Shown here: positions 1 through 64,000 of the stretch, one piece after another | Layout of the letters: each line of letters begins with the position of its first letter | Numbering within the stretch: the stretch's first letter is position 1 | DNA from: Patescibacteria group bacterium | Lineage (GTDB): Bacteria > Patescibacteriota > Patescibacteriia > XYB2-FULL-38-15 | NCBI GenBank assembly: GCA_041737355.1 | Contig: JBGSRW010000010.1 | Location: forward strand, 3,935-67,934 | Direction of reading: 5' to 3' | Length of the DNA: 64,000 nucleotides | Program-made: the position numbers and the translations under genes | The notes under the pieces: generated by a model | The model's database searches: none | Told to the model about the DNA's origin: nothing | The model's input: only the letters and a program-made list of their open reading frames with translations

Positions 1-1
1 A

Positions 2-256
2 CTCGGAACGCCGAGAATCGAGTATATGAGATATTGGCGGTATCAGAATAATCAGAACGACGAGCTTTTTGTTCCAGCCATAGTTTTCCCGGTAATAGAA
101 AAAACTCCGGCCGACGATTATTCAAACAAAGAAGCGGTCGTCATCCCTCTCGTCAAGGAAATTTTGGACAGCGTTACGGCTGAACAAAATATTGTTCCAA
201 CCCCGATGCCGCTTGATATAGTTGAACCGTCTCCGGCGGAAGAGGTGAAAAAGTAA
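2..256 (+). CDS. C-terminal fragment of unknown protein (gene begins upstream of window)
   Basis: Frame is open from base 2 to the stop at 254-256. A stem-loop plus T-rich tract follows at 280-306. Confidence 0.5.
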   Translation, partial: LGTPRIEYMRYWRYQNNQNDELFVPAIVFPVIEKTPADDYSNKEAVVIPLVKEILDSVTAEQNIVPTPMPLDIVEPSPAEEVKK

Positions 257-279
257 AAATAAAAAAATAAAATAAGCGT

Positions 280-306
280 CTCGCCCTTTGGGCGGGCGCT
301 TTTATA
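280..306 (+). terminator. Rho-independent-like terminator
   Basis: 7-bp GC stem ctcgccc/gggcggg with a ttt loop, followed by a T-rich tract. Confidence 0.45.
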
Positions 307-434
307 TATGATAAAATAGAAGAAGGGAAGTTTTCGGCGGAAAATTTAATCAAAACATAATTTATAATGATAAAATGAAGCCATAAGGAGACAAGTGAGA
401 GTCTCCCGGCTCTTTTACAAGGAGGAAAAAAAAT

Positions 435-968
435 ATGCAAAACAGAAAACTATCCGTTCTTTTCGTTTTCGTCTTCGCGGCTCTTGCCCTCTCCGGATGG
501 AGTTGCGGCAACGGCTACGGCGTCAATAACAACGAACCGGAGACAAGTGGCGGTCCCCAGACCTATCAAAACAGCGAGTGGGGAGTAAGCTTCCAGTATC
601 CGGAAGGTTGGCAATACCGCGAGTACCGGGAAACAATCGAGGGTGCCGAAATTGTCACCTTGGCTTTTTCCGACACCTCGCTTCCCGAAACTTTGCCGCC
701 CGAACCGGTTTTCCCGATAATGGTTTCGCGCGATGTGAGAACAATCAGCGAAGCTGCCGTGGCGCACGCGGACGCCATCTCCATTAGCGACACAACCTTG
801 GGAGGAAGATCAGCTAAAATAGTTACGCGCTATTCTGAAATCTTGGAACAAAATTACAGCATATACCTTATAGCCCTGGGCAGCGGATCAATAAAATTTC
901 TGCCAATGGATACAAGGTATGTCTCCGTTGCTGAAAGCATGATCAACACCCTCACCGAGAGAGAGTAG
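435..968 (+). CDS. Secreted/lipoprotein, hypothetical
   Basis: RBS aaggagg 8 nt upstream of the ATG. N-terminal signal peptide with a Cys shortly after (LSGWSC). Confidence 0.7.
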   Translation: MQNRKLSVLFVFVFAALALSGWSCGNGYGVNNNEPETSGGPQTYQNSEWGVSFQYPEGWQYREYRETIEGAEIVTLAFSDTSLPETLPPEPVFPIMVSRDVRTISEAAVAHADAISISDTTLGGRSAKIVTRYSEILEQNYSIYLIALGSGSIKFLPMDTRYVSVAESMINTLTERE

Positions 969-978
969 GAGATAGGCC

Positions 979-2271
979 GTGAAAAAAATATTGGTGAGCG
1001 CGTTGACTATTGTACTCTTTGCATTAATCCCTCGCCCGGTTTGGGCAGAGGGATTTCTGTACTTGCCGATTACCCGGACGCCGGTTATTACTGCCGGTTT
1101 CTGTGGCTACCGGACTGCCTCAGGCGCCTGTCACGGCGGAATTGACTACGACGTTCGCGATGATGGAGACGGAATTTACGCCGCCGCCGCAGGTGTCGTG
1201 GAAGCGGTAAGTGATGGTTGGTCAAATACGCGGCGAGATAATATTGTCAGCTACGGCAACTCGGTCCGTATCCGCCATCCAAACGGCTATCTGACTATCT
1301 ACGGCCATCTGAAAAGCGGCACTCTGCTTGTCCGGGTCGGCGACTATGTCCGGATCGGGTCGGCGCTCGGAGTCGGCGACAATTCGGGCTGGTCAACCGG
1401 ATCGCATCTTCATTTTGAAGTGCGCGATCCGGGAAACCACAAGGTTGACCCGTATGGAGAGAGCCCGAGTTATCCGAACTGCGGGGCGAATCCGCTTTGG
1501 GTAAATTGTCCGCCGCTTTCGCCCGACGACGTTGACCAGGACCGCGACGGATACAACCTGCTCGTTGACTGCGACGACCTTAACAGGAACATCTATCCCG
1601 GAGCGACGGAACTTTGCAACGGCGCTGACGAAAACTGCGATACGATTCCCGACGACCGCTGGGCGGCCCTTGGTATGGCCTGCGCCGTAACGCCCCTGCC
1701 TGGCTGCGAGCGGAGCGGAATCTACGAATGCAGTTCCGACGAAACAACAATCGTCTGCAACGCCGATCCGACAGTCGGTGCCGAACGGTGCAACGGAATC
1801 GACGACGACTGCGACGGGGAAACCGACGAGGATTGGCGGACCGGACTCGCGGTTGATCTCGGACGGCCCTGCGATGTCGGCGAAGGCGAATGCTTCCGGA
1901 CCGGCGTCTGGGAGTGCGAACCGGGCGGACGGGGAGTCGTCTGCGGCGCGGAATATGTTTACGGTACCGAAGAAATCTGCGACGGGCTTGATAACGACTG
2001 CGACGGCGACACGGACAATTTCTGTCTTTGCCGGACGGCAAGCCCGTACCCGAATTGCCTCTGCCGCGATTGCGACGCTTCCTGCGGTTACGGGAAAGTT
2101 TGCCTGATTGTCGGGTTTAATACCGACGGAAGCGTTATTCATACCTGCGCGTCAAACGGCTGCTACGGCTGTTCCGGTGCCTGCATTAACGATTATTGTC
2201 TTGATTCGCCGATGGATTATTGTATTGATTCAGCCTATTCTTTTTGCGGCAGCCATTGTCCCTCCTGGTAA
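979..2271 (+). CDS. M23 family metallopeptidase with C-terminal Cys/Asp-rich repeats (MopE-like CNGxDDDCDGxxDE)
   Basis: GTG start after a GGAG RBS. Signal peptide. M23/LytM motifs HGGIDY and GHLHFE. Three or more repeats of C-N-G-x-D-(D/E)-(D/N)-C-D-G-x-x-D. Confidence 0.8.
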   Translation: MKKILVSALTIVLFALIPRPVWAEGFLYLPITRTPVITAGFCGYRTASGACHGGIDYDVRDDGDGIYAAAAGVVEAVSDGWSNTRRDNIVSYGNSVRIRHPNGYLTIYGHLKSGTLLVRVGDYVRIGSALGVGDNSGWSTGSHLHFEVRDPGNHKVDPYGESPSYPNCGANPLWVNCPPLSPDDVDQDRDGYNLLVDCDDLNRNIYPGATELCNGADENCDTIPDDRWAALGMACAVTPLPGCERSGIYECSSDETTIVCNADPTVGAERCNGIDDDCDGETDEDWRTGLAVDLGRPCDVGEGECFRTGVWECEPGGRGVVCGAEYVYGTEEICDGLDNDCDGDTDNFCLCRTASPYPNCLCRDCDASCGYGKVCLIVGFNTDGSVIHTCASNGCYGCSGACINDYCLDSPMDYCIDSAYSFCGSHCPSW

Positions 2272-2413
2272 AATCAAAAAAAACGCCAGCTCGCGTTACC
2301 GGGCTGGTTTTATTTTGTCATTTTTATGTTTTTAACGGGGTTGACAAAAACCGATTATAATGATAGTTTATTTATATTATCGACAAGTTGAAAAAGAAGA
2401 AGGGAGGGGGAGA

Positions 2414-2638
2414 ATGAGAACCGAAAAGATCGCCTGTCCGCACTGCCACGGGCTCAAGAATTGCGCCTGTGAAGTTTGCGGATCCGGTCCCAAGGGGACA
2501 AAGAAGCTCGGGACTTGCCGGGTTTGTAATGGTCGGGGCTACGCGGGGATCGAAGTTTTTCCGCCGGAGGCGAAGAGCGATCCCGCGCGCGGCGAAAAGG
2601 ACAGGGGGGAGGCTTTGGAGGGAAGGGAGAAAAGATGA
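2414..2638 (+). CDS. Small DnaJ-CR-type zinc-finger protein (CxxCxGxK, CxCxxCGxG, CxxCxGxG)
   Basis: ATG 2414 behind a GGGAGGGGGAG RBS. Eight Cys arranged as in the DnaJ cysteine-rich domain. GC-rich. Confidence 0.7.
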   Translation: MRTEKIACPHCHGLKNCACEVCGSGPKGTKKLGTCRVCNGRGYAGIEVFPPEAKSDPARGEKDRGEALEGREKR

Positions 2639-2835
2639 GAGTGACAAAAGACGTCGGGGGCGTGGGGTTCTGCAACCATTGCAAGGGACGCAAGACCTGC
2701 AGCTGCGACATCTGCGTCCAGCAGGGCGGAACCTGCGGGCAATGCGGCGGCCTCGGACACTTCGTCAAGGCCAGTCCGCCTCTCCCGCCGGAGTTCAGGG
2801 TCAGGACCGAGACCGCCGGTAAGAACAAGAAATAG
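2635..2835 (+). CDS. Small DnaJ-CR-type zinc-finger protein, paralog 2
   Basis: ATGA start/stop overlap with the upstream gene. RBS gggaaggga. Same Cys pattern (CNHCKGRK, CSCDIC, CGQCGGLG). Confidence 0.7.
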   Translation: MRVTKDVGGVGFCNHCKGRKTCSCDICVQQGGTCGQCGGLGHFVKASPPLPPEFRVRTETAGKNKK

Positions 2836-2884
2836 CCGGCTTCCGCGTCTTCGGGTTCCAAAGGGGAGAGAAAGGACAGGGAAA

Positions 2885-3097
2885 TTGGCGAAGAAATGGA
2901 TTGCCTGCCCGCACTGTCATGGCGGGAAGATCTGCGAGTGCGAAGGATGTCGGAGTGAATCTCCGAAAGGATTTTTGCCCGGTCTTTGCCGCGGCTGTTC
3001 TGGGAGCGGAGGCCACTGGGCGATTGTTCCCGAGGGGAATGACCGGTTCTCGCGCGTCGCGGAAGTCGATGACGACGGAGGCAACAAGGCGAGCTAG
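2885..3097 (+). CDS. Small DnaJ-CR-type zinc-finger protein, paralog 3
   Basis: TTG start with a GGGGAGAGAAAGGA RBS. CPHCHGGK, CECEGC, CRGCSGSG. Confidence 0.6.
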   Translation: MAKKWIACPHCHGGKICECEGCRSESPKGFLPGLCRGCSGSGGHWAIVPEGNDRFSRVAEVDDDGGNKAS

Positions 3098-3119
3098 GCA
3101 GCCGGGCCGGAGGTAAGAA

Positions 3120-3335
3120 ATGAAAGGCAGCTGGGTTCGCTGCAGACATTGTTCCGGTAACAGAAGTTGCGACTGCCATGAGTGCCGTTCGCCCCGCGGC
3201 AAGGGTTTCGAGGCGGGCATCTGCCGGTACTGCGAAGGTCTGGGCGGCGACTGGAAGGGTAACGGTCCGCAAAGTCCGCGGCTCATCGCGCCGCGCCGTC
3301 CGGCCAGACATCTGCCCGATCGTCCGAAAAGGTAG
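3120..3335 (+). CDS. Small DnaJ-CR-type zinc-finger protein, paralog 4
   Basis: RBS ggaggtaag. CRHCSGNR, CDCHEC, CRYCEGLGG. Confidence 0.7.
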   Translation: MKGSWVRCRHCSGNRSCDCHECRSPRGKGFEAGICRYCEGLGGDWKGNGPQSPRLIAPRRPARHLPDRPKR

Positions 3336-3381
3336 GAGGCCGAAAAAAGTAGGAGGGAAGTAAAACAACTTGTCGTGTCGT

Positions 3382-3413
3382 GCGCCTCGGGCAATGCTCG
3401 CGGCGCTTTTTTA
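3382..3413 (+). terminator. Imperfect GC hairpin plus T6 terminator after the zinc-finger array
   Basis: gcgcc...ggcgc stem followed by ttttttatt. Confidence 0.45.
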
Positions 3414-3623
3414 TTAACTGGCCCGAAATTTTGAAGCCGCAGGCGAACAAAATTCCGTTGGCAGTTAATAACTCCGCTCCAATTTTGCTCCAATAAAAAG
3501 TTTTGCAAGAATAATAAAAAAAGTTGTTCATGTTTCGCGAAGCGCGGGCGCGAATAGCGCGTCCCGTTACGGGCGCAGCGCTTCGCCGGGAATCTAATCG
3601 CAAAATTGAGGCCGGGGTTTTTC

Positions 3624-3652
3624 TTGACAATATAAGATTTTTATATTATAAA
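3624..3652 (+). promoter_or_regulatory. Sigma70-like promoter (TTGACA, 17-nt spacer, TATAAA)
   Basis: Consensus -35 hexamer, 17-nt spacer and a near-consensus -10, about 30 nt upstream of the RBS of the 3685 gene. Confidence 0.6.
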
Positions 3653-3684
3653 GAACTGAAACAGCAGGGAAGGGAGTAAGAAAG

Positions 3685-3942
3685 ATGAGGCCGATCCGAA
3701 TTGTCACGCTCGCCCAGCCCAAAGGGGTAAGGTACCGGGAGGACGAAGAAATCAGGAGCATTGTCGGTATTCACGCCGGGTGCGGCGGGGAATTTTGCCT
3801 GGTCTACTTTTCAAGCGGCTGGTCCGAGCTCGTCTGCCGGTGCGGTATCCGCTTCAAGGTTCCGGCAAGGCGGATGACCTACCGCGAGCTCAGGTTCTTC
3901 TTCGAGGGGTCAAAACCGCTGCGGCGAAGGAGGAAGCGATGA
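3685..3942 (+). CDS. Small Cys-containing hypothetical protein (GCGGEF...GW.L.C.CG motif)
   Basis: Strong RBS gggaagggag. Paralogous to the next ORF. Confidence 0.65.
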   Translation: MRPIRIVTLAQPKGVRYREDEEIRSIVGIHAGCGGEFCLVYFSSGWSELVCRCGIRFKVPARRMTYRELRFFFEGSKPLRRRRKR

Positions 3943-4205
3943 AATCGATTCCTCTCACCAATACCGGCGAGATGCTCATTCCCTCCGAAGAATCGGAGTT
4001 GACCGACGACAGCGAACTCCGGGACGGCATGGGTCTCGGGCGGCACGACTGGAAGGGCTGCGCCGGCGGCGAGTTTCAGATCTACGAGGTGATCAGCGGC
4101 TGGACCCTGACCTGCATGGGTTGTGGCATGCAGCGGCAGATTCCGCGCGAGGTCAAAACCGTCGGAGAGCTCCGCGCTTACGCGGAAGAATTTTTCAAGG
4201 AGTGA
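3939..4205 (+). CDS. Small Cys-containing hypothetical protein, paralog of the 3685 gene
   Basis: ATGA overlap with the upstream stop. RBS ggaggaag. Shares a GC(A/G)GGEF...SGW.L.C.GCG...ELR core. The ORF track begins this frame earlier at 3780. Confidence 0.6.
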   Translation: MKSIPLTNTGEMLIPSEESELTDDSELRDGMGLGRHDWKGCAGGEFQIYEVISGWTLTCMGCGMQRQIPREVKTVGELRAYAEEFFKE

Positions 4206-4219
4206 GTCGAGGAGGCCTC

Positions 4220-4251
4220 GAGACTGTCGAAGCGGCAGTCTCTATTTTTTT
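4220..4251 (+). terminator. Rho-independent terminator
   Basis: gagactg...cagtctc stem followed by T7. Confidence 0.7.
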
Positions 4252-4252
4252 A

Positions 4253-4294
4253 CAAAAAATAAAAAAAATAAAACCGCGAAAAGTTTTTCGCGGT
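4253..4294 (-). terminator. Rho-independent terminator for the convergent minus-strand genes
   Basis: Perfect 10-bp stem accgcgaaaa/ttttcgcggt. An A-run on the + strand gives a T-run on the - strand. Confidence 0.7.
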
Positions 4295-4318
4295 CGTGAG
4301 TGATCTCCTTTTCCGGAT

Positions 4319-4645
4319 TCAGCCTTTCTTCTCCGGGAGCCGCTGTCCACAGGCCGGGCAGAATCCCGCCGCCCGCGCTTTTGCGGCCCAGGCCAGCTTC
4401 TCCGCCTCTTCTTCTGCCAGGCTCCCGCCGGGGTGGTGCAGGTTGTCGTTGTTGCAGAACGGGCAGTTAGTCAGGTATTGTCCGTAGCCGACCTCGCCGC
4501 CGTGTTGGGTTTCCCGTTTCTCGAACCCGCAATGTGGACAGATGAAGCGGTAGTCGTCGAAGATCTGCCGAGTGAGGCTCGTGTCTGCCTCGCGATAATA
4601 GCATTCGCCCATCTCGCCGCATTCCGGACACTTTGCCTTTGCCAT
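4319..4645 (-). CDS. Zinc-ribbon protein with four CxxC pairs (CPECG, CPHCG, CPFC, CPACG)
   Basis: Internal Met start with a strong RBS GGAGGAAAGGTAAGATG. The annotated ORF is longer but lacks an RBS. Confidence 0.65.
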   Translation of the reverse strand: MAKAKCPECGEMGECYYREADTSLTRQIFDDYRFICPHCGFEKRETQHGGEVGYGQYLTNCPFCNNDNLHHPGGSLAEEEAEKLAWAAKARAAGFCPACGQRLPEKKG

Positions 4646-4646
4646 C

Positions 4647-4967
4647 TTACCTTTCCTCCTCGCCCTTTCCTTTGGGCGGGAAATATCCCCGGCCGCCGCC
4701 GTTCGGCAGAAGAAAAGAAATCGTCCCGTCATCGGCCGTTTCGACCGGCGTGTTCTTGCCGAGCATGAAAGTCTGGTTCGGAAGATTCTTCCATGGCCCC
4801 CGCTCGGCTTCGAATTGCCGGGCGTAATTGACGAGCAGAAAGTGGACAAGAATTCCTTCGGTCCAGACCCGCTTTACGGTTCCCCGCCAGGCGTATCCGG
4901 TCGTGTCGTGGATTTTCAGAGCCCGGCCGCAGAGTCCTCTCCGGCCGAGAAGTTCTTCGAGTGTCAT
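4647..4967 (-). CDS. Hypothetical protein
   Basis: RBS GAAAGGAGG upstream. Stop lies 1 nt from the start of the downstream gene. Confidence 0.55.
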   Translation of the reverse strand: MTLEELLGRRGLCGRALKIHDTTGYAWRGTVKRVWTEGILVHFLLVNYARQFEAERGPWKNLPNQTFMLGKNTPVETADDGTISFLLPNGGGRGYFPPKGKGEEER

Positions 4968-5052
4968 TCCCGGCCTCCTTTCAAACCTCGGTTAAGTTTA
5001 ACTTTTTAAGTCAATTTGTCAAGGTACCAAGTTTCTGCGATAATATGGGAAG

Positions 5053-5850
5053 ATGGAAAACATCATTGAAGTAAAAAATTTGGTAAAAAAATACAACGGT
5101 CTCGCCGCGGTGGACGGGATTTCTTTTGGCGTGGCGCCCGGAGAAATTTTTGCTTTTTTGGGGCCAAACGGCGCCGGGAAAACCACAACCATCAAGATGC
5201 TCACAACTCTCCTGCATCCGAGTTCCGGCGAAATGCTGATGAACGGTTTTGACCCGATGAAGGAAGAAGACAAGGTCAGGCAATCGTTCGGAATTGTTTT
5301 TCAGGATCCGAGCCTGGACGACGAACTCACGGCTTACGAGAACATGTATTTTCACGCCGTCTTGTATAAAACTCCGAAGGCCGGGCGGGCCGAACGGATA
5401 AAACAGCTTTTGGAATTCGTCGAACTCTTTGACCGAAGAGGCGATCTGGTCAAAAAGTTTTCCGGCGGGATGAAACGGCGTCTGGAAATCGCCCGCGGCC
5501 TGTTGCACCATCCGAAAATTTTGTTTTTGGACGAACCGACGCTTGGCCTCGATCCCCAGACAAGCAACGCCATCTGGCAGTACGTAAAAAATATGCGGGA
5601 GACGGAGGGGACAACCGTTTTTTTCACGACCCATTACATGGCCGAAGCCGAACGGGTCGCCGACCGCGTTGCGATTATTGATCATGGAAAAATCGTCGCC
5701 CAAGGAACCGTTCCCGAACTTTTGGCTTCCACCAAAACCGATAATCTGGAAGACGCTTTTCTTTCGCTCACAGGAAAAAAGTTAAGGGACAGCGAAGCGA
5801 CAGGAGCCGATAATTTGCGGGAAGGCCGGGCCATGTGGCACCGGAGATAA
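5053..5850 (+). CDS. ABC transporter ATP-binding protein
   Basis: Walker A GPNGAGKTT, ABC signature LSGGMKRR, Walker B ILFLDEPT. Confidence 0.9.
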   Translation: MENIIEVKNLVKKYNGLAAVDGISFGVAPGEIFAFLGPNGAGKTTTIKMLTTLLHPSSGEMLMNGFDPMKEEDKVRQSFGIVFQDPSLDDELTAYENMYFHAVLYKTPKAGRAERIKQLLEFVELFDRRGDLVKKFSGGMKRRLEIARGLLHHPKILFLDEPTLGLDPQTSNAIWQYVKNMRETEGTTVFFTTHYMAEAERVADRVAIIDHGKIVAQGTVPELLASTKTDNLEDAFLSLTGKKLRDSEATGADNLREGRAMWHRR

Positions 5851-5857
5851 AAATTTT

Positions 5858-6604
5858 ATGTCGACTATCTATATATTGTGGTTAAGACAACTTAAAAGAT
5901 ATTTGCGTTCGCGCTCAAGAATTATCGGGTCGCTCGGCCAGCCGCTTTTGTTTTTGGTGGCGCTCGGTTTCGGTTTCGGTCCGATTTACGAACGGGCCGG
6001 AGCGGGAAATTATCTGCAGTTTTTGGTTCCGGGAGTCGTCGCCATGAGCGTTCTTTTTACGGCGATGTTTTCGGGAATCGAAGTTATCTGGGACCGCCAG
6101 TTCGGATTTTTGAAAGAAACTCTGGTCGCCCCGGTTTCGCGCCTCCGGATTATGATCGGCCGGACCTTGGGCGGAGCAACGGTCGCGACTCTTCAGGGAG
6201 TGATCGTTTTTTTTCTTTCGTTTTTTGTCGGTTTCCGTCCGGCCTCATGGGCCTACGTTCCCCTGGCGTTTCTTTTTATGTTTTTGCTCGCGGCAATCTT
6301 TACCGCTCTCGGCACGGCTATCGCCTCAAAGATGTCGGACATGCACGGTTTCCAGCTCATCATGAATTTTCTGATCATGCCGATTTTTTTCCTTTCCGGG
6401 GCGCTTTTTCCTTTGGATGGCCTGCCTAAAATTATTGCTTCGGTCACATCGGCCAACCCGCTTTCCTACGGAGTCGATGCCCTGCGGGGGACGCTCAGCC
6501 TGCAATCCCATTTCGGTATCGGGACGGACGCGATTGTTCTTTCCGCCGCCGCAGTCGTTCTTTTAACCCTGGGCGGATATTTGTTTTCAAAAATTGAAGT
6601 GTAA
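5858..6604 (+). CDS. ABC-2 type transporter permease
   Basis: Six predicted TM helices. Directly follows the ATPase gene. Confidence 0.8.
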   Translation: MSTIYILWLRQLKRYLRSRSRIIGSLGQPLLFLVALGFGFGPIYERAGAGNYLQFLVPGVVAMSVLFTAMFSGIEVIWDRQFGFLKETLVAPVSRLRIMIGRTLGGATVATLQGVIVFFLSFFVGFRPASWAYVPLAFLFMFLLAAIFTALGTAIASKMSDMHGFQLIMNFLIMPIFFLSGALFPLDGLPKIIASVTSANPLSYGVDALRGTLSLQSHFGIGTDAIVLSAAAVVLLTLGGYLFSKIEV

Positions 6605-6614
6605 AATAAAAGTT

Positions 6615-7634
6615 ATGAAAAAAATATTCTTAATTTTTGCCGCAATTTTTTTTATAATTTTTTCGTGTATCGGTTTTCTGCCGCGGGTCTCCTTTGCCGC
6701 GGAAACGAGGCCGATTTTTTTTCCGACCGATCCGTCCGTAACTTTTACCGACAGTTTTGGCGATGCCCGTTACGGCCATTCGCACGAGGGGATTGATCTC
6801 ATGGGCCAAAAAATGATGCCGCTCTACTCGGCAATCGACGGGCAAGTCAGCTACATCGTTGATCCCGAAGCCGATTACGGCTATTCGGTTGTTTTGCGGG
6901 ACAGCGACGGCTACTCCTATCATTATTTGCATGTTAACAACGATACGCCGGGGACCGACGACGGTTTGGGCGGGACGGCCAATGCCTACGCCCCGGGGAT
7001 TGTCCACGGCGCAACGGTTAGCAAGGGCCAGCTTATCGGCTGGATGGGGGACAGCGGCAATGCCGAAAATGCCGGGCCTCATTTGCATTTTGAAATCCGC
7101 CTGCCCGACGGTACGGCGATCGATCCATACTTAAGTCTTGTGGCCGCCCGCTATCCCGGCAGTTACAGCCTTGCCGAGGCTCTTGCCGCAAGTCCCGACA
7201 TTAATGCCGACAAAAGTCTTTTAACCGGCCCCTCGCCGGCGCCCTGCGTTTCCGGCTCGAGACTGAAGACTTCGACCTCGACCGCGGTTTATTACTGCGG
7301 AGCCGACGGCCGGCGCTATCTTTTCCCGAACAACAAAACATATTTTACCTGGTATGCAAACTTTACCGGAGTTCTTACCATTACCTCCGCCCAACTTTCG
7401 GCGATTCCTTTCGGAGGCAACGTCACTTTTCGTCCGGGCGTGAAAATGGTAAAAATGCAGACCGATCCGAAAGTTTACGCCGTGGGGCAGGGCGGAGTTC
7501 TGCGCTGGGTAAAGTCCGATGAGACCGCTGTCGCCCTTTACGGAGCCGACTGGGCCAAGAAAATTGACGATGTTCCCGAAGCCTTTTTTACCAATTATGT
7601 CATCGGCGAGCCGGTTCTTTCGGTTCGTTTATAA
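6615..7634 (+). CDS. M23 family metallopeptidase (second paralog)
   Basis: Signal/TM N-terminus. HSHEGIDL and GPHLHFE motifs. ATG 6615 preferred over the TTG at 6594. Confidence 0.8.
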   Translation: MKKIFLIFAAIFFIIFSCIGFLPRVSFAAETRPIFFPTDPSVTFTDSFGDARYGHSHEGIDLMGQKMMPLYSAIDGQVSYIVDPEADYGYSVVLRDSDGYSYHYLHVNNDTPGTDDGLGGTANAYAPGIVHGATVSKGQLIGWMGDSGNAENAGPHLHFEIRLPDGTAIDPYLSLVAARYPGSYSLAEALAASPDINADKSLLTGPSPAPCVSGSRLKTSTSTAVYYCGADGRRYLFPNNKTYFTWYANFTGVLTITSAQLSAIPFGGNVTFRPGVKMVKMQTDPKVYAVGQGGVLRWVKSDETAVALYGADWAKKIDDVPEAFFTNYVIGEPVLSVRL

Positions 7635-7649
7635 ATCAAAAATTAGCCC

Positions 7650-7678
7650 TTGACACTTTCCCGTTTTTCCGCTATAAT
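7650..7678 (+). promoter_or_regulatory. Consensus sigma70 promoter (TTGACA, 17 nt, TATAAT)
   Basis: Perfect hexamers with 17-nt spacing. Confidence 0.65.
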
Positions 7679-7754
7679 AAAAGCACAATTGAAGAATCGT
7701 TTTTCGTGAGAGACTCTTCCTTTGGCAAGAGTTTTTTGTTCAAAAACCAACATT

Positions 7755-7976
7755 ATGGACATGGAAATTACAAAATATACATTTATCAGCGACTGGCGCG
7801 ACGCGGCCAAGGCCCAGGGGTACTTTGTCCCTTTTCAGCTCTGCAACGGGCTCGCGATCACCATGAAAAAACACAGCCTTAGCTTTGTCGAGGCTTTTGA
7901 ATACCTGACAAAACGCAATAAGATATTTTTGGACAATCTCGAGTTTTCCTACGACGGAAGCGGAGACGAGTTATAA
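7755..7976 (+). CDS. Hypothetical small protein
   Basis: ORF downstream of the promoter. The 5' leader contains a hairpin plus T-run. Confidence 0.5.
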   Translation: MDMEITKYTFISDWRDAAKAQGYFVPFQLCNGLAITMKKHSLSFVEAFEYLTKRNKIFLDNLEFSYDGSGDEL

Positions 7977-7991
7977 TTTTTAAAGAAGTTT

Positions 7992-8027
7992 GGCGCGGGG
8001 TATAATCCCCGCGCCTTTTTGTTTTTG
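7992..8027 (+). terminator. Rho-independent terminator (palindrome gcgcggggTATAATccccgcgc plus T-run)
   Basis: 8-bp perfect GC stem with T5 and T5. Confidence 0.8.
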
Positions 8028-8137
8028 CTTTTAAATTAACGCCAAATATGCTAAAATTAGGCTGTAATCAATAAATACGCGGCAATGGTCGTAACCGCGT
8101 TTAGCCTAAAAACGGATAATTATTAAATTAAAAATAT

Positions 8138-8497
8138 ATGGATTCATCATACAGCTCGCGCTCTACCAAGCCGTTATACCGCAGCACCCAGATTGTCTGG
8201 TATATCGTCGGCCTCCTTGAAGTGCTTTTGGCGTTCAGGTTCGTTTTAAAACTTCTTGCCGCCAATCCCGCGGCCGGTTTTACCAGCTTTATTTACGCTG
8301 TCAGTTATATTTTTGCCGCGCCGTTCCTTGCCGTTTTCCGCGTCACAAAAGTTGAAGGAAGTATTTTCGAATGGACGACCCTTTTGGCCATGGCCGTTTA
8401 CGCGCTCGTTGCCTGGGGCGTTGTCAGGCTTTTGTTCATGAGCAAGACGGTCTCCACTCCGGAAGCCGCGGAAAAATTGAACGAAGAAAACAAGTAA
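8138..8497 (+). CDS. YggT-like small membrane protein
   Basis: Two or three TM helices. Resembles the YggT/Ycf19 fold. Confidence 0.5.
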   Translation: MDSSYSSRSTKPLYRSTQIVWYIVGLLEVLLAFRFVLKLLAANPAAGFTSFIYAVSYIFAAPFLAVFRVTKVEGSIFEWTTLLAMAVYALVAWGVVRLLFMSKTVSTPEAAEKLNEENK

Positions 8498-8525
8498 TTT
8501 TTTCAAAAGTTAAAAGACAAAATTT

Positions 8526-8774
8526 ATGGGAATTATTCTTTGGATTATTTTCGGGGGACTGGTCGGCTGGGTCGCCTCCATGATTATGAAGACCAATGCG
8601 CAGCAGGGCATTATCCTGAATGTCATCGTCGGCATTGTCGGCGCGGTATTGGGCGGCTGGATCATGAGCTTATTCGGTAAAAGCGGGGTGGGTACTTTTA
8701 ATTTGTACAGTTTCCTCGTGGCGCTGCTCGGAGCAATTGTCCTTGTCGCGATTGTGAAGGCCTTGAGGCGTTAA
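8526..8774 (+). CDS. GlsB/YeaQ/YmgE family stress-response membrane protein
   Basis: Gly-rich TM repeats GGLVGW...GIVGAVLGGWI. Confidence 0.7.
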   Translation: MGIILWIIFGGLVGWVASMIMKTNAQQGIILNVIVGIVGAVLGGWIMSLFGKSGVGTFNLYSFLVALLGAIVLVAIVKALRR

Positions 8775-8794
8775 AGATATAGAATAAATTAGAG

Positions 8795-8824
8795 GGCGCG
8801 GGGTATAATCCCCGCGCTTTTTGG
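8795..8824 (+). terminator. Rho-independent terminator, identical palindrome to the one at 7992
   Basis: ggcgcggggtataatccccgcgc followed by tttttgg. Confidence 0.8.
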
Positions 8825-8890
8825 TAAAAAAAAGGAGAGGGGCGCGGGGCGCTCCCTCTCGGGGGTTTGATGTTGTCCGGATGGGGCGGG

Positions 8891-9214
8891 CTAGTAGCGG
8901 ACGGTGCACTTCCGGCAGTCAGGAAGGACGGCCTTGGACATCGTGTCCATGATCGCCTCGACCTGGTGCCGGCGTGCCTCTTTGCGCGCCTGGAAGGCGT
9001 TCACGAGCTGGACCTTGAGGCCGGTCTGCTCCTCGTCCGGCACGTCCTGGAGTACGAGCATCGCGTCGAGGTGTCCGGCGCAGAAGGCGAGATCGACCGG
9101 CATCGGGCCGAGCGTGGCGACTTCCTTGCCGGACTTGCGGAGAATGACGTTGCATTCGCAGCCGCAGCCGCAGAAAAGAACCTCGATCGTGTAGGTCAAA
9201 AGTTCGATTCCCAT
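8891..9214 (-). CDS. Cys-rich hypothetical protein (CGCGCEC ... C...C..C)
   Basis: Internal Met with a GGAGGAG RBS. GC-rich. The upstream part of the annotated ORF has no RBS. Confidence 0.55.
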   Translation of the reverse strand: MGIELLTYTIEVLFCGCGCECNVILRKSGKEVATLGPMPVDLAFCAGHLDAMLVLQDVPDEEQTGLKVQLVNAFQARKEARRHQVEAIMDTMSKAVLPDCRKCTVRY

Positions 9215-9326
9215 CTTTTTTCTCCTCCTTCTTTTTCCGCCGGGGCTTTTCGCCCGGGCGGCTAATCCTAATTTCAGGATACCCCTTAATATATCATTTT
9301 TTCGGTCAATTGTCAACCCCCGCGCT

Positions 9327-9355
9327 TTGACTTTAAGCCAGGTTTTTGGGATAAT
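9327..9355 (+). promoter_or_regulatory. Sigma70-like promoter (TTGACT, 17 nt, GATAAT) for the defense-island operon
   Basis: Hexamers with 17-nt spacing, 36 nt upstream of the 9391 ATG. Confidence 0.55.
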
Positions 9356-9390
9356 TGAGGAAAGAATTCTATTAATTTATTTCATAAAAT

Positions 9391-12300
9391 ATGAATGGTC
9401 AATTCGTAAAAGAATATATAGTTACGGTTTCCGAAAAATACAAAACCGGCCAAGCCAAAGAGCACGCTTACCGTCCGGCGCTAGAAAAGTTGTTTCAAGA
9501 TATTACTGGTCTTGAGGTAATTAATGATCCAAAACAGAGCGAATATGGTGCGCCGGATTTTGTTTTTATAAAAGATAAACTCGCTTTGGCTTATGCGGAA
9601 GCTAAAGATGTCAAAGTGTCTCTTGACGAAATTGAAAAAAGCGAACAGGTCGTCAGATATTTTGGTTACTCGAACTTGATTTTAACCAATTATCTTGAAT
9701 TCAGATTTTTTCGCAATGGAGAAAAATATGGTGAACCAATAAAAATTGCCGAAATTATAGATAACAAAATAATACCGGCCGAAAGCAGCACTCATTTGCA
9801 GGATGAAATTGCGGAATTTATCGCTCAAGCTAAAGAACCGATAAAATCAGGCGCTTTGTTGGCAAAAGTTATGGCTGGAAAAGCCCGTCGTATTCGTGAT
9901 AATATCAGTGTTTTTTTGGCAAAGGATGGCCCCGAAAATCAAAGTTTGATGGATATTTACAATGTTATAAGAAAAATGCTTCTCCCGGATTTGGATTATG
10001 AGCGATTTGCGGATATGTATGCGCAAACCGTTGTTTATGGTTTGTTTGTCGCTCGATATCATGATGAATCACCAGGGACATTTTCCCGACAGGAGGCGCG
10101 CGATTTGATGCCGGCGTCAAATCCGTTTTTACGTGAATTTTTTAACCACATCGCCGGTCCATCATACGATCCGCGCATAGAATTTATTGTGAAGGAACTT
10201 TGTGAAGAATTCGGGCATGCCGATGTGTCAGCCATTGTCCATAATTATTATAAAACTGAAAAAGATAATAATCGCGATCCGATAATTCATTTCTATGAAG
10301 ATTTTTTGAAGGAGTATGATCCTAAATCGCGCATGAAATTAGGTGTTTTCTATACGCCATTGCCGGTTGCCCGTTTCATTGTACGTTCAGTAGATGAAAT
10401 TTTAAAAAAAGATTTTAAGTTAGCCGGGCTGTCTGATTCTTCTGAAATCGAAATAAAAAAACAAATCCAAAATAATAAAGTTAAAGCGACCGAACGTGTC
10501 CATAAGGTGCAAATTTTGGATCCCGCGACCGGGACAGGAACATTTCTCAATGAAGTTATTTCACTTGTCCATGAATCATTCGTCGGGCAAGAAGGCAGAT
10601 GGCCAAGCTATGTTCGAGAAGATTTTTTACCGCGCTTGCATGGTTTTGAATTGATGATGGCCTCTTATGTTATTGCGCATTTAAAACTTTCGTCGTCTTT
10701 CAAGGAAACAGGCGTGGATTTGGATGGTACATGGTTAGGCGTCTATCTCACAAATTCTTTGGAAAAAGCAAAAAAAGAAGACGATACTCTATTTGCCGGA
10801 TTGGGATTTGATAAGGCAATTACAGCTGAATCAAAGGCTGCTGGAAAGATAAAGACGGAGTTGCCAATTATGGTAGTGCTAGGGAACCCGCCTTATAGCG
10901 GAGTTTCGTCGAATGAAACGGAATATGCCAATAGCCTCGTGGAAAAATACAAAGTTGAACCAGGCGGAAAGCAAAAATTGCAAGAACGTAAACACTGGCT
11001 GAATGACGATTATGTAAAATTTATCGCCTTGGCCGAGAACATGGTTGAAAAAAACGGCGAAGGCATCGTGGGTTACATTACAAACCATGGCTATCTTGAC
11101 AATCAGACCTTCCGCGGCATGCGCTGGCATCTCATGGATACTTTTGATTCGATATATGTGTTCGATCTCCATGGAAATGCGAAGAAGCACGAAGTTTCGC
11201 CGGACGGCAGCAAGGATGAAAATGTATTTGATATCCAGCAAGGCGTGGCGATTATAATTGCCGTTAAGACAGGAGTGAAAAAGGCCGGAAACTTGGCAAA
11301 AGTGTATCGGGCTGATCTGTGGGGAAAGAGAGAGCATAAATTTGAACGGCTTAACGAACTTTCGATTGAAAACACAAAATGGCTATCGCTCAAACCTCGA
11401 ACGCCCTATTTATTTTTTGCGCCGGAAGGCTCGATGAAACTTGAGACTGAATATCAAATCGGATTTAGTATAAACGAACTTTTTGTTGAAAATAGCACCG
11501 GTATTGTAACTATGGGGGACGGTTTTATTATTGGCGAAGATAAAGAATCGCTTGAAAACAGAGTCGTGAATTTTTTACGCGATGATGATTCAGAAAATAT
11601 ACTGAAAGAAAACTTTAACCTAGGTAAAAATTACGCAAAGTGGATTATCGGCAACAAAAAAGATATCGTAGTTGATCATGATAAAATTACTACATTTTCT
11701 TATCGTCCGTTTGATGATAGATATACCTATTTTGATAACAAGCTTGTCTGGCGGCCGCGTACAAAGATTATGCGAAATTTTGTTAAAAAAAATAACATAG
11801 GGTTGATTGCAACAAGGCTTAATCGTCAGTTAAGTAGCGGTTATTTTTTCTTAACAAGTAAAATTGTAGATTTTCACATATTGGATAGCGCTGGAGATTC
11901 AACATCTGCTTTTCCACTTTATCTTTATTTTGAAGATGGCACAAAAAGTTCTAATCTTAAAAAAGAAATGGTATCAGAAATTGAAAAAATCGTCGGGGAT
12001 GTTGTACCCGAAAATATTTTCGATTATATCTATGCGGTTTTGCATTCGCCGAGTTATCGAGAAAAATACAAAGAGTTTTTGAAAATAGATTTTCCGCGCG
12101 TGCCATATCCGAAAAATGAGAAACAATTTTTCGCGTTAGCCAAGTTGGGCGAGGAGTTGCGGCATTTGCACTTGCTGGAAAGTCCAAAAGTTGAAAAATT
12201 TATCACTACTTATCCCGAGGCGGGAGAGAATTTGGTGGAGAAAGTCGTCTACAAAGACGGCAAAGTTTACATCAACGCTTCGCAATATTTTGGCGGCGTG

Positions 12301-12477
12301 CCGGAAGTCGCGTGGGATTTTTACATCGGCGGTTATCAGCCGGCGCAGAAATGGCTGAAAGATCGCAAAGGCCGCAAGCTCACGAATGCCGATATTGAAC
12401 ATTATCAGAAAATCATCGTGGCACTCGTTGAGACGGATAGAATAATGAAGGAAATCGACAAAAATATATCCATCTAA
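9391..12477 (+). CDS. Type IIG/IIL restriction-modification enzyme (MmeI-like): N-terminal PD-ExK nuclease fused to a gamma-class N6-adenine DNA methyltransferase and a target-recognition domain
   Basis: PD...EAK motif (APDFVFIK...AEAKD) near the N-terminus. Methyltransferase motif I ILDPATGTGTFL. Motif IV VVLGNPPYSG. 1028 aa. Low GC. Confidence 0.8.
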   Translation: MNGQFVKEYIVTVSEKYKTGQAKEHAYRPALEKLFQDITGLEVINDPKQSEYGAPDFVFIKDKLALAYAEAKDVKVSLDEIEKSEQVVRYFGYSNLILTNYLEFRFFRNGEKYGEPIKIAEIIDNKIIPAESSTHLQDEIAEFIAQAKEPIKSGALLAKVMAGKARRIRDNISVFLAKDGPENQSLMDIYNVIRKMLLPDLDYERFADMYAQTVVYGLFVARYHDESPGTFSRQEARDLMPASNPFLREFFNHIAGPSYDPRIEFIVKELCEEFGHADVSAIVHNYYKTEKDNNRDPIIHFYEDFLKEYDPKSRMKLGVFYTPLPVARFIVRSVDEILKKDFKLAGLSDSSEIEIKKQIQNNKVKATERVHKVQILDPATGTGTFLNEVISLVHESFVGQEGRWPSYVREDFLPRLHGFELMMASYVIAHLKLSSSFKETGVDLDGTWLGVYLTNSLEKAKKEDDTLFAGLGFDKAITAESKAAGKIKTELPIMVVLGNPPYSGVSSNETEYANSLVEKYKVEPGGKQKLQERKHWLNDDYVKFIALAENMVEKNGEGIVGYITNHGYLDNQTFRGMRWHLMDTFDSIYVFDLHGNAKKHEVSPDGSKDENVFDIQQGVAIIIAVKTGVKKAGNLAKVYRADLWGKREHKFERLNELSIENTKWLSLKPRTPYLFFAPEGSMKLETEYQIGFSINELFVENSTGIVTMGDGFIIGEDKESLENRVVNFLRDDDSENILKENFNLGKNYAKWIIGNKKDIVVDHDKITTFSYRPFDDRYTYFDNKLVWRPRTKIMRNFVKKNNIGLIATRLNRQLSSGYFFLTSKIVDFHILDSAGDSTSAFPLYLYFEDGTKSSNLKKEMVSEIEKIVGDVVPENIFDYIYAVLHSPSYREKYKEFLKIDFPRVPYPKNEKQFFALAKLGEELRHLHLLESPKVEKFITTYPEAGENLVEKVVYKDGKVYINASQYFGGVPEVAWDFYIGGYQPAQKWLKDRKGRKLTNADIEHYQKIIVALVETDRIMKEIDKNISI

Positions 12478-12478
12478 T

Positions 12479-12895
12479 ATGTACGAAGAAAATGGCAACG
12501 TAATAAATATAAAAGCAGCTAGGTTGAGCGCTGATCCCAGGATAGTCGGATTATTTACAAAGGATAAAAGATTGATAGAAAAAGTTATTTATTGTGTTTT
12601 CTATCCAAAAAAAGAGTTGCATGTTTATCGGGAGAGTTCGGAAGAAAAAGGTGAATATAGTTGCGAGATTTATGATTTTGAAGATGTGGTTCCAAAATTT
12701 AGGGAAAAATTAGGTGAAAAATTTGTCAGAGAAGATGGTGTCGAGAGCCTAGAACAAAATCAGCTCATCAAAAAATTTTTTATTGCGGGCATTAAATTAT
12801 TCAGTTATGAAAATATTACAGAAGAGGATAGAAAAATAATTGAGGAAATTTTTATTTCCGCAAAAAGAAAAGTTGATGAGAGAATTAAAGGGTAA
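12479..12895 (+). CDS. Hypothetical protein (138 aa) in the defense operon
   Basis: Starts 2 nt after the stop of the type IIG enzyme gene. No recognizable motif. Confidence 0.5.
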   Translation: MYEENGNVINIKAARLSADPRIVGLFTKDKRLIEKVIYCVFYPKKELHVYRESSEEKGEYSCEIYDFEDVVPKFREKLGEKFVREDGVESLEQNQLIKKFFIAGIKLFSYENITEEDRKIIEEIFISAKRKVDERIKG

Positions 12896-12919
12896 TTTAA
12901 TTTTTTTTGAAATAAATTA

Positions 12920-14338
12920 ATGGAAATAGACTTTGGCACAATTGCTGATAAAATATCGTACGACAAATACGAAGATATTGACAGCAAGATAAGAGATGAT
13001 TTGGGTTTGGACCAGGCCATGGACTTTATATCCAACAAGATTGCTCCCCAGGTTAATACGAGATTATTAAACGTCGCCTACCTGCCCTATCTTTTGTCCG
13101 GAGTTGATTTCGCCTCTAACCAGGTTAAAATTTATCAGCAAAATAATAAAATAAAGGATCGCGCTCAATTGAGAAGGCGATTTTTATTTTGGCTTGACTT
13201 GTTCGAGTTCTGCTTGGCCTGGACTTTCAAAGAAAATAATGAAAAATCTTTTATTGGAATGCAAAAAAATCAATTTGAAAAAAATATTTTTTTAGAATTT
13301 TTAAATAACCTGGCTAATACTGATCTAAAAAAAGATCTATCCTTTCGGGGTAAATTTTTAACTAGCCGGCTTTCTTACGCTTTTGACAGGCATAAATATA
13401 CTATGCAAATGTTGGGTTTAGTTGAGCCGATGCAGGGTACGCATAGCGTTTATCAGGTCAGTAATGTTGATTGTTTGAAAGATTCTCCACTTTATAAAAC
13501 CATGAGATACCTTAATTACGAGTTATCTCCCAACGAGGTCGTAAAAAGTTTTTATAAAGCGTATTTTGAAAAAAATAAAAAAAATATAACCTTAAAAAAT
13601 AAAAAATTTGGCCGAAAACTCTGGGACGATATTTTATTTGACGAAGTGACACTTAAACAATTTTTGCCAGAATATTTGCCGGCCATAGCCATGAGAGATA
13701 TTAGTTACGATAAGATTATCGCCAATACAATTGAACTCAAGAAAAAAATAGAAACCAGCAAGGGAGAAATTTTTTCTCGAGAGCTTATTTCCAGGGATGA
13801 GTATAAAAAGCTTTTGGGAAAGATTGACTTTTCAGCCAAAAAACTTGATCCGAATGTAGATTTATTTTTAGCTCTGCTCAGGATTCTCAATTATTTTTAT
13901 TATACGCCCAGGCAGATGCTGAATGAAATCAACAGGATGATAAAAAACGATAATTACGCGACCCTGGATAAAGTTAAAAATAGGCTGATAAAAACATATG
14001 AATGGCAGGAGAAAAGCCGGGATTTTAACGATGGGAAAATGACAAAATTTCTCGGGAAAATAGCTGAGATAGATGATACTTTTGGAAGTGTCTTAGATTT
14101 CTTGAAAAGTTTTTATAAAAAAGAAAACCAGCATGATCCGTTAAATTTGATAAAGGTTTTAGGAGAAAGAGTTTCGCGGGTTAAGGGATTAGGTGGACAA
14201 GTTTATTCAGTGTCCAATAACCAGATATCTATTAATGACCAGGAATATAGGGAAAAATTTAAAATTGCTACCACGATTGAGCCTTATTATTCGCGCTTAG
14301 GCATTTTAAAAATGATTTATCGGCAATGCCATGAATAA
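12920..14338 (+). CDS. Hypothetical protein (472 aa) in the defense operon
   Basis: Long ORF with island-typical low GC. No recognizable motif. Overlaps the next gene by 8 nt. Confidence 0.6.
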   Translation: MEIDFGTIADKISYDKYEDIDSKIRDDLGLDQAMDFISNKIAPQVNTRLLNVAYLPYLLSGVDFASNQVKIYQQNNKIKDRAQLRRRFLFWLDLFEFCLAWTFKENNEKSFIGMQKNQFEKNIFLEFLNNLANTDLKKDLSFRGKFLTSRLSYAFDRHKYTMQMLGLVEPMQGTHSVYQVSNVDCLKDSPLYKTMRYLNYELSPNEVVKSFYKAYFEKNKKNITLKNKKFGRKLWDDILFDEVTLKQFLPEYLPAIAMRDISYDKIIANTIELKKKIETSKGEIFSRELISRDEYKKLLGKIDFSAKKLDPNVDLFLALLRILNYFYYTPRQMLNEINRMIKNDNYATLDKVKNRLIKTYEWQEKSRDFNDGKMTKFLGKIAEIDDTFGSVLDFLKSFYKKENQHDPLNLIKVLGERVSRVKGLGGQVYSVSNNQISINDQEYREKFKIATTIEPYYSRLGILKMIYRQCHE

Positions 14339-16100
14339 TTTTTCTAAAAGCAGCAAGGTTAAAGACATTTTTAAAAAGCCCAAAGGCTTTGAGCTGAAAG
14401 AGGCAATTGTCTTTACCTATTCCCTGGAAAGCAGTTTTTTGTATGATGCCTTTTTGCCTTTTTTATGCAATAACAATACCGGCGAATGGATCAGGGATAG
14501 GTCTAACCATCTGAAAGTTTTTATAAACTCCAGCAGCCTGTCGGGCGAATTGCCTTTAAATTTATTAGGCAATATAAATCAGATTAAGACAGCTGAAAAT
14601 TCTTCTTTCCATCCTAAAATTTATTTTTTTAAATATCGAAAAGATAAAAAAGTTTTTTGTCAGATGGTTCTCGGCTCTTTCAACCTGACGGCAGACGGCT
14701 TTAATCAGAATAATGAATTCTACGCCTCGTTGTCAGGCGGGAAGAAGAACAAGTCAGGGCAGAAGCAAAAGCAGAGCTTGATAAAGTTTGTCGAGTTAGC
14801 TTTAAACGCTGCACTGGCGCTCGCTCCCAGCGAACGGAGAGAAAATCTGGCAAGAATAAAATCAATCATTGAATTTTTGGATTGGCCTGATGGGGTAGAA
14901 TTTTATTTTACCGCACCTAAATATTCAGGAAAGGAGATGGGTTTTTCGGGAAATAAATGTATTATGGTTTCTCCCTTTTGGGACGCCGCTGCCATCAACC
15001 GTTTGTCGAAGAATGCCAAACAAGTGTCATTATATTATAATTATCTATCCGAGGCCGACGCAGCGCCTTTTGAGCCGAAAAAAATAGAAGGATCAAATAA
15101 ATTTTCCTGTTTCCAGCTGAACGAAAAAAAATTAGACAAAAAGAAGCTGCACGGGAAATTATATTATTTTGGTGACGAAAAGTTCGGAAATATTTATCTT
15201 GGTTCCGCAAATTGCACGAGCAGGGCGGTTATCAGGGGGAAAAATTATGAAGCCGGCCTAGTTTTTAAGGCTAATTATCAACATTTGAAAAACTGGCTAG
15301 ACGATAAATTTAAAAAAGTTGAATTTCCCCAAAATTATTATCAAGATAAGCTAGCTGAAGACAAAAATAAAAAAGATTATGACAATGTTTATAATATGCT
15401 GGAGGCCGGGTTTTTTGTCCAAAACTCAAAAATGGCTGTAGTTATTAAAATCGAAAAACCCGAGATGTTAAAAAAATATAAGCTTACTTGTCATGACCGG
15501 CCCATTGATGATTCGCCCTTCCAAATCCCAATAGGGGAGACAAAAAATTTACCAGGCTCAATTGAAGTATTGATAAGTGAAACTTCCTACCAGTTACCAA
15601 TATCAGGTACGTATGAGCAAGAGCGGGGACCAATTAAATATCTGGATTATGAGGGCTGGTATAACTTCAAAAAAAATTACATTTCCTTGAAGTGTAATTC
15701 GCCGGAGGATCTGTTGGATTTGTATCTGGATAATATTGCCATTGATGATTTTTTTGAATTTGGCGGAGAGATGATGTTTAACAGCAATTGGCGCGAAAGA
15801 AAATTTCCTTACAAAAAATTAATGGAGCTACTTTATGGCAGCCCTGTTTTGGCAAAAATTAATTTATCTAGCAGATGCCTCAATTTTATTGAAGGCTTAG
15901 CAGCCCGGGACGATTTTGGCGAAAGAAAGAGAGGAGTTTTTTTTGCTGATTTTGAAAATTATGACAATGAAAAAGAATACCGCGATGCCTTTTTTGTTTA
16001 CTGGAAAAAATATCTGAACGAGAATAAAAAATCCCTTGACCGTGAATCGCGGATAAAAGTAAAAAAGCTGCTTGTAAAAATAGAGGCCTTGAGAAAATAA
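14331..16100 (+). CDS. Phospholipase D-family nuclease with two HKD-like motifs
   Basis: HPKIYFF...LGSFNLT and HGKLYYFGDE...LGSANCT, each HxK...GSxN, separated by about 180 aa. About 290-aa C-terminal extension. Confidence 0.7.
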   Translation: MNNFSKSSKVKDIFKKPKGFELKEAIVFTYSLESSFLYDAFLPFLCNNNTGEWIRDRSNHLKVFINSSSLSGELPLNLLGNINQIKTAENSSFHPKIYFFKYRKDKKVFCQMVLGSFNLTADGFNQNNEFYASLSGGKKNKSGQKQKQSLIKFVELALNAALALAPSERRENLARIKSIIEFLDWPDGVEFYFTAPKYSGKEMGFSGNKCIMVSPFWDAAAINRLSKNAKQVSLYYNYLSEADAAPFEPKKIEGSNKFSCFQLNEKKLDKKKLHGKLYYFGDEKFGNIYLGSANCTSRAVIRGKNYEAGLVFKANYQHLKNWLDDKFKKVEFPQNYYQDKLAEDKNKKDYDNVYNMLEAGFFVQNSKMAVVIKIEKPEMLKKYKLTCHDRPIDDSPFQIPIGETKNLPGSIEVLISETSYQLPISGTYEQERGPIKYLDYEGWYNFKKNYISLKCNSPEDLLDLYLDNIAIDDFFEFGGEMMFNSNWRERKFPYKKLMELLYGSPVLAKINLSSRCLNFIEGLAARDDFGERKRGVFFADFENYDNEKEYRDAFFVYWKKYLNENKKSLDRESRIKVKKLLVKIEALRK

Positions 16101-16109
16101 TTTTTTTAA

Positions 16110-18635
16110 ATGGAGCTATTTTCTTTCCAAAAAAAGACAGCTAAGAGGGCGATGGATCTTATGTTTGCTAAGTCTAATCCGACTGATGCGGTTTTTATAA
16201 TTGATGAAGTTGGTCTGGGAAAAACTAAAGAGGCGCTGGAAATCCTCAGAAGAAGCAGGGAGAAACTAAGGGGCAAGTTTAAAGCAATCATCATTACCCC
16301 CTCAAAAAGGCTGATTAGCCAATGGAAAAAGGAAAGCCGGGAATTTAATTCCGAAAAACAAATTTTTAACATTGAGCCAAGCGAGGCGACAAGAAAATTA
16401 TATGAAAGCGGAAAAATAACCCTTATCAACGCCGCCTTGAACTACGACCAAAAAATCAATCTAGCATTTTCCAGCGGCAATGAATTGAAAAATTTCAGGT
16501 CAACTAATTATCTGGAGCGCGAGTATATAATGTCTTTTTTTTCAAAAAGAAAAAGGGGCAAAAAATTTTTCAGGAAGCTGGGCGTTTCTCAAAATCAAAT
16601 TCCGGATGTTTACAATAAATCATTCCGAAAAATAAGCCGTAAAGACATTTCTTTGAGTGAGGCAATAAAAAGCATTAAAGATCAAACAAGTATTTCAGAG
16701 TTTAAGAAAAGATGGTTGGAAAATATAGGGGAAAGGCATAAATTTACTTCCATTGTAGTTGATGAATTCCATAATTATGTTAATTTAGCGGCTAAAAAAA
16801 ATTTAGATAAAATTTCTGGTGAGGAAAAAGAGGTCGATTATGATATCCAAATCTGGGACGAATTTTTCAGGTTGCAGGCGGATGACGGAGCTAGGAAGGT
16901 TAAAAAAATTTACTTATCAGCTACGCCGTTCAAGCCAATCAGATTGAACATCGGTCCTGAAAATCAAAATGACCCGATTTCTTATATCTTGAATGGGCTG
17001 AGTAATTCTTTCACCTATGGAGACCAGGAAAAGCTTGGCAAAAAGATTTTGAATTATAATGAGAATGTTTTAGAGATAAGAAAAAAAATAGCTTATCTAG
17101 CGAATAATCTAGGCAAGAAGGATATTAACGGAAAAGATATAGCAGAAGTTTTAAAAGATAGGGAGTTAATTGAGCTTAAGAGTAAAATAACAATAACTAA
17201 GCGGGAGATTGAAAAAATATTGAGCCGCTATTTATTGAGAAACGAAAGGAAACAAAAGAAATTTACAAGGATAACGATTGCTAAAACAATTAAAATTTCT
17301 AAAGAATTTGATAGATATATAAATCTTTTTGAAGCAATGTATCGAAGTAGATCAGTAGATCAAAGGTATGACGGCCTGCAAACCTATTTTACTTCCGGCG
17401 ATTTTTTTGACCGTTCGTATAAGCGTGAACATTATAAGGCGCTGGAAAATCTAAAGAAGAAAAGTAAATATCTTAAAAAATCTGATTTTAGAAATTATTT
17501 AAAAACGCACCCTAAATTAGAAGAGCTTAAAAAAATAATAAGAGAAGATTTGAAATGGTTCAAGTCTAAAGGCAACCCTCCTTGTTGGTTAGACGTTTAT
17601 AATCCCGAGGGGTATTCTAAGGCGCTTGTTTTTTGCGGCTATAGAGGTACACAGAATTATTTGGAAAAAGAAACAAAAAAGGAATATGAACATAAAGTTA
17701 AAAAAATATTTAAACCCTCAAATGTTTTGAAGAATACAATTGAAAAAATGTTTAAAAATATTACCGGCTATGATGGTATCGAGGAAAAACAGAGGGATAT
17801 CGTAGAAAATTTCTACGGATATCTGCCTTCGTATATTAAGAGATGGGGTTTAAGAAAAAGCGAGAGAGTTACAGCCAGGCAATTAAAGCGGTATATCAAA
17901 AAAAATAAATTGGAAGAAGTATTAAAATATTATTTTGAACGTGTTTGCGATAAAAAGCAGGAAAAATTTTTCGAAAACATTAAGGCCATTACAGAATGGA
18001 CACTGATGCAAAGCAGGCACGGCGTAATTGCCAAGTACGGAGAAATGTCAGGCGGCAAAGGAAAAAGAAGCGGGGTTGAGCGCATAGAGGATCTGCGGAC
18101 TGCCTTTAACTCCCCATTTTATCCCTACATTATGATTTCTACTAATGCTGGTTCGGAGGGGATTAGTCTGCATTCTTATTGCCGCAATGTTATCCATTAC
18201 GAACAGGATTGGATGCCAGCAACAATTGAACAAAGAAGTGGCAGGGTAGATAGGATAAATTCACTGGCGGCAAGGTTAAGAATAGAAGAGATTAAAGATA
18301 AAAATGATTTGGAAAAATTAAAGCATAGTCCCCACGCCGATCATTTACTAGAGCCAGGCAAGCCACAAGTTGAAGTTTGCGATCATTACATGCATAATAA
18401 AGATGTAAAAATAAATATATACCGGCTGGTTATGGAAGCAACCATAGACGAATATATGTATAATAGGGAGAGGGAACGTGCATTATGGGTTGATTTGTTT
18501 GTTGGCGGAGAAGATGTTAACAAAATGTTGGATTCAAGCGTCGGTTTGAATTTCAATATTTCTGATGAGAGCGTTAAATTGGAGTTAGATAAATTGATAG
18601 AGGAAATAAAAATAAAAGTAGGAGAAATAAAATAA
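16110..18635 (+). CDS. SNF2-family (SF2) helicase-like ATPase
   Basis: Motif I IIDEVGLGKT, motif II VVDEFHNY, motif III LSATPF, motif V STNAGSEGISL, motif VI DWMPATIEQRSGRVDRI (SNF2-like DWNP...Q..R..R). Confidence 0.75.
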   Translation: MELFSFQKKTAKRAMDLMFAKSNPTDAVFIIDEVGLGKTKEALEILRRSREKLRGKFKAIIITPSKRLISQWKKESREFNSEKQIFNIEPSEATRKLYESGKITLINAALNYDQKINLAFSSGNELKNFRSTNYLEREYIMSFFSKRKRGKKFFRKLGVSQNQIPDVYNKSFRKISRKDISLSEAIKSIKDQTSISEFKKRWLENIGERHKFTSIVVDEFHNYVNLAAKKNLDKISGEEKEVDYDIQIWDEFFRLQADDGARKVKKIYLSATPFKPIRLNIGPENQNDPISYILNGLSNSFTYGDQEKLGKKILNYNENVLEIRKKIAYLANNLGKKDINGKDIAEVLKDRELIELKSKITITKREIEKILSRYLLRNERKQKKFTRITIAKTIKISKEFDRYINLFEAMYRSRSVDQRYDGLQTYFTSGDFFDRSYKREHYKALENLKKKSKYLKKSDFRNYLKTHPKLEELKKIIREDLKWFKSKGNPPCWLDVYNPEGYSKALVFCGYRGTQNYLEKETKKEYEHKVKKIFKPSNVLKNTIEKMFKNITGYDGIEEKQRDIVENFYGYLPSYIKRWGLRKSERVTARQLKRYIKKNKLEEVLKYYFERVCDKKQEKFFENIKAITEWTLMQSRHGVIAKYGEMSGGKGKRSGVERIEDLRTAFNSPFYPYIMISTNAGSEGISLHSYCRNVIHYEQDWMPATIEQRSGRVDRINSLAARLRIEEIKDKNDLEKLKHSPHADHLLEPGKPQVEVCDHYMHNKDVKINIYRLVMEATIDEYMYNRERERALWVDLFVGGEDVNKMLDSSVGLNFNISDESVKLELDKLIEEIKIKVGEIK

Positions 18636-18642
18636 TTTATAT

Positions 18643-19173
18643 TTGATAAATATTTTAAACGATCGGATTTTTAGTATGGATGTTAATAAAGAAAGAAAAG
18701 TTTGCCGGGATTATTTGGTGGCGCGTAAGAAATTTTTAAAATTTGCTAATAAAAGTGAATTATTGCGGGGCAATGATAATATTATTGGCAGCCGAATTGG
18801 GGAATTTATTGCCTGGGAATTTTTGGATAAACAAAAAAGGAAGCCGAAGATGAATGAGCGAGCTAATGTTGAAGGTCATGATATGGTTTGTAAGGATGGC
18901 AAAAAAATTTCCGTTAAACTAATTAGTCCGGAGAACAAAACGGGAAGAACGACAAGGTTGGGTAAAAATTGGGATGAATTTTTATTAATTATTCTCGGCG
19001 ATAATTATAAAGTAGCTAAAATTGGTCATATCACCCGAAGCCAATTTAATAAAGATAAAAAAATAAGGAGTGCTAACCCGTATACAACTCGATCGATGTT
19101 AGGGGAAAAGGGTTTGTTTGTAAGATCTAGGGGGCGTGTTTATAAAAAGGAAGAAGTTAGTTGGTTAATATAG
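18643..19173 (+). CDS. Hypothetical protein (176 aa), last gene of the defense operon
   Basis: TTG start at 18643 with an alternative ATG at 18676. Basic protein. Weak D...VK pattern. Confidence 0.45.
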   Translation: MINILNDRIFSMDVNKERKVCRDYLVARKKFLKFANKSELLRGNDNIIGSRIGEFIAWEFLDKQKRKPKMNERANVEGHDMVCKDGKKISVKLISPENKTGRTTRLGKNWDEFLLIILGDNYKVAKIGHITRSQFNKDKKIRSANPYTTRSMLGEKGLFVRSRGRVYKKEEVSWLI

Positions 19174-19206
19174 CTGGGAGAAGAGAAAATAAAATTGAAA
19201 TAAATT

Positions 19207-19545
19207 ATGGATCCAGCGGTTCGGACAATGGTAAACAAAATGCTTATTGGTTTTTGGCCGATTTTTGTTTGTCTGATAGGAATTTTAGCTATTTTGTTAA
19301 TAGATATATATGTATACCGGTTGGCGAAACCGTGGATAGCCAAGAAAGATAAGATGTTGGTTAGTTTGCTTTTTAGATTTTTGGGAGTGATTGGGTTTTT
19401 TATGGTGCTCGGATTATTGATTTCTTCCCTTGCGGATGCGTGGCAATCATTTTATTGGTATGGAGCGGGATTAGTTGCGGTAATTTTGGGATTTGCATTG
19501 GTGGCGATAGTTTTGAAATATAAATTTTTGAGAAATAAAAAATAA
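19207..19545 (+). CDS. Small membrane protein
   Basis: Three predicted TM helices. Confidence 0.5.
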   Translation: MDPAVRTMVNKMLIGFWPIFVCLIGILAILLIDIYVYRLAKPWIAKKDKMLVSLLFRFLGVIGFFMVLGLLISSLADAWQSFYWYGAGLVAVILGFALVAIVLKYKFLRNKK

Positions 19546-19565
19546 ATATTTTAAGCGAAAAATTT

Positions 19566-19913
19566 GTGGATAAGAAAATTGCCGGATATATTGAGAAACA
19601 AAAATCTCCCCAAAAGGAAATTTTAGAGGAAGTAAGGAAAATAATCTTGAAAACGCTTCCCGGCTGCGGCGAGGAGGCAAAATGGGGAGTTATTGCCTTT
19701 GCCGGCGGAAAATTTTATATTGCCGCCCTCCGGGATTCGGTCAATATCGGTTTTGCCATCGGCGGTTTGGATAAAAAAGAAATCGGCCTTTTTTCTGGCG
19801 GCGGAAAAACCATGAGGCACATTAAGATCCGGACAAAAAAAGAAATTGACGAGAAAAAGTTAAGGAAACTCTTAAAACTCGTTTATAAAAAGGCCAAATG
19901 CCAGCCTTGTTAA
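19566..19913 (+). CDS. DUF1801 (YdhG-like) domain protein
   Basis: GTG start. Pattern typical of DUF1801 (GYIEKQKSPQKEILEEVRKIIL...GVIAF...FYIAA). Confidence 0.55.
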   Translation: MDKKIAGYIEKQKSPQKEILEEVRKIILKTLPGCGEEAKWGVIAFAGGKFYIAALRDSVNIGFAIGGLDKKEIGLFSGGGKTMRHIKIRTKKEIDEKKLRKLLKLVYKKAKCQPC

Positions 19914-19929
19914 ATTTTAAAATAATTTT

Positions 19930-20151
19930 ATGGACGAACAATTTTTAGTTCAAAACGCGTGGGTTATCGGGCTGGCCGTACTCTGGACCCTGCCCTGGAA
20001 AGGAATGGCCCTGTGGAAAGCCGCCAGAAACAGCGATAAATGGTGGTTCATCGCCCTCATGCTGATTAACACCTTGGGCTTGCTGGAAATTCTCTATATT
20101 TTCATTTTCAGCAAAAAGAAAAGCGAACCGACGCAACCGCAAAACGTGTAG
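19930..20151 (+). CDS. Small membrane protein
   Basis: Two TM helices. Confidence 0.5.
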   Translation: MDEQFLVQNAWVIGLAVLWTLPWKGMALWKAARNSDKWWFIALMLINTLGLLEILYIFIFSKKKSEPTQPQNV

Positions 20152-20185
20152 CGTGAAGCGTAATAAATTTGATAAACCGTAAACT

Positions 20186-20476
20186 ATGTTTGAAAATTTT
20201 GCCTGGTCAACGAGGGAATCGGTTTTGTCCGTTTTTTGGGCGGTTTATGTGAGCTGCCTTTTGGCCAATATTTATTATTTCTGGAAAAACGAGACCTGGA
20301 AGATCCCGGGGGCGATGCTCCGGCTGGGCAGGCCGCTTGTTCTCTACGGTTTGCTTGCCGTCATGCTCGTTACGGCGCCGGCCGAGATGGAAAAATTTTA
20401 CGGCTACATGATGCTCATCTTTTTTCTTTTTGTCCTCCCGATTATTGACGTAATCAGGCTCGTGATAAAAAAATAG
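20186..20476 (+). CDS. Small membrane protein
   Basis: Three TM helices. Confidence 0.5.
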   Translation: MFENFAWSTRESVLSVFWAVYVSCLLANIYYFWKNETWKIPGAMLRLGRPLVLYGLLAVMLVTAPAEMEKFYGYMMLIFFLFVLPIIDVIRLVIKK

Positions 20477-20477
20477 A

Positions 20478-20557
20478 CCCGTCGACAAGTATTACACGCT
20501 TTGCCCTCGTTCCCGCGCTCGGGCGCGGAGAACTCGGGACACATTATAAAAATATAA
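20478..20557 (+). repeat. Conserved intergenic element, copy A (CGACAAGTATTA...CGTTCCCGCG...CGCGGAGAACTCGGGACACATTATAAAAA)
   Basis: About 80 nt sharing blocks with 28862-29004. Ends directly at a start codon. Confidence 0.6.
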
Positions 20558-20800
20558 ATGTATTACTTATACATCCTCGAATGTTCCGATAAAACTTTGT
20601 ACACCGGCATTACGACCGATCCGGCCCGGAGAACCGCGGAGCACAATTCGTCAAAGCTTGGCGCGAGGTATACCCGGACCCGCCGGCCGGTAAAACTCGT
20701 TTATTCAAAAAAATTTAAGAATCGTTCGGCAGCCGCCAAAGAAGAAAGCCGGATTAAGAAACTATCAAGGGATGAGAAATTGGAATTGGTAAACGCATGA
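20558..20800 (+). CDS. GIY-YIG nuclease family protein
   Basis: YLYILECSDKTLYTGITTDPARRTAEHN, a canonical GIY-YIG motif. Confidence 0.8.
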   Translation: MYYLYILECSDKTLYTGITTDPARRTAEHNSSKLGARYTRTRRPVKLVYSKKFKNRSAAAKEESRIKKLSRDEKLELVNA

Positions 20801-21456
20801 TTAAAATAGATAAAATTATCCGTTCCCGGAGAAAAACCCTTGCCCTTATCGTCTCTCCTGATGCGGTGCTCACGGTCCGCGCCCCGCACTGGATTTCCCT
20901 GGACTATATTAAAAGTTTTGTCTTTGAAAAAAGATTTTGGATCAATAAAAAACAGCGGCAGATTTTAGCCCGGGGTGTGGTGAAGAAAAAAGAATTTGTA
21001 GAGGGCGAAGAATTTTTTTACCTTGGAGAAAAATACAAATTAAGAGTCCGGGATTGCGGGGAGATTGAATTGACTGACGATTTATATTTTCCCGCAAAAT
21101 ATCTCCGTGTTGCCCGGGCAATGATGGCTTCCTGGTATAAAAGAAAGACGCGGGAGATAATATTGGAGCGGGCCGGCTTTTACAGCAAAATGACCGGCTG
21201 GAAATTCAAATCGATTTCCGTTAACGGAGCCGAGAGGCGCTGGGGCTCCTGCGGAGCAAACGGGTCAATCAATTTCAGCTATCGGCTCGCGATGGCTCCG
21301 CCCGGGATAATCGATTATGTGGTTGCCCACGAGCTCGCCCATATTCCGGAGAAAAATCACTCGGCAAGATTCTGGGCCAAGGTTGGAATGGTTTTGCCCG
21401 ATTACAAGATAAGGCGGAAGTGGCTCAGGGATAATGAAAGAAATTTAAAAATTTAA
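20797..21456 (+). CDS. YgjP-like metallopeptidase (DUF45/M48-related, HEXXH)
   Basis: WGSC...YVVAHELAHIPEKNHSARFW. Confidence 0.75.
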   Translation: MIKIDKIIRSRRKTLALIVSPDAVLTVRAPHWISLDYIKSFVFEKRFWINKKQRQILARGVVKKKEFVEGEEFFYLGEKYKLRVRDCGEIELTDDLYFPAKYLRVARAMMASWYKRKTREIILERAGFYSKMTGWKFKSISVNGAERRWGSCGANGSINFSYRLAMAPPGIIDYVVAHELAHIPEKNHSARFWAKVGMVLPDYKIRRKWLRDNERNLKI

Positions 21457-21474
21457 TAAATAAAACTTAAACCT

Positions 21475-22329
21475 ATGAACAAAAAACTGATTGTAATTTT
21501 GGCGGCGGTCGCGGTTGTCGCGGCAGCGGCTGTTTGCATCTATTATTTTGGAAATTTTTGGCGGGAAGTTGTTTATGACAACGCCAATCAAAACGCCAAC
21601 CAAAACACCAACGAGCCGTTGATTGGCGGGCAAAAAGACGCGCATGGATGTTTAGTCGCCGCCGGTTATTCCTGGTGCGAACCAAAACAAAAATGTTTGA
21701 GAGTCTGGGAAGAAAGATGTTACGAGGCGGAAGAAGCGGCGCTGGCCCAGATTTTTGCTTCCGAACACGAAGAGACAATCGCCCGGACTCATGTCAGGAT
21801 TAACGTGCTGCAAAATAATTTTGCCGCCGGCGGTATTTCTTTCGGTGAAGTCGCCGGCGAGGGAGGGGCATTTTTGGCCCGTCTGGCCGACGGCGCCTGG
21901 GCAGTCGATTATGAGGGCAACGGTTCAATTGATTGTCCGAAAGTAAGAGACCTTGGTTATCCGGAAGAAGTTCTCGTGGGGTTTTGCGATGTTATCTGCG
22001 CGGCCGACGCCAAGCTTTGTTCCGACGGCAGTTATGTCGGCAGGGTTGCGCCCAATTGCGAGTTCGCGCTCTGTCCCGGAGAAAATAAGCCGACGTTTTC
22101 GGAGGCCGAAGCCCGGGCGATCGCCGAGGCATCCTGCATCAAAGGCGGGGAAGCCCTGGGGTCCGGCATTTACAATGAAAATACAAAAACCTGGTGGTTT
22201 GATGCCAACTTGAACGCGACGCGCGAAGGCTGCAATCCGGCCTGCGTGGTTGACGAAGTGACGAAAACCGCCGAAATAAACTGGCGCTGCACCGGGCTCA
22301 TTGTGCCGGAAAAAGAAAGCGGAGAGTAA
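21475..22329 (+). CDS. Secreted/membrane-anchored hypothetical protein
   Basis: N-terminal TM/signal. Contains a C.DGSYVGR..P.CEFALCP motif. Confidence 0.6.
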   Translation: MNKKLIVILAAVAVVAAAAVCIYYFGNFWREVVYDNANQNANQNTNEPLIGGQKDAHGCLVAAGYSWCEPKQKCLRVWEERCYEAEEAALAQIFASEHEETIARTHVRINVLQNNFAAGGISFGEVAGEGGAFLARLADGAWAVDYEGNGSIDCPKVRDLGYPEEVLVGFCDVICAADAKLCSDGSYVGRVAPNCEFALCPGENKPTFSEAEARAIAEASCIKGGEALGSGIYNENTKTWWFDANLNATREGCNPACVVDEVTKTAEINWRCTGLIVPEKESGE

Positions 22330-22334
22330 AAACC

Positions 22335-22589
22335 ATGAAAGATAAAAACAATCTTGAGATAATTCCCGGCGTGGGTAAAAGCATTGCCGAGGATTTGCGA
22401 AATATCGGCATCCAAACGGTCGCGGACCTGAAAGGCAAGGATCCGGAAAAATTGTTTGAAACGTCCAATCGCCATGAAGGCAAAAGACAGGACAGGTGCT
22501 TGCTGTATGTTTTCCGCGAAGCGGTCTATTTTGCCGAACATAAAAATCCCGATCCGGAAAAACTTAAATGGTGGAACTGGAAAGATTAA
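22335..22589 (+). CDS. Helix-hairpin-helix domain protein (Cdd1/pathogenicity-locus-like)
   Basis: IPGVGKSIAEDLRNIGIQTVADL. Confidence 0.6.
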   Translation: MKDKNNLEIIPGVGKSIAEDLRNIGIQTVADLKGKDPEKLFETSNRHEGKRQDRCLLYVFREAVYFAEHKNPDPEKLKWWNWKD

Positions 22590-22616
22590 AAATTTATTCC
22601 TAAAATAAAAAAACTT

Positions 22617-23411
22617 ATGAACAAAAAAATTATTTTAGCCGTCGCGGCGATTTCGTATGCCGCCATGGTCGCGGTAAATTACCTGGCCGGAGTCGGGAAA
22701 ATAAACAATGTCGGGACAGGGGCGGTTTCCGACGCTTACCGGAATCTTTTTACTCCGGCCGGCTACGCTTTCTCGATATGGGGGCTGATTTACCTGCTGC
22801 TTGGCGCTTACACCGTTTACCAGTTTGTCGCCGTCCGTAAAAACAAGGAGAAAGAAAATCTTTTTGCCGACCTTGGTAAATATTTTATTGCCACCTCGAT
22901 TCTAAACATTGCCTGGATTTTCGCCTGGCATAATTTCCAAATTGTTCTTACGGTTATCCTGATGCTCGGTCTGCTTTATTGCCTGGTCCGGATCGCCGAC
23001 CGGCTGCGCCTGGAAAATTTTTCAGCTAAAGAAAAAATATTGGTAAAACTTCCTTTCAGTATTTATTTTGGCTGGATCAGCGTGGCGACCATTGCCAATG
23101 TCACCATCTTGCTTGTGAGCCTCGGGTGGGACCGCTTTGGTTTGTCCGAACAATTCTGGACGATTGTTATACTTTTGGTCGGAGCGGCGATTGGCATCAT
23201 CAGGACGCTTTACGACAGGAATCCTTTTTACGGCCTGGTTTTTATCTGGGCTTATGCCGCGATTCTTTCAAAACATGTTTCGGCCAACGGATTTAACGGT
23301 CTTTACCAGGCAATTGTTTGGACGCTTTCCGGCTGTCTGGTTTTATTTTTTGCCGCGGAAATCATGGTTCTCTTGCGGAAAAATTTAAAACGCCCGGATC
23401 ATAGCGCGTAA
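22617..23411 (+). CDS. Multi-pass membrane protein, Trp-rich (possibly TspO-related)
   Basis: Five or six TM helices. The TspO assignment is uncertain. Confidence 0.5.
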   Translation: MNKKIILAVAAISYAAMVAVNYLAGVGKINNVGTGAVSDAYRNLFTPAGYAFSIWGLIYLLLGAYTVYQFVAVRKNKEKENLFADLGKYFIATSILNIAWIFAWHNFQIVLTVILMLGLLYCLVRIADRLRLENFSAKEKILVKLPFSIYFGWISVATIANVTILLVSLGWDRFGLSEQFWTIVILLVGAAIGIIRTLYDRNPFYGLVFIWAYAAILSKHVSANGFNGLYQAIVWTLSGCLVLFFAAEIMVLLRKNLKRPDHSA

Positions 23412-23431
23412 AATAATATTTATAAAATAAT

Positions 23432-24058
23432 ATGATCAAAAATCAAAAAGGAGTGGGAGTGATTGGGATTGTGATCCTTGCGGTTTTAATCGCGGCCGCG
23501 GCAAGCATTGTCATTTTAGCCAAAGTAAATCCGGAAAAGTTTCAGTCCGTCTCGGACAAGCTCGCAAGCATTGTTACTTCCAAGCCGCCGATCGGAAATT
23601 TGACCCCGGCCCGCGATTTGCGGGGAACCTGGATTTCTTCTTTGTCGGGCAAGGGGATGCAGTTGTCCGGACAATTTACGACAGAGAATGCCGTGACCGA
23701 TGTTTGGGAAGACGGCGACATAGAAATTAAGATCGAGAACGTGGAAAACAATATTGCCTCCGGCACGATCCGCTATTTTAATGCCTGCGGCTGGGGCACT
23801 TCGACCGTTACTATCCCCGGCCAAGGCAAGAGAGTTATTTCCGTTCCCAAAACCTGCGCGGCCGATACGGGACATCAGCCAATCGAGATAAGAGTGAGTT
23901 CGAGCGCCCTGGATTTTGGAACGGTTAAGGCGGGCGGCGTTACCGCGACCATGCAGGGCAGTTTTACTACCGATCTGATGCACGGCACCATGACCATGAC
24001 TTATCCTCCTTATGGAGCGGTAAAAGGGCTGTTCACTCTCATGCGGCAGAGAGAGTAG
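23432..24058 (+). CDS. Secreted hypothetical protein with N-terminal TM anchor
   Basis: Hydrophobic N-terminus. Confidence 0.5.
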   Translation: MIKNQKGVGVIGIVILAVLIAAAASIVILAKVNPEKFQSVSDKLASIVTSKPPIGNLTPARDLRGTWISSLSGKGMQLSGQFTTENAVTDVWEDGDIEIKIENVENNIASGTIRYFNACGWGTSTVTIPGQGKRVISVPKTCAADTGHQPIEIRVSSSALDFGTVKAGGVTATMQGSFTTDLMHGTMTMTYPPYGAVKGLFTLMRQRE

Positions 24059-24099
24059 AATGCAGCTTGTAAGTTATAATTTATATTTTTAATAAACCT

Positions 24100-24555
24100 A
24101 TGAACAAACAATTTCTAAAAGACGCGCTGTTTTGGGGGTTTATTCTTTGGCTTATCGGCTACGGATTGGGAATGGTGCTTTTTTCTCTCGTGCCGGCCTC
24201 TTATATCGGCTGGATTATCATGCCGATCGGCACGGCCCTCACCATTTGGGTGGTTCTGAAAAAAGTAAAAGGCCCGACCCTGCAATATTACCTGTCTCTG
24301 GCGGTTGTTTGGACGGCGATCGCCGTTGTCTTTGATTACTTTTTTTTGGTCAGGGCTTTCAGGCCGGCTGACGGCTATTACAAATTCGACGTCTATCTCT
24401 ATTACACCCTGACTTTCCTTATTCCGCTCGCTGTCGGCTGGATTAAAAACAGAGCGCCGGAAAAACCGGGGCAAATTTTGGAGGTTAAAAAGACCGAAGA
24501 TTTGGAAACCGTTCCTACGCCGGCCGGCGAGGAGAAAGAGCAAAAACATGAATAA
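24100..24555 (+). CDS. Membrane protein
   Basis: Four TM helices. Confidence 0.5.
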   Translation: MNKQFLKDALFWGFILWLIGYGLGMVLFSLVPASYIGWIIMPIGTALTIWVVLKKVKGPTLQYYLSLAVVWTAIAVVFDYFFLVRAFRPADGYYKFDVYLYYTLTFLIPLAVGWIKNRAPEKPGQILEVKKTEDLETVPTPAGEEKEQKHE

Positions 24556-24787
24556 TTTTTCCAGGCTGAAAAGGCCAAGATACCCCATGCCCGGCTTCCT
24601 CAGGAAGGCGCTTGCCGATAAAAAATTGGCGGAAGCGTACCGGGAGCGTCCGGCCTATCAGCAGAACGATTATATCGGATGGATTACCCGCGCCAAACAG
24701 GAAGCGACAAAACGAAAAAGGCTGGATCAGATGATTGACGAGCTTCGCGGCGGAAAACTTTACATGAAAATGAAGTGGAAAAATTAA
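24548..24787 (+). CDS. YdeI/OmpD-associated family protein
   Basis: DYIGWITRAKQEATKRKRLDQMIDEL. Confidence 0.6.
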   Translation: MNNFSRLKRPRYPMPGFLRKALADKKLAEAYRERPAYQQNDYIGWITRAKQEATKRKRLDQMIDELRGGKLYMKMKWKN

Positions 24788-24809
24788 AAATTTATAAATT
24801 ACGCCGAAT

Positions 24810-25556
24810 ATGGAAGGGAAAAAAGTCAAAAAAATTGTTAAGAAATTTTACGGCAAGATTGCCGCGGGGAAAAGCTGCGGCTGCAGCTGCGGAGGCGGCG
24901 GGAAAGCGGAAAACGAGCGGATCGCCAAAAGCATCGGGTACTCGGCAAAAGAAATAAAAGCCGTTCCCGGGGCCAATCTCGGGCTTGGCTGCGGCAATCC
25001 GGTAGCCATGGGGAAAATAAAAGAAGGCGATACTGTTTTGGATCTGGGTTCCGGAGCCGGGTTTGATTCTTTTTTGGCCGGAAGAAGAGTGGGCAAATCT
25101 GGAAAAGTTATCGGGGTTGATATGACCCCCGAGATGATCGGAAAAGCCCGGGCCAATGCGGAAAAATACGGTTATAAAAATATTGAATTCAGATTGGGTG
25201 ATATTGAAAAATTGCCGGTCGACGATTGTTCAATTGATGTGATAATCAGCAATTGCGTCATCAATCTCGCCCCGGACAAGGCAAAAGTTTTTGCCGAAGG
25301 ATACAGAGTTCTCCGGCCGGGCGGCAGAATGTATGTTTCGGATATTGTTCTCCTTAAAAAACTTTCTCCGGCGCAAAAAGCCGACGAGAATCTGGTTGCC
25401 GGGTGTGTCGGCGGAGCGTTGTTGAAGAAAGATTACTTGAAAATTATCCGGGAGGCGGGTTTTAAAGTAAAAATTTTGTCGGAAGACAGGGAAATCAGCA
25501 AAAGGCAGTATGAGGGGGCGGCCCTCGAGAGCCTTAAGGTCGAGGCCATAAAGTAA
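24810..25556 (+). CDS. arsM: Arsenite methyltransferase-like class I SAM-dependent methyltransferase
   Basis: N-terminal Cys cluster. VLDLGSGAG motif. Typical ArsM pattern. Confidence 0.75.
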
Positions 25557-25576
25557 GGATTAAAATCGCGAAGTAC

Positions 25577-25605
25577 TTGACAAAAGTTTATTTTAGAGGC
25601 ATAAT
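25577..25605 (+). promoter_or_regulatory. Sigma70-like promoter (TTGACA, 17 nt, CATAAT) upstream of csp, with a long 5' UTR
   Basis: Hexamers and spacing. Leader of about 80 nt, typical of cold-shock genes. Confidence 0.5.
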
Positions 25606-25689
25606 TATATCGCAAAATAGCATGCGCGAAAAGTAGTCGATTTTCCAAACATACTTAAATTTGCGTCTTATTTTTAACTTCGAATAGAA

Positions 25690-25887
25690 ATGAACGGTAC
25701 AATCAAGAAAAAAACCGACAAGGGTTTCGGCTTCATCGCCGTCGAAGGCCAGGCAAAAGACCTGTTCTTCCACAGCAAATCTCTGGTCGGCGTCACTTTT
25801 GACGAACTGCAGGAAGGCGACAACGTTACCTTTGAGATGGGAGATTCCCCCAAAGGCCCGAACGCCCTCAATGTGCAGCGCGCCTAA
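25690..25887 (+). CDS. csp: Cold-shock protein (CspA family)
   Basis: KGFGFI RNP1 motif. 65 aa. Confidence 0.9.
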   Translation: MNGTIKKKTDKGFGFIAVEGQAKDLFFHSKSLVGVTFDELQEGDNVTFEMGDSPKGPNALNVQRA

Positions 25888-26034
25888 GCGCGAAAGAAAA
25901 ACTCGTCCCTCACGGGGCGGTTTTTTTTATCCCGGGGATTTGATAAAAGGGTAAAAGAGGGTTAAAATAATATAAATAGCGCCGGACGCTTAAGGTCGAC
26001 GGCCGGATTATAAAATAATTTTTTTACACAAAAT

Positions 26035-26661
26035 ATGCGCAAAAAATATATAGTTTTAGGAATTCTTTTTGTCGCGGTTTCGGCTTCTTTTTACGCTTTT
26101 GCCACAAAACCAAAAATAGTCCAGGATATGGGGAAAAAGGTAATCGAGGCGGTTTCTCCGACAACTTACGAGCCGATGTTCGCTCCGGCGCCGGCCGCGG
26201 CGGCGGGGGTTGAGACAATGGAAATCTACGCGAGAATCGGGGATATTAGAGGCGAAGGTAATGATCGCGAACACAAGGATTGGACCGAAGTTCAGTCTTT
26301 TAATTGGGAGGTCATAAAAAGCGGCAGCACTGTTAAAGAGGGAGAAGTCGTTTTGAAAATGAGAACCAACAAGTCTTCGCCAAAATTTTACGAGGCCATG
26401 CTCATCGGAAAGCATCATCCCGAAGCACAGATTGCCTTTAAAAGAACGAGTCAGTCCCAGGATTTTTTGAAGTGGACTCTGAAGGACGTGGTTATAACTT
26501 CTTACAGCACATTAAACGACCGGAGCGGAGAATCGGTTGACGAGGTGCGTTTGAAGATTTACCAAAGCGCCACGGAAGAATACACTCCGTTCAAGCCGGA
26601 CGGCAGCCCTGACGCGAAAGTAAAAGCCGGTTGGGATTTCAGTAAAGATACGGCCATATAA
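26035..26661 (+). CDS. hcp: Hcp family protein (T6SS tube protein homolog) with N-terminal signal/TM segment
   Basis: IGDIRGEGNDREHKDWTEVQSFNWEV, SSPKFYEAMLIGKHHPEAQIAF and FLKWTLKDVVITSYS align with the Hcp1 consensus. Confidence 0.8.
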   Translation: MRKKYIVLGILFVAVSASFYAFATKPKIVQDMGKKVIEAVSPTTYEPMFAPAPAAAAGVETMEIYARIGDIRGEGNDREHKDWTEVQSFNWEVIKSGSTVKEGEVVLKMRTNKSSPKFYEAMLIGKHHPEAQIAFKRTSQSQDFLKWTLKDVVITSYSTLNDRSGESVDEVRLKIYQSATEEYTPFKPDGSPDAKVKAGWDFSKDTAI

Positions 26662-26679
26662 AAAAGTTCAGAGGATAAA

Positions 26680-26708
26680 AAGCCCGCTTTTTGGCGGGCT
26701 TTTTTGTT
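26680..26708 (+). terminator. Rho-independent terminator
   Basis: gcccgc...gcgggc stem followed by T6. Confidence 0.8.
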
Positions 26709-26788
26709 TCTTTCATTATCCGCTCTTTGGTGCTAAAATAGAAAAAAGCGGCGCAGGGCGGAGGTTATAATTTTTTTAAGCTATTTTC

Positions 26789-28264
26789 ATGCTTACCAAA
26801 TCCGATTTTTTAAAGTTCGTGCAGTGTCCCAAGTTTTTATGGCTCGGGAAATTCAGAAAAGACCTGATGGCCCAAGTCGACGAGGCAACCCAGCGGCGTT
26901 TTGACGAAGGGGCCGAAGTTGAGGAATACGCCTACAAATTGTTCCCGGGCGGCGTTTCGGCAAGGGGCAAAAATATCAAGGACGATATCGACAATACCAA
27001 GAAAATTTTGGCGGCCGGCGAGGAAATTATTTTCCAGCCGACTTTTTCAAATTACGACGCCAATCTTTACTGCCGGTCCGACATTTTGAAATTTGATAAG
27101 GCAAGGGGCGAGTGGGATATTTTTGAAGTCAAATCGGCGACCGAAGCCAAGGAAATAAACTACTACGACCTGGCTTTCCAGAAAATTTGCCTTGAGCAGG
27201 AAGGAAAAAAAGTCGGAAAGCTGAATCTTGTTTACGTGAACCGCGATTATGTCCGGCATGGCGAGATCGAACCGGAAAAATTTCTGATCGTGGAAGAGCT
27301 TACCGGCGAGATTTTAAAAATCGGAGAAAAGACGAGAAAGAAAATTCTCGAGGCACAGTATGTTTTGGGAACCAAGGACGAACCGAAAGTCAAAATTCTG
27401 AAGCAGTGCTACGCGCCGTACGAATGCAGTTTTATAGATTATTGCTGGAAGGATATAAAAGAAGGATCTATCTACGACGTCTACGGCGGGCTTTCGGCCA
27501 AGCAGCTTGAAGCTCTGCTCGATCTTGGAATTATGAATCTGGCCGACCTTCCCGAAGGATATGTCAAAAAAGAAAATTATTTGCGCCATCTTGAGGCGGT
27601 CCGGACCGGCGAACAGAAAATTGACAAGGAAAAAATCGCCGGGGAATTGGCCAAACTGAAATACCCGCTGTATTTTTTGGATTATGAGACCTACTCCCAG
27701 GTTGTTCCGCCATTCGACGGCTATCGTCCCTACGAGCAGATGGCTTTCCAATATTCGCTTGATATTGAAGACGCTCCCGGCGAAAAAATGCGCCACGTCG
27801 ATTTTCTCGCCCGCGATCCGGGCGATCCGGAAGTAAAGCTCGCCGAATCTTTAAGCAAGGCAATCGGGCCGGAAGGCACGGTTATTTCCTGGTTCAAGAC
27901 TTTCGAGTCCGGGCGGAACGCGGAAATGGGCGCCCGCTATCCGGAGTACAAGAAATTTTTTGAAAGCGTGAACAAGAGGATGTTCGATCTTATGGATATT
28001 TTCAAAAACGGATATTTCGTCGACAAAGGGTTTATGGCAAGCGCCTCGCTTAAAAAAGTTATGCCGATTATTGTGCCCGATCTTTCCTACAAGGATCTCG
28101 CTATCCAGGAAGGCGAGACAGCCTCAAATTCCTGGCCGAAACTGTTCGACAAGAAACTAAGCAAAGGAGAGCGGGAGAAAATTTATAAAGACATGATTGC
28201 CTATTGCCGTCTCGATACTCTGGCCATGGTCCGGATTTTGGAAAAAATGCGAAGTATTGTGTAG
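26789..28264 (+). CDS. DUF2779-type RecB/Cas4-like PD-(D/E)xK nuclease with C-terminal Cys cluster
   Basis: N-terminal KSDFLKFVQCPKFLWL. EVK motif. CYAPYECSFIDYC cluster. Confidence 0.65.
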   Translation: MLTKSDFLKFVQCPKFLWLGKFRKDLMAQVDEATQRRFDEGAEVEEYAYKLFPGGVSARGKNIKDDIDNTKKILAAGEEIIFQPTFSNYDANLYCRSDILKFDKARGEWDIFEVKSATEAKEINYYDLAFQKICLEQEGKKVGKLNLVYVNRDYVRHGEIEPEKFLIVEELTGEILKIGEKTRKKILEAQYVLGTKDEPKVKILKQCYAPYECSFIDYCWKDIKEGSIYDVYGGLSAKQLEALLDLGIMNLADLPEGYVKKENYLRHLEAVRTGEQKIDKEKIAGELAKLKYPLYFLDYETYSQVVPPFDGYRPYEQMAFQYSLDIEDAPGEKMRHVDFLARDPGDPEVKLAESLSKAIGPEGTVISWFKTFESGRNAEMGARYPEYKKFFESVNKRMFDLMDIFKNGYFVDKGFMASASLKKVMPIIVPDLSYKDLAIQEGETASNSWPKLFDKKLSKGEREKIYKDMIAYCRLDTLAMVRILEKMRSIV

Positions 28265-28306
28265 CGTATAATATAATTATTAAATAAAAAAATTAATTTA
28301 AAACCT

Positions 28307-28855
28307 ATGAACAAAAAACTTTTTGCGGTTCTGGCGGTAGTCGCCCTCATTGTCACGCTTGGGGCCGGCTGCGGCGGAAAAAAAGAGCAGGAGAACCAAA
28401 ATCAAGGCAACCCTTCTGAAAATAATTCGGCGGGCGGGAATGAGGACGGGGGAATCTTTTCTTCAATCCGCGACGCCTTTGACCGTTCGGTATCGCTGCG
28501 CTGCGAGTACGTTGACGAAGACGGCGCGACTTCGATAAATTACATCAAAAACAAAATGATCCGGACCGAGGCGGCCGAGACAAAAGAGGGAGTGGCAAAA
28601 GTTTATGGGCTCTTCCGCGACGACAAAGCTTATATTTGGGACGACAAATCGGGCAACGGAATGATCTTAAGTCTTGACAAGATGCAGAATGATCCAGCCG
28701 ACATGGACGGGACGGAAGTGAGGAGCGCGGAAGATATTATCAAGGTGCTTGAAGAGAAAAAGGATAAATGCCGGGCCGAATCGGTTCCCGATTCATATTT
28801 TGAAGTGCCAGGTAACATTAAATTCCAGACCTGGGATATTCCGACTCAGCAATAA
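28307..28855 (+). CDS. Lipoprotein, hypothetical (MNKKLFAVLAVVA family)
   Basis: Lipobox LGAGCG. Confidence 0.7.
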   Translation: MNKKLFAVLAVVALIVTLGAGCGGKKEQENQNQGNPSENNSAGGNEDGGIFSSIRDAFDRSVSLRCEYVDEDGATSINYIKNKMIRTEAAETKEGVAKVYGLFRDDKAYIWDDKSGNGMILSLDKMQNDPADMDGTEVRSAEDIIKVLEEKKDKCRAESVPDSYFEVPGNIKFQTWDIPTQQ

Positions 28856-28861
28856 AAAATT

Positions 28862-29004
28862 AGACCCGTCCCCGAGCAGCGCGCTCGGGGAATCCGGGCG
28901 GGTATATAATGCAAAGCGTCGGCTCCGCCGACAAGTATTAATCCCTAAGCCTTCGTTCCCGCGTTTTTCGCGCGGAGAACTCAGGACACATTATAAAAAA
29001 ATCT
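28862..29004 (+). repeat. Conserved intergenic element, copy B (with a 55-nt insertion carrying an 8-bp palindrome)
   Basis: Shares AGACCCGTC, GACAAGTATTA, CGTTCCCGCG and CGCGGAGAACTCAGGACACATTATAAAAA with 20478-20557. Confidence 0.6.
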
Positions 29005-29559
29005 ATGAATAAAAAACTTTTCGCGGTTTTGGGGGCGGTTGCGTTTGTGGCTTTGCTTGGAGCAAGCTGCGGCGGCGGAGGACCGACAACGGGCGGACCG
29101 GGCGGCACGACGGGCGGCGGCGCTTCCGATATAGAAAAAGTTTGCAGCTATTTCCCCAAAGAGCTGATTGAAGAGGCGATCGGCAAACCGATTGTCAAAA
29201 CAGAAGTGCCCTTTGTAGATGAAAAAAGTTGTTTCTACTACACTCTGTACACCGAAACTTTTGATCATACCCCGTATGGCGACAAGCCGGGCGGAACGCC
29301 GGTCGTCGCGGTTTATGATGATGAAGATTTTGCCAAGGATAGAATATCCAACGAGAAATCGGGCAGCAAATACGCGAAAGACGAGACAATCGGTATGGAC
29401 AATTTTGTCGTACGCAATCACGCCGGAAAAATTTGGCAGGTGGTTTTGGTTTTAGGCGGGGACAAATATATCAGAATGCATTTTGTCCATGACGCGATAA
29501 CCGGCGAAGAACTGGTGAAAATCGGAGCAAAGTTTGCGGAGAGAATTAAAGGACAATAA
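29005..29559 (+). CDS. Lipoprotein, hypothetical (paralog of the 32824 gene)
   Basis: Lipobox LGASCGGGGPTTGGPGG. N-terminal DNA nearly identical to the 32824 gene. Confidence 0.7.
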   Translation: MNKKLFAVLGAVAFVALLGASCGGGGPTTGGPGGTTGGGASDIEKVCSYFPKELIEEAIGKPIVKTEVPFVDEKSCFYYTLYTETFDHTPYGDKPGGTPVVAVYDDEDFAKDRISNEKSGSKYAKDETIGMDNFVVRNHAGKIWQVVLVLGGDKYIRMHFVHDAITGEELVKIGAKFAERIKGQ

Positions 29560-29571
29560 AAATTTAAAAGT

Positions 29572-30222
29572 ATGAACAAAAAATTTTTCGCAGCGTTCGC
29601 CGCGCTGGCTATGGTTGCAACGGTCGGCGCCGGATGTTTGGCCGGAGAGCAAAACGGTAACACGAATGCCAATACCAATGTCACGCCGGAACCGGAGCCG
29701 GTTGCCTGCACCCAGGAGGCAAAAATTTGTCCGGACGGTTCTTCCGTCGGACGGAGCGGGCCGGATTGCGAATTTGCGCCTTGCCCGGAAGGCGGCGACT
29801 ATCCCCTGAAAACATTTACCGACGAGACGCAAGGCATCGAGTTTCAATATCCGGAAACCTTGACGGCAAAATATATTAAAGCCCAGGAATGGCCGCCAAA
29901 AGTTACGGTGACAGCGGGTGAATTTTCTTGTCTTGAAACTTCGCCGACCGACAGTATTTCAACGAGGGTGGCGCAAAGGTTGGTGGACGACCGCGTCTAC
30001 TGCGTTACGGCCGCAAGCGAAGGCGCGGCCGGCAGCGTTTACACAACTTACGGTTATACAACTCTGAAAGAGGGGAAACTTATTTCTGTAAGTTTTATTT
30101 TACGTTATCCGCAGTGCCTGAACTATGACGATCCGCAAAAGAGCGAGTGCCAAGCGGAGCGGGAAACTTTTGATCTGGACGGCATAATTGACCGTATCGC
30201 GGCGAGCGTGAAGTTCAAGTAA
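29572..30222 (+). CDS. Lipoprotein, hypothetical
   Basis: Lipobox VGAGCLAG. CPDGSSVGRSGPDCEFAPCP motif. Confidence 0.7.
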   Translation: MNKKFFAAFAALAMVATVGAGCLAGEQNGNTNANTNVTPEPEPVACTQEAKICPDGSSVGRSGPDCEFAPCPEGGDYPLKTFTDETQGIEFQYPETLTAKYIKAQEWPPKVTVTAGEFSCLETSPTDSISTRVAQRLVDDRVYCVTAASEGAAGSVYTTYGYTTLKEGKLISVSFILRYPQCLNYDDPQKSECQAERETFDLDGIIDRIAASVKFK

Positions 30223-30262
30223 ATTGCCGCTCTGATTTTAGAGAAAAATTTTTAAAGCAACC

Positions 30263-30709
30263 TTGATGCTCGAAAAACTGGATAAATATTTCAAGCGGCC
30301 GGTCGGGTTGATTGCTATCTGTTTTGTTAAAGCTGTCTGGGGAATAAGTCAGATGATTTTGGGTTTAGGAGCGATAATTTTGACCTGGATTTTCCGCCGG
30401 TTGGCCGAGGGAGAGCTGGTGCAAAAATTATTTTCCTATTTCGATCCGCGCGGAATATTGGAAACCTCAGTTACTTTCGGTTGGATAGTATTTCTTCTCG
30501 GCGCCGTGGATCTTGCTATCGCTCTCGGCGTTTGGTTCGGTTCATGGGCGGTCAGAAATGTCGGCTTGGTTTTTTTCTCGGGACTGTCAGTCTGGAGCTT
30601 GTATCACCTGAGCCTGGATTTTTCATTTTTCAAGATAGTGGTTTTACTGTTTGATTTTTTTACCCTTTTCTATTTCTGGCAAATTCTGCCGAAAAGCTTG
30701 AAAAAATAA
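30263..30709 (+). CDS. Membrane protein
   Basis: Four TM helices. Confidence 0.5.
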   Translation: MMLEKLDKYFKRPVGLIAICFVKAVWGISQMILGLGAIILTWIFRRLAEGELVQKLFSYFDPRGILETSVTFGWIVFLLGAVDLAIALGVWFGSWAVRNVGLVFFSGLSVWSLYHLSLDFSFFKIVVLLFDFFTLFYFWQILPKSLKK

Positions 30710-30720
30710 TTTTAAAATCT

Positions 30721-31092
30721 ATGACCCTGGACAAATTAACTCCGGAAGAAGAGAGAGTCATGGTTGGCAAGGGAACCGAGCCGCCGGGAACCGGGGAATA
30801 TCTGGAAAATTTTAACGAGGGAATTTATGTCTGCCGCCGCTGCGGCGCGCCGCTTTACGAATCCAAAAGTAAATTCCGTTCGGAGTGCGGCTGGCCGAGT
30901 TTTGACGAAGAGATTGAAGGGGCGATAAAACGAATTACCGATCCGGACGGAGCGCGAACGGAAATTGTCTGTCAAAATTGTGGAGCCCATCTCGGCCATG
31001 TTTTCATCGGAGAAAAGCTTACTTCTAAGGACACGAGGCATTGTGTAAATTCGATATCTTTAAAATTTATCTCCCGAAAAGATGGACATTGA
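30721..31092 (+). CDS. msrB: Peptide-methionine (R)-S-oxide reductase
   Basis: CxxC...CGWPSF...CxxCGAHLGHVF. Confidence 0.9.
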   Translation: MTLDKLTPEEERVMVGKGTEPPGTGEYLENFNEGIYVCRRCGAPLYESKSKFRSECGWPSFDEEIEGAIKRITDPDGARTEIVCQNCGAHLGHVFIGEKLTSKDTRHCVNSISLKFISRKDGH

Positions 31093-31639
31093 TAAAAAAG
31101 AAACCGCGGTTTTCGGCGGAGGATGTTTTTGGTCGATCGAGGCAGCTTTTGGGGAGATCCGTGGCGTTCTCTCAGTCGCCGCCGGATTTGCTGGTGGAAG
31201 AAAGAAAAATCCAACCTATGAGGAGGTTTCTACCGGGCAGACCGGCTACGCCGAAGTTGTAAAAATTGAATTTGATCCGGAGATTATTTCTTATATCGGT
31301 CTTCTTACAATTTATTTTGATCTCCACGATCCAACGAGTTTGAATAGGCAAGGTAACGATATTGGGGAACAATACCGTTCGGTAATTTTTTGGACAACCG
31401 AAAAACAGAAAGCCGAGGCGGAAAAAATGATTATTGATTTGGGTATGAGCGGCCGTTATAGTCGTCCGATCGTCACGGCAGTTGAACCGCTAACCGAATT
31501 TTGGACCGCTCCGGAATATCATCAGCGCTATTTTGAAAAAAATCAGGCCAAGCCATACTGCCTCGCGGTGATTTCTCCTAAAATGAAAAAATTTAGAGAG
31601 AAATACAAGAGATATTTAAAAGATAGTCTTGATTTATAA
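31082..31639 (+). CDS. msrA: Peptide-methionine (S)-S-oxide reductase
   Basis: GGGCFWSIE active site. Overlaps msrB by 11 nt. Confidence 0.9.
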   Translation: MDIDKKETAVFGGGCFWSIEAAFGEIRGVLSVAAGFAGGRKKNPTYEEVSTGQTGYAEVVKIEFDPEIISYIGLLTIYFDLHDPTSLNRQGNDIGEQYRSVIFWTTEKQKAEAEKMIIDLGMSGRYSRPIVTAVEPLTEFWTAPEYHQRYFEKNQAKPYCLAVISPKMKKFREKYKRYLKDSLDL

Positions 31640-31660
31640 ATTATAATTTTTAAAAAACCT

Positions 31661-32803
31661 ATGAACAAAAAAATCTTTGGAGGGGTGGCGATTTTTGCCA
31701 TAGCAATGCTTTTGGCCGGGCCGGTTTTGGCGGCGGAATTCAAGGGAGGGGAAAGCGTTTCTTTCCGCCAGGGAGAAACAGTGGCCGACAATCTTTACGC
31801 GGCCGGGGGAAACCTTACCGCCGAGGGCAGTGTCGAGGGCGATTTTCTGGCGGTCGGCGGGACGATTCTTTTTACCGGCCGGGTAACAAATGACGCGGCA
31901 ATTGCCGGGGGAACCTTGAGCCTGCTCGGGGAAGTCGGCGGCGATCTGCGGGCGGCCGGCGGAAATATTTCGCTCGGCGGACCGGTCGGCGGCGAACTGA
32001 TTGTCGCTGGTGGACAAATTTCAGCGAGTTCGCGCTGCCTCGTTGAGAAGTCGGCAACGTTTGCCGGAGGAACGGTTTCTTTCGACGGCGAAACCAAAGG
32101 GAAACTGGAAATCAGAGGCGGCGAAGTAGTCGTTAATGGAAAAGTCGGTGGCGAACTTTTTGTCCAGGCCGATAAATTAACCATCGGAAAAGACGCGGTC
32201 ATCTCCGGGAATCTTAATTACGAATCGCCCGACGAGGCGCTTATTGAACAGGGTTCACAAATTTCCGGAGAAATAAATTTTAAAAAAACGGAACGGGGTG
32301 GCGGTAGCGAAGGAAGGGATTTTGCCTGGGGCGCGATGGTCGGGGGATGGTTTGTCAGGTTGCTGATAATGCTTGTACTCGGCTTGCTTCTTTTCTTTGT
32401 CTTTAAAAGAGGGACAGCGGAACTCGTTAAAAGGAATCTCGCGGAATTCGGCTGGCAGCTCTTGCGCGGTCTTGTCATTATGATTGTCGTGCCGATTGCC
32501 TCGGTCATTGCCGCGGTGACAATTATCGGACTGCCCATAGCCGGAGTCTTTATGCTTCTTTACGCTATGTTCTGGATTCTCGCCGGGGCGATAGCCGGAA
32601 TGACGGTTGGCAGTCTGGCCTGCAAGATGATTTGGAAAAAGGAGATTGAGCTTGACTGGAAAATCGTTGCCGGAGGAATTACCGCTTACTGCCTTATCAC
32701 CGCCATTCCTTATCTCGGGTGGATCTTCGCGGCGGTTTTCTGCCTTACGGCTTTTGGCGGTTGGTGGAATTTCCTTTACGAGCGGGCGATGAAAGAAAGA
32801 TAA
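31661..32803 (+). CDS. Bactofilin-like repeat protein with signal peptide and C-terminal four-TM domain
   Basis: Repeats GxVxGDLxAAGGNISLxGPVGGEL. C-terminal hydrophobic block. Confidence 0.6.
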   Translation: MNKKIFGGVAIFAIAMLLAGPVLAAEFKGGESVSFRQGETVADNLYAAGGNLTAEGSVEGDFLAVGGTILFTGRVTNDAAIAGGTLSLLGEVGGDLRAAGGNISLGGPVGGELIVAGGQISASSRCLVEKSATFAGGTVSFDGETKGKLEIRGGEVVVNGKVGGELFVQADKLTIGKDAVISGNLNYESPDEALIEQGSQISGEINFKKTERGGGSEGRDFAWGAMVGGWFVRLLIMLVLGLLLFFVFKRGTAELVKRNLAEFGWQLLRGLVIMIVVPIASVIAAVTIIGLPIAGVFMLLYAMFWILAGAIAGMTVGSLACKMIWKKEIELDWKIVAGGITAYCLITAIPYLGWIFAAVFCLTAFGGWWNFLYERAMKER

Positions 32804-32823
32804 AAAAATAATTACTTTAACCT

Positions 32824-33747
32824 ATGATTAACAAAAAACTTTTCGCGGTTTTGGGTGCGGCAGCGTTCGTGGCTTTGCTCGGGGCAAGCTGCGGAGGCGG
32901 CGGGCCGACAACGGGCGGTCCGGGCGGCGGAGGCGGTAACGGAGGCGGAGTGAATACCGTCATTACCGACATGTGCAGCCAGTTTTCTCCGGAGTGGATA
33001 AAAGAAGCGACAGGGAAAACCGTTGCTAAAACCGAAACGAGAAACAATGGAGCTTACTGCCACTACTACACCGAATACTCCGAGGATTTTTATAAATTGC
33101 CGGAGGGGAAAGTCGCTCCGGGCGGTCCGTGGTTTGCAATGAATTATGAAACAACCCTGCCCGTGGAAAATCAGAAGAAAGGTCATGAATTTCTTGACCA
33201 TAAAATCGAAACAAACCCGAAGATTGGCATGGAGCATTTTATCGCCGTTCAGGAAGACGGTTTGATCAACGAGATATATCTCGTGCTTGGAGAATCAAGT
33301 TTTGTAAGCATCAGCAGAAGTTCCGGTAAGGTTTTTAGCGAGGAAGGAATAATCGATTTTGCCGCCAAGGTCGCCGAGGTTCTGAAGAAAGGCGTGCCAA
33401 AACCAAAACAGGCGGAAAACCAAGCCGGGAGAGCCAGGGAATTTTTTCAGTATCTCTCCGATAAAAAAATCGATCAGGCTCTGGCCATGATGGACGCTGA
33501 CGCAGGGACTAAAGATGGTTGGCGGACCAATTTCAATACCATAAAATCTCTTGGCGTGAAGAGCGTGAATCCGGTATTCGAGGAGGAATGGACTTCTACC
33601 CGCCAAAGTTTCAAGTTTGACTTGGAAGTAAGCGTTACCTCGGAAGGCGAGGGTTACGGCTGGAATCAGGGGCAAAATTCAAGATGGGTTTCCCTGAAAA
33701 AAAACGGAGATATCTGGCAGATCCACGAATTGGCGAACAATCCGTAA
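32824..33747 (+). CDS. Lipoprotein, hypothetical (paralog of the 29005 gene)
   Basis: Lipobox LGASCGGGGPTTGGPGGGGG. Confidence 0.7.
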   Translation: MINKKLFAVLGAAAFVALLGASCGGGGPTTGGPGGGGGNGGGVNTVITDMCSQFSPEWIKEATGKTVAKTETRNNGAYCHYYTEYSEDFYKLPEGKVAPGGPWFAMNYETTLPVENQKKGHEFLDHKIETNPKIGMEHFIAVQEDGLINEIYLVLGESSFVSISRSSGKVFSEEGIIDFAAKVAEVLKKGVPKPKQAENQAGRAREFFQYLSDKKIDQALAMMDADAGTKDGWRTNFNTIKSLGVKSVNPVFEEEWTSTRQSFKFDLEVSVTSEGEGYGWNQGQNSRWVSLKKNGDIWQIHELANNP

Positions 33748-33765
33748 ATATTGCGAGTCCGATTT

Positions 33766-33795
33766 AAAACCCGCCTCTTCGGGCGGGTTTTTTAT
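33766..33795 (+). terminator. Rho-independent terminator
   Basis: cccgcc...ggcggg stem followed by T6. Confidence 0.8.
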
Positions 33796-33844
33796 TTAAT
33801 CTTTTTGTGCTATAATTGAGTAAATTATTATTAAGGATAAAAAT

Positions 33845-34150
33845 ATGGAAATACAAAAAATGCAGGATTTCATGAATCCGACCGAGCTTGAGAAAAAGCA
33901 TACCCCGGTAATCGAGCGGCTGGGAAACGGAGAAGTTTTGGTCAGGGTCGGCCTCGTGCCCCATCCGATGGAGGAGGCGCACCGCGTCATGTGGGTTGAG
34001 CTGTACCGGAATAAAAAACTTGTGAAACGGGAGGAATTGAAACCGGCCATGCCGGCCGAAGCGGTTTTCGAAGTGCCGGATCTGAAACCGGAAGATATTC
34101 TGGTCGCCCGCGAAGAATGCAATATCCACGGGCTTTGGGAGAGCGTTTAG
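33845..34150 (+). CDS. sor: Superoxide reductase (neelaredoxin/desulfoferrodoxin iron-binding domain)
   Basis: EKKHTPVIE...HPMEEAHRVMWVEL...CNIHGLWES ligand pattern. Confidence 0.75.
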   Translation: MEIQKMQDFMNPTELEKKHTPVIERLGNGEVLVRVGLVPHPMEEAHRVMWVELYRNKKLVKREELKPAMPAEAVFEVPDLKPEDILVAREECNIHGLWESV

Positions 34151-34176
34151 AATTTTTAATTAACTAACCATAAAAT

Positions 34177-34383
34177 ATGGTTGTGCCGATTTTATTCGGT
34201 AAGCCGATTCATCTTTGGTTCGGCCTTGTTCTCGCCCTTCTTCTCGCGGTCCAGATGACCGGGGGATTTATGATGGTAAAAAGAGGAAAAATGGAATATT
34301 TGAAATACCATAAATGGAACGCGGTCGTTCTCGGTCTTTTCGCTCTGGCCCATCTTTATTACGCCGTACGGCTTTATTTTTAA
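34177..34383 (+). CDS. Small membrane protein
   Basis: Two TM helices. Confidence 0.5.
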   Translation: MVVPILFGKPIHLWFGLVLALLLAVQMTGGFMMVKRGKMEYLKYHKWNAVVLGLFALAHLYYAVRLYF

Positions 34384-34396
34384 GTTTTTTTGGATT

Positions 34397-34810
34397 ATGA
34401 AAAAAAGTTCGATTTTATTTTTTCTTTCTGCGGTTTTGATGCTGGCCGGCGCCGGTTGCGTTTCCGGACCGAAGACCTATTCCAACGAATCTGACGCGGC
34501 TCCGGTTATCAATATCAGCGGGGCAGAAATCCCGGTTGCCGATATCCAATATAATCAGGTCACAAGTTCCGCGGAAGTGGAAATCAAAAATTTTACCTTC
34601 AGCCCAGCGAGCATGACCATCAAAAAGGGCGGTAAGGTAACCTGGACCAACCGCGATTCGGCAAAACACGACGTGAAAGGCGACTTCTGGCAGAGCGAGC
34701 TTTTAGGTAAAGACGAAAGTTTCAGTAAAATTTTTGACACGGCCGGGACTTTTGATTATCATTGCGCGCCACATCCCAATATGACCGGAAAAATAATTGT
34801 GATTGAATAA
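34397..34810 (+). CDS. Cupredoxin-domain lipoprotein (plastocyanin/amicyanin-like type-1 copper site)
   Basis: Lipobox AGAGC. H...C..HP.M.G ligands (KHDV...YHCAPHPNMTG). Confidence 0.7.
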   Translation: MKKSSILFFLSAVLMLAGAGCVSGPKTYSNESDAAPVINISGAEIPVADIQYNQVTSSAEVEIKNFTFSPASMTIKKGGKVTWTNRDSAKHDVKGDFWQSELLGKDESFSKIFDTAGTFDYHCAPHPNMTGKIIVIE

Positions 34811-34814
34811 TTTT

Positions 34815-35597
34815 ATGAAAATGTGGGTTTGTAACAATTGCGGCTACCTTCACGCCGGGAATAATCCTCCCAAGAATTGTCCGCGTTGCGGTTCCGAATC
34901 GGCGGAGTTCGATCTTACCCCGGTTAAACCTTCGTCGGAACGGGCCCGCGCCCTGAAGCCGGCGGACTTTTTGATTATCAACGGTTCGAAACACCGGTCG
35001 CACAATACCCGTCTTTTTACGGAAATGACAGCCGAAGTTTTCCGTGAGCAAAAAAAATCGCATCTGGTCATCAATTTATGCGAGTATAGAGTAGATCCCT
35101 GCTGGCATTGCTATTCCGTGAAAGAGGATCTTTGCCAGGAGCCCTGCCGGAACGGGGACGACGACATGAAATATTTTTATCCCTTGCTAAAAAAATGTAA
35201 GGGGGTTATTATTGTCTCGCCAATCAATTGGAACAACATGTCGGCGATCCTGAAGCATTTTTTGGACCGCCTGACCGCGATTCAAAACATGTTTCTGGTC
35301 AAAGGCGAGACGCCGATGCTCGGAAAAATTTACGGCATCGTTATCAACGGCCACGAAGACGGAGCTTATAAGACAGCCGCCGATATCTCGGTCTATGCGG
35401 AAAATCTTGGCATGGTTTTAGCGCCTTTCGGGATTACCTACACGACGCACGGCCGTAATTTTAAGACGGAAGAAGACCATTCTTATTTTGAAACCGACAA
35501 AAAAACCAGGAATTATGTCCGGGCGGTGGCCAACAACGTGATTAAATTTTCTTCAATAAAATTCGATTATAAAAAAATTATTCCCGCGGCGGAATAA
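34815..35597 (+). CDS. Iron-sulfur flavoprotein / NADPH-dependent FMN reductase family with N-terminal rubredoxin-like zinc ribbon
   Basis: WVCNNCGY...CPRCG. Flavodoxin-like core with a compact Cys cluster. Confidence 0.6.
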   Translation: MKMWVCNNCGYLHAGNNPPKNCPRCGSESAEFDLTPVKPSSERARALKPADFLIINGSKHRSHNTRLFTEMTAEVFREQKKSHLVINLCEYRVDPCWHCYSVKEDLCQEPCRNGDDDMKYFYPLLKKCKGVIIVSPINWNNMSAILKHFLDRLTAIQNMFLVKGETPMLGKIYGIVINGHEDGAYKTAADISVYAENLGMVLAPFGITYTTHGRNFKTEEDHSYFETDKKTRNYVRAVANNVIKFSSIKFDYKKIIPAAE

Positions 35598-35623
35598 CGG
35601 CTAATAATTAATTTTTCAAAATT

Positions 35624-35845
35624 ATGTCCGTGGAAAATTCACAAGAGAATTTTTCCAAATGCGGCTGCGAACCATGCCCGAGCTACAACGCCTGTATGAG
35701 GGGCGGGACGGAAAAATTGTACTGTGCCAAGGAAAAAAGTCATTGCGAAGTGCCGATGAAGGGATGCACTTGCATGAACTGCACCGTTCATAAGGAAAAC
35801 AATCTTAATTCCGGTTATTATTGCGTTAAAGGCTCAGCCAACTAA
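35624..35845 (+). CDS. Cys-rich small protein (10 Cys)
   Basis: CGCEPCPSYNACMRG...CEVPMKGCTCMNC. Confidence 0.5.
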   Translation: MSVENSQENFSKCGCEPCPSYNACMRGGTEKLYCAKEKSHCEVPMKGCTCMNCTVHKENNLNSGYYCVKGSAN

Positions 35846-35875
35846 TTATTAATAACTAAGTATTAATAAAAAACT

Positions 35876-36034
35876 ATGGCAGTAAAAAATGTCGGCGAAA
35901 AATATCGCTGTAATGTATGCGGCAACGAAATAACCGTCTCCGAAGTCGGGGGCGGTACCTTGGTTTGCTGCGAAGAAGAAATGGAAAATATCGACGGAGA
36001 AACGGCGGAAGAGGAAAACGAGGAAGAAGTTTAA
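35876..36034 (+). CDS. dsr: Desulforedoxin-like small protein (52 aa), not in the ORF track
   Basis: [27 protein letters not shown] matches desulforedoxin ([27 protein letters not shown]). Acidic tail. Confidence 0.65.
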   Translation: [52 protein letters not shown]

Positions 36035-36052
36035 TCGCTAAGCTTTAAAAAT

Positions 36053-36613
36053 ATGTCCAGAACCCAAGAAAATTTGAGGCGGGCGTTTGCCGGCGAATCA
36101 ATGGCCCGCAATAAATACACTTTTTTTGCCCTGAAAGCGAGAAAAGAGGGCTACGAGGGAATCGCCAGAATTTTTGAAGAGACGGCGGCCAATGAAATGG
36201 AGCACGCCGAGCGCCTGATGAGTTTTATGAAAGGCGAACCGCCGGTAACTCTCGAGGGTTACAGCGTGCCGGAGCTTTCCGGAACAGCGGAAAATCTGGT
36301 GGCCGCGGCTGCTGGCGAGCATTACGAATGGACCGATATGTATCCGTCTTTTGAAAAGATCGCCCGCGAAGAAGGGGAAAACGAAATCGCCGACGTCTTC
36401 CGTGAAATCGGAGAAGTCGAAGAACAACACGAGAAACGGTATCAGATATTGCTTGCCAAAGTCAAAGAAAAAAAAGTTTTCAAAAGCGAAGAACCGATTC
36501 GCTGGAAATGTCTGAACTGCGGTTATATCCACGAAGGAACCGAACCGCCGGCCAAGTGTCCGGCTTGCGGCGAACCGCGCGCTTTCTACGAACCTTGGTG
36601 CCAGAATTATTAG
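36053..36613 (+). CDS. rbr: Rubrerythrin
   Basis: Ferritin-like diiron domain with E...EMEH motifs. C-terminal rubredoxin CxxC...CxxC. Confidence 0.9.
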
Positions 36614-36662
36614 GGCTTGAAATTTTTAAAGGGATAAGTTAATATTTTCTTATCCCTTACGT

Positions 36663-36739
36663 GGGCGGCTAGCTCAGTTGGTTAGAGCGTTACATTGACA
36701 TTGTAAAGGTCACAGGTTCGACTCCTGTGCCGCCCACCA
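36663..36739 (+). tRNA. tRNA-Val (GAC)
   Basis: Cloverleaf with 7-bp acceptor gggcggc/gccgccc. Anticodon loop ttGACat. CCA encoded. Confidence 0.85.
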
Positions 36740-36758
36740 TGAAAATTAGGCAATTTTT

Positions 36759-36784
36759 AAACCGCCGGAAGGCGGTTTTTTTAT
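36759..36784 (+). terminator. Rho-independent terminator after the tRNA
   Basis: ccgcc ggaa ggcgg followed by T7. Confidence 0.8.
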
Positions 36785-36897
36785 TTACATTTTTTGGGGT
36801 TTGTGATAATTTTCCTTCTGGTTGCCTGAATTCGGGCAATAGGGGAAAAGGCCGCCCGGGCGAAAGCTTTGGCGGACCCAAGGAGGAGAGAAGACAG

Positions 36898-38247
36898 ATG
36901 GGAAAGCATGTGATTGTGGTTGGCGTACAGTGGGGCGACGAGTCAAAGGGAAGGGTGGTTGATTTTCTCACCCTCTTCTACGACGCGGTCATCCGTTTCC
37001 AGGGCGGCAACAACGCCGGCCACACGGTGGTAGACGACGAAGGCCGGACGTTCAAGATGCGGCAGGTTCCCTCGGGAGTTGTCCGCGGAGTTTTGGCCGT
37101 ACTCGGGAACGGGATGGTTCCCAATCCTTTTGCCCTAGTTGACGAGATCGAAGAACTGCGGAAGGCGGGGCTCGCGATTTCTCCCGAAAATCTGATCATT
37201 GCCGAGAGCGCTCCGCTGAATCTTCCGATCCACTCCGAACTCGACCGGATCCGGGAGGAGATGAGCGGCAAGAACAAGATCGGAACTACCGGCCGGGGAA
37301 TCGGTCCGGCCTATGAGGACAAGATCGCCCGCCGGGCGATCCGCGTCGCGGATCTGGCCGATCCCGCCTATCTCAAAGATCGCCTCGCGGCGCTTTTCAC
37401 TCATCACAACGCCCTCCGGCGCGGACTGGGCGCACCGGAAGCCAGCTTCAGGGAGACCTTCGTCCAGCTCCGGGAAATCGCCCCGAAGATTCTGCTTTAT
37501 GCGGCGCCGGTCTGGCGGGTTCTCTACGGAATGGACCAGAAAGGCAAGCGGTTCATCTTCGAGGGGACCCAGGGAGCGATGCTTTCGGTCGAGCACGGTA
37601 CCTATCCCTACGTGACTTCGTCCGACACTTCCGCCGGTCAGGCCTCGGTCGGCTCGGGTTTCCCGGCCGGCAAGGGGAGTTTCGTTCTCGGAGTGGCAAA
37701 GGCTTACACGACGCGGGTCGGCGGCGGGCCTTTCCCGACCGAACTTTTGGACGAGACCGGCAGCCGGATGCGCGAGTGCGGCAGCGAGTTCGGGACGAAT
37801 ACCGGCCGGCCGCGGCGTTGCGGCTGGTTTGATGCCGTGGCGGTCCGCCAGGCGGTGCGCCTCTCGGGCGTCGACGGCCTCGTCATCTCCAAACTCGACG
37901 TTTTGGACGGATTCCGTGAACTCAAAATTTGCGTCGACTACCGAGACGGCGGAAAAAGCTACGACTATCTCCCGGCTTCGCCGGCCATTCAGGCCACCTG
38001 CGAGCCGGTCTACGAATCCCTGCCAGGGTGGGAAGATCCCTGCAAGGGAGCGACGTCCGCTGATCGTCTGCCTGCGGCGGCGATCAACTATCTCCGCCGG
38101 ATTGAGAAGTTCGTCGGCGTTCCGGTAATCCTCGCCTCTGCAAGTCCGGTGCGGGGAGAAATGGTCGTGGTGACCGACCACGAGATTCTGCACGGCCGGG
38201 TAGCCGGCTGCACGAGTCGTTTTGGCCATCCGTTGGCCGGCATCTAG
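36898..38247 (+). CDS. purA: Adenylosuccinate synthetase
   Basis: QWGDESKGRVVD P-loop. Length about 450 aa. RBS aaggaggag. GC-rich. Confidence 0.9.
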   Translation: MGKHVIVVGVQWGDESKGRVVDFLTLFYDAVIRFQGGNNAGHTVVDDEGRTFKMRQVPSGVVRGVLAVLGNGMVPNPFALVDEIEELRKAGLAISPENLIIAESAPLNLPIHSELDRIREEMSGKNKIGTTGRGIGPAYEDKIARRAIRVADLADPAYLKDRLAALFTHHNALRRGLGAPEASFRETFVQLREIAPKILLYAAPVWRVLYGMDQKGKRFIFEGTQGAMLSVEHGTYPYVTSSDTSAGQASVGSGFPAGKGSFVLGVAKAYTTRVGGGPFPTELLDETGSRMRECGSEFGTNTGRPRRCGWFDAVAVRQAVRLSGVDGLVISKLDVLDGFRELKICVDYRDGGKSYDYLPASPAIQATCEPVYESLPGWEDPCKGATSADRLPAAAINYLRRIEKFVGVPVILASASPVRGEMVVVTDHEILHGRVAGCTSRFGHPLAGI

Positions 38248-38342
38248 AAAAGAAGGAGAAGAGAGTACTCGCCAAGGTCGTCAGCAGGACCAAGGCGAGT
38301 TTTTTTAAACAAAAAAACGGGCCGTCCAAGCCCGTTTCATTT

Positions 38343-39500
38343 TTATCTCTTGAGGAGCAAATTCATTTTTATTTCTTCAATAATTTCTTTTTCCGCTTCG
38401 GCGAGTTTGACCCCGGTAAGGCAGAATTGCCGCATGTCTTTGCCGCCCTCCGCCTCGCGGGAAATGAGCCGGCCGGCCTCGGCGCCCTTCAAAGTTTTTA
38501 TAAGGCAGCAGATTTTTGTTTCCGAAGAATTAGTGTAGGGAATTTCGTAAAAGAGAACAACGATTTCCGCTTCCGGCGAATTGGCGATCAGCTCGTCAAT
38601 AACCTCGGTCAGTTCTTCCACTTCGGCGCCCGAGGTAATAAAATCGTCGCGGGTCAGAAGAGACCAGACAATTTTTGTCGAGGGATCGTTTTTCAAACGC
38701 ATCAGCGCCCGTCCCCAGAGTTTCAATGTTCCGATGGTTTTGGTCTGATAGAGATTTTTTATAATTTCTTCGCGCCTGGCGCCGCGGGCGACAAGCTGGC
38801 TCGCGATGCCGAGCGTCCGCGGGGTGACGGCGAGCGATTTGAAGCTTCTGGTTTTAGAGATCATCCCCGCCAAAAGCAGAGTCGCCACTTCCTCGTCGAT
38901 AAGATTGGGATTCATTTTTTCCAAAAAGTTAAAAAGAATTTCCGCGGTGGAAGTCGCGTTCATTTCGACGAGATTGATCTGGCCGAATTGTTCGTTGGCC
39001 GGACTGTGGTCTATATTTATCATCGGGGTATTGAAAAAGAATTCGGTATTTTTATGGTAAAGCCCGCCGAGCGATTCCAGATCCGGAGTATCGAGAACAA
39101 TCACGAGATCGTATTTATAGTTGGAAAGAGCGGTGGTAATTTCTTTTTGGTCGATGTTACGGTGTTCCGGGGCGACAAAAATATTGAGTTTTGTCCCATT
39201 CATTTCGTAGTGCAATCCGCCGATTTGGTTCCCGGAAACATCGACGCTGATAATCAAGTTTCTGAGGTTGGAAATGTCCGGTTTGATATTTTCTATCCGC
39301 GGAAGAAAAGTGAAAGTTTTTGGAGCGACAAAATCGTCACAGACGATATCAACGACCGGTTTGTTCATTTTTTTTAAAATATTATGCAATGCTAAACTGG
39401 AAGCAACGGCATCGCCGCTCCAGTTTTTCCGAAAAGCGACCAATGGCCGGCTGCTTTTTTCGATTGTTTCGAAGATTTGCTGGGTTAAATTAAGCGCCAC
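38343..39500 (-). CDS. DHH family phosphoesterase (NrnA-like)
   Basis: N-terminal SGDAVASSLAL pattern. IDHS (DHH-like) motif. Confidence 0.7.
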   Translation of the reverse strand: MALNLTQQIFETIEKSSRPLVAFRKNWSGDAVASSLALHNILKKMNKPVVDIVCDDFVAPKTFTFLPRIENIKPDISNLRNLIISVDVSGNQIGGLHYEMNGTKLNIFVAPEHRNIDQKEITTALSNYKYDLVIVLDTPDLESLGGLYHKNTEFFFNTPMINIDHSPANEQFGQINLVEMNATSTAEILFNFLEKMNPNLIDEEVATLLLAGMISKTRSFKSLAVTPRTLGIASQLVARGARREEIIKNLYQTKTIGTLKLWGRALMRLKNDPSTKIVWSLLTRDDFITSGAEVEELTEVIDELIANSPEAEIVVLFYEIPYTNSSETKICCLIKTLKGAEAGRLISREAEGGKDMRQFCLTGVKLAEAEKEIIEEIKMNLLLKR

Positions 39501-39641
39501 AAGTTCCTTTAAACGGGATAAAATTAATAGTTAGTTTTTCAGTATAGTCTAAGCTAACAGGGGTGTCAATTGTCTTCAAAGTTGTTAATTCGGGGGGTTT
39601 CTGATAAAATTAGGGAATTATTAAGACAAAATAAGCGATTT

Positions 39642-42269
39642 ATGCCCGAATTGCCCAAGGCCTACAATCCCAAGGAAGTCGAAGACAAAATATATCAGAA
39701 ATGGGAGAAATCAGGGTATTTTAATCCGGATAAGCTGCCCCGTCAAGGGCGGGATGTTTTTTCTATTGTTATGCCTCCGCCGAACGTAACCGGGACTCTG
39801 CACCTCGGCCATGCGGTCATGCTCGCGCTGGAAGATATTCTAATACGTTATCACCGGATGAAAGGCGACAAAACACTCTGGCTTCCCGGTACAGATCATG
39901 CGGCCATCGCCACCCAGACCAAGGTGGAAAAACTTTTGAAGGAAAAAGAAGGAAAGTCGCGCCACGACCTGGGTAGGGAAAAATTTCTTGCTGAGGTTGA
40001 GAAATTTGTTTCCGAAACGAAGGGTGTCATAAAAAATCAGATAAGAAAAATGGGTTCAAGCTGCGATTGGTCGCGCGAGGCCTATACCCTGGATGAGCCG
40101 AGGTCGTTTGCGGTGCGGACTGTTTTTAAAATGATGCACGACGACGGTTTGATTTACCGCGGAGAGCGGATAGTTAATTGGTGCCCGCGCTGCGGTTCCA
40201 CTCTGGCCGACGACGAGGTTGAATATAGAACTCAGAAAGCAAAATTTTATACCTTCCGTTATAGCAAAGATTTTCCCTTTGCCATTGCCACGACTCGGCC
40301 GGAAACCAAATTAGGAGATACGGCAGTGGCCGTCAATCCTAAAGACGAGCGGTATAAAAAATATATTGGTAAAACTTTTGAGATTGATTTTGTCGGCGTG
40401 TCTTTGAAATTGAAAATTATCGCCGACCGCGCGATTGATGCGGCTTTCGGAACCGGGGCGCTCGGCGTGACGCCGGCTCATTCCATGGCCGATTGGCAGA
40501 TGGCCGAACGGAATAATTTGCCGGTTGTTAAAGTAGTCGACGAGCAGGGGAAAATCAGACAGGGCTTTGGTGCGTACTCCGGCAAGACCGTAGCGGAGGC
40601 GCGTAATTTGATCGCGGAGAAACTTAAAGAAGACGGACTTATAGAAAAAGAAGAGGAGATTGAAAATAATTTATCGCTTTGCTACCGCTGTGGTACGCCG
40701 ATTGAACCCTTACCCTCGCTCCAGTGGTTCATCGATGTCAATAAGAAATTCAAGATCAAGGGTAATGGAATAAAGGGATATAAAAAAGGCAGCGAGGCGA
40801 CGCTAAAGGAGTTGGCTATTGCCGCGGTAAAAGGGGGCCAGATAAAAATTCTCCCGGACCGTTTCCTGAAAGTTTATTATCATTGGATGGAAAATCTGCG
40901 CGATTGGTGTATCTCCCGCCAGATTTGGTTTGGCCATCGCGTGCCGGTTTGGTATAAGGGCAAGGAAACTTATGTCGGGGCGGGGAGGCCGGAAGGCGAA
41001 GGATGGAAACAGGACGAAGACACGCTTGATACGTGGTTCTCTTCGGGGCTTTGGACTTTCACCACGCTCGGCTGGCCGGAAAAAACTAGTGATTTTAAAA
41101 CTTACCATCCGACCTCAGTTCTTGAAACCGGCTACGATATTTTATTTTTCTGGATTGCCAGGATGATTTTGATGACAACCTACGTTTTGGGAGATATTCC
41201 TTTCAAAAATGTATATCTCCACGGGATGGTCCGCGACGAGAAGGGGAGAAAGATGTCCAAGTCGCTTGGTAACATAATAGACCCCCTGGAAACGGCGGAT
41301 AAATACGGTACTGATGCGGTGCGCCTGTCTTTGGCGCTCGGCACTTCGCCGGGAAGCGATATGAGATTGTACGACGAAAAAATCGCAGGTTTCAGAAATT
41401 TTACCAACAAAATTTGGAATATCGGGCGGTATGTGGTGGAAAAAACCAAAGATAAAAAAACCAAAATAAAGGTGAAAGCGGAGACCGTTGCCGAGAGATG
41501 GATTTTGTCGAGGTTAAACGGCGTGATTGGGGAAGTAACGTCGCATTTGGAAAACTGCGAATTTTCCCAAGCGGGAGAAAAATTAAGAGCTTTCAGCTGG
41601 GATGAGTTCGCCGACTGGTATTTGGAAATAAATAAAATTCAACCGAACAATTCTCTTCTCGCGGCGGCATATTCCGTGCTTCTGAAACTTTGGCATCCTT
41701 TTATGCCTTACGTAACGGAGGAACTTTGGCCTAATTTTGGCGGAGGGCTTCTTCTAGTTGCCGAGTGGCCTAAAGCGGAAAAAAAATTATCCGATAAAAA
41801 AGCGGAAAAAGATTTCGAATTTTTAAGAAGCATTATTACGGCGATCCGCGGCATGCGGGCCGATTACAGGATAGAACCGGCTAAAAAGGTCCGGGTAGTC
41901 GTTTACGCAGGGGCCAAGAAAAAATTTATTGACAGTCAGAGCGAGATTATAAAAAATTTGGCCAGAGTCGAAATATTGGAAGTAGAAAAATCTGGGAAAA
42001 AACCGGACCAATCGGCCGGGATGATAATTTCCGGAGCGGAAATTTATTTGCCGCTTGCCGGAATGATAGATGTCGCCAAAGAAAAGAATCAATTAGAAAA
42101 AGAATTAGGCGAGGCGGAAAAATATCTGGCGGTTATAAAGAATAAATTATCCAACAAGTCTTTTACGGAGCATGCGCCAAAAGAAATTGTCGACGGCGAG
42201 AAAGAAAAGCTGGAAACGCAGAAAGAAAAAGTGGAAAAAATAAAAAATCAATTGAAATCGATTATTTAA
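39642..42269 (+). CDS. valS: Valine--tRNA ligase
   Basis: PPPNVTGTLHLGHA (HIGH) and KMSKSLGN. C-terminal coiled coil. ATG 39642 gives the canonical MPELPKAYNP N-terminus. Confidence 0.9.
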   Translation: MPELPKAYNPKEVEDKIYQKWEKSGYFNPDKLPRQGRDVFSIVMPPPNVTGTLHLGHAVMLALEDILIRYHRMKGDKTLWLPGTDHAAIATQTKVEKLLKEKEGKSRHDLGREKFLAEVEKFVSETKGVIKNQIRKMGSSCDWSREAYTLDEPRSFAVRTVFKMMHDDGLIYRGERIVNWCPRCGSTLADDEVEYRTQKAKFYTFRYSKDFPFAIATTRPETKLGDTAVAVNPKDERYKKYIGKTFEIDFVGVSLKLKIIADRAIDAAFGTGALGVTPAHSMADWQMAERNNLPVVKVVDEQGKIRQGFGAYSGKTVAEARNLIAEKLKEDGLIEKEEEIENNLSLCYRCGTPIEPLPSLQWFIDVNKKFKIKGNGIKGYKKGSEATLKELAIAAVKGGQIKILPDRFLKVYYHWMENLRDWCISRQIWFGHRVPVWYKGKETYVGAGRPEGEGWKQDEDTLDTWFSSGLWTFTTLGWPEKTSDFKTYHPTSVLETGYDILFFWIARMILMTTYVLGDIPFKNVYLHGMVRDEKGRKMSKSLGNIIDPLETADKYGTDAVRLSLALGTSPGSDMRLYDEKIAGFRNFTNKIWNIGRYVVEKTKDKKTKIKVKAETVAERWILSRLNGVIGEVTSHLENCEFSQAGEKLRAFSWDEFADWYLEINKIQPNNSLLAAAYSVLLKLWHPFMPYVTEELWPNFGGGLLLVAEWPKAEKKLSDKKAEKDFEFLRSIITAIRGMRADYRIEPAKKVRVVVYAGAKKKFIDSQSEIIKNLARVEILEVEKSGKKPDQSAGMIISGAEIYLPLAGMIDVAKEKNQLEKELGEAEKYLAVIKNKLSNKSFTEHAPKEIVDGEKEKLETQKEKVEKIKNQLKSII

Positions 42270-42274
42270 AATTT

Positions 42275-43495
42275 ATGAAACTAAGCACCGACGCCAAAAA
42301 AATTGAAGAAGTTTTAATCCGTTCGATCGATACAATTTATCCCGACCGGAAGACCTTTGAGGAAATGCTAAAATCGGGAAAACAGCTTAGAATTTACATG
42401 GGTATCGATCCGACGGCGACTTATGTTCATCTGGGGCACGCGACCAATTACATTATTTTGAAACGACTGCACGACCTTGGCCATAAGATTATTGTTCTTA
42501 TCGGCGACTTCACTGCTATGATCGGCGACCCGAGCGACAAGGGCGCGGCTAGAAAAAGGCTGACGCGGGTCGACGTGGAAAAAAATCTCAAAACTTTCAA
42601 AAAACAGATCGGTAAGATTTTGGATTTTTCCGACAAGAAAAATCCCATTGAGTTAAAATTCAATTCCGACTGGCTGGCAAAACTTAACTTTGAGCAGCTT
42701 GTCGACTTGGCCTCCAATTTTACCGTGCAGCGGATGCTTGAGCGGGATATTTTTGAAAAAAGAATAAGGGAAAACAAGCCTCTTTATGTCCATGAATTTT
42801 TTTATCCCCTGATGCAAGGCTACGATTCGGTAGCTCTGGAAGCCGACGCGGAAATCGGCGGAACCGACCAGACTTTTAATATGCTGGCCGGTCGGCAGCT
42901 TGTAGCCGCCTACCAAAAACGGGAAAAAATTGTCGTGACGACAACCTTGCTCGAAAATCCGGTAACCGGCGAAAAACTTATGAGTAAGAGCTTGGGCACG
43001 GGTATCGGACTGGACGAAGAGCCGGACGAGATGTATGGGAAAACCATGGCCTTGCCAGACGAAGCAATTATCCAGGTCTTTGTTGACTGCACTTATTTGC
43101 CGATGGAAGAAATAAAAGAGATGGAAGAACAACTCAAGAAGGGAACCAATCCGCGGGATCTTAAGATGCGCTTGGCCCGCGAAATTGTAAACATGTATCA
43201 CTCGGCCGCGGAAGCTAAAAAGGCGGAAGAAAATTTTATAAAAGTTTTTCAAAAAAAAGAAAAACCAGAAGAGATAGCCGAGGTAAAAATAAAAAAACCC
43301 AAAATAAACATTTTGGATCTGCTCGTGGAAACAAGGCTGGCAGCCAGCAAAGGCGAGGCTCGCCGGTTGTTGGAGCAGGGCGGCGTTAAGATTGACGACG
43401 AAATAATCAAAGACATCAAAACGGAAGTCACGGTTTCAAGAGACGGCGTTTTGATTCAAAAAGGAAAAAGATTTTTTGTGAAAGTCAGGAGTTAA
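42275..43495 (+). CDS. tyrS: Tyrosine--tRNA ligase
   Basis: GIDPTA..HLGH, KMSKS-like motif, C-terminal S4 domain. Confidence 0.85.
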   Translation: MKLSTDAKKIEEVLIRSIDTIYPDRKTFEEMLKSGKQLRIYMGIDPTATYVHLGHATNYIILKRLHDLGHKIIVLIGDFTAMIGDPSDKGAARKRLTRVDVEKNLKTFKKQIGKILDFSDKKNPIELKFNSDWLAKLNFEQLVDLASNFTVQRMLERDIFEKRIRENKPLYVHEFFYPLMQGYDSVALEADAEIGGTDQTFNMLAGRQLVAAYQKREKIVVTTTLLENPVTGEKLMSKSLGTGIGLDEEPDEMYGKTMALPDEAIIQVFVDCTYLPMEEIKEMEEQLKKGTNPRDLKMRLAREIVNMYHSAAEAKKAEENFIKVFQKKEKPEEIAEVKIKKPKINILDLLVETRLAASKGEARRLLEQGGVKIDDEIIKDIKTEVTVSRDGVLIQKGKRFFVKVRS

Positions 43496-43497
43496 TT

Positions 43498-45195
43498 ATG
43501 CTGTCAAAAATTAAAAAAGAACTTGCTTCGTTGGTTAATAAAAATTTTCCGTCGGCGGAAGTCGCGGAGACAGATTTTGTTTTCCCTCCGAATCCGGAGT
43601 TCGGAGATTTATCCCTGCCCTGCTTTAATCTCGCGAAGCAAATGAAAAAATCTCCGGCGGAAGTTGCCAAGGAGATTGGAGAAAAAATAACCCTCCGGGG
43701 CATGGTGGAAAAAGTTTCGGCCGCCGGCCCGTATCTTAATTTTTTTCTTGCCAAAGAAAAATTCAATTCTTTGACGCTGGACAAAATTTTGAAAGAGAAA
43801 GAAAAGTACGGGAACGGAAAATCCGGAAAAGGCAAAAGAGTTATGGTGGAATTTTCCAATGCCAACACCCATAAGGAATATCATGTCGGGCATCTTCGCA
43901 ATCTTTGCTATGGCGACGCCGTCTCCCGGCTTCTCGGCGCTTCCGGATGGAAGGCGATACCCGTCTCGTATATTAATGATTTCGGGATACACGTGGCGAA
44001 AACCCTCTGGGCTTACGAAAAATTTTATAAGAAGGAAAAAATTCCCGCCAACAAAGGATATTTTCTTGGCCAAATTTACGCCCGCTCGACCGGGGAAATA
44101 GAAAAAGATCCCAAGGCCAAGGAGGAAGTCGGCGCCATCATGGAAAAAATCGAAAGCCGCCGCGGTCCGGAGTACAGGCTTTGGGAAAAAACCAGAAAAT
44201 GGAGTATCGAGCAGTTCGGGAAAATATATAAACAGCTTGATATAAAATTTGATAAAATTTTTTATGAGAGCGAAGTTATCGACGACGGAAGAAAAATGGT
44301 CGAAGAACTTCGCCAAAGTAATTTTTTGGTCAAAAGCCAAGGAGCGCTGATTGCCGATTTGGAAAAATACGGCCTTGGCGTTTTGCTTTTTTTGCGTTCG
44401 GACGGAACAGCTCTTTATCCAGTTGCCGATATTCCTTTGGCAATAAAAAAAGTCAAGAAATACAAACTGGATAAGTCAATTTATATAGTTGATGTCCGCC
44501 AAAGCTTATATTTCAAACAGCTGTTCAAAATTCTGGAACTGCTCGGCTACAAACAGGAGATGGCTCATCTCGGTTACGAGTTCGTTAAACTCCCCTCGGG
44601 CATGATGTCTTCCCGGACGGGAAATGTTGTTACTTATGAAAATCTGTGGGCGGAAGCCCTGGGGAGGGCGGTCCGGGAAACGGGAAAAAGACACGCCGAT
44701 TGGAGTAAAAAACAAATTGAGGAGGTGGCTAAAAAAATAGTTGTCGGAGCGATGAAATTTGAAATGGTTAAGGTGGGAAAGGAGCAGACAATTACTTTTG
44801 ATATTGACCGGGCCCTAAGCTTTGAAGGTTTCACCGCGGCTTATTTACAGTATACGCACGCGAGGATTTGTTCTATTTTAAAAAAGGTCGGAACCGGAAA
44901 AATAGACTCCGCCCATCTTGACAAATTGAAAGAAAAATGGGAATATAATCTGTCCTTCGCTCTGGCAAAATTTCCCGAAACGTTGGAAAAATCCGCTGCG
45001 GCATATAATCCGGCGGTTTTGGCCGATTATCTTTACGAATTGGCAAAAGTTTTCAGTGATTTTTACCGAGATGTCCGGGTGCTTGGGGCCGATCGGGAAA
45101 CGGTTGGGGCGAGACTTGCCCTTATTAATGCGGTAAAAATAGTTTTAGCGAAAGGGCTGAAAATTCTTGGTATAGTCGCTCCGGATAAAATGTGA
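43498..45195 (+). CDS. argS: Arginine--tRNA ligase
   Basis: HVGHLRN class I motif. DALR-type C-terminus. Confidence 0.9.
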   Translation: MLSKIKKELASLVNKNFPSAEVAETDFVFPPNPEFGDLSLPCFNLAKQMKKSPAEVAKEIGEKITLRGMVEKVSAAGPYLNFFLAKEKFNSLTLDKILKEKEKYGNGKSGKGKRVMVEFSNANTHKEYHVGHLRNLCYGDAVSRLLGASGWKAIPVSYINDFGIHVAKTLWAYEKFYKKEKIPANKGYFLGQIYARSTGEIEKDPKAKEEVGAIMEKIESRRGPEYRLWEKTRKWSIEQFGKIYKQLDIKFDKIFYESEVIDDGRKMVEELRQSNFLVKSQGALIADLEKYGLGVLLFLRSDGTALYPVADIPLAIKKVKKYKLDKSIYIVDVRQSLYFKQLFKILELLGYKQEMAHLGYEFVKLPSGMMSSRTGNVVTYENLWAEALGRAVRETGKRHADWSKKQIEEVAKKIVVGAMKFEMVKVGKEQTITFDIDRALSFEGFTAAYLQYTHARICSILKKVGTGKIDSAHLDKLKEKWEYNLSFALAKFPETLEKSAAAYNPAVLADYLYELAKVFSDFYRDVRVLGADRETVGARLALINAVKIVLAKGLKILGIVAPDKM

Positions 45196-45304
45196 TATAA
45201 GCAATAGGGGGCGCACTGAAGTGCAATAAAATAAATTTATTTCACCTCAGTGTGCCTTTTGGTTGGCGCACGGTAAGAAAAATAGGGGAGAAACGGAGGA
45301 GGAG

Positions 45305-46408
45305 ATGAAAGATTCTGGCGTCGAGTTGATGCCGCATGTGCACGGGCTGCCTGCGGAGCGGTGCGTGGTTTTTCTTTCGCAGCTTCGCGAGGAACCGCAC
45401 AACACCGAGATCCAGCAGGCCCAGATAAGCGACGAGATGCGCTGGGAGATGGACGAGTTCGGTTCGTTCAAGTGGTCCGAGACCACGGTGATGGGCGGGG
45501 TGAAATTCATCATCCGTCTCATCAACCGCGATCCCTTCGCCTTCATCAAGAACCGCGCCGAATCGGTCGCCGATATTTTGGCGGCCATGGAGCGGGCCAA
45601 GACGGCGGACGGCGCGACCGACATCGGCCTCGGTTCGCTCGTCGCTTCGGTCGCCCACGGCGGTCGGGACCTGCTTACCCGCGCCGAAGAACTGAATCTG
45701 CGGCTTGATCACGGCGACGACATGTCGACCGGTCTCGCGGCCACCGCCGCCTGGCATCTTCAGGATTTCGGCCTGGACCTTGCCGCCGGAACGGTCGGGG
45801 TGATCGGAGCGGTCGGCATCATGGGAGCCGGTTTCATCAAGCTCCTGGCGGAGGATGTCAGAAAGTTCCTTTTCATCGTCACGGCGGTTGACGACCGCGT
45901 CAAGAAGCTCGAGTCCGAGCTCCTGCTCGAAGCCAGGCGCGAAAAGCGGAAGCTCGAGATCGTGGTCGACACGAAGTTCCACGCTCTGGCCGAGCACAAG
46001 TGCCGGCTGGTCTACGTGGCCCATTCGTCGCCCAACGCGCCGCTCAAGGCTGAACACCTCGCGCCGCGGACGATTATCCTCGATGCTTGCATTCCGCCGG
46101 CCGTGGCTTTCCGCGATGGACGGCACCTCGTTCTGCCGGTCGGCTGCGGCGTCCTGCCCAAGTCGGCGGCGCCCAGCGGCGTCGGTATCCGGCTCGGGCT
46201 TGGCGAAACCAAGGACGGCCCGGTCACCTACGGGTGCATGATCGGCTGCATGATCGCTGCACGGCGGGAGGAAATCTATCACAGGATTTTCCCCGTCGAT
46301 CCCGGGTACGCCAAGCTGCTTCTCAATGAGGGGGGTGCCATCGGCGTAACCCACCAACCTTTCCCGGTCAAGGAGGAAAAGATCAGGGAATTTATCCGGA
46401 AACAGTAG
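45305..46408 (+). CDS. NAD(P)-binding Rossmann-fold dehydrogenase-like protein
   Basis: GTVGVIGAVGIMGAG motif. RBS GGAGGAGATG. GC-rich. The antisense 432-aa ORF is judged spurious. Confidence 0.6.
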   Translation: MKDSGVELMPHVHGLPAERCVVFLSQLREEPHNTEIQQAQISDEMRWEMDEFGSFKWSETTVMGGVKFIIRLINRDPFAFIKNRAESVADILAAMERAKTADGATDIGLGSLVASVAHGGRDLLTRAEELNLRLDHGDDMSTGLAATAAWHLQDFGLDLAAGTVGVIGAVGIMGAGFIKLLAEDVRKFLFIVTAVDDRVKKLESELLLEARREKRKLEIVVDTKFHALAEHKCRLVYVAHSSPNAPLKAEHLAPRTIILDACIPPAVAFRDGRHLVLPVGCGVLPKSAAPSGVGIRLGLGETKDGPVTYGCMIGCMIAARREEIYHRIFPVDPGYAKLLLNEGGAIGVTHQPFPVKEEKIREFIRKQ

Positions 46409-46500
46409 AAACAACCAAGTTAGATTTCGGGGGCAAACGCAACGTTTGCCCCTTCTTTTTTTTCTTGGTATAATTAGGTAATAAAATTTTAGGAGGAAAT

Positions 46501-48093
46501 ATGTTAAACCTCGGGACAATTTTGCCCCTCGTTTGCGCAATTTTCGTTACTATTTTAGGATGGTTTGTCTTCGTCGATAATCCGCGTTCCAGGTTGAATC
46601 AGCTTTTTTTTGCTTTCTGTTGGGCTATGGTTTTCTGGCTCTTGGGGACATTTATGATGTTCTTTAACAGTTATGATACCGTCGCGGCTATCTGGTGGGA
46701 CCGTTTCGTTTATCTTGGTGTTTCCATGATGCCTGCCCTGATGCACCATTTCAGTTTGGTCTTTACTGGCAACAAGGGGCAGAAAAAACTTTTGGTCTTT
46801 ACCTACATCGGTTCAATTTTCTTTCTGTTAATCAGCCGGACGCCGTATTTTATTGACGGCTTGTACCAATACAGTTGGGGGGTTCACAGTAAGGCGCAGA
46901 TTTTTCACCATATTTTTCTGGTCTTCTTCTATTGGGGCGTGCAGATATTCGTAATCAATATTTGGCGGGCTTACCGCAAGAGCGCTGATCCGGAATTTAA
47001 AAAGCAGGCGGCTTATGTCGTTTTGGCCTTCAGTATTGTTATGTTCGTCGGAGGCACCGCCTATCTCACGGCTTACGGGATTGACATACGCTATCCTTTT
47101 TCCTATATTTCCGGTCTCGCCTTTCCTTTTCTTTTGGCTTACGCCGTCACCAAGCACCATCTTCTCGGCGCCAAAGTTATCCGCACGGAAATCATTGCCG
47201 GGTTTGTACTTTTCTTCCTGGTTACCGAAATTTTTATGTCCCGTTCAATGGCGGAAATAGTTGTCCGGGCCTTTCTAGCTTTCATTGTTGCCGCCTTGGC
47301 GTTACTTTTGATCCGTTCCGTCACCGAAGAAGTCCGCCAGAGAGAAGAGATGCAAAAGATGGCCGCTGAACTGCAGAAAGCCAACCAGACCCTGGAGATG
47401 CTGAACCAGGCGAAAAGTGAATTCATTTCCATCGCCTCCCATCAGCTTCGGACGCCTCTTTCAATCAATAAAGGTTATTTATCCATGATTTTGGCGGGAG
47501 ACTACGGGAAGGTTGACAAGGATAAAAAGAAAATTTTGGATAAGGTTTATTCCAGCAACGAAAGACTGATTACTCTGGTCAACGATCTACTTAATATTTC
47601 AAGAATAGAAAGCGGCCGGCTGGAATACCGTTTTGAACCGGTAAATGTTGCCGAACTTACCCGCGATCTGGTTGAGGGTTTCCAGATGAAGGCAAAAGAC
47701 AAGGGCCTTGTTCTCGGAGCGAAATATCCGTCCGCTTTGCCGAAAATAAACGCCGATCTGGCAAAATTGAAGGAAGTTATTTCAAACCTTCTCGATAATG
47801 CCATAAAGTACACGGAGAAGGGGAGCATTATGGTAAATTTAAAAAATAAAGACGGAAAACTTTATTGTAGCGTAAAAGACACCGGGCTCGGTATTGCCCA
47901 GGCGGAGCAGGAAAAGCTTTTCCAAAAATTTACCCGAGGGCAGAGCTCCTACGCCGCAACCGGGGGGTTGGGAATAGGTCTCTATATCTGCAAGAAATTT
48001 ATCGAAGGACACAGGGGGGAAATTTGGGTGAAAAGTCCCGGGTCGGGCAAGGGAAGCGAATTTGGGTTTTCCCTGCCAGTTGCCCTAAAATAG
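46501..48093 (+). CDS. Sensor histidine kinase (multi-TM sensor, HisKA, HATPase_c)
   Basis: Six TM helices. H-box SHQLRTPL. N, G1 and G2 boxes. Confidence 0.85.
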   Translation: MLNLGTILPLVCAIFVTILGWFVFVDNPRSRLNQLFFAFCWAMVFWLLGTFMMFFNSYDTVAAIWWDRFVYLGVSMMPALMHHFSLVFTGNKGQKKLLVFTYIGSIFFLLISRTPYFIDGLYQYSWGVHSKAQIFHHIFLVFFYWGVQIFVINIWRAYRKSADPEFKKQAAYVVLAFSIVMFVGGTAYLTAYGIDIRYPFSYISGLAFPFLLAYAVTKHHLLGAKVIRTEIIAGFVLFFLVTEIFMSRSMAEIVVRAFLAFIVAALALLLIRSVTEEVRQREEMQKMAAELQKANQTLEMLNQAKSEFISIASHQLRTPLSINKGYLSMILAGDYGKVDKDKKKILDKVYSSNERLITLVNDLLNISRIESGRLEYRFEPVNVAELTRDLVEGFQMKAKDKGLVLGAKYPSALPKINADLAKLKEVISNLLDNAIKYTEKGSIMVNLKNKDGKLYCSVKDTGLGIAQAEQEKLFQKFTRGQSSYAATGGLGIGLYICKKFIEGHRGEIWVKSPGSGKGSEFGFSLPVALK

Positions 48094-48169
48094 TCCGTTC
48101 GGGTCGGGTTGACCTTGGGTTGTAAAATGTTAAACTAAAATAATAATTTTTTAAAGTAAGACTGGATTT

Positions 48170-48592
48170 ATGTTCAAGGACCTTTATAACAACAAAGAGA
48201 CGGAAGTGGAAACCGTTATCGGCCCGTCGGTTAAAGTTGAAGGCGATTTCGCGAGTAAGGGCAATGTCACAGTTGAGGGCGCGGTTTATGGGACCATAAA
48301 AACCGACAGGGATTTAAAAGTGGGAAGTGCCGCGAAAATTTCGGCCAACGTTTTTGCCGCGAATGCTTTTATTTCGGGGGAAGTTAAGGGAAATGTGAAA
48401 GTTAATGATAAACTTGAACTCGCAGATACGTCGAAAATTTTAGGCGACGTCGAGGCAAAAACTCTGATTATCGCGGCCGGCGCCATTTTGAATGGAAAAT
48501 GTTCAATGTGTCAGGAAACGGCGCAACTGCCTCTTTCGACGGATGCGAGCCAGAACGGCATAAATTTCAAAAAAAATAATAACAAAAAATAA
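48170..48592 (+). CDS. Bactofilin family protein
   Basis: Beta-helical repeats VKVEGDFASKGNVTVEGAVYGTI. Confidence 0.75.
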   Translation: MFKDLYNNKETEVETVIGPSVKVEGDFASKGNVTVEGAVYGTIKTDRDLKVGSAAKISANVFAANAFISGEVKGNVKVNDKLELADTSKILGDVEAKTLIIAAGAILNGKCSMCQETAQLPLSTDASQNGINFKKNNNKK

Positions 48593-48628
48593 GGATGGCC
48601 CCGAAGGAGCCGAACGGCAAAGCTGCTT

Positions 48629-49399
48629 ATGTACCAATATTTTTACGATTTTTTTCTTTCCGAAGAAAAGTATGGTAAAATTTTAGCTCTGGTGGAAAGC
48701 CGTCTTGCCGACCTCGGAATGCAAGGGAGAACAGAGCGGCTGAATCTTTTCAAGGACCCCGGAGAGTCTATGGCCGAAGGGGTAAAAAGGGGAGTAAAAA
48801 CGGTAGTGGCAGTTGGAAATGAAGCAACGCTCGCCCAGGTTATTAACGGGGTGAAGGATGCTGATCTCACTGTGGGCTTTATTCCTGTCGGTCCGCAAAA
48901 TGAAATTGCCAAAATTCTGGGAATAGCCGAGGGGACAGCGGGATGCGATTGTTTAGCCAACCGCCTGACGCAAAAAATAGATCTCGGGGAAATCAACGGG
49001 CAATATTTTTTGTCTCATGTCAGAACTTTGACCGAGGGGGTCTTCATAAGGTGCGGAAGCGATTACTGCGTACGGCCTGTTGCCAATCACCGCGTGGAAA
49101 TTTATAATCTTCCGGGGCTGGGGACAAAAGCCGATCCTCGGGACGGATATCTTGAAGCCAGAGTCAGACCGGCGGGAGGCAATTCGGCAAGGGCGACGGG
49201 GCGAAACAGTTCATTTTTTGGAGGAAATAAGCAGGGAGAAAGCAAGGAAACCTTTTTTCCGATAAAAAAAATATTTTTAGAGAGCGGAGGGGGCGGGCAG
49301 ATAGCCGTCGACGGAATAAAAACAATTAATACGCCGGCTGAGGTGAGGGTAATACCTCAAAAATTAAAAATTATTGTCGGGAAGAATAGATTTTTTTAA
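48629..49399 (+). CDS. DAGK_cat/YegS-like lipid kinase family protein (degenerate GGDGT)
   Basis: VVAVGNEATLAQVINGV resembles GGDGT...NG. Confidence 0.5.
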   Translation: MYQYFYDFFLSEEKYGKILALVESRLADLGMQGRTERLNLFKDPGESMAEGVKRGVKTVVAVGNEATLAQVINGVKDADLTVGFIPVGPQNEIAKILGIAEGTAGCDCLANRLTQKIDLGEINGQYFLSHVRTLTEGVFIRCGSDYCVRPVANHRVEIYNLPGLGTKADPRDGYLEARVRPAGGNSARATGRNSSFFGGNKQGESKETFFPIKKIFLESGGGGQIAVDGIKTINTPAEVRVIPQKLKIIVGKNRFF

Positions 49400-49419
49400 A
49401 AATAAATTAAAGAAAAATA

Positions 49420-49607
49420 TGAAACCAAAAATAGATCGAGATCTTTGTATCGGCTGCGGGGCCTGCCAGTCGCTTTGCCCGGAAGTTTTTAAACTGGACG
49501 ACGGAAAATCGACGGTTATCGAGGGAGTCGATTATAAGGCGAACAAAGAAGGAATAGAAAAGGCGATCGAGAATTGTCCGGTTCAGGCTATCAGCTGGGC
49601 TGATTAA
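49420..49607 (+). CDS. fdx: 4Fe-4S ferredoxin
   Basis: CIGCGACQSLCP...CP. Confidence 0.8.
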
Positions 49608-49669
49608 GCTCGGAATGTATTTGGCAAAACCCGGAGGATATGCTAAAAAGAAGCCATTAAGGTTTATTT

Positions 49670-49753
49670 GCCCGGGTGGCGAAATTGGTAGACGCACTAC
49701 CTTGAGGTGGTAGCGCTCGCAAGGGCATGGAGGTTCGAGTCCTCTCCCGGGCA
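49670..49753 (+). tRNA. tRNA-Leu (GAG)
   Basis: Long variable arm. Anticodon loop ttGAGgt. Acceptor gcccggg/cccgggc. Confidence 0.85.
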
Positions 49754-49757
49754 TTTG

Positions 49758-49829
49758 GGACGCTTAGCTCAGCGGAAGAGCACTTCCTTTACACGGAAGG
49801 GGTCGTAGGTTCAAATCCTACAGCGTCCA
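49758..49829 (+). tRNA. tRNA-Val (TAC)
   Basis: Acceptor ggacgct/agcgtcc. Anticodon loop ttTACac. Confidence 0.8.
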
Positions 49830-49844
49830 TGATTAATATTTATT

Positions 49845-50096
49845 ATGATTACAAGAATCATCGTTGGGGTTGTGGGAATTTTCGTAGGGTCAGTTATGGT
49901 TATGAGATCGGAGTGGTTTTTGTCTTTTTTTGGCCGGATAGATTGGGCGGAAATTCATCTTGGTTCCGAGGGCGGAACAAGGGTTTTCTACAAACTTCTC
50001 GGCATGGTTACGATACTTGTTTCCCTGATGATTATGACCGGAATGATAGAAGGTTTGCTCATGGCCATTTTCGGGCCGCTGTTCAAAGAAAGATAA
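49845..50096 (+). CDS. Small membrane protein
   Basis: Two TM helices. Confidence 0.5.
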   Translation: MITRIIVGVVGIFVGSVMVMRSEWFLSFFGRIDWAEIHLGSEGGTRVFYKLLGMVTILVSLMIMTGMIEGLLMAIFGPLFKER

Positions 50097-50128
50097 AATT
50101 ATTTTTCAATAATTAATTTTGCAGACGT

Positions 50129-50704
50129 ATGCCTAACGAAAAAAATAGCGGTTTTTTAAAAATTTCGGGCGGCAACATCCTGCTCGATCCTTATTTTATT
50201 TTGGAGCAGGCGGGTCTTGGGGCGGAAATGAGAGTGGCGGATTTGGGGTGCGGCGCGGCCGGCCACTTCGTCATTCCGGCTGGTAAAATTGTCGGTGGCA
50301 AAGGGATCGTTTACGCTGTAGATCTTTTAAAATCGGTTCTTGAAGCGGTAAAAAGTCGGGCAAAAATGGAGAATGTTCTTAACATAGAAACCGTTTGGTC
50401 GAATTTAGAAATTTTTGGGGCCACTAAAATTTCTCCGGCTAGCCTTGACATGGCTCTGCTTGTAAATACCCTTTTTCAGATCAAAAAAAGAGACGAAGTT
50501 TTTCGCGAGGCAGTCCGGCTGGTAAAGCCGGGCGGAAAAGTTGTTGCGGTAGAGTGGGGGCGGGGAGAAGCCCCGCTTGGCCCGCCGCCAGAAGCTCGCC
50601 TGGAAAAGGAAGCTGTTCGCGATTTAGCGATGAAAAACGGCCTTAAGGAAGTCAGGGAATTCAAGGCAGGACCGTACCACTACGGGTTGATATTTATTAA
50701 ATAA
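50129..50704 (+). CDS. Class I SAM-dependent methyltransferase
   Basis: VADLGCGAAG motif I. VYAVDL. Confidence 0.75.
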   Translation: MPNEKNSGFLKISGGNILLDPYFILEQAGLGAEMRVADLGCGAAGHFVIPAGKIVGGKGIVYAVDLLKSVLEAVKSRAKMENVLNIETVWSNLEIFGATKISPASLDMALLVNTLFQIKKRDEVFREAVRLVKPGGKVVAVEWGRGEAPLGPPPEARLEKEAVRDLAMKNGLKEVREFKAGPYHYGLIFIK

Positions 50705-50730
50705 AATAAAAGAAAAGAAAAATAAAAAAT

Positions 50731-51138
50731 ATGATACACTTTTCTAGATTATTGGATTGGAGGTTTTGGTTTACTTTAAGGCCGAGTTCCCTGGGAGAAA
50801 AAACAGTCCTAATCGTTGCGGTCTGTCTTTTGGTTCTTCTGGCGGGAGCGATTTTTTTCCGTGTTTTGGCTAAAGCCAAAAAACAAAATCCGCCTTTTGT
50901 AAAAATTTGTAAGAAATTGTACAAGATGCTTTCCACGATGGTATTGGTCGGTTTTGTTCTCCTTTTTTTAAGCTATGAGCAAATCTATCTGCTGGGCTCT
51001 CATTTTTGGTTTTTGCTTTGGTTTTTGGGATTTTTGACCTGGCTCGGATTTATAATTTACCATTTTTTTGCCAAGATGCCGAAAGAAAAAGAAGAGCTTG
51101 AACAGAAGAAAAGATTCGAAAAATATTTACCCCGTTAG
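50731..51138 (+). CDS. Membrane protein
   Basis: Four TM helices. Confidence 0.5.
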   Translation: MIHFSRLLDWRFWFTLRPSSLGEKTVLIVAVCLLVLLAGAIFFRVLAKAKKQNPPFVKICKKLYKMLSTMVLVGFVLLFLSYEQIYLLGSHFWFLLWFLGFLTWLGFIIYHFFAKMPKEKEELEQKKRFEKYLPR

Positions 51139-51139
51139 G

Positions 51140-51508
51140 ATGTTGGCAGAAAGGCAAAAAGTAGGAAACTTTGGGGAAAAGTTGGCCTGTGAACATTTGA
51201 GAGAAAAGGGGTACGAAATTTTGGACCAAAATTATCGGACAAGAGGAGGAGAGATAGACATTGTCGCCAAAGAAGGGGATGTTTTGGTTTTTGTGGAAGT
51301 AAAAACCAGAACAAACAGGGCCTTCGGTTTCCCGGAAGAAGCGATCGATGCGCGCAAGCAAAGAAAATTAGTTTTGACCGCCGAGCATTACTTGGCGGTT
51401 CATCGTTTGTACGAGAAAAATTACCGGATTGATTCTATCGGCATAGAGCTCGATCGGGAAGGCAGAATTTTAGAACTTCGCCATGAGAATGACATTGTGG
51501 GATGGTAG
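51140..51508 (+). CDS. yraN: YraN family endonuclease (UPF0102)
   Basis: GEKLACEHLREKGYEILDQNYRTRGGEIDIVA...VFVEVKTR. Confidence 0.8.
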   Translation: MLAERQKVGNFGEKLACEHLREKGYEILDQNYRTRGGEIDIVAKEGDVLVFVEVKTRTNRAFGFPEEAIDARKQRKLVLTAEHYLAVHRLYEKNYRIDSIGIELDREGRILELRHENDIVGW

Positions 51509-51598
51509 CGCTTGCCAAATTAATAAACAGATGATATCATAACGAATGTAACTAGTTCTTTCCGGACTAGTTAATTTTATAAGAATTAAAGCTTAACT

Positions 51599-52894
51599 AT
51601 GGCTTCACCAATATACCAGGCGATCAAACAAATTTGCGATGAAAAAAATATCCAGCCGGAATCCGTGATTGAAACAATCGAGGCGGCGCTTGCAGCGGCA
51701 TACCGCAAGGATTTTGGTACCAAAAATCAGAATATTAAAGTTGAGTTCAATCCCGAGACCGGCGATTTCAGGGTTTTTGATATCAAAACCGTGGTAGACG
51801 ACGAGCTGGCCGCCAAATACGAAGAGGAAAGAAAAGAGAGGGAAAAACGGGCCAAGGAAGGCGTTATGGAGGAAAGAAAAGAGAGGGAAGAAAGAACGGA
51901 AAAAGAAGGTCCGGTATCGGGAGAGGAAGAGCTAAAATTTAATCCGAAATTGAATATTGGTCTTACGGAAGCCAAGACTATTAAAAAAGACGCGGTTTTG
52001 GAAGAGGTTATTAAAACCGAGCTGGAAGTCCCGGGATCTTTCGGGAGGATGGCGGCTCAGACGGCCAAACAAGTTATTATTCAGAAGCTCAGGGAGGCGG
52101 AACGCGATACGATGTACAATGAGTTTAAGGGTAAGGAAGGAGAGATTATCCAGGGGATTATCCAGCGGTGGGAAGGGAAATTGGTATTGGTTGATTTGGG
52201 TCATGTGACCGCCCTCCTGCCGATTGAGGAACAGATAGAAAAAGAAAAATATAATCCCGGGTCGCGGATGAAATTTTATCTCAAGGAAGTTACCATGACG
52301 ACAAAAGGTCCCCAGGTTATCGTTTCCCGGGCCCATCCGGAAATTTTGCGTAAGCTTTTTACCTTTGAAATTCCCGAGGTGGCTAACGGTGTTGTCAGCA
52401 TCAAGGCAATTGCCAGAGAAGCCGGCTCCCGGTCAAAAATAGCTGTTTCCACTTCCGATGCCAATATTGACCCGATCGGTTCCTGCATCGGTCAAAGGGG
52501 CACCCGCATCCAGACAATTATCAACGAACTCGGAGGAGAAAAAATAGATATTATAGAATGGAGCGACGATATGCAAAAATTAATTACCAACGCCCTGTCG
52601 CCATCCAAAATTTCGAGTATCGAAACCAACGAGACGGAAAAGGCCGCTGTTGTTAAGGTTAAGGCCGACCAGCTTTCCCTGGCCATCGGGCGAGGCGGTC
52701 AAAACGTCCGTCTTGCCGCGAAGCTGACTGGTTGGAAAATAAATATCCAGGGAGAGGAAGGCGAAGAGGCGCCGGCCGAGAACGCGGAAGAAAAAAAGGA
52801 AGACGAAAAAAAAGAGGCTGTCCAGGAGGGCGTAGCGGAAAAAAAAGAACCGGAGAAAGCCGATAAACCAGCTGAGGAAGGAGGAGAAAAATAA
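51599..52894 (+). CDS. nusA: Transcription termination/antitermination factor NusA (with acidic C-terminal tail)
   Basis: N-terminal domain, S1 and two KH domains. Confidence 0.85.
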   Translation: MASPIYQAIKQICDEKNIQPESVIETIEAALAAAYRKDFGTKNQNIKVEFNPETGDFRVFDIKTVVDDELAAKYEEERKEREKRAKEGVMEERKEREERTEKEGPVSGEEELKFNPKLNIGLTEAKTIKKDAVLEEVIKTELEVPGSFGRMAAQTAKQVIIQKLREAERDTMYNEFKGKEGEIIQGIIQRWEGKLVLVDLGHVTALLPIEEQIEKEKYNPGSRMKFYLKEVTMTTKGPQVIVSRAHPEILRKLFTFEIPEVANGVVSIKAIAREAGSRSKIAVSTSDANIDPIGSCIGQRGTRIQTIINELGGEKIDIIEWSDDMQKLITNALSPSKISSIETNETEKAAVVKVKADQLSLAIGRGGQNVRLAAKLTGWKINIQGEEGEEAPAENAEEKKEDEKKEAVQEGVAEKKEPEKADKPAEEGGEK

Positions 52895-53637
52895 TGATGG
52901 GATTTTTTAACGCGATTTTATACCAGCCGCTGTTCAATTTATTGGTCTGGCTTTACAACATAATACCAGGCCATGACATAGGTTTGGCAATTCTTCTTCT
53001 TACAGTTTTGATAAAACTGGTTTTATATCCCTTTTCCCTTCAGGCCCTGAAAGCCCAAAAGGCTTTGTCTGAACTTCAGCCGAAAATAGAGGAGCTGAAA
53101 GTCAAATATAAAGACAACAAAGAAGAGATGAGCCGGGAAATGATGAATTTGTATAAGGAAAATAAAGTTAACCCCCTCTCTTCCTGTTTGCCGGTTTTAA
53201 TTCAATTGCCGTTCCTGATTGCCGTTTACCAAGTTTTTATAAAAGGTTTAAGCTCACAGGGTTTGGAAAATTTATATTCTTTCGTCGCCAACCCCGGACA
53301 CATCAACGCTGTTTCCTTGGGTTTTCTGGATTTATCAAAACCAAACTTGATCCTCGCCGTACTTGCCGGCGCCGCGCAATTTTGGCAGGCAAAAATGATG
53401 CCGCGGCCGTCGGTTCCCTCGAAAGAACCGGGTGCCAAAGACGAAGGCATGGCTTCAATGATGAACAAGCAGATGCTTTATTTTATGCCCGCCATTACTA
53501 TTTTAATCGGAGCAAGCTTACCGGGCGGGCTGACATTCTACTGGTTTTTAACGACTCTTCTGACTGTCGGGCAGCAATATTTATATTTTAAAAAAACAAA
53601 AAGTAAGGAAGTTTCCGGTGCGATTAATAAGTTTTAA
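52894..53637 (+). CDS. yidC: Membrane protein insertase YidC (short form)
   Basis: Conserved YidC/Oxa1 core. 1-nt overlap with nusA. Confidence 0.85.
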   Translation: MMGFFNAILYQPLFNLLVWLYNIIPGHDIGLAILLLTVLIKLVLYPFSLQALKAQKALSELQPKIEELKVKYKDNKEEMSREMMNLYKENKVNPLSSCLPVLIQLPFLIAVYQVFIKGLSSQGLENLYSFVANPGHINAVSLGFLDLSKPNLILAVLAGAAQFWQAKMMPRPSVPSKEPGAKDEGMASMMNKQMLYFMPAITILIGASLPGGLTFYWFLTTLLTVGQQYLYFKKTKSKEVSGAINKF

Positions 53638-53640
53638 AAA

Positions 53641-53973
53641 ATGTTTATTGACGGAGAAAATTTTACAGGGCTTCCCGTTATAACCAAAGGCGGTCTGCTC
53701 CTCGGGAAGATTAAGAGTTTCGAGGTCGATGCAGAAAATCAAACGATAGAAAGATATGTCGTGAAGAGCCGTAGTTTGGTTGGAAAGCTGCTCGGGGAAC
53801 CGCTCGGCAGATTGATAATCGGCAGAAATCAGGTAATTTCGATTGATCAAGATAAAATGGTTGTTGAGGACGGCGCGGTCAAAGAAAAGGAAGCGGTAAG
53901 GTTGCTCCGAGGGGCCGGGAAAGACGTGCCCGCCCTGTCGAGCAGGCTAAGCCTAAAAACAGATGGCGAATAA
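53641..53973 (+). CDS. PRC-barrel domain protein
   Basis: LPVITKGGLLLGKIKSFEVD pattern. Confidence 0.55.
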   Translation: MFIDGENFTGLPVITKGGLLLGKIKSFEVDAENQTIERYVVKSRSLVGKLLGEPLGRLIIGRNQVISIDQDKMVVEDGAVKEKEAVRLLRGAGKDVPALSSRLSLKTDGE

Positions 53974-54871
53974 TTTGGAAAAATCAATTCTGTCGACCAT
54001 TGCCTACTTTGATATTTTTGATTATCCCCTCACGGATTTGGAAATCTGGAAATGGCTTTATCGGACGGAAAATTGGGATAAGCAGAATGTTTTTTCGGAA
54101 ATTATAAAGATTTTGGAAAACAGCGAATATTTAAAATCCCTCATTGAATCAAAGCGGGGATTTTATTTTTTAAAAGGCAGGGAGTCGATTCTTGAAATTC
54201 GCCAGAAAAGATATAATTTAGCCGAAGAAAAATTTAAGAAAGCAATCAGAATCAGCCGTTTTTTTAGGTTTCTTCCCGGCGTTAGAATGATCGCCGTTTG
54301 CAACAGTTTGGCCTGGAGCAACGCGAGTGAAGAAAGCGATATAGATTTTTTTATTGTCACTAGAAAAAATAAAATTTGGATAACTCGTTTTTGGGCAGCC
54401 GGCTTTCTCAAATTATTGGGGCTTCGGCCCAGCGGGCAACGCACGAAAGATAAAATTTGCCTGAGTTTCTTCGCCGACGAAGACAGCCTGGATTTTGAAA
54501 AAATTTCCCTTGGCAAACCAGATATCTATTTGATTTATTGGATCTCTCAGATTGCTCCTATTTACGATGCAGGCGGAATTTACCAGAAATTTTTATCAGC
54601 AAATTCGTGGATAAAAAAATATTTGCCGAATGATTTTGCCGCGGAGATTGTTTTTCGGAGAAAAATAAAGGCCGCGGTGTTACCTTTGTTTTTTTTCGGG
54701 TGGGGAAATAAATTTTCCCGCTGGTTGCAGATTAAATTTTTGCCGAAGCAGATAAGGGACGCCGCCAACAAGGATTCCTGCGTGATCGTTTCTGATTCGA
54801 TTCTTAAATTTCATGTCAACGATCGCCGGACGAAGTACCGGGAAATTTGGGAAAATAAATTGAAAGAATAG
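53963..54871 (+). CDS. Hypothetical protein
   Basis: ORF with no recognized motif. Confidence 0.5.
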   Translation: MANNLEKSILSTIAYFDIFDYPLTDLEIWKWLYRTENWDKQNVFSEIIKILENSEYLKSLIESKRGFYFLKGRESILEIRQKRYNLAEEKFKKAIRISRFFRFLPGVRMIAVCNSLAWSNASEESDIDFFIVTRKNKIWITRFWAAGFLKLLGLRPSGQRTKDKICLSFFADEDSLDFEKISLGKPDIYLIYWISQIAPIYDAGGIYQKFLSANSWIKKYLPNDFAAEIVFRRKIKAAVLPLFFFGWGNKFSRWLQIKFLPKQIRDAANKDSCVIVSDSILKFHVNDRRTKYREIWENKLKE

Positions 54872-54873
54872 TT

Positions 54874-56181
54874 ATGAAGATTTTGGAAAAAATCATCGGA
54901 TATGGCTTATATCTGTTTATATTTCTTTTGCCTTGGCAGACGAGGCTGATAATAGGGGAGGGAAACTTGAACGGATATTGGGAGTACGGAACAAGGGGCA
55001 TCTATGCTACGGAAATTTTATTATGGGCTATTTTTTTGCTGACGGCGGTATGGCTCGTAGCCGGAAAACTCGGCAGTACCGGGGCGGTTATAAAAAATAA
55101 AAAATTTAAATTTATTTATGCGGCGCTTGGTCTTTTTCTTGGCTGGGCGTTGGCTTCTGTCTTTTGGGCGGACTCGGTAAGTTTGGCTCTTTATGTATGG
55201 CATTGGTTTGCCGAAGGCGCAGTACTTTTTTTAATTTTTAGAGTGATAAAAATTGATTCGAAAAAGGTAATTTGGGCTTTTATTGTTTCGGCCCTGATCC
55301 AGGCCGGTCTCGGGCTATGGCAATTTTTTTCCCAGTCGGTTTTTTCTTCCAAGTGGCTCGGTATGGCCGCGCACGATCCGATTGAGCCGGGAACTTACGT
55401 TGTTGAAACAGCCCTTCGTCGTTGGCTCAGAGCCTATGGTTCCCTGTCGCACCCGAATATGCTGGCAGGTTTTTTGGCTGCGGCGATGTTTCTCGTAATT
55501 TGGCTTTACCAAAGAACAAGCTATGGCTTAAAAAAAATTTTTCTGCCCGGGATATTTTGCGTATTGAGTCTTGGACTTTTTGCGACTTTTTCCAAGAGCG
55601 TAATTGGGAGCCTCACGGCCGTCTTATTTTTGCAGTGGGTTATTATTGCAGCGCGTCGGGATCATCGGGAGACAAAGACCGATTTTTTAAAATTCACTTT
55701 GATTTTTTTGATCTTGGCTGCGGTCTTTAGCACAATTTTTTGGGAACCGGTCCAGACTAGACTCATTGGCGCCGAGAGGTTGGAAAAAAAATCAACAACC
55801 GAACGTCTTAACTATTTTAATGAATCATGGCAGTTGATTAAAAATCATCCGGCGCTGGGTGTTGGTCTGGGAAATTATACTCTTGCGGCACATAATGAAA
55901 TTAACCCAGGCCTGGCAGCCTGGGATTATCAGCCGGTTCATAATATTTACCTCTTAGTTTTGGCGGAGCTTGGGCCTATCGGCCTTTTTTGCGGGTTGTT
56001 ATTGATCATCTTTTTGATAAGAGATTTGCCATCCGCTTTTTTTCTTTTGCCAATTATTCTCTTGACCGTCGGTTTTTTTGACCATTATTTTCTGACACTT
56101 TATTTTGGGATAATATTTTTCTGGCTGAGCTTCGGCCTGGGCGGAAAAATATCGCTTGACAGACCGCTTGACGGGGCTTAA
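54874..56181 (+). CDS. O-antigen ligase-like (Wzy_C) membrane protein
   Basis: Ten or more TM helices with a central loop. Typical of CPR. Confidence 0.6.
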   Translation: MKILEKIIGYGLYLFIFLLPWQTRLIIGEGNLNGYWEYGTRGIYATEILLWAIFLLTAVWLVAGKLGSTGAVIKNKKFKFIYAALGLFLGWALASVFWADSVSLALYVWHWFAEGAVLFLIFRVIKIDSKKVIWAFIVSALIQAGLGLWQFFSQSVFSSKWLGMAAHDPIEPGTYVVETALRRWLRAYGSLSHPNMLAGFLAAAMFLVIWLYQRTSYGLKKIFLPGIFCVLSLGLFATFSKSVIGSLTAVLFLQWVIIAARRDHRETKTDFLKFTLIFLILAAVFSTIFWEPVQTRLIGAERLEKKSTTERLNYFNESWQLIKNHPALGVGLGNYTLAAHNEINPGLAAWDYQPVHNIYLLVLAELGPIGLFCGLLLIIFLIRDLPSAFFLLPIILLTVGFFDHYFLTLYFGIIFFWLSFGLGGKISLDRPLDGA

Positions 56182-56265
56182 AATATACCATAAGATGTTG
56201 AGATAAAACAGACAAATCAGTCTGCTTTTTGACTCTATAAAGTTAATTAATAAAATTGTAAAAAT

Positions 56266-56553
56266 ATGAACATCAAACCATTGGGTGACAGGGTGATCGT
56301 AAGACCAATCGCCGAGGATGCCACCACCAAATCAGGCATTGTTTTGCCGGAAACCGTTGATAAGGAAAAGCCGGAAAAAGGCGAAATTATCGCCGTCGGG
56401 CCGGGCCGTGCGCTTGAAAACGGGTCGGTTGCCGGGATGTCGGTTAAAGTCGGAGACAAGGTCATGTTTAAAAAATATAGCCCGGACGAGATAAAGATCG
56501 ACGAGCAGGAACTTTTAATTATCTCCGAATCGGATATTTTGGCGATTATTTAA
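56266..56553 (+). CDS. groES: Co-chaperonin GroES
   Basis: IKPLGDRVIV...GEIIAVGPG. Confidence 0.95.
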   Translation: MNIKPLGDRVIVRPIAEDATTKSGIVLPETVDKEKPEKGEIIAVGPGRALENGSVAGMSVKVGDKVMFKKYSPDEIKIDEQELLIISESDILAII

Positions 56554-56571
56554 AAAATAAAATACAAATAA

Positions 56572-58206
<1,635 letters not shown>

Positions 58207-58309
58207 AAACAGCGGTTTAAAGATAAAAAGCCGGGGCGATACGCCTCGGCTTTTTGGATATTTTGTGGTATAATTATCTTAATTCCTAACTTACCAAAAT
58301 TTTTTCTAT

Positions 58310-59743
58310 ATGATCAAGCGGACAAAAATAGTCTGTACAATAGGTCCCGTTTCGGAAGAGGAAAGGATTTTGAAAAAAATGATAGCTGGCGGCATGAACG
58401 TGGCCCGGCTTAATTTTTCCCATGGTACGCATGCCTGGCACGGGAAAGTTATAAAAAAAATCAGGAAAGTGTCGGGAAGCTTGGATCAGCCGGTCGGAAT
58501 TATAGCCGATTTGCAGGGGCCGCGGATCAGAGTTGGAGAGCTTCCCGGAACGGGAGTTAAATTAACCCCCAAGGGAAGGGTTACCCTGACAACCAATCCA
58601 AATAACGATAAAAATAAAATACCGGTTACATACGCCAATCTACATAAGGATCTCGCGCCGGGCAGAAGAATACTGATTGACGAGGGCTTGCTTGAACTCA
58701 AAGTTATTTCAATTTCAGGGAAGGATATTTTATGTGAAGTAATAGTCGGCGGACAGCTCACCTCTCATAAAGGTATAAATTTGCCCGATACCTCTGTCAG
58801 TCTGCCTCCGCTTACGGAAAAAGATAAGGAAGATTTGGATTTTGCCGTGCGTGAGGGCGTGGATTGGGTTGCCCTTTCGTTTGTTTCCCGCGCTTCGGAA
58901 ATTTACGATTTGCGTTTTTTAATTCGCAAGCTTGAGCACCGGGGTAAAAAACCAAAACTTACCCCGATCAAAATTATCGCGAAAATAGAAAAGCATGAGG
59001 CAATAAAAAATTTTGATGAAATTCTCGAAGCGGTTGACGGGATTATGATTGCACGGGGTGATTTGGGTATTGAAACTCCGGCCGAAGAAGTCCCTCTGTT
59101 ACAGAAAAAAATTATTGATAAATGTCTGGCGGCGGCAAAGCCTGTAATCGTTGCGACCCAGATGCTTGATTCCATGATCCGAAAACCACGGCCGACAAGA
59201 GCCGAGGTTTCCGACGTTGCGAACGCCGTTATAGATCATACCGATGCAGTCATGCTTTCCGGAGAAACGGCCAGCGGCCTTTATCCGGTCGGGGCAGTGG
59301 AGACGATGACCAAGATAGTCAGAGAAACCGAAAATTCCGTTTACGACGACTTGGTTATTGGAACTATTATGAAAAAAATAAAACCGGTTGATGAGGCCGT
59401 CAGCCGGGTTGCCAATATCTTGGCCAGAACGGTTGAGGCCAAGGCAATTTTGGCTGCGTCCCTTTCGGGATATTCCGGGAGGATAGTATGCCGTTATCGA
59501 CCGGAACTTCCTATTCTTGTTACAACCGATAGTGAACGGGTCCAGCGTCAGCTGACTCTTTCTTGGGGAGTTGTGCCTTTTATCCTACCCCCCTGCCACT
59601 CGGTCGAAGAATTGGTGGAAAGGTCTCTTGGCTATATAAAAAAGAAAAAACTTGTTAAGACCGGAGAAAAAATTATTATTATTGCCGGCGAGCCGGTCGG
59701 CAGTTCGGGGAATATTAATTTGGTAGAAATAAAAGAGGTATAA
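58310..59743 (+). CDS. pyk: Pyruvate kinase
   Basis: KIVCTIGP...MNVARLNFSHG. Confidence 0.9.
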   Translation: MIKRTKIVCTIGPVSEEERILKKMIAGGMNVARLNFSHGTHAWHGKVIKKIRKVSGSLDQPVGIIADLQGPRIRVGELPGTGVKLTPKGRVTLTTNPNNDKNKIPVTYANLHKDLAPGRRILIDEGLLELKVISISGKDILCEVIVGGQLTSHKGINLPDTSVSLPPLTEKDKEDLDFAVREGVDWVALSFVSRASEIYDLRFLIRKLEHRGKKPKLTPIKIIAKIEKHEAIKNFDEILEAVDGIMIARGDLGIETPAEEVPLLQKKIIDKCLAAAKPVIVATQMLDSMIRKPRPTRAEVSDVANAVIDHTDAVMLSGETASGLYPVGAVETMTKIVRETENSVYDDLVIGTIMKKIKPVDEAVSRVANILARTVEAKAILAASLSGYSGRIVCRYRPELPILVTTDSERVQRQLTLSWGVVPFILPPCHSVEELVERSLGYIKKKKLVKTGEKIIIIAGEPVGSSGNINLVEIKEV

Positions 59744-59747
59744 CGAT

Positions 59748-62147
59748 ATGGAAAAAAATAAAAGAATGATAGTTAAGTTTGATGAGCTGGGGATCGGAGA
59801 CGTCGCTCTTGTCGGGGGTAAAAATGCTTCGCTCGGGGAGATGTATCGTAATTTAAAGAAAAAAAACATCAGCGTCCCGAACGGATTTGCGGTAACCTCT
59901 TACGCCTTCCGTCAATTTTTGAAATTTAATAATTTAGAAAAAGAAATCAACGATTTGTTGAAAAATGTCGATCCAGCCAACATCCGCGATCTCGAAACGA
60001 TCGGAAAAACTATCAGAAATTCCATAATCAAAGCCAAATTACCGCCCCATCTTGCCAAAGAAATCTTGGAAGCCTATAGAAAACTCTCGAGGGAAGGCGG
60101 GCCGGATATGGCCGTGCGTTCTTCGGCGACCGCCGAGGATCTCCCGGTTGCTTCTTTCGCCGGACAACTCGAAAGTTTTTTGAACGTCCGGGGCGGTAAT
60201 CTTCTCGAAACGATTAAAAAATGCTTTTCTTCGCTTTATACGAACCGCGCCTTGGCTTATTCTTTTGACCAGGGTTTTGATCACGCGAAGATAAGCGTTT
60301 CGGTCGGAGTTCAGAGAATGGTCCGTTCGGACCGCGCTTCGGCAGGAGTTATGTTCACTCTCGACACCGAAACAGGTTTTCGCGACGTTGTCTCGATAAG
60401 CGGATCTTGGGGTTTGGGCGAAAATGTGGTTAAGGGGAGAGTTGTTCCCGACCAGTTTTATGTTTTTAAACCTACTCTCGAGAGGGGATTTCGTCCCCTG
60501 GTCGGCAAGGAGCTTGGTACCAAAAAGTTAAGACTCGTTTACGCGCCGAACAAGGCTTCCACCGTAAATTTGAATACCAAAAGATCCGAACAGCTGCAAT
60601 ACTCTCTTAGCGACGCGGAAATTATGCAACTTGCCCGCTGGGCCGTTCTGATAGAAAAGCATTACAAAAAACCAATGGATATAGAATGGGCCAAGGACGG
60701 CAACAATAAAAAATTATATATTGTTCAGGCGAGGCCGGAAACGATTCATGCCGAAAAAAACGGAAAAATTTTGGAAGAATATATTCTGGAAAGAAAAGGA
60801 GAGGTTGTCCTCTCGGGAACGGCAATCGGAACAAAAGTCGGAAAAGGCTGGGTGAGGATTTTGGAGAGCATCCACGAAATAGATCATTTTCAGGAAGGTG
60901 AAGTTCTGGTAGCCAAAATGACCGATCCTGATTGGGTTCCGATTATGAAAAAAGCCAGCGCCATTATTACCGAATCCGGTGGCAGAACATGTCACGCGGC
61001 GATTGTCTCGAGAGAGCTTGGTATACCGTGCGTAGTCGGAGTTGTCCATGCCAGGGAAGTTTTGAAAAACGGTCAGGGTGTTACCGTAAGCTGTGCCGAG
61101 GGCGAAGAGGGAAGGGTTTATCGGGGTCTCCTGCCGGTAAAAATAAAAAAAACTAATTTGGCGAAAATAAAAAGGCCGCGGACTAAAATTATGATGAATG
61201 TCGGAGAGCCGTCTCAGGCGTTTGAGTCTGCCTGTATTCCGAACGACGGTGTCGGCTTGGCCCGGGAAGAATTTATTATTTCAAATTATATTAAAATTCA
61301 TCCGCTTGCTCTGCTCGGATCAAGAAAGCTTAACGTAAAAACAAAAAATAAGATTAAGGCTCTGACTTTCGGTTATAGTGACAAAGCGAAATTTTTTGTT
61401 GATAAACTCGCCGAGGGGGTGGGGAGAATCGCCGCCGCTTTTTATCCGAAACCGGTGATTGTCCGTTTTTCAGATTTTAAATCTAATGAGTACGCCGGGC
61501 TAGTCGGCGGAGAAGGTTTTGAGCCGAAAGAAGCCAATCCAATGCTTGGCTGGCGCGGAGCCTCACGCTATTATGATAAAAAATATGAGCCGGCTTTTCT
61601 CCTTGAGCTTGAAGCTTTGAAGAAAGTTCGACGCGAGTTCGGGCTTGATAATTTTATTGTTATGGTTCCATTTTGCCGGACTGTCGCCGAGGGAGAAAAA
61701 GTTACCCGCATGGTAAAAACAAGCGGGTTGGCCAAGGCTGCCGGAATCGGGAGGGGATCTTTAAGACCGCTTAAAATTTACATGATGGTTGAAATTCCTT
61801 CCAATGTTATTATGGCCGAAGAGTTTTCTAAAATTTTTGATGGGTTTAGTATCGGATCCAATGATTTAACCCAGTTAATTCTGGGGGTTGACCGCGATTC
61901 GGGGCTTGTCAGCCATCTTTTTGACGAAAGGAATGAAGCGGTTAAAAAACCTATTTGTGAAATAATCAAGGTAGCGAAGAAAAATAATAAAAAAGTCGGG
62001 ATCTGCGGCCAGGCGCCGTCCGACTTTCCCGATTTTGCCGAATTTTTAGTAAAATGCGGAATCGACAGTATTTCTCTGAATCCAGATTCGGTTCTCAAAA
62101 CAACCCTGAGAGTCTTGGAGGCGGAAAAGAAGAGAGCGAGAAGATAA
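59748..62147 (+). CDS. ppsA: Phosphoenolpyruvate synthase (pyruvate, water dikinase)
   Basis: ATP-grasp N-terminus. GGRTCHAAIVSRELGIPCVVG phospho-His domain. C-terminal PEP-utilizing domain. Confidence 0.9.
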   Translation: MEKNKRMIVKFDELGIGDVALVGGKNASLGEMYRNLKKKNISVPNGFAVTSYAFRQFLKFNNLEKEINDLLKNVDPANIRDLETIGKTIRNSIIKAKLPPHLAKEILEAYRKLSREGGPDMAVRSSATAEDLPVASFAGQLESFLNVRGGNLLETIKKCFSSLYTNRALAYSFDQGFDHAKISVSVGVQRMVRSDRASAGVMFTLDTETGFRDVVSISGSWGLGENVVKGRVVPDQFYVFKPTLERGFRPLVGKELGTKKLRLVYAPNKASTVNLNTKRSEQLQYSLSDAEIMQLARWAVLIEKHYKKPMDIEWAKDGNNKKLYIVQARPETIHAEKNGKILEEYILERKGEVVLSGTAIGTKVGKGWVRILESIHEIDHFQEGEVLVAKMTDPDWVPIMKKASAIITESGGRTCHAAIVSRELGIPCVVGVVHAREVLKNGQGVTVSCAEGEEGRVYRGLLPVKIKKTNLAKIKRPRTKIMMNVGEPSQAFESACIPNDGVGLAREEFIISNYIKIHPLALLGSRKLNVKTKNKIKALTFGYSDKAKFFVDKLAEGVGRIAAAFYPKPVIVRFSDFKSNEYAGLVGGEGFEPKEANPMLGWRGASRYYDKKYEPAFLLELEALKKVRREFGLDNFIVMVPFCRTVAEGEKVTRMVKTSGLAKAAGIGRGSLRPLKIYMMVEIPSNVIMAEEFSKIFDGFSIGSNDLTQLILGVDRDSGLVSHLFDERNEAVKKPICEIIKVAKKNNKKVGICGQAPSDFPDFAEFLVKCGIDSISLNPDSVLKTTLRVLEAEKKRARR

Positions 62148-62165
62148 AATTAAGGCTTGACAAAA

Positions 62166-62204
62166 ACCGCTGTTTTGTTTAGGATAAACAGTGGTTTTTT
62201 TGTT
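62166..62204 (+). terminator. Rho-independent terminator of ppsA
   Basis: accgctgtt...aacagtggt stem followed by T7. Confidence 0.7.
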
Positions 62205-62270
62205 TGGCTCATTCCGAGGGGATGAAGCCAAGCGCGGCCGAAGGAAGGCCGGGGAAGGAGCAGAGAGAGG

Positions 62271-62480
62271 ATGACGAGGCCGAGGTGGAAGGTGGTCGTA
62301 CGGGACGAGAACGGGAAGATCACGGAGGAGCAGATCGTCTGGCGGCAGCAGCGAGCCTTCAGGCTCATCGAGAGGGCCGTGAACCGCGGCTGCCGGGCCG
62401 ACGTGAAGCCGCTGCTTCCGGATTTCCAGGATCGGAACCGTTACGTCAACCGCCACCCGCGCGGTCGGCGCGCCGCCTAA
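62271..62480 (+). CDS. Possible small basic protein (69 aa) in a GC-rich island
   Basis: RBS-like aggagcagagagagg upstream. About 65% GC. Unverified. Confidence 0.3.
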   Translation: MTRPRWKVVVRDENGKITEEQIVWRQQRAFRLIERAVNRGCRADVKPLLPDFQDRNRYVNRHPRGRRAA

Positions 62481-62677
62481 AGAGAGGCGGAAAAATCGGA
62501 GGCAAGTTATAAAGGCCGATAAGGCCGAAATGCCCTGATAACAGGAGCATGGCAGTTTAGCTGCCTGACCCCGCGCGATGGAGATTAAAACACTCCGGAG
62601 CCGGGGTCGTTTTTTATCCCGTTGGCGATTGACAGCTTTATTTTTCTCTGATAAAATAGAACAAGAATTTCAAATAT

Positions 62678-62756
62678 GGGTCCGTGGTGTAGCCCGGTCC
62701 AACACGTCTCCCTGTCACGGAGAAGATCGAGGGTTCAAATCCCTTCGGACCCGCCA
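62678..62756 (+). tRNA. tRNA-Asp (GTC)
   Basis: Acceptor gggtccg/cggaccc. Anticodon loop ctGTCac. CCA encoded. Confidence 0.8.
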
Positions 62757-62769
62757 TTAAATTTTTCCT

Positions 62770-64000
62770 ATGGGAAAAAACAATAAACAGGAAAGAGAAA
62801 ATTATTTGCAAATCGCTGACGATGAGTTAGCGGAGAGAAAGGCGCGTCGTGATAAGAAAATTTCTTTGAAAGAGAAAAAAGAAAAAACCGGCGGTTGGCG
62901 GGAAGGGTTGGAAGATGCCGGAAAAGAATTCAGAGAACAGGCAAAAAAAGAAAGAAGGGCGCGGGTTGCCGCGCTTTATTCAGATCTGCGTATAGCCTAC
63001 GATACGGGTAGTTTGTCCGGCCCAACGATAAAAGATTATTTGAAAGATTTTCCTTCAGGAGCTGAATATCAGGCTTTTGAAGAAATATCCGAATTAGTCC
63101 ATCAGGGCAAAATTGATAAAGAAGTCCAAAAACTTCGAACTAAAATAAAAACTTCGGTTAAAAGTCTGCGGCACGAGAAAGTTTCTTCAAGAGAAAGGGC
63201 AGCGCAGGAAAGGAAGAAAATGCTTGAGGAAGCGGTACGGGACAGAGTCGGGCGAGCCGGGCCGCCGAAGAATCCGGAGACCGGGGAATCTTTTTTCTCT
63301 GCGGAAGAATGGCGCGAGGCCCTGCTCCGGGAATACGTTGCCGGACGTCTGAACGAAGAAGATTTACAGCATTTTTTCATATATTACTCGGCCGATAAAA
63401 AGGAGGCTTATGAGAAATTAGCCGAGGAAGAAGGAATTAATTTGAGGGAGTCGGGAGAAAAATTTGATTGGGATGAAATAGGCGATAGGATTTTGATGAG
63501 CGCCGGTTTCCGCAAAGAATTTATAAAGGATATTCCGACCGAAGAAGGTAAAACTATTTTTGAGGAGATGCTTAATGAACAGATCGACGCCTTTAAACAA
63601 ATTTTGCGAGATACGATAAGCCGCGAAGAGCGCGAGAAAAAAATCGCCGAGCTTTCCGGCGATGAGGAAAAGGCAGACAAAGAATTGGTTGCCGAGGCAG
63701 CCAAGAAATTTTTAGCCGTGCGGGAGTTATTTACCCACGGCGTTTTACGTTATGATGGAAAAAGCGGGAAAATGATTTTGAAACAGGAGTCGGATCTAGA
63801 CGGTGAATGCGCTGCCGCTCTTTTCGATAAGGCCGGTATAAATAAGAAAATAACGGAATATCTAAAGCCGGGAGAATATAGAAAAGGTCAGACAACGGTT
63901 GATTCGGGAAATGCGGATGGGTTGCTTCAAGAATGGGTCGAGGCCGTTGATCCGGAAACCGACGAAAAAAAAATGGAGATCACGACGGTAATTGACCATC
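62770..64000 (+). CDS. Hypothetical Lys/Glu-rich protein, partial (continues past the window). Not in the ORF track.
   Basis: Uninterrupted frame of at least 410 codons from ATG 62770 to the window edge. Confidence 0.65.
   Translation, partial: MGKNNKQERENYLQIADDELAERKARRDKKISLKEKKEKTGGWREGLEDAGKEFREQAKKERRARVAALYSDLRIAYDTGSLSGPTIKDYLKDFPSGAEYQAFEEISELVHQGKIDKEVQKLRTKIKTSVKSLRHEKVSSRERAAQERKKMLEEAVRDRVGRAGPPKNPETGESFFSAEEWREALLREYVAGRLNEEDLQHFFIYYSADKKEAYEKLAEEEGINLRESGEKFDWDEIGDRILMSAGFRKEFIKDIPTEEGKTIFEEMLNEQIDAFKQILRDTISREEREKKIAELSGDEEKADKELVAEAAKKFLAVRELFTHGVLRYDGKSGKMILKQESDLDGECAAALFDKAGINKKITEYLKPGEYRKGQTTVDSGNADGLLQEWVEAVDPETDEKKMEITTVIDH

What the first reader, a model, noticed from the sequence alone, without database searches (positions are those of the whole stretch)
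12479..14338. Two domain-less proteins (138 aa and 472 aa) between the restriction-modification enzyme and the PLD nuclease
Both have island-typical low GC, are translationally coupled to their neighbours, and lack any motif I can recognize. They show no Walker boxes, Zn ribbon, HKD or PD-ExK. In defense operons such genes often encode sensors or specificity subunits. The 472-aa protein sits where DISARM would place DrmA/DrmB but shows no helicase or DUF1998 features.
Basis: seen in the sequence. Interest (0 to 1): 0.6.

Follow-up and report, generated by a model that had tools for sequence, protein, structure and literature searches.

The report
Divergent Azaca-like defence operon subunit
The 472-aa protein is most likely the hard-to-recognise third subunit (ZacA position) of a very divergent Azaca-type nuclease–helicase anti-phage system, while the 138-aa protein is a lineage-specific orphan that travels with the neighbouring restriction-modification enzyme. 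This makes the locus a rare variant of a known kind of system, not a new one.

Summary
Both ORFs are real and at the stated coordinates, with 31-34% GC. No Pfam, NCBIfam, PADLOC, PHROGs or PDB sequence search hits either. Each has exactly one homologue in billions of public proteins, so both are conserved genes (138-aa pair dN/dS 0.13; 472-aa pair 30% identity, E 1e-63).

They belong to two separable modules. In a related genome (L002) the type IIG enzyme and the 138-aa gene are kept, but about 11.9 kb holding the 472-aa, PLD and helicase genes is absent. In the only other 472-family locus (L001), the gene again overlaps the start of a homologous PLD gene.

The PLD and helicase are distant ZacB and ZacC of the Azaca system (PADLOC 4e-30 and 4e-45), not DISARM components. 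True Azaca loci read ZacA (DUF6361, about 350-430 aa), then an overlapping PLD, then a helicase, which is the layout seen here.

Profile-profile comparison aligns residues 20-134 of the 472-aa family with the N-terminus of ZacA. Probability is 52% full-length and 85% (E 6e-6) for the N-terminal part alone. The score is 40.9, against a maximum of 25.4 in 220 shuffles. HMMER sees nothing, and both AlphaFold runs failed.

Verdict: a new, extremely rare variant of Azaca whose A subunit escapes current models. The function of the 138-aa protein remains unknown.

The parts
9327..9355 (+). Sigma-70-like promoter candidate (TTGACT-17-GATAAT with an extended TG) upstream of the type IIG gene. It is the only strong candidate ahead of the gene string.
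   Evidence: No terminator-like site lies in any intergenic gap between 12.3 and 19 kb on the + strand. This is a consensus match only.
9391..12477 (+). Type IIG restriction-modification enzyme (1028 aa), with an N6-adenine methyltransferase domain and a Type_ISP_C specificity domain. This is module 1.
   Evidence: Pfam Type_ISP_C 4e-83, N6_Mtase and Eco57I. PADLOC REase_MTase_IIG 5e-291.
12479..12895 (+). 138-aa mildly acidic orphan protein (pI 5.7), starting 1 nt after the type IIG stop codon. It is a companion of module 1 and its function is unknown.
   Evidence: No family hit. Its single homologue, P0005 (66% identity, dN/dS 0.13), also lies directly after a homologous type IIG gene in L002, where no Azaca-like genes follow.
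12920..14338 (+). 472-aa basic protein (pI 9.2, net charge +14), predicted all-alpha. It is the A subunit (ZacA position) of the Azaca-like triad, module 2.
   Evidence: Only one homologue exists among 1.84e9 representative proteins (P0003, E 5e-54). That homologue also overlaps a homologous PLD gene. There are no family hits. The position and gene overlap match ZacA in true Azaca loci.
12977..13321 (+). Residues ~20-134 of the 472-aa protein: the region with remote similarity to the N-terminus of ZacA (DUF6361).
   Evidence: hhalign gives Prob 52%, E 1.4e-4 full-length and Prob 85%, E 6e-6 for N-termini only. Three independent ZacA subclades give the same region. In 220 shuffles the maximum score was 25.4, against 40.85 observed; the reversed query scored 12.5. 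MAFFT reproduces the register, with 10 (window) and 14 (P0003) of 29 highly conserved ZacA columns identical.
14331..16100 (+). ZacB-like PLD-family nuclease (589 aa) with two HxK motifs (H94, H274) and GSxNxT motifs (115, 291).
   Evidence: PADLOC ZacB 4e-30 over residues 10-357; Pfam PLDc_2 and RE_NgoFVII. BLASTP to true ZacB gives 1e-9 and 6e-7 over ~310 aa.
16110..18635 (+). ZacC-like SF2 helicase (841 aa) with Walker A GLGKT (35) and Walker B DEFH (218).
   Evidence: PADLOC ZacC 4e-45 is the best hit, followed by PDC-M27C 6e-26, BrxHI 2e-19 and DrmD 1.5e-18. Pfam Helicase_C and ResIII. Motifs.
18643..19173 (+). Very basic (pI 10.1) small ORF of unknown function, starting 7 nt after the helicase stop codon. 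It is 176 aa from the TTG, or 165 aa from the ATG at 18676. It may be a fourth gene of module 2.
   Evidence: Only sub-threshold hits were found (PADLOC mREase_II 0.0066; DUF6998 0.03). There is no plasmid or PDB match.

Best explanation
The interval holds parts of two adjacent but separable defence modules.

Module 2 (472-aa protein, 589-aa PLD nuclease, 841-aa SF2 helicase) is a highly divergent relative of the Azaca system (ZacA-ZacB-ZacC).
- The 472-aa protein is the ZacA-equivalent A subunit.
- It is made in fixed proportion with the nuclease, because the two genes overlap by 8 nt.
- By analogy with Bacillus Azaca, it is inferred to assemble with the nuclease and helicase into a three-protein complex in which ATP-dependent DNA cleavage needs all three parts.
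- Its N-terminal ~115 residues are probably homologous to the conserved N-terminus of ZacA/DUF6361, and are inferred to be the part that docks to the B/C partners.
- The basic, fast-evolving C-terminal ~330 residues are inferred to contact DNA or sense the invader, which would explain why the family has drifted out of reach of existing models.

Module 1 is the type IIG restriction-modification enzyme plus the 138-aa protein. The 138-aa protein is a lineage-specific, purifying-selected small companion of that enzyme. My best guess, at low confidence, is that it modulates the enzyme's activity or expression. It is not part of the Azaca-like machine.

Status of each step:
- Shown: gene anatomy, conservation, synteny, intact catalytic motifs, and statistical support for the N-terminal similarity.
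- Taken from the literature: the three-subunit requirement.
- Inferred: the docking and sensing roles, and any role for the 138-aa protein.
For: 1. The partners are Azaca-like. ZacB scores 4e-30 and ZacC 4e-45, the best PADLOC hits for each protein. Both HxK/GSxN motif pairs and Walker A/B are intact.

2. The architecture matches. In 13 plasmid Azaca loci, a 350-430-aa DUF6361 gene directly precedes a PLD gene of about 590-620 aa, mostly overlapping it by 1-11 nt. In the two loci read through to the third gene (L005, L006), a helicase of ~1050 aa follows. The window has 472 aa, an 8-nt overlap, then 589 aa and 841 aa.

3. The linkage is conserved. The only other 472-family member (P0003, 30% identity, E 1e-63) overlaps by 14 nt a PLD gene that is 39% identical to the window PLD.

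4. Remote homology is supported.
- hhalign of the 472 family against 13 ZacA sequences gives Prob 52%, E 1.4e-4, for residues 20-134 against ZacA 25-128.
- N-terminal parts alone give Prob 85%, E 6e-6.
- Three disjoint ZacA subclades and a 92-sequence profile give the same region.
- The observed score of 40.85 compares with maxima of 24.0 and 25.4 in 100 global and 120 local column shuffles, and 12.5 for the reversed query.
- Controls against PDC-M27A gave Prob 0.1-0.8%.
- MAFFT independently reproduces the register.

5. All A proteins compared are basic, with pI 8.4-9.5.

6. In BmAzaca, ZacA, ZacB and ZacC are all required for cleavage of phage T4 DNA, and the nuclease site and Walker A are essential (bioRxiv 10.1101/2025.07.10.664194).

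7. The modules are separable. L002, a relative with 72-82% nt identity in housekeeping genes, has the type IIG 3' end plus the 138-aa homologue. These are followed directly by the gene that lies at 24810 in the window, so window 12896-24809 is absent.

8. The 138-aa pair has dN/dS 0.13.
Against: - Pfam DUF6361 and PADLOC ZacA do not hit the 472-aa protein or P0003, even at E<=10.
- hmmsearch with my own ZacA HMMs gives 0-3 bits, no better than reversed or PDC-M27A controls.
- Only about a quarter of the protein shows similarity. The remaining ~330 residues have none.
- hhalign probability drops to 31% with a larger but clade-biased ZacA profile.
- Several invariant ZacA residues (F47, S51, Y59, W122) are not conserved.
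- AlphaFold failed twice (pLDDT 33-34), so there is no structural confirmation.
- The window ZacB and ZacC are themselves distant from the family (about 20-35% identity in patches; helicase 841 aa against ~1050 aa).
- In BmAzaca, mutating conserved ZacA residues had no effect, so even ZacA's own role is undefined.
- For the 138-aa protein there is no functional evidence at all, and only two loci support its linkage to the type IIG enzyme.
Confidence: 0.65

Rival explanations
1. The 472-aa protein is an analogous but non-homologous replacement for ZacA. On this reading it is a third, unrelated A family, like PDC-M27A, recruited to the same PLD-plus-helicase chassis, and the N-terminal resemblance is convergent or spurious.
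For: There is no HMMER-level similarity. About 70% of the protein has no detectable similarity. PDC-M27 shows that the same three-gene layout exists with an A protein unrelated to ZacA by hhalign.
Against: The hhalign signal is specific to the N-terminus, and both proteins match at their N-terminal ends. It reproduces across independent ZacA subclades and lies far above the shuffle and reversal nulls. MAFFT finds the same motif order: RDxLG, P..R, E..L, IG, Y/F..L.
Confidence: 0.2
2. All five or six co-directional genes form one integrated, DISARM-like, methylation-linked system. The type IIG methyltransferase would mark self DNA, and the 138-aa and 472-aa proteins would stand in for DrmA/DrmB as sensors.
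For: There is one promoter-like site upstream of the type IIG gene and no intergenic terminator. Spacing is tight and low GC is uniform from 9.4 to 19.9 kb. The helicase and PLD give weak DrmD and DrmC hits.
Against: There is no DUF1998 and no DrmA. DrmC/DrmD scores are far below ZacB/ZacC and far below NCBIfam cutoffs (12 against 133 bits; 77 against 610 bits). L002 keeps the type IIG gene and the 138-aa gene without the rest. In L001 the sequence upstream of the 472-homologue resembles neither the type IIG enzyme nor the 138-aa protein. Azaca loci sit beside unrelated R-M genes elsewhere too (L005, L011), which fits ordinary defence-island clustering.
Confidence: 0.08
3. One or both ORFs are functionless island cargo, or a small toxin/antitoxin-like or anti-restriction-type gene unrelated to either neighbour. 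This applies mainly to the 138-aa ORF.
For: The phylogenetic distribution is extremely narrow: singleton clusters with one homologue each. Neither protein has a recognisable domain.
Against: Purifying selection acts on the 138-aa pair (dN/dS 0.13). The 472-aa pair is conserved over its full length at 30% identity with many invariant motifs. The neighbour is conserved in both cases.
Confidence: 0.07

Closest known systems
Azaca anti-phage system (ZacA/DUF6361 PF19888 + ZacB PLD nuclease + ZacC SF2 helicase; named by Millman et al. 2022, from my own knowledge; BmAzaca biochemistry in bioRxiv 10.1101/2025.07.10.664194)
   Same: - The three-gene order A, then PLD, then helicase, with the A stop overlapping the PLD start.
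- A PLD with two HxK/GSxN motifs and an SF2 helicase with Walker A/B, both best matched by the ZacB and ZacC models.
- An A protein of similar size, basic, with an N-terminal RD[DE]LG...P...R / E..L..K..E..IG / Y..L signature.
   Different: - The A protein fails the DUF6361 and ZacA HMMs and shares no detectable similarity beyond residue ~135.
- It carries an ~18-residue insertion (RRRFLFWLDLFEFC) within the conserved block.
- The helicase is about 200 aa shorter.
- B and C are only distant family members.
- An extra basic 165-176-aa ORF follows the helicase.
- PADLOC- or DefenseFinder-type rules that require all three components would probably not call this locus. This is an inference.
PDC-M27 (PADLOC candidate system: M27A unknown ~460 aa + M27B PLD + M27C helicase), e.g. 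Vibrio nigripulchritudo plasmid (L004) and Rhodoferax antarcticus plasmid (L019)
   Same: The layout and sizes are identical (461/668/874 aa), with a 4-8-nt A/B overlap. The helicase shares similarity (M27C 6e-26).
   Different: The 472-aa protein shows no similarity to M27A (hhalign Prob 0.1%). The window PLD does not hit M27B. ZacB and ZacC are the better matches.
DISARM (DrmA, DrmB/DUF1998, DrmC PLD, plus DrmD/DrmE and a methyltransferase)
   Same: A PLD nuclease, an SNF2-like helicase and an adjacent adenine methyltransferase lie in one gene string.
   Different: There is no DUF1998 and no DrmA. The PLD is a large two-HxK ZacB type rather than a short DrmC. DrmC and DrmD scores are far below their cutoffs. 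The methyltransferase is a self-contained type IIG R-M enzyme that occurs without the other genes in a relative.

Membership tests
Azaca (ZacABC) | ZacB: PLD-family nuclease with two HxK catalytic motifs | tested here: met
   PADLOC ZacB 4e-30 (residues 10-357 against profile 10-388). HxK at 94 and 274 with GSxNxT at 115 and 291, the same spacing as in true ZacB. BLASTP to ZacB of L005 and L006 gives 1e-9 and 6e-7. It is a distant member.
Azaca (ZacABC) | ZacC: SF2 helicase with Walker A/B | tested here: met
   PADLOC ZacC 4e-45 is the top hit. GLGKT at 35 and DEFH at 218. The protein is 841 aa against ~1050 aa, and only the motor regions align by BLASTP.
Azaca (ZacABC) | ZacA: protein matching DUF6361 (PF19888) or the PADLOC ZacA model | tested here: not met
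   Neither the 472-aa protein nor P0003 is hit at E<=10. True ZacAs score 50-712 bits. My own ZacA HMMs give 0-3 bits, equal to controls.
Azaca (ZacABC) | Remote (profile-profile) homology of the A protein to ZacA | tested here: inconclusive
   hhalign Prob 52% (E 1.4e-4) full-length, 85% (E 6e-6) N-terminal only, and 31% with the 92-sequence profile. The score of 40.85 exceeds the shuffle maximum of 25.4. Only residues ~20-134 are covered, and no structural check was possible.
Azaca (ZacABC) | Gene order A-B-C on one strand, with A and B overlapping or abutting | tested here: met
   The window has an 8-nt overlap and L001 has 14 nt. Most Azaca plasmid loci overlap by 1-11 nt.
Azaca (ZacABC) | Anti-phage activity, with DNA cleavage requiring all three proteins | not testable with these tools
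   Known for BmAzaca only.
DISARM | DrmB (DUF1998) and DrmA helicase core pair | tested here: not met
   No DUF1998 hit appears in any ORF of the string. The DrmA hit on the helicase (3.6e-13) covers only the generic helicase C region and is weaker than ZacC.
DISARM | DrmC: short PLD nuclease | tested here: not met
   PADLOC DrmC 1.1e-4. NCBIfam DISARM_DrmC_I 12.2 bits against a cutoff of 133.
PDC-M27 | M27A and M27B model matches | tested here: not met
   No M27A or M27B hit. hhalign of the 472 family against M27A gives Prob 0.1%. Only the helicase hits M27C (6e-26), below ZacC.

The most novel reading that the evidence does not exclude
Azaca, PDC-M27 and this locus may be branches of one wider class of defence systems built on a PLD nuclease and an SF2 helicase. 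In that class the ~400-470-aa basic A subunit would be the hypervariable, invader-sensing or specificity module: a conserved N-terminal docking motif with a free-evolving C-terminus. The 472-aa family, with two members among 1.84 billion representative proteins, would then define a third A type with a new target specificity. The 138-aa protein would be a previously unseen regulator of a type IIG restriction enzyme.
Probability: 0.25. Interest if true: 0.55.

Novelty: new variant of a known kind. Interest (0 to 1): 0.38.

Why it matters
**Annotation.** Rule-based annotators such as PADLOC and DefenseFinder require all three Azaca components. A locus like this one would probably be left as two orphan hits plus hypothetical proteins. 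Recognising it widens the sequence space of Azaca.

**Mechanism.** ZacA is essential for Azaca nuclease activity in vitro, but its role is unknown. A relative that keeps only the N-terminal ~115-residue signature and has replaced everything else points to which part is the conserved core. That core is a candidate interface. The rest is free to vary and is a candidate sensor or specificity region. This gives a concrete basis for designing truncations and chimeras.

**Modularity.** The comparison with a related genome shows that apparent five-gene 'operons' in defence islands can be juxtaposed independent modules.

The finding is incremental, not surprising.

Tried and rejected
- **Close DNA matches:** none in plasmids or E. 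coli genomes.
- **Word-indexed protein search:** it found only the query itself for the 472-aa protein and for the PLD. The exhaustive representative search was needed to find P0003.
- **More 472-family members:** scans of genome contigs (twice), metagenome contigs and viral contigs found none. tblastn of the PLD and the 165-aa ORF against plasmids, and of the 472- and 138-aa proteins against phages, also found nothing.
- **AlphaFold2:** the 472-aa protein alone and with the 2-sequence alignment both gave pLDDT 33-34. No fold search was attempted, because such models give meaningless matches.
- **PDB sequence searches:** searches with the 472-aa, 138-aa, PLD and 165-aa proteins and with the ZacA and 472-family profiles gave nothing meaningful.
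- **hmmsearch with ZacA HMMs:** not significant.
- **Extended hhalign alignment** (mact 0.05) beyond residue ~140: low confidence, so not used. The apparent C-terminal echoes (R-x4-K; YRW against YRQ) were judged unsupported.
- **The 62-aa fragment upstream in L001:** its weak BLAST similarity to the 138-aa protein (E 0.01) was rejected after 12 of 100 shuffles reached the same hhalign score. It also does not match the type IIG C-terminus.
- **B. thuringiensis plasmid helicase hit (L003):** an unrelated context.
- **DISARM assignment:** rejected (see the membership test).
- **Source organism:** the window is chromosomal (valS, argS, groEL, nusA, ppsA) and comes from an uncultured-type assembly. 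The organism could not be named.
Full report
**1. Observation**

The window carries a co-directional string of genes on the + strand:
- 9391-12477 (1028 aa)
- 12479-12895 (138 aa)
- 12920-14338 (472 aa)
- 14331-16100 (589 aa)
- 16110-18635 (841 aa)
- 18643-19173 (176 aa)

The string is 31-40% GC, against 53% to the left and 47% to the right. Both target ORFs are intact. An open frame of 472 codons at this composition has chance probability about 7e-18.

The type IIG stop and the 138-aa ATG are 1 nt apart. The 472-aa gene starts 24 nt after the 138-aa stop. Its last 8 nt overlap the ATG of the PLD gene.

Neither protein hits Pfam, NCBIfam, PADLOC or PHROGs, even at E<=10, and neither matches a PDB sequence. 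Simple motif scans are negative.

**2. Both are real, conserved, extremely rare genes**

An exhaustive HMMER search of 1.84 billion representative proteins found one relative of the 472-aa protein. This is P0003 (492 aa, E 5e-54; BLASTP 30% identity over the full length, E 1e-63), and it shares many invariant blocks.

The 138-aa protein has one relative, P0005 (66% identity). The codon alignment gives dN/dS = 0.13, close to the 0.125 of a neighbouring housekeeping methyltransferase.

All of these are singleton clusters. Further scans of genome, metagenome, viral, plasmid and phage collections found no more relatives.

**3. The neighbours identify the system**

The 1028-aa protein is a type IIG restriction-modification enzyme (Type_ISP_C 4e-83; PADLOC REase_MTase_IIG 5e-291).

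The 589-aa PLD protein is best matched by ZacB (4e-30), and the 841-aa helicase by ZacC (4e-45). Matches to PDC-M27C, BrxH, DrmD and DpdE are weaker. The DrmC hit is only 1e-4, and 12 bits against a cutoff of 133 in NCBIfam.

ZacABC is the Azaca defence system, made of a DUF6361 protein, a PLD nuclease and an SF2 helicase. In the Bacillus system all three proteins are needed to cleave phage T4 DNA. The nuclease site and Walker A are essential, and the role of ZacA is unknown (bioRxiv 10.1101/2025.07.10.664194).

The window PLD keeps both HxK/GSxNxT motif pairs, and the helicase keeps Walker A/B.

**4. Position and synteny**

I recovered true Azaca loci from plasmids. Each has a DUF6361 gene of about 350-430 aa directly followed by a PLD gene of about 590-620 aa, mostly overlapping it by 1-11 nt. 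In the two loci read through to the third gene (L005, L006), a helicase of ~1050 aa follows. The window's 472/589/841-aa trio with an 8-nt A/B overlap has this layout.

In the only other locus of the 472 family (L001, a 2-kb contig), the homologue overlaps by 14 nt a PLD gene that is 39% identical to the window PLD.

A third system with the same layout, PADLOC's candidate PDC-M27, was found on Vibrio and Rhodoferax plasmids.

**5. Is the 472-aa protein a ZacA homologue?**

*Evidence against, at the sequence-to-profile level*
- Pfam DUF6361 and PADLOC ZacA do not match.
- HMMs I built from 13 or 92 ZacA sequences give 0-3 bits, no better than reversed or PDC-M27A controls.
- True but divergent ZacAs themselves fade to 50-80 bits and match only the N-terminal ~250 positions of the Pfam model. 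The family evolves fast.

*Evidence for, at the profile-to-profile level*
- hhalign aligns residues 20-134 of the 472 family to ZacA 25-128 with Prob 52% and E 1.4e-4.
- With only the N-terminal parts compared, it gives Prob 85% and E 6e-6.
- Three disjoint ZacA subclades each pick the same region (scores 27-34).
- A 92-sequence ZacA profile built from metagenome loci gives the same register at Prob 31%.

*Null distributions*
- 100 global column shuffles gave a maximum score of 24.0 and a mean of 15.5.
- 120 local 10-column shuffles gave a maximum of 25.4, a mean of 15.7 and sd 2.8.
- The reversed query scored 12.5.
- The observed score is 40.85.
- The PDC-M27A controls gave Prob 0.1-0.8%.

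*Independent alignment*
- A MAFFT alignment reproduces the register.
- The shared blocks are R-D-[DE]-L-G, then P...R, then E..L..K..E..[FV]-I-G, then [YF]-[LW]..L.
- The window protein is identical at 10 of the 29 most conserved ZacA columns, and P0003 at 14.
- The 472 family carries an ~18-residue insertion within this region.

*Limits*
- Beyond residue ~140 nothing is detectable.
- AlphaFold2 failed with one and with two sequences (pLDDT 33-34), so no fold comparison was possible.
- No ZacA structure could be found by sequence in the PDB.

I conclude that N-terminal homology is probable (about 0.6). Functional equivalence as the A subunit of the triad is more probable (about 0.75-0.8).

**6. 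The 138-aa protein belongs to a different module**

Its only homologue lies on L002, directly after the C-terminus of a homologous type IIG enzyme (83% identity over the last 46 residues).

L002 comes from a relative of the window's organism, with 72-82% nt identity in shared housekeeping genes. It is collinear with the window:
- L002 1-571 corresponds to window 12330-12889.
- L002 688-1425 corresponds to window 24819-25556.

Window 12896-24809 therefore has no counterpart there. That stretch holds the Azaca-like trio, the 176-aa ORF, and the DUF1801, GIY-YIG and YgjP-like genes.

So type IIG + 138 and 472 + PLD + helicase are separable units. Conversely, the gene upstream of the 472-homologue in L001 resembles neither the 138-aa protein nor the type IIG enzyme.

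The 138-aa protein is mildly acidic (pI 5.7). It is not a split-off end of the type IIG enzyme, because the PADLOC profile is matched to within 22 positions of its end. It has no detectable relatives in phages or the PDB.

Its function is unknown. My low-confidence guess (about 0.3) is that it modulates the type IIG enzyme.

**7. Mechanism proposed**

- *Shown:* overlapping genes point to coupled synthesis of the A protein and the PLD. The catalytic motifs are intact. The A protein is basic (+14), as are ZacA and M27A.
- *From the literature:* Azaca works as a three-protein, ATP-dependent DNA-degrading complex.
- *Inferred:* the conserved N-terminal domain of the 472-aa protein docks to the PLD and/or helicase. 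The divergent C-terminal two-thirds binds DNA or senses the invader, and so licenses the nuclease.

A promoter-like site lies only upstream of the type IIG gene, and no intergenic terminator follows. The two modules may therefore be co-transcribed here even though they are evolutionarily separable.

**8. Comparison and novelty**

The locus works like Azaca and shares two of its three defining components. The third fails the family's own models and is related at best through a quarter of its length. I therefore do not file it as a canonical member. I call it a new variant of a known kind.

PDC-M27 shares the architecture but not the A or B families.

Interest is moderate to low. The result is a useful extension of Azaca diversity, a handle on which part of ZacA matters, and a clean example of module juxtaposition. 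It is not a surprise to specialists.

Noticed in passing
window 18643-19173 (ATG at 18676): A very basic (pI 10.1) ORF of 165-176 aa starts 7 nt after the helicase stop codon. It has no homologues in plasmids or the PDB, and only sub-threshold hits (PADLOC methyl-directed REase 0.0066; DUF6998 0.03). It could be a fourth gene of the Azaca-like module. The canonical Azaca loci I examined (L005, L006) have no such gene.
   Followed up: partly
window 12896-24809 vs L002 578-687: A related genome (L002) lacks this ~11.9-kb stretch between the 138-aa gene and the SAM-methyltransferase gene (window 24810-25556). The stretch combines the low-GC Azaca-like block (to ~20 kb) with normal-GC genes: DUF5652, GIY-YIG 20558-20800, YgjP-like metallopeptidase 20797-21456, Cdd1/HHH 22335-22589 and TspO-like 22617-23411. 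I found no flanking repeats or integrase, and I did not resolve whether this is an insertion or a deletion.
   Followed up: partly
L004 1584-7630 (Vibrio nigripulchritudo plasmid); L019 5974-11952 (Rhodoferax antarcticus plasmid): The PADLOC candidate system PDC-M27 has the same three-gene layout as Azaca: an unknown basic protein of ~460 aa, an overlapping PLD, then an SNF2-like helicase. Its A protein starts with a D-P-L-G ... S-S-I-S-N-D-V-R-N-Y stretch that loosely resembles ZacA's D-E-L-G ... S-T-I-Q-T-R-x-R-Y. The hhalign support is not significant (score 20, Prob 0.5%).
   Followed up: partly
L001 1-189: The only other 472-family locus has a different, unidentified gene upstream. Its stop overlaps the A-gene start (ATGA). 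Its last 62 residues match nothing in the window.
   Followed up: partly
L009 (Halomarina sp. BND7 plasmid) 1501-4176: A canonical ZacA-ZacB pair sits on a haloarchaeal plasmid next to an HNH endonuclease gene, so Azaca is present in archaea as well.
   Followed up: no
L010 (Caballeronia sp. Lep1P3 plasmid) 1501-2739: Here ZacA is annotated as three short ORFs (70, 137 and 89 aa) upstream of an intact ZacB. It is apparently a disrupted ZacA gene.
   Followed up: no
L005 10163-16321; L011 1-1044: Canonical Azaca loci also lie next to restriction-modification genes: an Eco57I-type methylase and an N-6 methylase in L005, and a type I S subunit in L011. The adjacency of R-M genes and Azaca seen in the window recurs, at least as defence-island clustering.
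   Followed up: no
window 979-2271 and L002 3636-6206: Both the window and its relative encode cell-wall hydrolase domains (Peptidase_M23 or CHAP) fused to repeated MopE-type metal-binding motifs. Together with DUF5652 and UU173-like proteins and anaerobe-type genes in L002 (rubrerythrin, desulfoferrodoxin), this hints at an uncultured anaerobic lineage. The organism was not identified.
   Followed up: no
window 6594-7634 and 8138-9265: Just upstream of the island lie an ABC-2 transporter pair (5053-6604), a second M23 peptidase (TTG start) and several small membrane-type ORFs (Transgly_assoc at 8526-8774). GC falls from about 0.50 to 0.43 at roughly 9.0 kb, which marks the left edge of the low-GC block.
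   Followed up: no

What the first reader, a model, noticed from the sequence alone, without database searches (positions are those of the whole stretch)
14331..16100. Two-HKD PLD-family nuclease with a roughly 290-aa C-terminal extension
Both motifs are present as HxK-(x)n-GSxN with the canonical spacing for Nuc/BfiI-like nucleases. In the first, Lys replaces the usual Asp after the HKD. The gene overlaps the upstream gene by 8 nt, which suggests co-translation. The long C-terminal region may bind DNA or a partner (the SNF2 protein).
Basis: partly seen in the sequence, partly recalled or inferred. Interest (0 to 1): 0.55.

Follow-up and report, generated by a model that had tools for sequence, protein, structure and literature searches.

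The report
Divergent Azaca-type (ZacB) PLD nuclease gene
The gene is real and encodes a two-lobed phospholipase-D-type DNA nuclease that is a very divergent copy of ZacB, the nuclease of the known three-gene anti-phage system Azaca, sitting between its two partner genes in a foreign low-GC island next to a restriction enzyme.

Summary
ORF 14331..16100 (+, 589 aa) overlaps the upstream gene by 8 nt. It carries two HxK...GSxN motifs (H94/K96/N118, H274/K276/N294). These residues, plus an acidic residue after each motif (E129, E307), are invariant or nearly so in 42 relatives.

The best family match is neither DrmC nor MkoB. It is PADLOC ZacB (E 4e-30), the nuclease of the Azaca defence system. 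The next gene matches ZacC (3.9e-45) and has intact SF2 helicase motifs. The upstream 472-aa gene is a remote ZacA relative, linked only through intermediates and an N-terminal motif.

The same A-B-C triad recurs in metagenomic and candidate-phylum loci (L001, L002, L005) and in canonical DUF6361-ZacB-ZacC loci.

The missing Asp is a family trait: the first motif usually has Arg or Lys there. The predicted core (aa 10-333, pLDDT above 85) is a single-chain pseudo-dimer most like Tdp1.

The C-terminal tail is normal in length for ZacB (282 aa after E307, against about 240-280). Its sequence is unrecognisable and its fold could not be predicted.

The neighbouring 1028-aa DrdV-like Type IIL restriction-modification gene is not conserved in relatives' loci.

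Verdict: a rare, very divergent member of a known, little-studied system. Interest is moderate to low.

The parts
14331..16100 (+). ZacB-like PLD nuclease gene (589 aa), the finding itself
   Evidence: ORF. Pfam PLDc_2 and RE_NgoFVII above cutoff. PADLOC ZacB E 4e-30, aa 10-357 against model positions 10-388 of 586.
14331..15329 (+). Two-lobed PLD catalytic core (aa 1-333), a single-chain pseudo-dimer
   Evidence: AF2 block-mean pLDDT above 85 over most of aa 10-333, lower at about 241-270. Foldseek PDB top hits are Tdp1 (E 7e-11, about 385 columns), then PPK1, PLD1/2, SauUSI and NgoAVII. All homologue matches are confined to this part.
14610..14684 (+). Motif 1: H94-x-K96 ... G115-S116-x-N118. 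K101 sits at the position of the HKD Asp.
   Evidence: CAT CCT AAA read at 14610. H94, K96 and N118 are invariant. Position 101 is R in 21 and K in 14 of 42.
14715..14717 (+). E129, the acidic residue after motif 1 (D in 29 and E in 12 of 42 in the family)
14970..14978 (+). S214-P215-F216, a family signature at the start of lobe 2
   Evidence: P215 is invariant. S214 and F216 are at least 90% conserved.
15150..15212 (+). Motif 2: H274-x-K276 ... G291-S292-x-N294. G281 sits at the Asp position.
   Evidence: CAC GGG AAA read at 15150. Conserved in 41 of 41 ungapped rows. The family motif aligns without gaps to BfiI, SauUSI and NgoAVII.
15243..15251 (+). N305-x-E307, the conserved N-x-E after motif 2. 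It aligns with the N-x-E of BfiI, SauUSI and NucT.
15330..16097 (+). C-terminal region (aa 334-589) of unknown fold. Predicted as a helix plus beta hairpins, then a helical part.
   Evidence: pLDDT mostly below 50. pLDDT 41.9 when modelled alone with 4 sequences. No Pfam domain here in any of 42 relatives. No significant profile similarity to canonical ZacB tails or to the three closest tails.
15699..15719 (+). SPEDLLD (aa 457-463), a short motif shared with the closest relatives (SPDDLFD, SPDEIWD, SPDDIFD)
15804..15824 (+). FPYKKLM (aa 492-498), a second shared motif (FPFQSLM or FPFQTLM in relatives), with the same spacing and the same distance to the C-terminus
   Evidence: Spacing is 35 residues against 33-45 in relatives. 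None of 200,000 shuffles carried both motifs (regexes chosen after seeing the alignment).
12920..14338 (+). Upstream partner gene (472 aa), a probable remote ZacA homologue
   Evidence: No direct Pfam or PADLOC hit. BLASTP to L001A 8e-10 and to L002A 7e-4. L001A and L005A hit the N-terminus of PADLOC ZacA (6.7e-4, 4.4e-7). hhalign against canonical ZacA gives probability 52-63%, E about 1e-4, on the motif D-x-LG..P..NT..Y at equivalent positions. It has the same position in the operon as DUF6361 genes.
16110..18635 (+). Downstream partner gene (841 aa), a ZacC-like SNF2-type SF2 helicase or translocase
   Evidence: PADLOC ZacC 3.9e-45. Motifs GLGKT at 35, DEFH at 218, SAT at 270, QRSGRVDR at 708. 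29% identity over the full length to the L001 helicase (1e-62).
9400..20000 (.). Low-GC island (30-42% GC against 45-57% in the flanks) that holds the whole gene set
9391..12477 (+). Neighbouring single-chain Type IIL/IIG restriction-modification gene (1028 aa). It lies in the same island and probably the same transcript, but is not a conserved partner.
   Evidence: Pfam Type_ISP_C 4e-83 and N6_Mtase. PADLOC REase_MTase_IIG 5e-291. PDB 7lo5 (1029 aa) 7e-45, plus LlaBIII and LlaGI. Absent next to the triads in L001, L002, L004, L005, L013 and L015.

Best explanation
The gene encodes the nuclease subunit (ZacB type) of a very divergent Azaca-like three-gene anti-phage system.

The system reads ZacA-like (12920..14338), ZacB-like (14331..16100) and ZacC-like SF2 helicase (16110..18635). 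It was acquired horizontally in a low-GC island.

**Shown here**
- Family and operon assignment.
- Conservation of two H/K/N/acid quartets.
- A confidently predicted two-lobed PLD core.

**Inferred from PLD enzymology (Nuc, BfiI, Tdp1)**
- The two lobes form one active site.
- One His attacks the DNA phosphodiester to give a covalent phospho-histidine intermediate. The other His protonates the leaving group. No metal ion is required.

**Inferred from published work on Bm Azaca (bioRxiv 10.1101/2025.07.10.664194)**
- The nuclease is inactive alone and works in a ZacABC complex.
- The ATPase of the helicase is required for cleavage.
- The target there is phage DNA (T4, hypermodified).

**Speculative**
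- The C-terminal roughly 255 aa is most likely the part that docks ZacA and/or ZacC, or holds the DNA.
For: - PADLOC ZacB 4e-30 and ZacC 3.9e-45 are the best hits for the two adjacent genes.
- All 42 detectable homologues are ZacB (best 1e-172).
- Canonical relatives sit in DUF6361-ZacB-ZacC operons.
- Closer relatives L001, L002 and L005 show the same A-B-C order, with homologous A and C proteins.
- Catalytic residues are conserved.
- AF2 core with pLDDT above 85, Tdp1-like two-lobe fold.
- The family profile hits the nucleases SauUSI, BfiI, NgoAVII and NucT.
- The helicase motifs are intact.
- The genes lie in a low-GC island next to an R-M gene, the usual kind of place for defence genes.
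- Azaca biochemistry: all three proteins, the nuclease site and the ZacC Walker A motif are needed to cut T4 DNA.
Against: - The ZacB model covers only 64% of its length, and the C-terminal 230-250 aa is not matched.
- The upstream protein has no direct ZacA or DUF6361 hit. The link rests on intermediates and a roughly 40-residue motif (hhalign probability only 52-63%).
- ZacC here is 140-360 aa shorter than canonical ones and matches them only at the helicase motifs.
- There is no experiment on this clade.
- Target, trigger and the role of ZacA are unknown even for canonical Azaca.
Confidence: 0.75

Rival explanations
1. It is the PLD component (DrmC-like) of a DISARM-like, methylation-based system. 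That system would combine the upstream adenine methyltransferase, the SNF2-like helicase (DrmD-like) and this nuclease.
For: - A methyltransferase, an SNF2-like helicase and a PLD protein lie in one low-GC, same-strand gene block.
- One good promoter-like site lies upstream, and no strong terminator lies inside the block.
- Weak DrmC and DrmD hits.
Against: - DrmC hits are marginal: 1.1e-4 partial, and NCBIfam 12.2 bits against a cutoff of 133.
- DrmD scores 77 bits against a cutoff of 610.
- ZacB and ZacC score far better.
- No DrmA or DrmB (DUF1998) gene is present.
- The methyltransferase is a complete DrdV-like Type IIL R-M enzyme, self-sufficient on its own.
- It is absent from every related triad locus examined.
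Confidence: 0.07
2. The Azaca-like triad and the Type IIL R-M gene work as one coupled unit in this organism. Host methylation would spare self DNA from the PLD nuclease. The orphan 138-aa and 176-aa genes would be further parts of the unit.
For: - The genes are packed tightly: gaps of 1, 24, -8, 9 and 7 nt.
- They share low GC.
- There is a single strong promoter-like site at 9327-9355.
Against: - The association is not conserved in relatives.
- Defence genes often cluster without functional coupling.
- Canonical Azaca works without a methyltransferase.
Confidence: 0.1
3. It is not an endonuclease. It would instead be a Tdp1-like phosphodiesterase that removes protein or adducts from DNA ends, or a lipid-acting PLD.
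For: - The best structural matches are Tdp1 (E 7e-11), then PPK1 and PLD1/2.
- Both motifs lack the HKD Asp, as in the Tdp1 HKN motifs (the Tdp1 motif is from general knowledge).
- Two family members hit Pfam Tyr-DNA_phospho.
Against: - Foldseek favours Tdp1 largely because Tdp1 is also a single-chain two-lobe PLD.
- At sequence-profile level the hits are restriction-type nucleases: SauUSI, BfiI, NgoAVII and NucT.
- The family member tested experimentally cleaves DNA.
- The operon partner is a DNA translocase, not a lipid or repair gene.
Confidence: 0.06

Closest known systems
Azaca defence system (ZacA/ZacB/ZacC; Millman et al. 2022, as cited in PMC10952713; biochemistry in bioRxiv 10.1101/2025.07.10.664194)
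   Same: - Three same-strand, overlapping or abutting genes in the order A (unknown function), B (two-motif PLD of about 575-605 aa) and C (SF2 helicase).
- ZacB and ZacC are the best HMM hits.
- The same catalytic residues, including Arg or Lys in place of the HKD Asp.
- A tail of similar length after the PLD core.
   Different: - ZacA is not recognisable as DUF6361, apart from an N-terminal motif reached through intermediates. It is also longer (472 aa against 390-410).
- ZacC is 841 aa against 980-1204, and is similar only at the helicase motifs.
- The ZacB tail has no detectable similarity to canonical tails.
- The protein is a singleton at 90% identity. It has only two hits, itself included, at E <= 1e-10 among 1.84 billion representatives.
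Uncharacterised compact Azaca-like triads in metagenomes and candidate phyla: L001 (with L008 and L009), L002 (Ca. Goldiibacteriota MAG) and L003
   Same: - Gene order and sizes match: A 429-432 aa, B 599-680 aa, C 794-843 aa.
- C proteins are 28-29% identical over their full length.
- A proteins are similar over their N-terminal roughly 170 aa.
- The A/B overlap is 8 nt in L002.
- The B tails share the SP(D/E)(D/E)..D and FP(F/Y)..LM motifs.
   Different: - The window's B protein lacks the 60-90-aa insertion that these relatives have before motif 2.
- B identity is only 22-27%.
- None of these loci has a neighbouring Type IIL R-M gene.
SauUSI, BfiI and NgoAVII (PLD-type restriction endonucleases with solved structures)
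   Same: The second motif (LHxK...GSxN...NxE) aligns without gaps. SauUSI also pairs a PLD nuclease with an SF2 ATPase.
   Different: - BfiI and NgoAVII have one motif per chain and dimerise, with a B3-like DNA-binding domain.
- SauUSI fuses the nuclease and the helicase in one chain.
- Here two lobes sit in one chain, the helicase is separate, and a third protein is present.
Tdp1 (tyrosyl-DNA phosphodiesterase)
   Same: It is the best structural match to the predicted core (E 7e-11). It is also a single-chain two-lobe PLD whose motifs lack the Asp.
   Different: - 13-16% identity.
- Different biology (DNA-adduct repair).
- No helicase partner.
- No sequence-level hit from this protein.
DISARM DrmC and PADLOC candidate PDC-M27 (B and C genes)
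   Same: - PLD nuclease next to an SNF2-like helicase.
- Weak DrmC and DrmD hits.
- The helicase hits PDC-M27C at 5.8e-26, and 8 of 42 ZacB relatives hit PDC-M27B.
   Different: - DrmC is a short single-motif protein and fails the NCBIfam cutoff.
- There are no DrmA or DrmB genes.
- The window's B protein does not hit PDC-M27B at E <= 0.1.

Membership tests
PLD superfamily (Pfam PLDc_2, nuclease branch) | HMM score above the curated cutoff | tested here: met
   PLDc_2 scores 39.1 bits against 27. RE_NgoFVII scores 34.6 against 23.8.
PLD superfamily (Pfam PLDc_2, nuclease branch) | Catalytic His, Lys and Asn of each HxK...GSxN motif present and conserved among homologues | tested here: met
   H94, K96 and N118 are invariant. 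H274, K276 and N294 are present in 41 of 41 ungapped rows.
PLD superfamily (Pfam PLDc_2, nuclease branch) | Asp of the classical HxK(x)4D motif | tested here: not met
   K101 and G281 occupy that position. The family has R or K (35 of 42) at the first site and no conservation at the second. The same is true of Tdp1-type members (general knowledge), so this does not exclude the superfamily.
PLD superfamily (Pfam PLDc_2, nuclease branch) | Two lobes forming one active site | tested here: inconclusive
   The confident two-lobe model matches Tdp1 over about 385 columns.
ZacB (Azaca nuclease) | Match to the ZacB profile as the best defence-family hit | tested here: met
   PADLOC PDLC03829, E 4e-30, 103 bits, model positions 10-388 of 586. 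The next best hit is 2.9e-5. All 42 homologues hit ZacB.
ZacB (Azaca nuclease) | Full-length similarity, including the C-terminal half of the profile | tested here: not met
   Model positions 389-586 are unmatched. hhalign of the tails gives probability 4%. Tail length is nevertheless family-typical.
Azaca system | Adjacent ZacC SF2 helicase with intact ATPase motifs | tested here: met
   ZacC 3.9e-45. GLGKT, DEFH, SAT and QRSGRVDR motifs present.
Azaca system | Adjacent ZacA (DUF6361) protein | tested here: inconclusive
   No direct hit. There is a transitive link through L001A and L005A, and hhalign gives probability 52-63% on an N-terminal motif. The operon position is the same.
Azaca system | Gene order A-B-C on one strand, tightly linked | tested here: met
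   12920..14338, 14331..16100 and 16110..18635. The order is the same in L004, L012, L013 and L015.
Azaca system | Anti-phage activity, and DNA cleavage that needs all three proteins | not testable with these tools
   Known only for Bm and Kp Azaca.
DISARM (DrmC) | DrmC profile above cutoff, with DrmA and DrmB (DUF1998) genes present | tested here: not met
   NCBIfam DISARM_DrmC_I scores 12.2 bits against 133. DrmD scores 77 against 610. No DUF1998 or DrmA gene is found in the island.
Mokosh (MkoB/MkoC) | Match to the Mokosh PLD profiles | tested here: not met
   No Mko model appears among PADLOC hits at E <= 0.1.

The most novel reading that the evidence does not exclude
The window, L001 and L002 may represent a distinct compact subtype of Azaca.

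- ZacC is about 800-850 aa.
- ZacA has lost all but the N-terminal DUF6361 motif.
- The ZacB tail has been remodelled.
- Current defence finders would probably miss the system, because ZacA gives no hit.

In this genome the triad may be wired into one operon with a DrdV-like Type IIL R-M enzyme and two orphan genes. Methylation, or the R-M enzyme itself, would then cooperate with the PLD nuclease.
Probability: 0.12. Interest if true: 0.55.

Novelty: new member of a known kind. Interest (0 to 1): 0.33.

Why it matters
Azaca is a validated defence system that is barely understood mechanistically. The role of ZacA and of the ZacB tail is unknown, and there is no solved structure.

A member this divergent shows what the family cannot do without:
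- the two H/K/N/acid quartets;
- the SPF motif;
- the helicase motifs;
- a short N-terminal ZacA motif.

It also shows what is free to change: most of ZacA, the ZacB tail, and about 200 aa of ZacC. That helps in designing mutants and minimal constructs.

ZacA gives no PADLOC hit here, even at E <= 10. Tools that require all three Azaca genes would therefore probably miss systems like this in candidate phyla. I did not run any defence finder to check this.

Beyond that, it is one more defence gene in a defence island.

Tried and rejected
1. **Word-indexed homology searches.** Searches with ZacB-like, ZacA-like and a ZacA alignment returned only the queries themselves. Only the exhaustive HMMER scan found relatives.
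2. **Finding the source genome.** Exact look-ups of the window's proteins found no contig on record. The genome is not among the GTDB representatives scanned.
3. **Genome and metagenome scans.** Scans with the clade alignment added only L006 (a decayed locus), duplicates of L001 and L002, and fragments.
4. **C-terminal region.**
   - No Pfam domain in any family member.
   - hhalign against canonical tails is not significant.
   - HMM of the three closest tails against the window tail does not beat shuffles.
   - AF2 with 42 sequences gives pLDDT below 50 there.
   - AF2 of the tail alone with 4 sequences gives pLDDT 41.9.
   - No fold was assigned.
6. **Single-sequence PDB search.** Only chance hits.
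7. **DrmC, DISARM and Mokosh membership.** Rejected.
8. **Island boundary repeats.** Only AT-rich chance matches.
9. **PHROGs.** No hits for the island's orphan genes.
Full report
**1. The observation**

The window has an ATG-started ORF at 14331..16100 on the + strand, 589 aa. It overlaps the preceding ORF (12920..14338) by 8 nt, ATGAATAA. It ends 9 nt before the next ORF (16110..18635).

- H94-P-K96 ... G115-S-F-N118
- H274-G-K276 ... G291-S-A-N294

Pfam PLDc_2 scores 39.1 bits against a cutoff of 27. RE_NgoFVII scores 34.6 against 23.8. The match is therefore not a chance pattern.

**2.

The word-indexed search found only the protein itself.

An exhaustive HMMER scan of 1.84 billion representatives gave 51 hits at E <= 1e-3. 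Only two were at E <= 1e-10, the query included. Every match was confined to roughly aa 1-350.

In a 42-sequence alignment H94, K96, N118 and P215 are invariant. F93, S116, S214, F216, H274, K276, G291, S292, N294, N305 and E307 are at least 90% conserved.

Column counts add three points:
- An acidic residue follows each motif. At E129 the family has D in 29 and E in 12. E307 is present in 41 of 41 ungapped rows.
- The position of the classical HKD Asp is Arg or Lys in 35 of 42 sequences in motif 1. It is K101 here.
- That position is unconserved in motif 2, where it is G281 here.

**3. What family**

Against PADLOC the best hit by far is ZacB. E is 4e-30, covering aa 10-357 and model positions 10-388 of 586.

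The alternatives are weak:
- DrmC is marginal at 1.1e-4.
- No Mokosh model appears.
- NCBIfam DISARM_DrmC_I scores 12.2 bits against a cutoff of 133.

All 42 homologues hit ZacB, the best at 1e-172.

ZacABC is the Azaca anti-phage system. A 2025 preprint reports the following for Bm Azaca:
- It needs all three proteins, the nuclease active site and the ZacC Walker A motif to cut phage T4 DNA.
- It protects strongly against T4.
- ZacA carries DUF6361.

**4. The neighbours**

*Downstream gene.* The 841-aa protein hits ZacC at 3.9e-45. It has GLGKT, DEFH, SAT and QRSGRVDR motifs. Its only PDB sequence hit is an SNF2/Rad54-family domain.

*Upstream gene.* The 472-aa protein has no direct family hit.

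*Loci of relatives.* These were fetched by exact protein look-up:

| Locus | A protein | B protein | C protein |
|---|---|---|---|
| L004 (canonical) | DUF6361, 407 aa | 605 aa | 1204 aa |
| L012, L013, L015 (canonical) | DUF6361, 396-410 aa | 575-602 aa | 980-1062 aa (cut off by the contig end in L012) |
| L001 (closer) | 429 aa | 680 aa | 843 aa |
| L002, Ca. Goldiibacteriota MAG (closer) | 432 aa | 671 aa | 794 aa |
| L005 (closer) | 451 aa | 691 aa | 1078 aa |

L002 also has an 8-nt A/B overlap.

*Similarity of the window's proteins to these.*
- The window's C protein is 29% and 28% identical over its full length to those of L001 and L002. It matches canonical ZacC only at the helicase motifs.
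- The window's A protein matches L001A (8e-10) and L002A (7e-4) over its N-terminal roughly 170 aa.
- L001A and L005A hit the N-terminus of the ZacA model at 6.7e-4 and 4.4e-7.
- L001A matches four canonical ZacAs at 6e-4 to 6e-3.
- A profile-profile comparison aligns a D-x-LG...P..NT...Y motif at equivalent positions, with probability 52-63% and E about 1e-4.

I therefore read the upstream gene as a remote ZacA relative. This is likely but not proven.

**5. Structure**

AlphaFold2 with the 42-sequence alignment gives mostly high confidence for aa 10-333 (block means mostly above 85). Confidence is low for most of aa 334-589.

Foldseek against the PDB ranks the hits as follows:
- Tdp1 first, at E 7e-11 over about 385 aligned columns.
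- Then PPK1 and PLD1/2.
- Then the PLD domains of SauUSI and NgoAVII.

The family sequence profile instead hits SauUSI (1.9e-9), BfiI, NgoAVII and NucT. Motif 2 aligns without gaps, including the N-x-E.

The core is thus a single-chain pseudo-dimer, as in Tdp1 and unlike the one-motif Nuc or BfiI. Its sequence signature is that of restriction-type nucleases.

**6. The C-terminal 'extension'**

The window's protein has 282 residues after the conserved Glu. Canonical ZacBs have about 240-280. The tail is therefore a standard feature of the family by length.

Its sequence and fold could not be placed:
- No Pfam domain lies there in any member.
- It is not significantly similar to canonical tails.
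- It is not significantly similar to the three closest tails when scored as a whole.
- Its fold could not be predicted.

Two short collinear motifs do link it to the closest relatives. They are SPEDLLD at aa 457 and FPYKKLM at aa 492. Spacing and distance to the C-terminus match those of the relatives. None of 200,000 composition-matched shuffles carried both. The patterns were chosen after seeing the alignment, so this is suggestive only.

A role in docking ZacA, ZacC or DNA is inference.

**7. Setting**

Genes 9391..19173 lie in a low-GC block, 30-42% GC against 45-57% in the flanks.

The chromosome around it is ordinary. It carries ABC transporter genes, an M23 peptidase, ValRS, TyrRS, ArgRS, NusA, GroEL and PurA.

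The first gene of the block is a 1028-aa single-chain R-M enzyme:
- Pfam Type_ISP_C 4e-83.
- PADLOC Type IIG 5e-291.
- PDB 7lo5 7e-45, plus LlaBIII and LlaGI.

A good promoter-like site precedes it, and no strong terminator-like site lies inside the block. Co-transcription is therefore possible. None of the related triads has such a neighbour, so I treat it as a separate system in a defence island.

**8. Mechanism (most likely)**

ZacA-, ZacB- and ZacC-like proteins form a complex. The SF2 ATPase loads or translocates on DNA. The ZacB-like PLD site (H94 and H274, K96 and K276, N118 and N294, E129 and E307) cuts DNA through a covalent phospho-histidine intermediate without metal.

The family and operon assignments are shown here. 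The chemistry is inferred from PLD nucleases. The complex and the ATP dependence are inferred from Bm Azaca. Target specificity is unknown.

**9. Verdict**

- It is a rare, very divergent member of the known Azaca system, not a new kind of system.

Noticed in passing
window 9391..12477 (+): A 1028-aa single-chain Type IIL/IIG restriction-modification enzyme. PDB 7lo5 (1029 aa) 7e-45, plus LlaBIII and LlaGI. PADLOC REase_MTase_IIG 5e-291. By eye, the N-terminus shows a PD...E-x-K nuclease motif (GAPDFVF...AEAKD). It is the first gene of the low-GC island.
   Followed up: partly
window 12479..12895 (+): An orphan 138-aa ORF wedged between the R-M gene (1-nt gap) and the ZacA-like gene (24-nt gap). 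No hit in Pfam, PADLOC, NCBIfam or PHROGs. It is a singleton cluster in the 5.8-billion-cluster (about 15 billion protein) collection.
   Followed up: partly
window 18643..19173 (+): A 176-aa ORF with a TTG start, 7 nt after the helicase gene. Only weak hits: PADLOC methyl-directed Type II REase 0.0066, and DUF6998 0.031. By eye there is a possible PD-(D/E)xK pattern (GEF...HDM...SVK). It could be a small nuclease belonging to the island.
   Followed up: partly
window ~9400..20000: A sharp GC drop (30-42% against 45-57% in the flanks) marks a roughly 10-kb horizontally acquired block. No flanking direct repeats, tRNA or integrase gene were seen.
   Followed up: partly
L006 6300..13100 (Ca. Firestonebacteria MAG, JBBTED010000165.1): An Azaca-like locus of the same clade appears decayed or mis-assembled. 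The A, B and C reading frames are broken into pieces (198+291, 455+147 and 449+337 aa). The ZacB tail is missing.
   Followed up: partly
L013 1154..10325; L015 3784..13728: Canonical Azaca operons sit beside other defence-type genes. L013 has an AAA ATPase, SIR2 and a WYL regulator. L015 has WYL and SAVED proteins. This is typical defence-island context.
   Followed up: no
L001 331..1803: The compact Azaca-like triad in L001 (also L008 and L009) is preceded by a 490-aa DUF4062 + HATPase_c_4 protein, not by a methyltransferase.
   Followed up: no
window 1..64000: Nearly all long ORFs are on the + strand. The window carries a run of housekeeping genes (PurA, ValRS, TyrRS, ArgRS, NusA, GroEL, PEP-utilising enzyme) and 4 tRNAs. 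None of the window's proteins looked up is on record in the contig index, so the organism could not be named.
   Followed up: partly

What the first reader, a model, noticed from the sequence alone, without database searches (positions are those of the whole stretch)
26035..26661. Hcp (T6SS tube) homolog with an N-terminal signal/TM segment, in a genome context without any T6SS genes
Several blocks align with the Hcp1 consensus (IGDIRGE..D..HKDW.EV.SF.W.V; SSPKFYEAMLIGKHHPEAQIAFKR; FLKWTLKDVVITSYS; GSPDAKVKAGWDF). Canonical Hcp has no signal peptide. The hydrophobic N-terminus here implies Sec-dependent export or membrane anchoring. Stand-alone Hcp-like proteins in CPR-like bacteria are rarely discussed.
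Basis: partly seen in the sequence, partly recalled or inferred. Interest (0 to 1): 0.55.

Follow-up and report, generated by a model that had tools for sequence, protein, structure and literature searches.

The report
Sec-exported stand-alone Hcp-fold protein
A tiny "candidate phyla radiation" bacterium encodes a homolog of the type VI secretion tube protein Hcp that carries an export signal and has no secretion-machine genes around it. It belongs to a widespread, apparently undescribed class of exported Hcp-like proteins that are routinely mislabelled as T6SS parts.

Summary
ORF 26035-26661 (+, 208 aa) has a genuine Hcp domain at residues 61-208. Pfam T6SS_HCP scores 71 bits. The AF2 model has pLDDT above 90 and matches Hcp crystal structures at about 2 Å. 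An N-terminal leader (MRKK, 19 hydrophobic residues, AFA|T) and a 37-residue linker come before the domain.

The leader is truly translated. It is conserved under purifying selection in the only two orthologs found. The alternative start at Met32 is a non-start Val codon in both. The genome is patescibacterial (GroEL). About 60 ORFs across the 64 kb were scanned and none is a T6SS, sheath, baseplate or spike gene. The gene is monocistronic.

Among the 103 nearest single-domain relatives, 66 carry similar leaders. Six of these were checked in their genomic context, including one on an archaeal contig. None lies near T6SS genes, whereas a leaderless control sits inside a complete T6SS cluster.

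Best reading: a Sec-exported, T6SS-independent Hcp-fold protein that acts outside the membrane, probably as a ring. Cleavage versus membrane anchoring, ring formation and function are all inferred. The rest of the genome could not be searched.

Side finding: giant proteins with exactly six tandem Hcp domains.

The parts
25903..25920 (+). Terminator-like hairpin plus T-run that ends the upstream cold-shock (CSD) gene and isolates the Hcp-like gene from it
   Evidence: 7-pair stem, 5 GC pairs, TTTTTTTT tail. The CSD gene at 25690-25887 was identified.
25940..25968 (+). Sigma-70-like promoter candidate (TTGATA-17-TAAAAT) 66 nt upstream of the start codon
   Evidence: 10 of 12 matches. This is a consensus match only and is not proof of function.
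26035..26661 (+). Coding sequence of the exported Hcp-like protein (208 aa plus stop)
   Evidence: The start at 26035 is supported by ortholog conservation. It is also supported by an AT-rich, non-Shine-Dalgarno leader typical of this genome and shared by the orthologs.
26035..26103 (+). Residues 1-23: Sec-type signal peptide or signal anchor. n-region MRKK (+3), h-region Y5-A23, and A-F-A at positions -3 to -1 before T24
   Evidence: AF2 predicts a helix at 4-22. The orthologs read MNKKY...FYALA|TKP and MNKKY...FYAFA|AKP. pN is 0.11-0.27 against pS of 0.49-0.67.
26104..26214 (+). Residues 24-60: conserved linker (TKPKIVxDxGxKVIEAVxPxTYEPMFxP, then an Ala-rich stretch). It is predicted disordered and is the best-conserved segment between the window protein and its orthologs
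   Evidence: Linker identity is 68-77%, against 45-47% for the Hcp domain. pN is 0.11-0.17. pLDDT is 45-54. The motif occurs nowhere else in the window or in the 386 proteins retrieved.
26215..26658 (+). Residues 61-208: Hcp-fold beta-barrel domain with an unusually short beta2-beta3 hairpin that lacks the Gly-rich tip
   Evidence: Pfam PF05638, PDB sequence hits, AF2 pLDDT above 90 and Foldseek matches to Hcp crystals. There are 22 residues between W91 and S114, against a median of 30-32 in relatives.
26677..26704 (+). Strong intrinsic-terminator-like hairpin (12-pair stem) 16 nt after the stop codon, which makes the gene monocistronic
22617..24555 (+). Loosely conserved neighbourhood: a TspO/MBR-like membrane protein (22617-23411), a 208-aa N-terminally anchored protein of unknown family (23432-24058) and a 151-aa membrane protein (24100-24555). 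These lie near the Hcp-like gene in all three loci, but in shuffled order. No functional link has been shown
   Evidence: In L002 the 208-aa protein ends 22 nt before the Hcp-like start. In L001 the TspO-like gene ends 32 nt before it.

Best explanation
The gene encodes a T6SS-independent, Sec-exported Hcp-fold protein. It is transcribed alone from its own promoter. The positively charged, hydrophobic leader sends the nascent chain to the Sec translocon. Signal peptidase I most likely cuts after A-F-A23. This releases a 185-residue mature protein: a conserved 37-residue flexible N-terminal tail followed by a compact Hcp beta-barrel. The barrel sits on the outer face of the single membrane of a patescibacterial cell. 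There the domain probably assembles into an Hcp-type ring and serves as a surface or extracellular binding or scaffold module. The conserved tail would dock it to a partner or to the envelope.

Shown: the Hcp homology and fold; translation and selective constraint of the leader and tail; the absence of T6SS genes in 64 kb; the patescibacterial host; and the existence of a large class of similarly leadered relatives outside T6SS loci.

Inferred: actual export, cleavage, ring formation, and any binding or scaffold role.
For: - **Hcp identity.** Pfam gives 71 bits. Hcp1 has E=1.7e-14 in the PDB sequence search. The model has pLDDT above 90 and matches Hcp crystals at TMt 0.9 and 2 Å. Phage tail-tube models match far worse (E~1e-4, TM 0.3-0.6).
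- **Real leader.** All three orthologs keep the pattern M-x-K-K-Y, hydrophobic run, A-x-A. Synonymous sites are near saturation while non-synonymous change is low in residues 1-60. Codon 32, the start chosen by another gene caller (P0001), is ATG here but GTC in both orthologs. The AT-rich non-SD leader matches this genome's usual gene starts.
- **Stand-alone gene.** Terminators flank it and a promoter-like site lies upstream. Its GC content equals the window mean.
- **No T6SS context.** No T6SS, sheath, baseplate or spike genes appear in about 60 scanned ORFs. The host is a patescibacterium.
- **Class behaviour.** 66 of 103 nearest single-domain relatives have an N-terminal hydrophobic extension. 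Of 72 N-extended relatives with a hydrophobic run, 65 have a net-positive n-region and 69 have a small-x-small motif at the end of the h-region. In many, that motif directly precedes the canonical Hcp N-terminus (AxA|VDMFLKI). L009 is an archaeal contig (Ribosomal_L21e, RNA_pol_Rpb4). NCBI names place others in Chloroflexi and in a Nitrosopumilaceae archaeon. A leaderless control (P0155) lies in a complete T6SS cluster.
- **Ring inference.** Relatives occur as 2x, 3x and, most often, 6x tandem Hcp domains. A 6x protein modelled as one chain gives pTM 0.76. This fits a conserved six-fold ring as the functional unit in exported members.
Against: - No signal-peptide predictor was available. The 19-20 residue h-region is long enough to be an uncleaved membrane anchor.
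- Ring formation by this protein was not modelled.
- Its beta2-beta3 hairpin is the shortest in the class, which could weaken ring or tube contacts.
- The NCBIfam Hcp model is below its cutoff.
- Only 64 kb of the genome could be inspected.
- No conserved functional partner emerged from the gene contexts, so the proposed binding or scaffold role rests on the fold and on family architecture only.
- The subfamily with this linker is known from just three loci, so the comparative evidence is thin.
Confidence: 0.55

Rival explanations
1. Signal-anchor variant. The leader is not cleaved and instead acts as a single N-terminal transmembrane helix. The Hcp domain, alone or as a ring held by six helices, is then tethered to the outer face of the cytoplasmic membrane by the 37-residue linker.
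For: The uncharged run of 20 residues (5-24) and the predicted helix at 4-22 are long enough to span a membrane. Many other small proteins in this window have similar N-terminal anchors. The linker is strongly conserved, as expected for a tether of defined length or for a docking site.
Against: A conserved A-x-A motif followed by T/A-K-P sits exactly at the end of the helix in all three orthologs. In many relatives the same motif directly precedes the canonical Hcp N-terminus, which argues for cleavage in the class as a whole.
Confidence: 0.3
2. Ordinary cytoplasmic T6SS tube protein with a mis-called start. Translation would begin at Met32 or Met61/62, and the protein would serve a T6SS or another contractile system encoded outside the window.
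For: One public gene call (P0001, 177 aa) starts at Met32. An AGGA lies 2 nt upstream of that ATG. The rest of the genome could not be searched.
Against: Residues 1-60 are under purifying selection. Codon 32 is GTC, which is not a start codon, in both orthologs. In L002 the previous gene ends 22 nt before the full-length start. The host is a patescibacterium, and T6SS needs more than a dozen components and is described in diderms (PMC4793230). No T6SS gene is present in 64 kb. TIGR03344 is below its cutoff.
Confidence: 0.04
3. Remnant or cargo of a prophage, tailocin or extracellular contractile injection system. On this reading it is a tail-tube protein rather than an Hcp.
For: Hcp and phage tail tubes share a fold. 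A PHROG of unknown function matches (phrog_27303, E=6.7e-12).
Against: Structural matches to viral tail-tube models are weak (E~1e-4, TM 0.3-0.6, about 10% identity). Matches to Hcp crystals are much stronger (E~1e-13, TMt 0.9, 26-28% identity). No phage, sheath, baseplate, integrase or terminase genes lie nearby. GC content is not atypical. Tail-tube proteins do not carry Sec leaders (established knowledge).
Confidence: 0.04
4. Decaying, non-functional leftover of a horizontally acquired Hcp gene.
For: The distribution is patchy. Only three loci are known, although about 50 GroEL clusters at 86% identity or more exist for related organisms.
Against: The ORF is intact in all three loci, with dN/dS of about 0.1-0.26. 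It has its own promoter-like site and a strong terminator. The fold is predicted with high confidence.
Confidence: 0.04

Closest known systems
T6SS inner-tube protein Hcp/TssD (Pfam PF05638; e.g. P. aeruginosa Hcp1, PDB 1Y12)
   Same: It has the same fold and shows clear sequence homology. It shares the N-terminal (I/L)xGxxGE..D..HK motif, the SSPK helix region and the C-terminal GWD motif. The model superposes on Hcp crystals at about 2 Å.
   Different: It carries a Sec-type leader plus a conserved 37-residue tail, whereas canonical Hcp is leaderless and polymerises in the cytoplasm inside the TssBC sheath. There are no T6SS genes in 64 kb. The host is a patescibacterium. The beta2-beta3 hairpin is about 10 residues shorter and lacks the Gly-rich tip. 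It scores below the NCBIfam TIGR03344 cutoff.
PEP-CTERM-tagged Hcp-domain proteins. They are mentioned only as sequences discarded from an Hcp survey (PMC8262886, methods). An example here is P0116
   Same: These are exported Hcp-domain proteins with an N-terminal signal peptide, and they lie outside the T6SS paradigm.
   Different: They carry a C-terminal PEP-CTERM/exosortase sorting signal, which is typical of diderm exosortase systems. The window protein ends right after the Hcp domain and has no C-terminal anchor.
Other leader-bearing single-domain Hcp homologs found here (for example P0035, P0040, P0177, P0198 and P0247)
   Same: They share the architecture of signal peptide, variable linker and one Hcp domain. 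They are stand-alone genes without T6SS neighbours.
   Different: Domain identity to the window protein is only 33-39%. The linkers are unrelated: absent, PT-rich, coiled-coil or collagen-like. The window linker motif is unique to its three-member subfamily.
Phage tail-tube proteins (lambda gpV, T4 gp19, TP901-1 MTP families)
   Same: They belong to the same ancient tube-protein fold superfamily, whose members form hexameric rings (established knowledge). Weak structural matches were seen.
   Different: Identity is about 10% and TM is 0.3-0.6. The window gene has no phage context, and phage tube proteins are not Sec substrates.

Membership tests
Hcp fold / Pfam T6SS_HCP (PF05638) domain family | Significant match to the family profile above the curated threshold | tested here: met
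   71.1 bits against a cutoff of 23.5, E=1.4e-19, profile positions 1-126 of 129.
Hcp fold / Pfam T6SS_HCP (PF05638) domain family | Hcp-type beta-barrel tertiary structure | tested here: met
   The AF2 model has pLDDT above 90 for residues 61-208. The top 50 Foldseek PDB hits are Hcp structures or engineered Hcp1 fusion constructs, with TMt up to 0.90 and rmsd 1.8-2.0 Å for the best.
Functional T6SS tube protein TssD | Passes the curated NCBIfam TIGR03344 (VI_effect_Hcp1) threshold | tested here: not met
   40.1 bits against a cutoff of 58.9. The ortholog P0002 scores 41.9.
Functional T6SS tube protein TssD | Leaderless cytoplasmic protein, because the tube polymerises inside the TssBC sheath in the cytoplasm | tested here: not met
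   A conserved, selected N-terminal signal or transmembrane segment is present.
Functional T6SS tube protein TssD | Encoded with or alongside T6SS core genes (TssA-M, VgrG, ClpV; more than a dozen components, PMC4793230) | tested here: not met
   None was found among about 60 ORFs in the 64 kb window. A positive control shows what a real locus looks like (L006). The whole genome could not be tested.
Functional T6SS tube protein TssD | Host with a diderm envelope able to house the TssJLM membrane complex | tested here: not met
   GroEL places the window in Patescibacteria. YidC is the short 247-aa form. No outer-membrane biogenesis genes were seen in the window. That Patescibacteria lack an outer membrane is taken from general knowledge, not tested here.
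Functional T6SS tube protein TssD | Assembles into hexameric rings that stack into a tube | not testable with these tools
   No multimer prediction was available. The only indirect evidence is the 2x/3x/6x tandem relatives and the pTM of 0.76 for a 6x single chain. The window protein has a shortened beta2-beta3 hairpin.
Sec/signal peptidase I secretory signal peptide | Positively charged n-region, a hydrophobic h-region, and small residues at positions -3 and -1 | tested here: met
   MRKK gives a net +3, the uncharged run spans residues 5-24, and A21-F22-A23 precedes T24. The same layout is found in both orthologs.
Sec/signal peptidase I secretory signal peptide | Actual cleavage and export | not testable with these tools
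   No SignalP or DeepTMHMM was available, and no experimental data exist. The h-region length also fits an uncleaved anchor.
Lipoprotein (SPase II) or sortase/PEP-CTERM anchored surface protein | A lipobox cysteine after the h-region, or a C-terminal LPXTG or PEP-CTERM motif | tested here: not met
   The protein contains no Cys at all. It ends ...GWDFSKDTAI directly after the domain. No PEP-CTERM family hit was found.
Phage tail tube / eCIS tube protein | Best similarity to phage tube families, and a phage or eCIS gene neighbourhood | tested here: not met
   BFVD hits are weak. The only PHROG hit is a family of unknown function. There are no phage or sheath genes nearby.

The most novel reading that the evidence does not exclude
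The Hcp ring is not only a T6SS part. A large class of Hcp-fold proteins is exported through Sec and works outside the cell membrane with no contractile machine. The class includes this patescibacterial protein, relatives in Chloroflexi and in archaea, stalked forms with collagen-like or coiled-coil linkers, PEP-CTERM-anchored forms, and giant probably planctomycete-type proteins that carry exactly six Hcp domains in one chain as a covalent pseudo-hexamer. This would be an unrecognised family of extracellular ring- or tube-building or cargo-binding modules. All of them are currently auto-annotated as 'type VI secretion system tube protein'.
Probability: 0.4. Interest if true: 0.75.

Novelty: new variant of a known kind. 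Interest (0 to 1): 0.62.

Why it matters
Hcp is used as the diagnostic marker of type VI secretion, and its secretion is the standard assay for T6SS activity. If a sizeable class of Hcp-fold proteins is exported by Sec in organisms that cannot build a T6SS, three things follow.

1. Genome annotations and metagenomic surveys that count PF05638 or TIGR03344 hits overestimate how widely T6SS occurs. The organisms concerned include CPR bacteria, Chloroflexi and archaea. NCBI already names such proteins 'T6SS tube protein Hcp' in a Chloroflexi MAG and a Nitrosopumilaceae MAG.
2. The tube-protein fold has a second life outside contractile machines. This bears on how phage tails, T6SS and extracellular structures are related in evolution.
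3. For Patescibacteria, which live attached to host cells and whose surface proteins are mostly uncharacterised, a ring-forming exported protein is a concrete, testable candidate for a surface or host-interface component.

The six-domain single-chain relatives would also be natural covalent Hcp rings. These are of interest for structural biology and protein engineering, where Hcp1 is already used as a hexamerisation scaffold (PDB 4ksr, 6ap1, 7o42).

Tried and rejected
- **Genome scan, broad alignment.** A scan with the 14-sequence family alignment failed because no stretch was conserved enough. The two-sequence alignment found one extra ortholog (L002).
- **Fold search.** The afdb50 library was not installed, so the taxonomic spread of the 6x proteins could not be obtained through structure.
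- **Cluster look-up.** The listing of cluster members returned no names or organisms for ten relatives.
- **Literature.** Seven full-text searches were run on signal peptide and Hcp, Hcp-like in CPR or Planctomycetes, tandem or fused Hcp domains, Hcp in archaea or monoderms, and Patescibacteria secretion systems. None returned a paper describing exported or tandem Hcp proteins. The only trace is a methods sentence that discards PEP-CTERM Hcp genes. Boyer 2009 and the 2026 epibiont preprint were checked and found irrelevant.
- **Mis-called start.** Considered and rejected.
- **Phage tail tube.** Considered and rejected.
- **Recent horizontally acquired island.** Rejected: the gene's GC content equals the window mean.
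- **Lipoprotein or prepilin-type leader.** Rejected: there is no Cys and no G|F-x-x-x-E motif in the sequence.
- **Special kinship with the 6x proteins.** They top the phmmer list only because six domain scores add up. Per-domain identity is about 30%, no higher than to single-domain relatives.
- **Separate clade of leader-bearing Hcps.** They are only enriched as each other's nearest neighbours (47 of 66) and are interleaved with leaderless ones.
- **Linker motif elsewhere.** A search for the motif found it only in the orthologs.
Full report
**1. The observation**

The window contains an ORF at 26035-26661 on the + strand that encodes 208 residues. Pfam T6SS_HCP matches residues 65-180 over almost the whole profile (71.1 bits, cutoff 23.5, E=1.4e-19). 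A sequence search of the PDB returns Hcp proteins. The best are P. aeruginosa Hcp1 (1y12, E=1.7e-14, residues 61-204) and engineered Hcp1 fusions.

An AlphaFold2 model built from a 14-sequence alignment has pLDDT above 90 for residues 61-208, a helix at 4-22 and a low-confidence segment at 24-60. Its domain superposes on Hcp crystal structures with Foldseek E~1e-13, target-normalised TM up to 0.90 and rmsd about 2 Å. Predicted phage tail-tube structures match much more weakly (E~1e-4, TM 0.3-0.6, about 10% identity). The protein is therefore specifically Hcp-like, not just a member of the wider tube-protein fold.

The one dissenting result is NCBIfam's T6SS tube model TIGR03344, which scores 40.1 bits against a cutoff of 58.9.

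**2. Is the N-terminal segment real?**

A public gene call of the identical sequence starts at Met32 and so lacks the hydrophobic segment (P0001, 177 aa). Four observations show that the longer reading is right.

- The only two orthologs found keep the same N-terminus. They are P0002/L001 from an ENA metagenome (55% identity) and L002 from a MAG contig (52%). Their N-termini read MNKKYAVLAVLGVVVGVSFYALA|TKPKIV and MNKKYVVLAVLFVVVAVSFYAFA|AKPRIV.
- Codon-level comparison shows near-saturated synonymous change (pS 0.49-0.75) but low non-synonymous change (pN 0.11-0.27) in residues 1-23 and 24-60. These codons are therefore translated and under purifying selection.
- Codon 32 is ATG in the window but GTC in both orthologs, and GTC is not a start codon.
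- The AT-rich leader before 26035, which lacks a Shine-Dalgarno motif, is how most genes in this window start. Only 11 of 51 genes have an SD-like motif. The same kind of leader precedes both orthologs. In L002 the preceding gene ends 22 nt before this start.

**3. Anatomy**

- **Residues 1-23** have the layout of a Sec signal peptide. MRKK gives a net +3, an uncharged hydrophobic run spans residues 5-24, and A-F-A sits at -3 to -1 before T24. There is no cysteine, so it is not a lipoprotein. There is no prepilin motif and no C-terminal sorting signal.
- **Residues 24-60** form a linker (TKPKIVxDxGxKVIEAVxPxTYEPMFxP, then an Ala-rich stretch) that is predicted to be disordered. It is nevertheless the best-conserved part between the window protein and its orthologs: 68-77% identity against 45-47% for the Hcp domain. 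The motif occurs nowhere else in the window or among the 386 proteins retrieved.
- **The Hcp domain** differs from canonical Hcps mainly in a shorter beta2-beta3 hairpin. There are two 5-residue gaps relative to Hcp1 where Hcp1 has its Gly-rich tip. Only 22 residues lie between W91 and S114, against a median of 30-32 in relatives, the shortest among the leader-bearing relatives and close to the minimum overall.
- **Transcription unit.** A terminator-like hairpin at 25903-25920 follows the upstream cold-shock gene. A promoter-like site lies at 25940-25968. A 12-pair terminator hairpin at 26677-26704 follows the stop codon. The GC content of the gene (0.46-0.485) equals the window mean of 0.46, so there is no sign of recent acquisition.

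**4. Genome and context**

GroEL from the window (56578-58203) has its best named relatives in 'Patescibacteria group bacterium' MAGs at 87-91% identity. Komeilibacteria, Uhrbacteria and Kerfeldbacteria follow at about 75%. A short 247-aa YidC and nearly all genes lying on one strand fit this placement.

Pfam scans of about 60 ORFs of the window found only four kinds of gene:

- housekeeping genes (ValRS, TyrRS, ArgRS, NusA, YidC, GroEL, pyruvate kinase, a PEP-utilising enzyme, adenylosuccinate synthetase);
- an oxygen-detoxification set;
- a restriction/PLD-nuclease/helicase block;
- many small membrane or secreted proteins without family assignment.

No TssA-M, VgrG, PAAR, ClpV, sheath, baseplate or phage gene was found.

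The three orthologous loci share a loose neighbourhood: a TspO-like protein, a 208-aa anchored protein, a small membrane protein, a SAM methyltransferase and a cold-shock protein. The gene order is shuffled between them. This looks like shared ancestry rather than an operon.

**5. The wider family**

An exhaustive phmmer search of 1.84 billion representatives gave 1,940 hits. Among the best 150, 103 have a single Hcp domain. Their N-termini break down as follows:

| N-terminus of the 103 single-domain hits | Count |
|---|---|
| N-terminal extension with a strongly hydrophobic segment | 66 |
| Leaderless | 28 |
| Extension without a strongly hydrophobic segment | 9 |

Of 72 N-extended proteins with a hydrophobic run, 65 have a net-positive n-region and 69 have a small-x-small motif at its end. 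In many, that motif abuts the canonical Hcp N-terminus (for example ...AFA|AVDMFLKI). This is the pattern expected if signal peptidase releases an otherwise normal Hcp.

The linkers between leader and domain are absent, PT-rich, coiled-coil or collagen-like. Some members end in PEP-CTERM (P0116).

Six leader-bearing members were examined on their contigs.

| Locus | Contig length | Notable context |
|---|---|---|
| L003 | 10 kb | The gene sits between two pilin-like N_methyl genes |
| L004 | 6.8 kb | None |
| L005 | 7.4 kb | None |
| L008 | 810 kb | None |
| L009 | 39 kb | Archaeal contig (Ribosomal_L21e, RNA_pol_Rpb4, DUF655, PAC2) |
| L011 | 15 kb | None |

NCBI-derived names attach other members to a Chloroflexi MAG and a Nitrosopumilaceae archaeon MAG. 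Both are annotated as 'type VI secretion system tube protein Hcp' or 'Hcp family T6SS effector'.

As a control, the leaderless relative P0155 lies inside a textbook T6SS cluster containing TssK, L, M, A, B, C, Hcp, TssE, F, G, ClpV and VgrG.

Leader-bearing and leaderless domains are interleaved by similarity. For leader-bearing domains the nearest neighbour is another leader-bearing one in 47 cases and a leaderless one in 17. The leader has therefore been gained or lost repeatedly, or the sample is too sparse to resolve clades. NCBIfam has no dedicated model: all these proteins hit only TIGR03344.

**6. Tandem relatives**

The top-scoring hits are giant proteins of 700-3,650 aa. A local hmmsearch resolves them into exactly six consecutive Hcp domains in about 30 cases. 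A handful have two or three, and a few have four or five domains on what look like truncated sequences. Two, three and six are the divisors of the six-fold Hcp ring.

An AF2 model of one six-domain protein (P0007, 1,068 aa) has pTM 0.76 and mean pLDDT 77. That is high for six domains joined by loops and implies a fixed mutual arrangement. I could not inspect the coordinates, so ring closure is inferred.

Their N-termini (..LExLEDRxLLS..) and the neighbours of P0007 (DUF7133/HEAT/cytochrome c giant protein, ECF sigma factor) suggest Planctomycetes-like hosts, from my own recollection of such proteins. No T6SS genes lie within up to 10 kb on each side.

These proteins rank first only because six domain scores add up. 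Per-domain identity to the window protein is about 30%, no closer than single-domain relatives.

**7. Mechanism**

*Shown:* an Hcp-fold domain; a translated, selected Sec-type leader and conserved tail; a monocistronic gene; a patescibacterial host; no T6SS genes in 64 kb; and a large class of similarly built relatives outside T6SS loci, including in archaea.

*Inferred:* the leader directs Sec translocation. Signal peptidase I probably cleaves after AFA23; the alternative is an uncleaved anchor. The domain then forms an Hcp-type ring on the outer side of the membrane.

A leader is incompatible with the canonical role, because the T6SS tube polymerises in the cytoplasm inside the sheath (established knowledge). 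In Hcp1 fusion constructs the partner is attached at the Hcp N-terminus (chain positions), and such constructs use Hcp1 as a hexamerisation scaffold (general knowledge). By analogy, six 37-residue N-terminal tails plausibly emerge on one ring face. There they could dock the ring to a partner or to the envelope and hinder head-to-tail stacking into long tubes. The shortened hairpin points the same way. This step is speculative.

The family-wide architecture of leader, stalk and Hcp head suggests a displayed binding or scaffold module. Hcp's documented ability to hold small proteins in its lumen makes cargo binding a reasonable guess (established knowledge of T6SS Hcp as a receptor and chaperone of substrates). 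I put 0.55 on the core statement: exported, T6SS-independent, acting outside the membrane, probably as a ring. I put 0.3 on the anchored variant of the same idea. Mis-called start, phage remnant and decaying gene each get a few per cent.

**8. Comparison with what is known, and novelty**

The protein is a member of the Hcp domain family; both the profile test and the fold test are met. It fails every testable criterion for being a functional T6SS tube subunit:

- It scores below the curated TIGR03344 cutoff.
- It has a leader, whereas T6SS Hcp is leaderless.
- Its genomic context lacks T6SS genes.
- Its host envelope is not of the diderm type that houses a T6SS.

Seven full-text searches of the held library found no description of Sec-exported, archaeal or monoderm, or tandem Hcp proteins. 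The only trace is a methods sentence in a large Hcp survey that removed Hcp genes carrying PEP-CTERM signals (PMC8262886). The library lacks most subscription-journal papers, so prior description cannot be excluded.

I class the finding as a new variant of a known kind and score its interest at 0.62. A T6SS specialist would be surprised by Sec-exported Hcps in CPR bacteria and archaea, and the annotation consequences are practical. However, the function is unknown, and export, cleavage and ring formation remain untested.

**9. Limits**

- No signal-peptide predictor was available.
- No multimer modelling was possible.
- Model coordinates could not be inspected.
- Only 64 kb of the genome was available.
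- The specific subfamily is known from just three loci, two of them on contigs shorter than 6 kb.
- Taxonomic labels of relatives come from MAG annotations. One of them is evidently wrong: L002 is labelled Gammaproteobacteria but is syntenic with this patescibacterial window.

Noticed in passing
Proteins P0003-P0025 and others. Example locus L010:10001-13207 (P0007): About 30 giant proteins (700-3,650 aa) carry exactly six tandem Hcp domains, and a few carry two or three, which are the divisors of six. An AF2 model of a 1,068-aa example has pTM 0.76, which fits a single-chain pseudo-hexameric Hcp ring. Their N-termini carry a ..LExLEDRxLLS.. motif. No T6SS genes lie near P0007. No paper describing this architecture was found.
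   Followed up: partly
L009:8437-9069 (P0040), and P0198: Signal-peptide-bearing Hcp homologs occur on an archaeal contig (Ribosomal_L21e, RNA_pol_Rpb4, DUF655 and PAC2 neighbours). One also occurs in a MAG named Nitrosopumilaceae archaeon, where it is annotated as an 'Hcp family type VI secretion system effector'. Archaea are not known to have a T6SS.
   Followed up: partly
L003:2895-5288: One leader-bearing Hcp homolog (P0177) sits between two genes with type IV pilin N-terminal methylation motifs (PF07963). The trio is inserted between the two halves of a split coaBC (Flavoprotein / DFP). This hints at a possible link between exported Hcp-like proteins and pilus-like systems, but it was seen only once.
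   Followed up: no
L005:1657-2529 (P0247); also P0208, P0141, P0144, P0029: Some exported Hcp homologs have collagen-like (G-P-x)n or coiled-coil stalks between the signal peptide and the Hcp domain. This suggests trimeric stalks carrying a ring-forming head.
   Followed up: no
L002 (CAYZNO010000047.1, 1-5701): This contig belongs to a MAG titled 'uncultured Gammaproteobacteria bacterium'. It is syntenic with the patescibacterial window and closely similar to it (methyltransferase, TspO-like protein, membrane proteins, Hcp-like gene). The bin is probably mislabelled or contaminated.
   Followed up: partly
window 26128 (Met32), versus P0001: A public gene call of the identical sequence starts at Met32 and so removes the signal peptide. 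Automated start calling can therefore hide exported Hcp homologs in genomes with AT-rich, non-Shine-Dalgarno leaders. Only 11 of 51 genes here have an SD-like motif.
   Followed up: yes
window 9391-18635: A defence-like block holds a Type ISP restriction-modification enzyme (1,028 aa), two unassigned ORFs, a two-domain PLD/NgoFVII-like nuclease (589 aa) and a ResIII/SNF2-like helicase (841 aa). Markedly low GC (0.33-0.40) at 18.3-19.5 kb, just downstream, suggests an acquired island.
   Followed up: no
window 30721-36613: A cluster of oxidative-stress genes typical of an anaerobe: MsrB, MsrA, desulfoferrodoxin (33845-34150), a cupredoxin, a rubredoxin-flavoprotein fusion and rubrerythrin.
   Followed up: no
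window 23432-24058: A 208-aa protein with an N-terminal anchor and a beta-rich domain has no Pfam or PHROG match. It is conserved in L002, where it lies directly upstream of the Hcp-like gene with a 22-nt gap. It is a possible partner, but this was not tested.
   Followed up: partly
window 31661-32803 and 48170-48592: Two bactofilin-domain genes. One is a 380-aa protein with only a weak bactofilin match.
   Followed up: no
window 979-2271: A peptidase M23 protein is fused to three MopE-like putative metal-binding motifs. This is an unusual combination for a cell-wall hydrolase.
   Followed up: no
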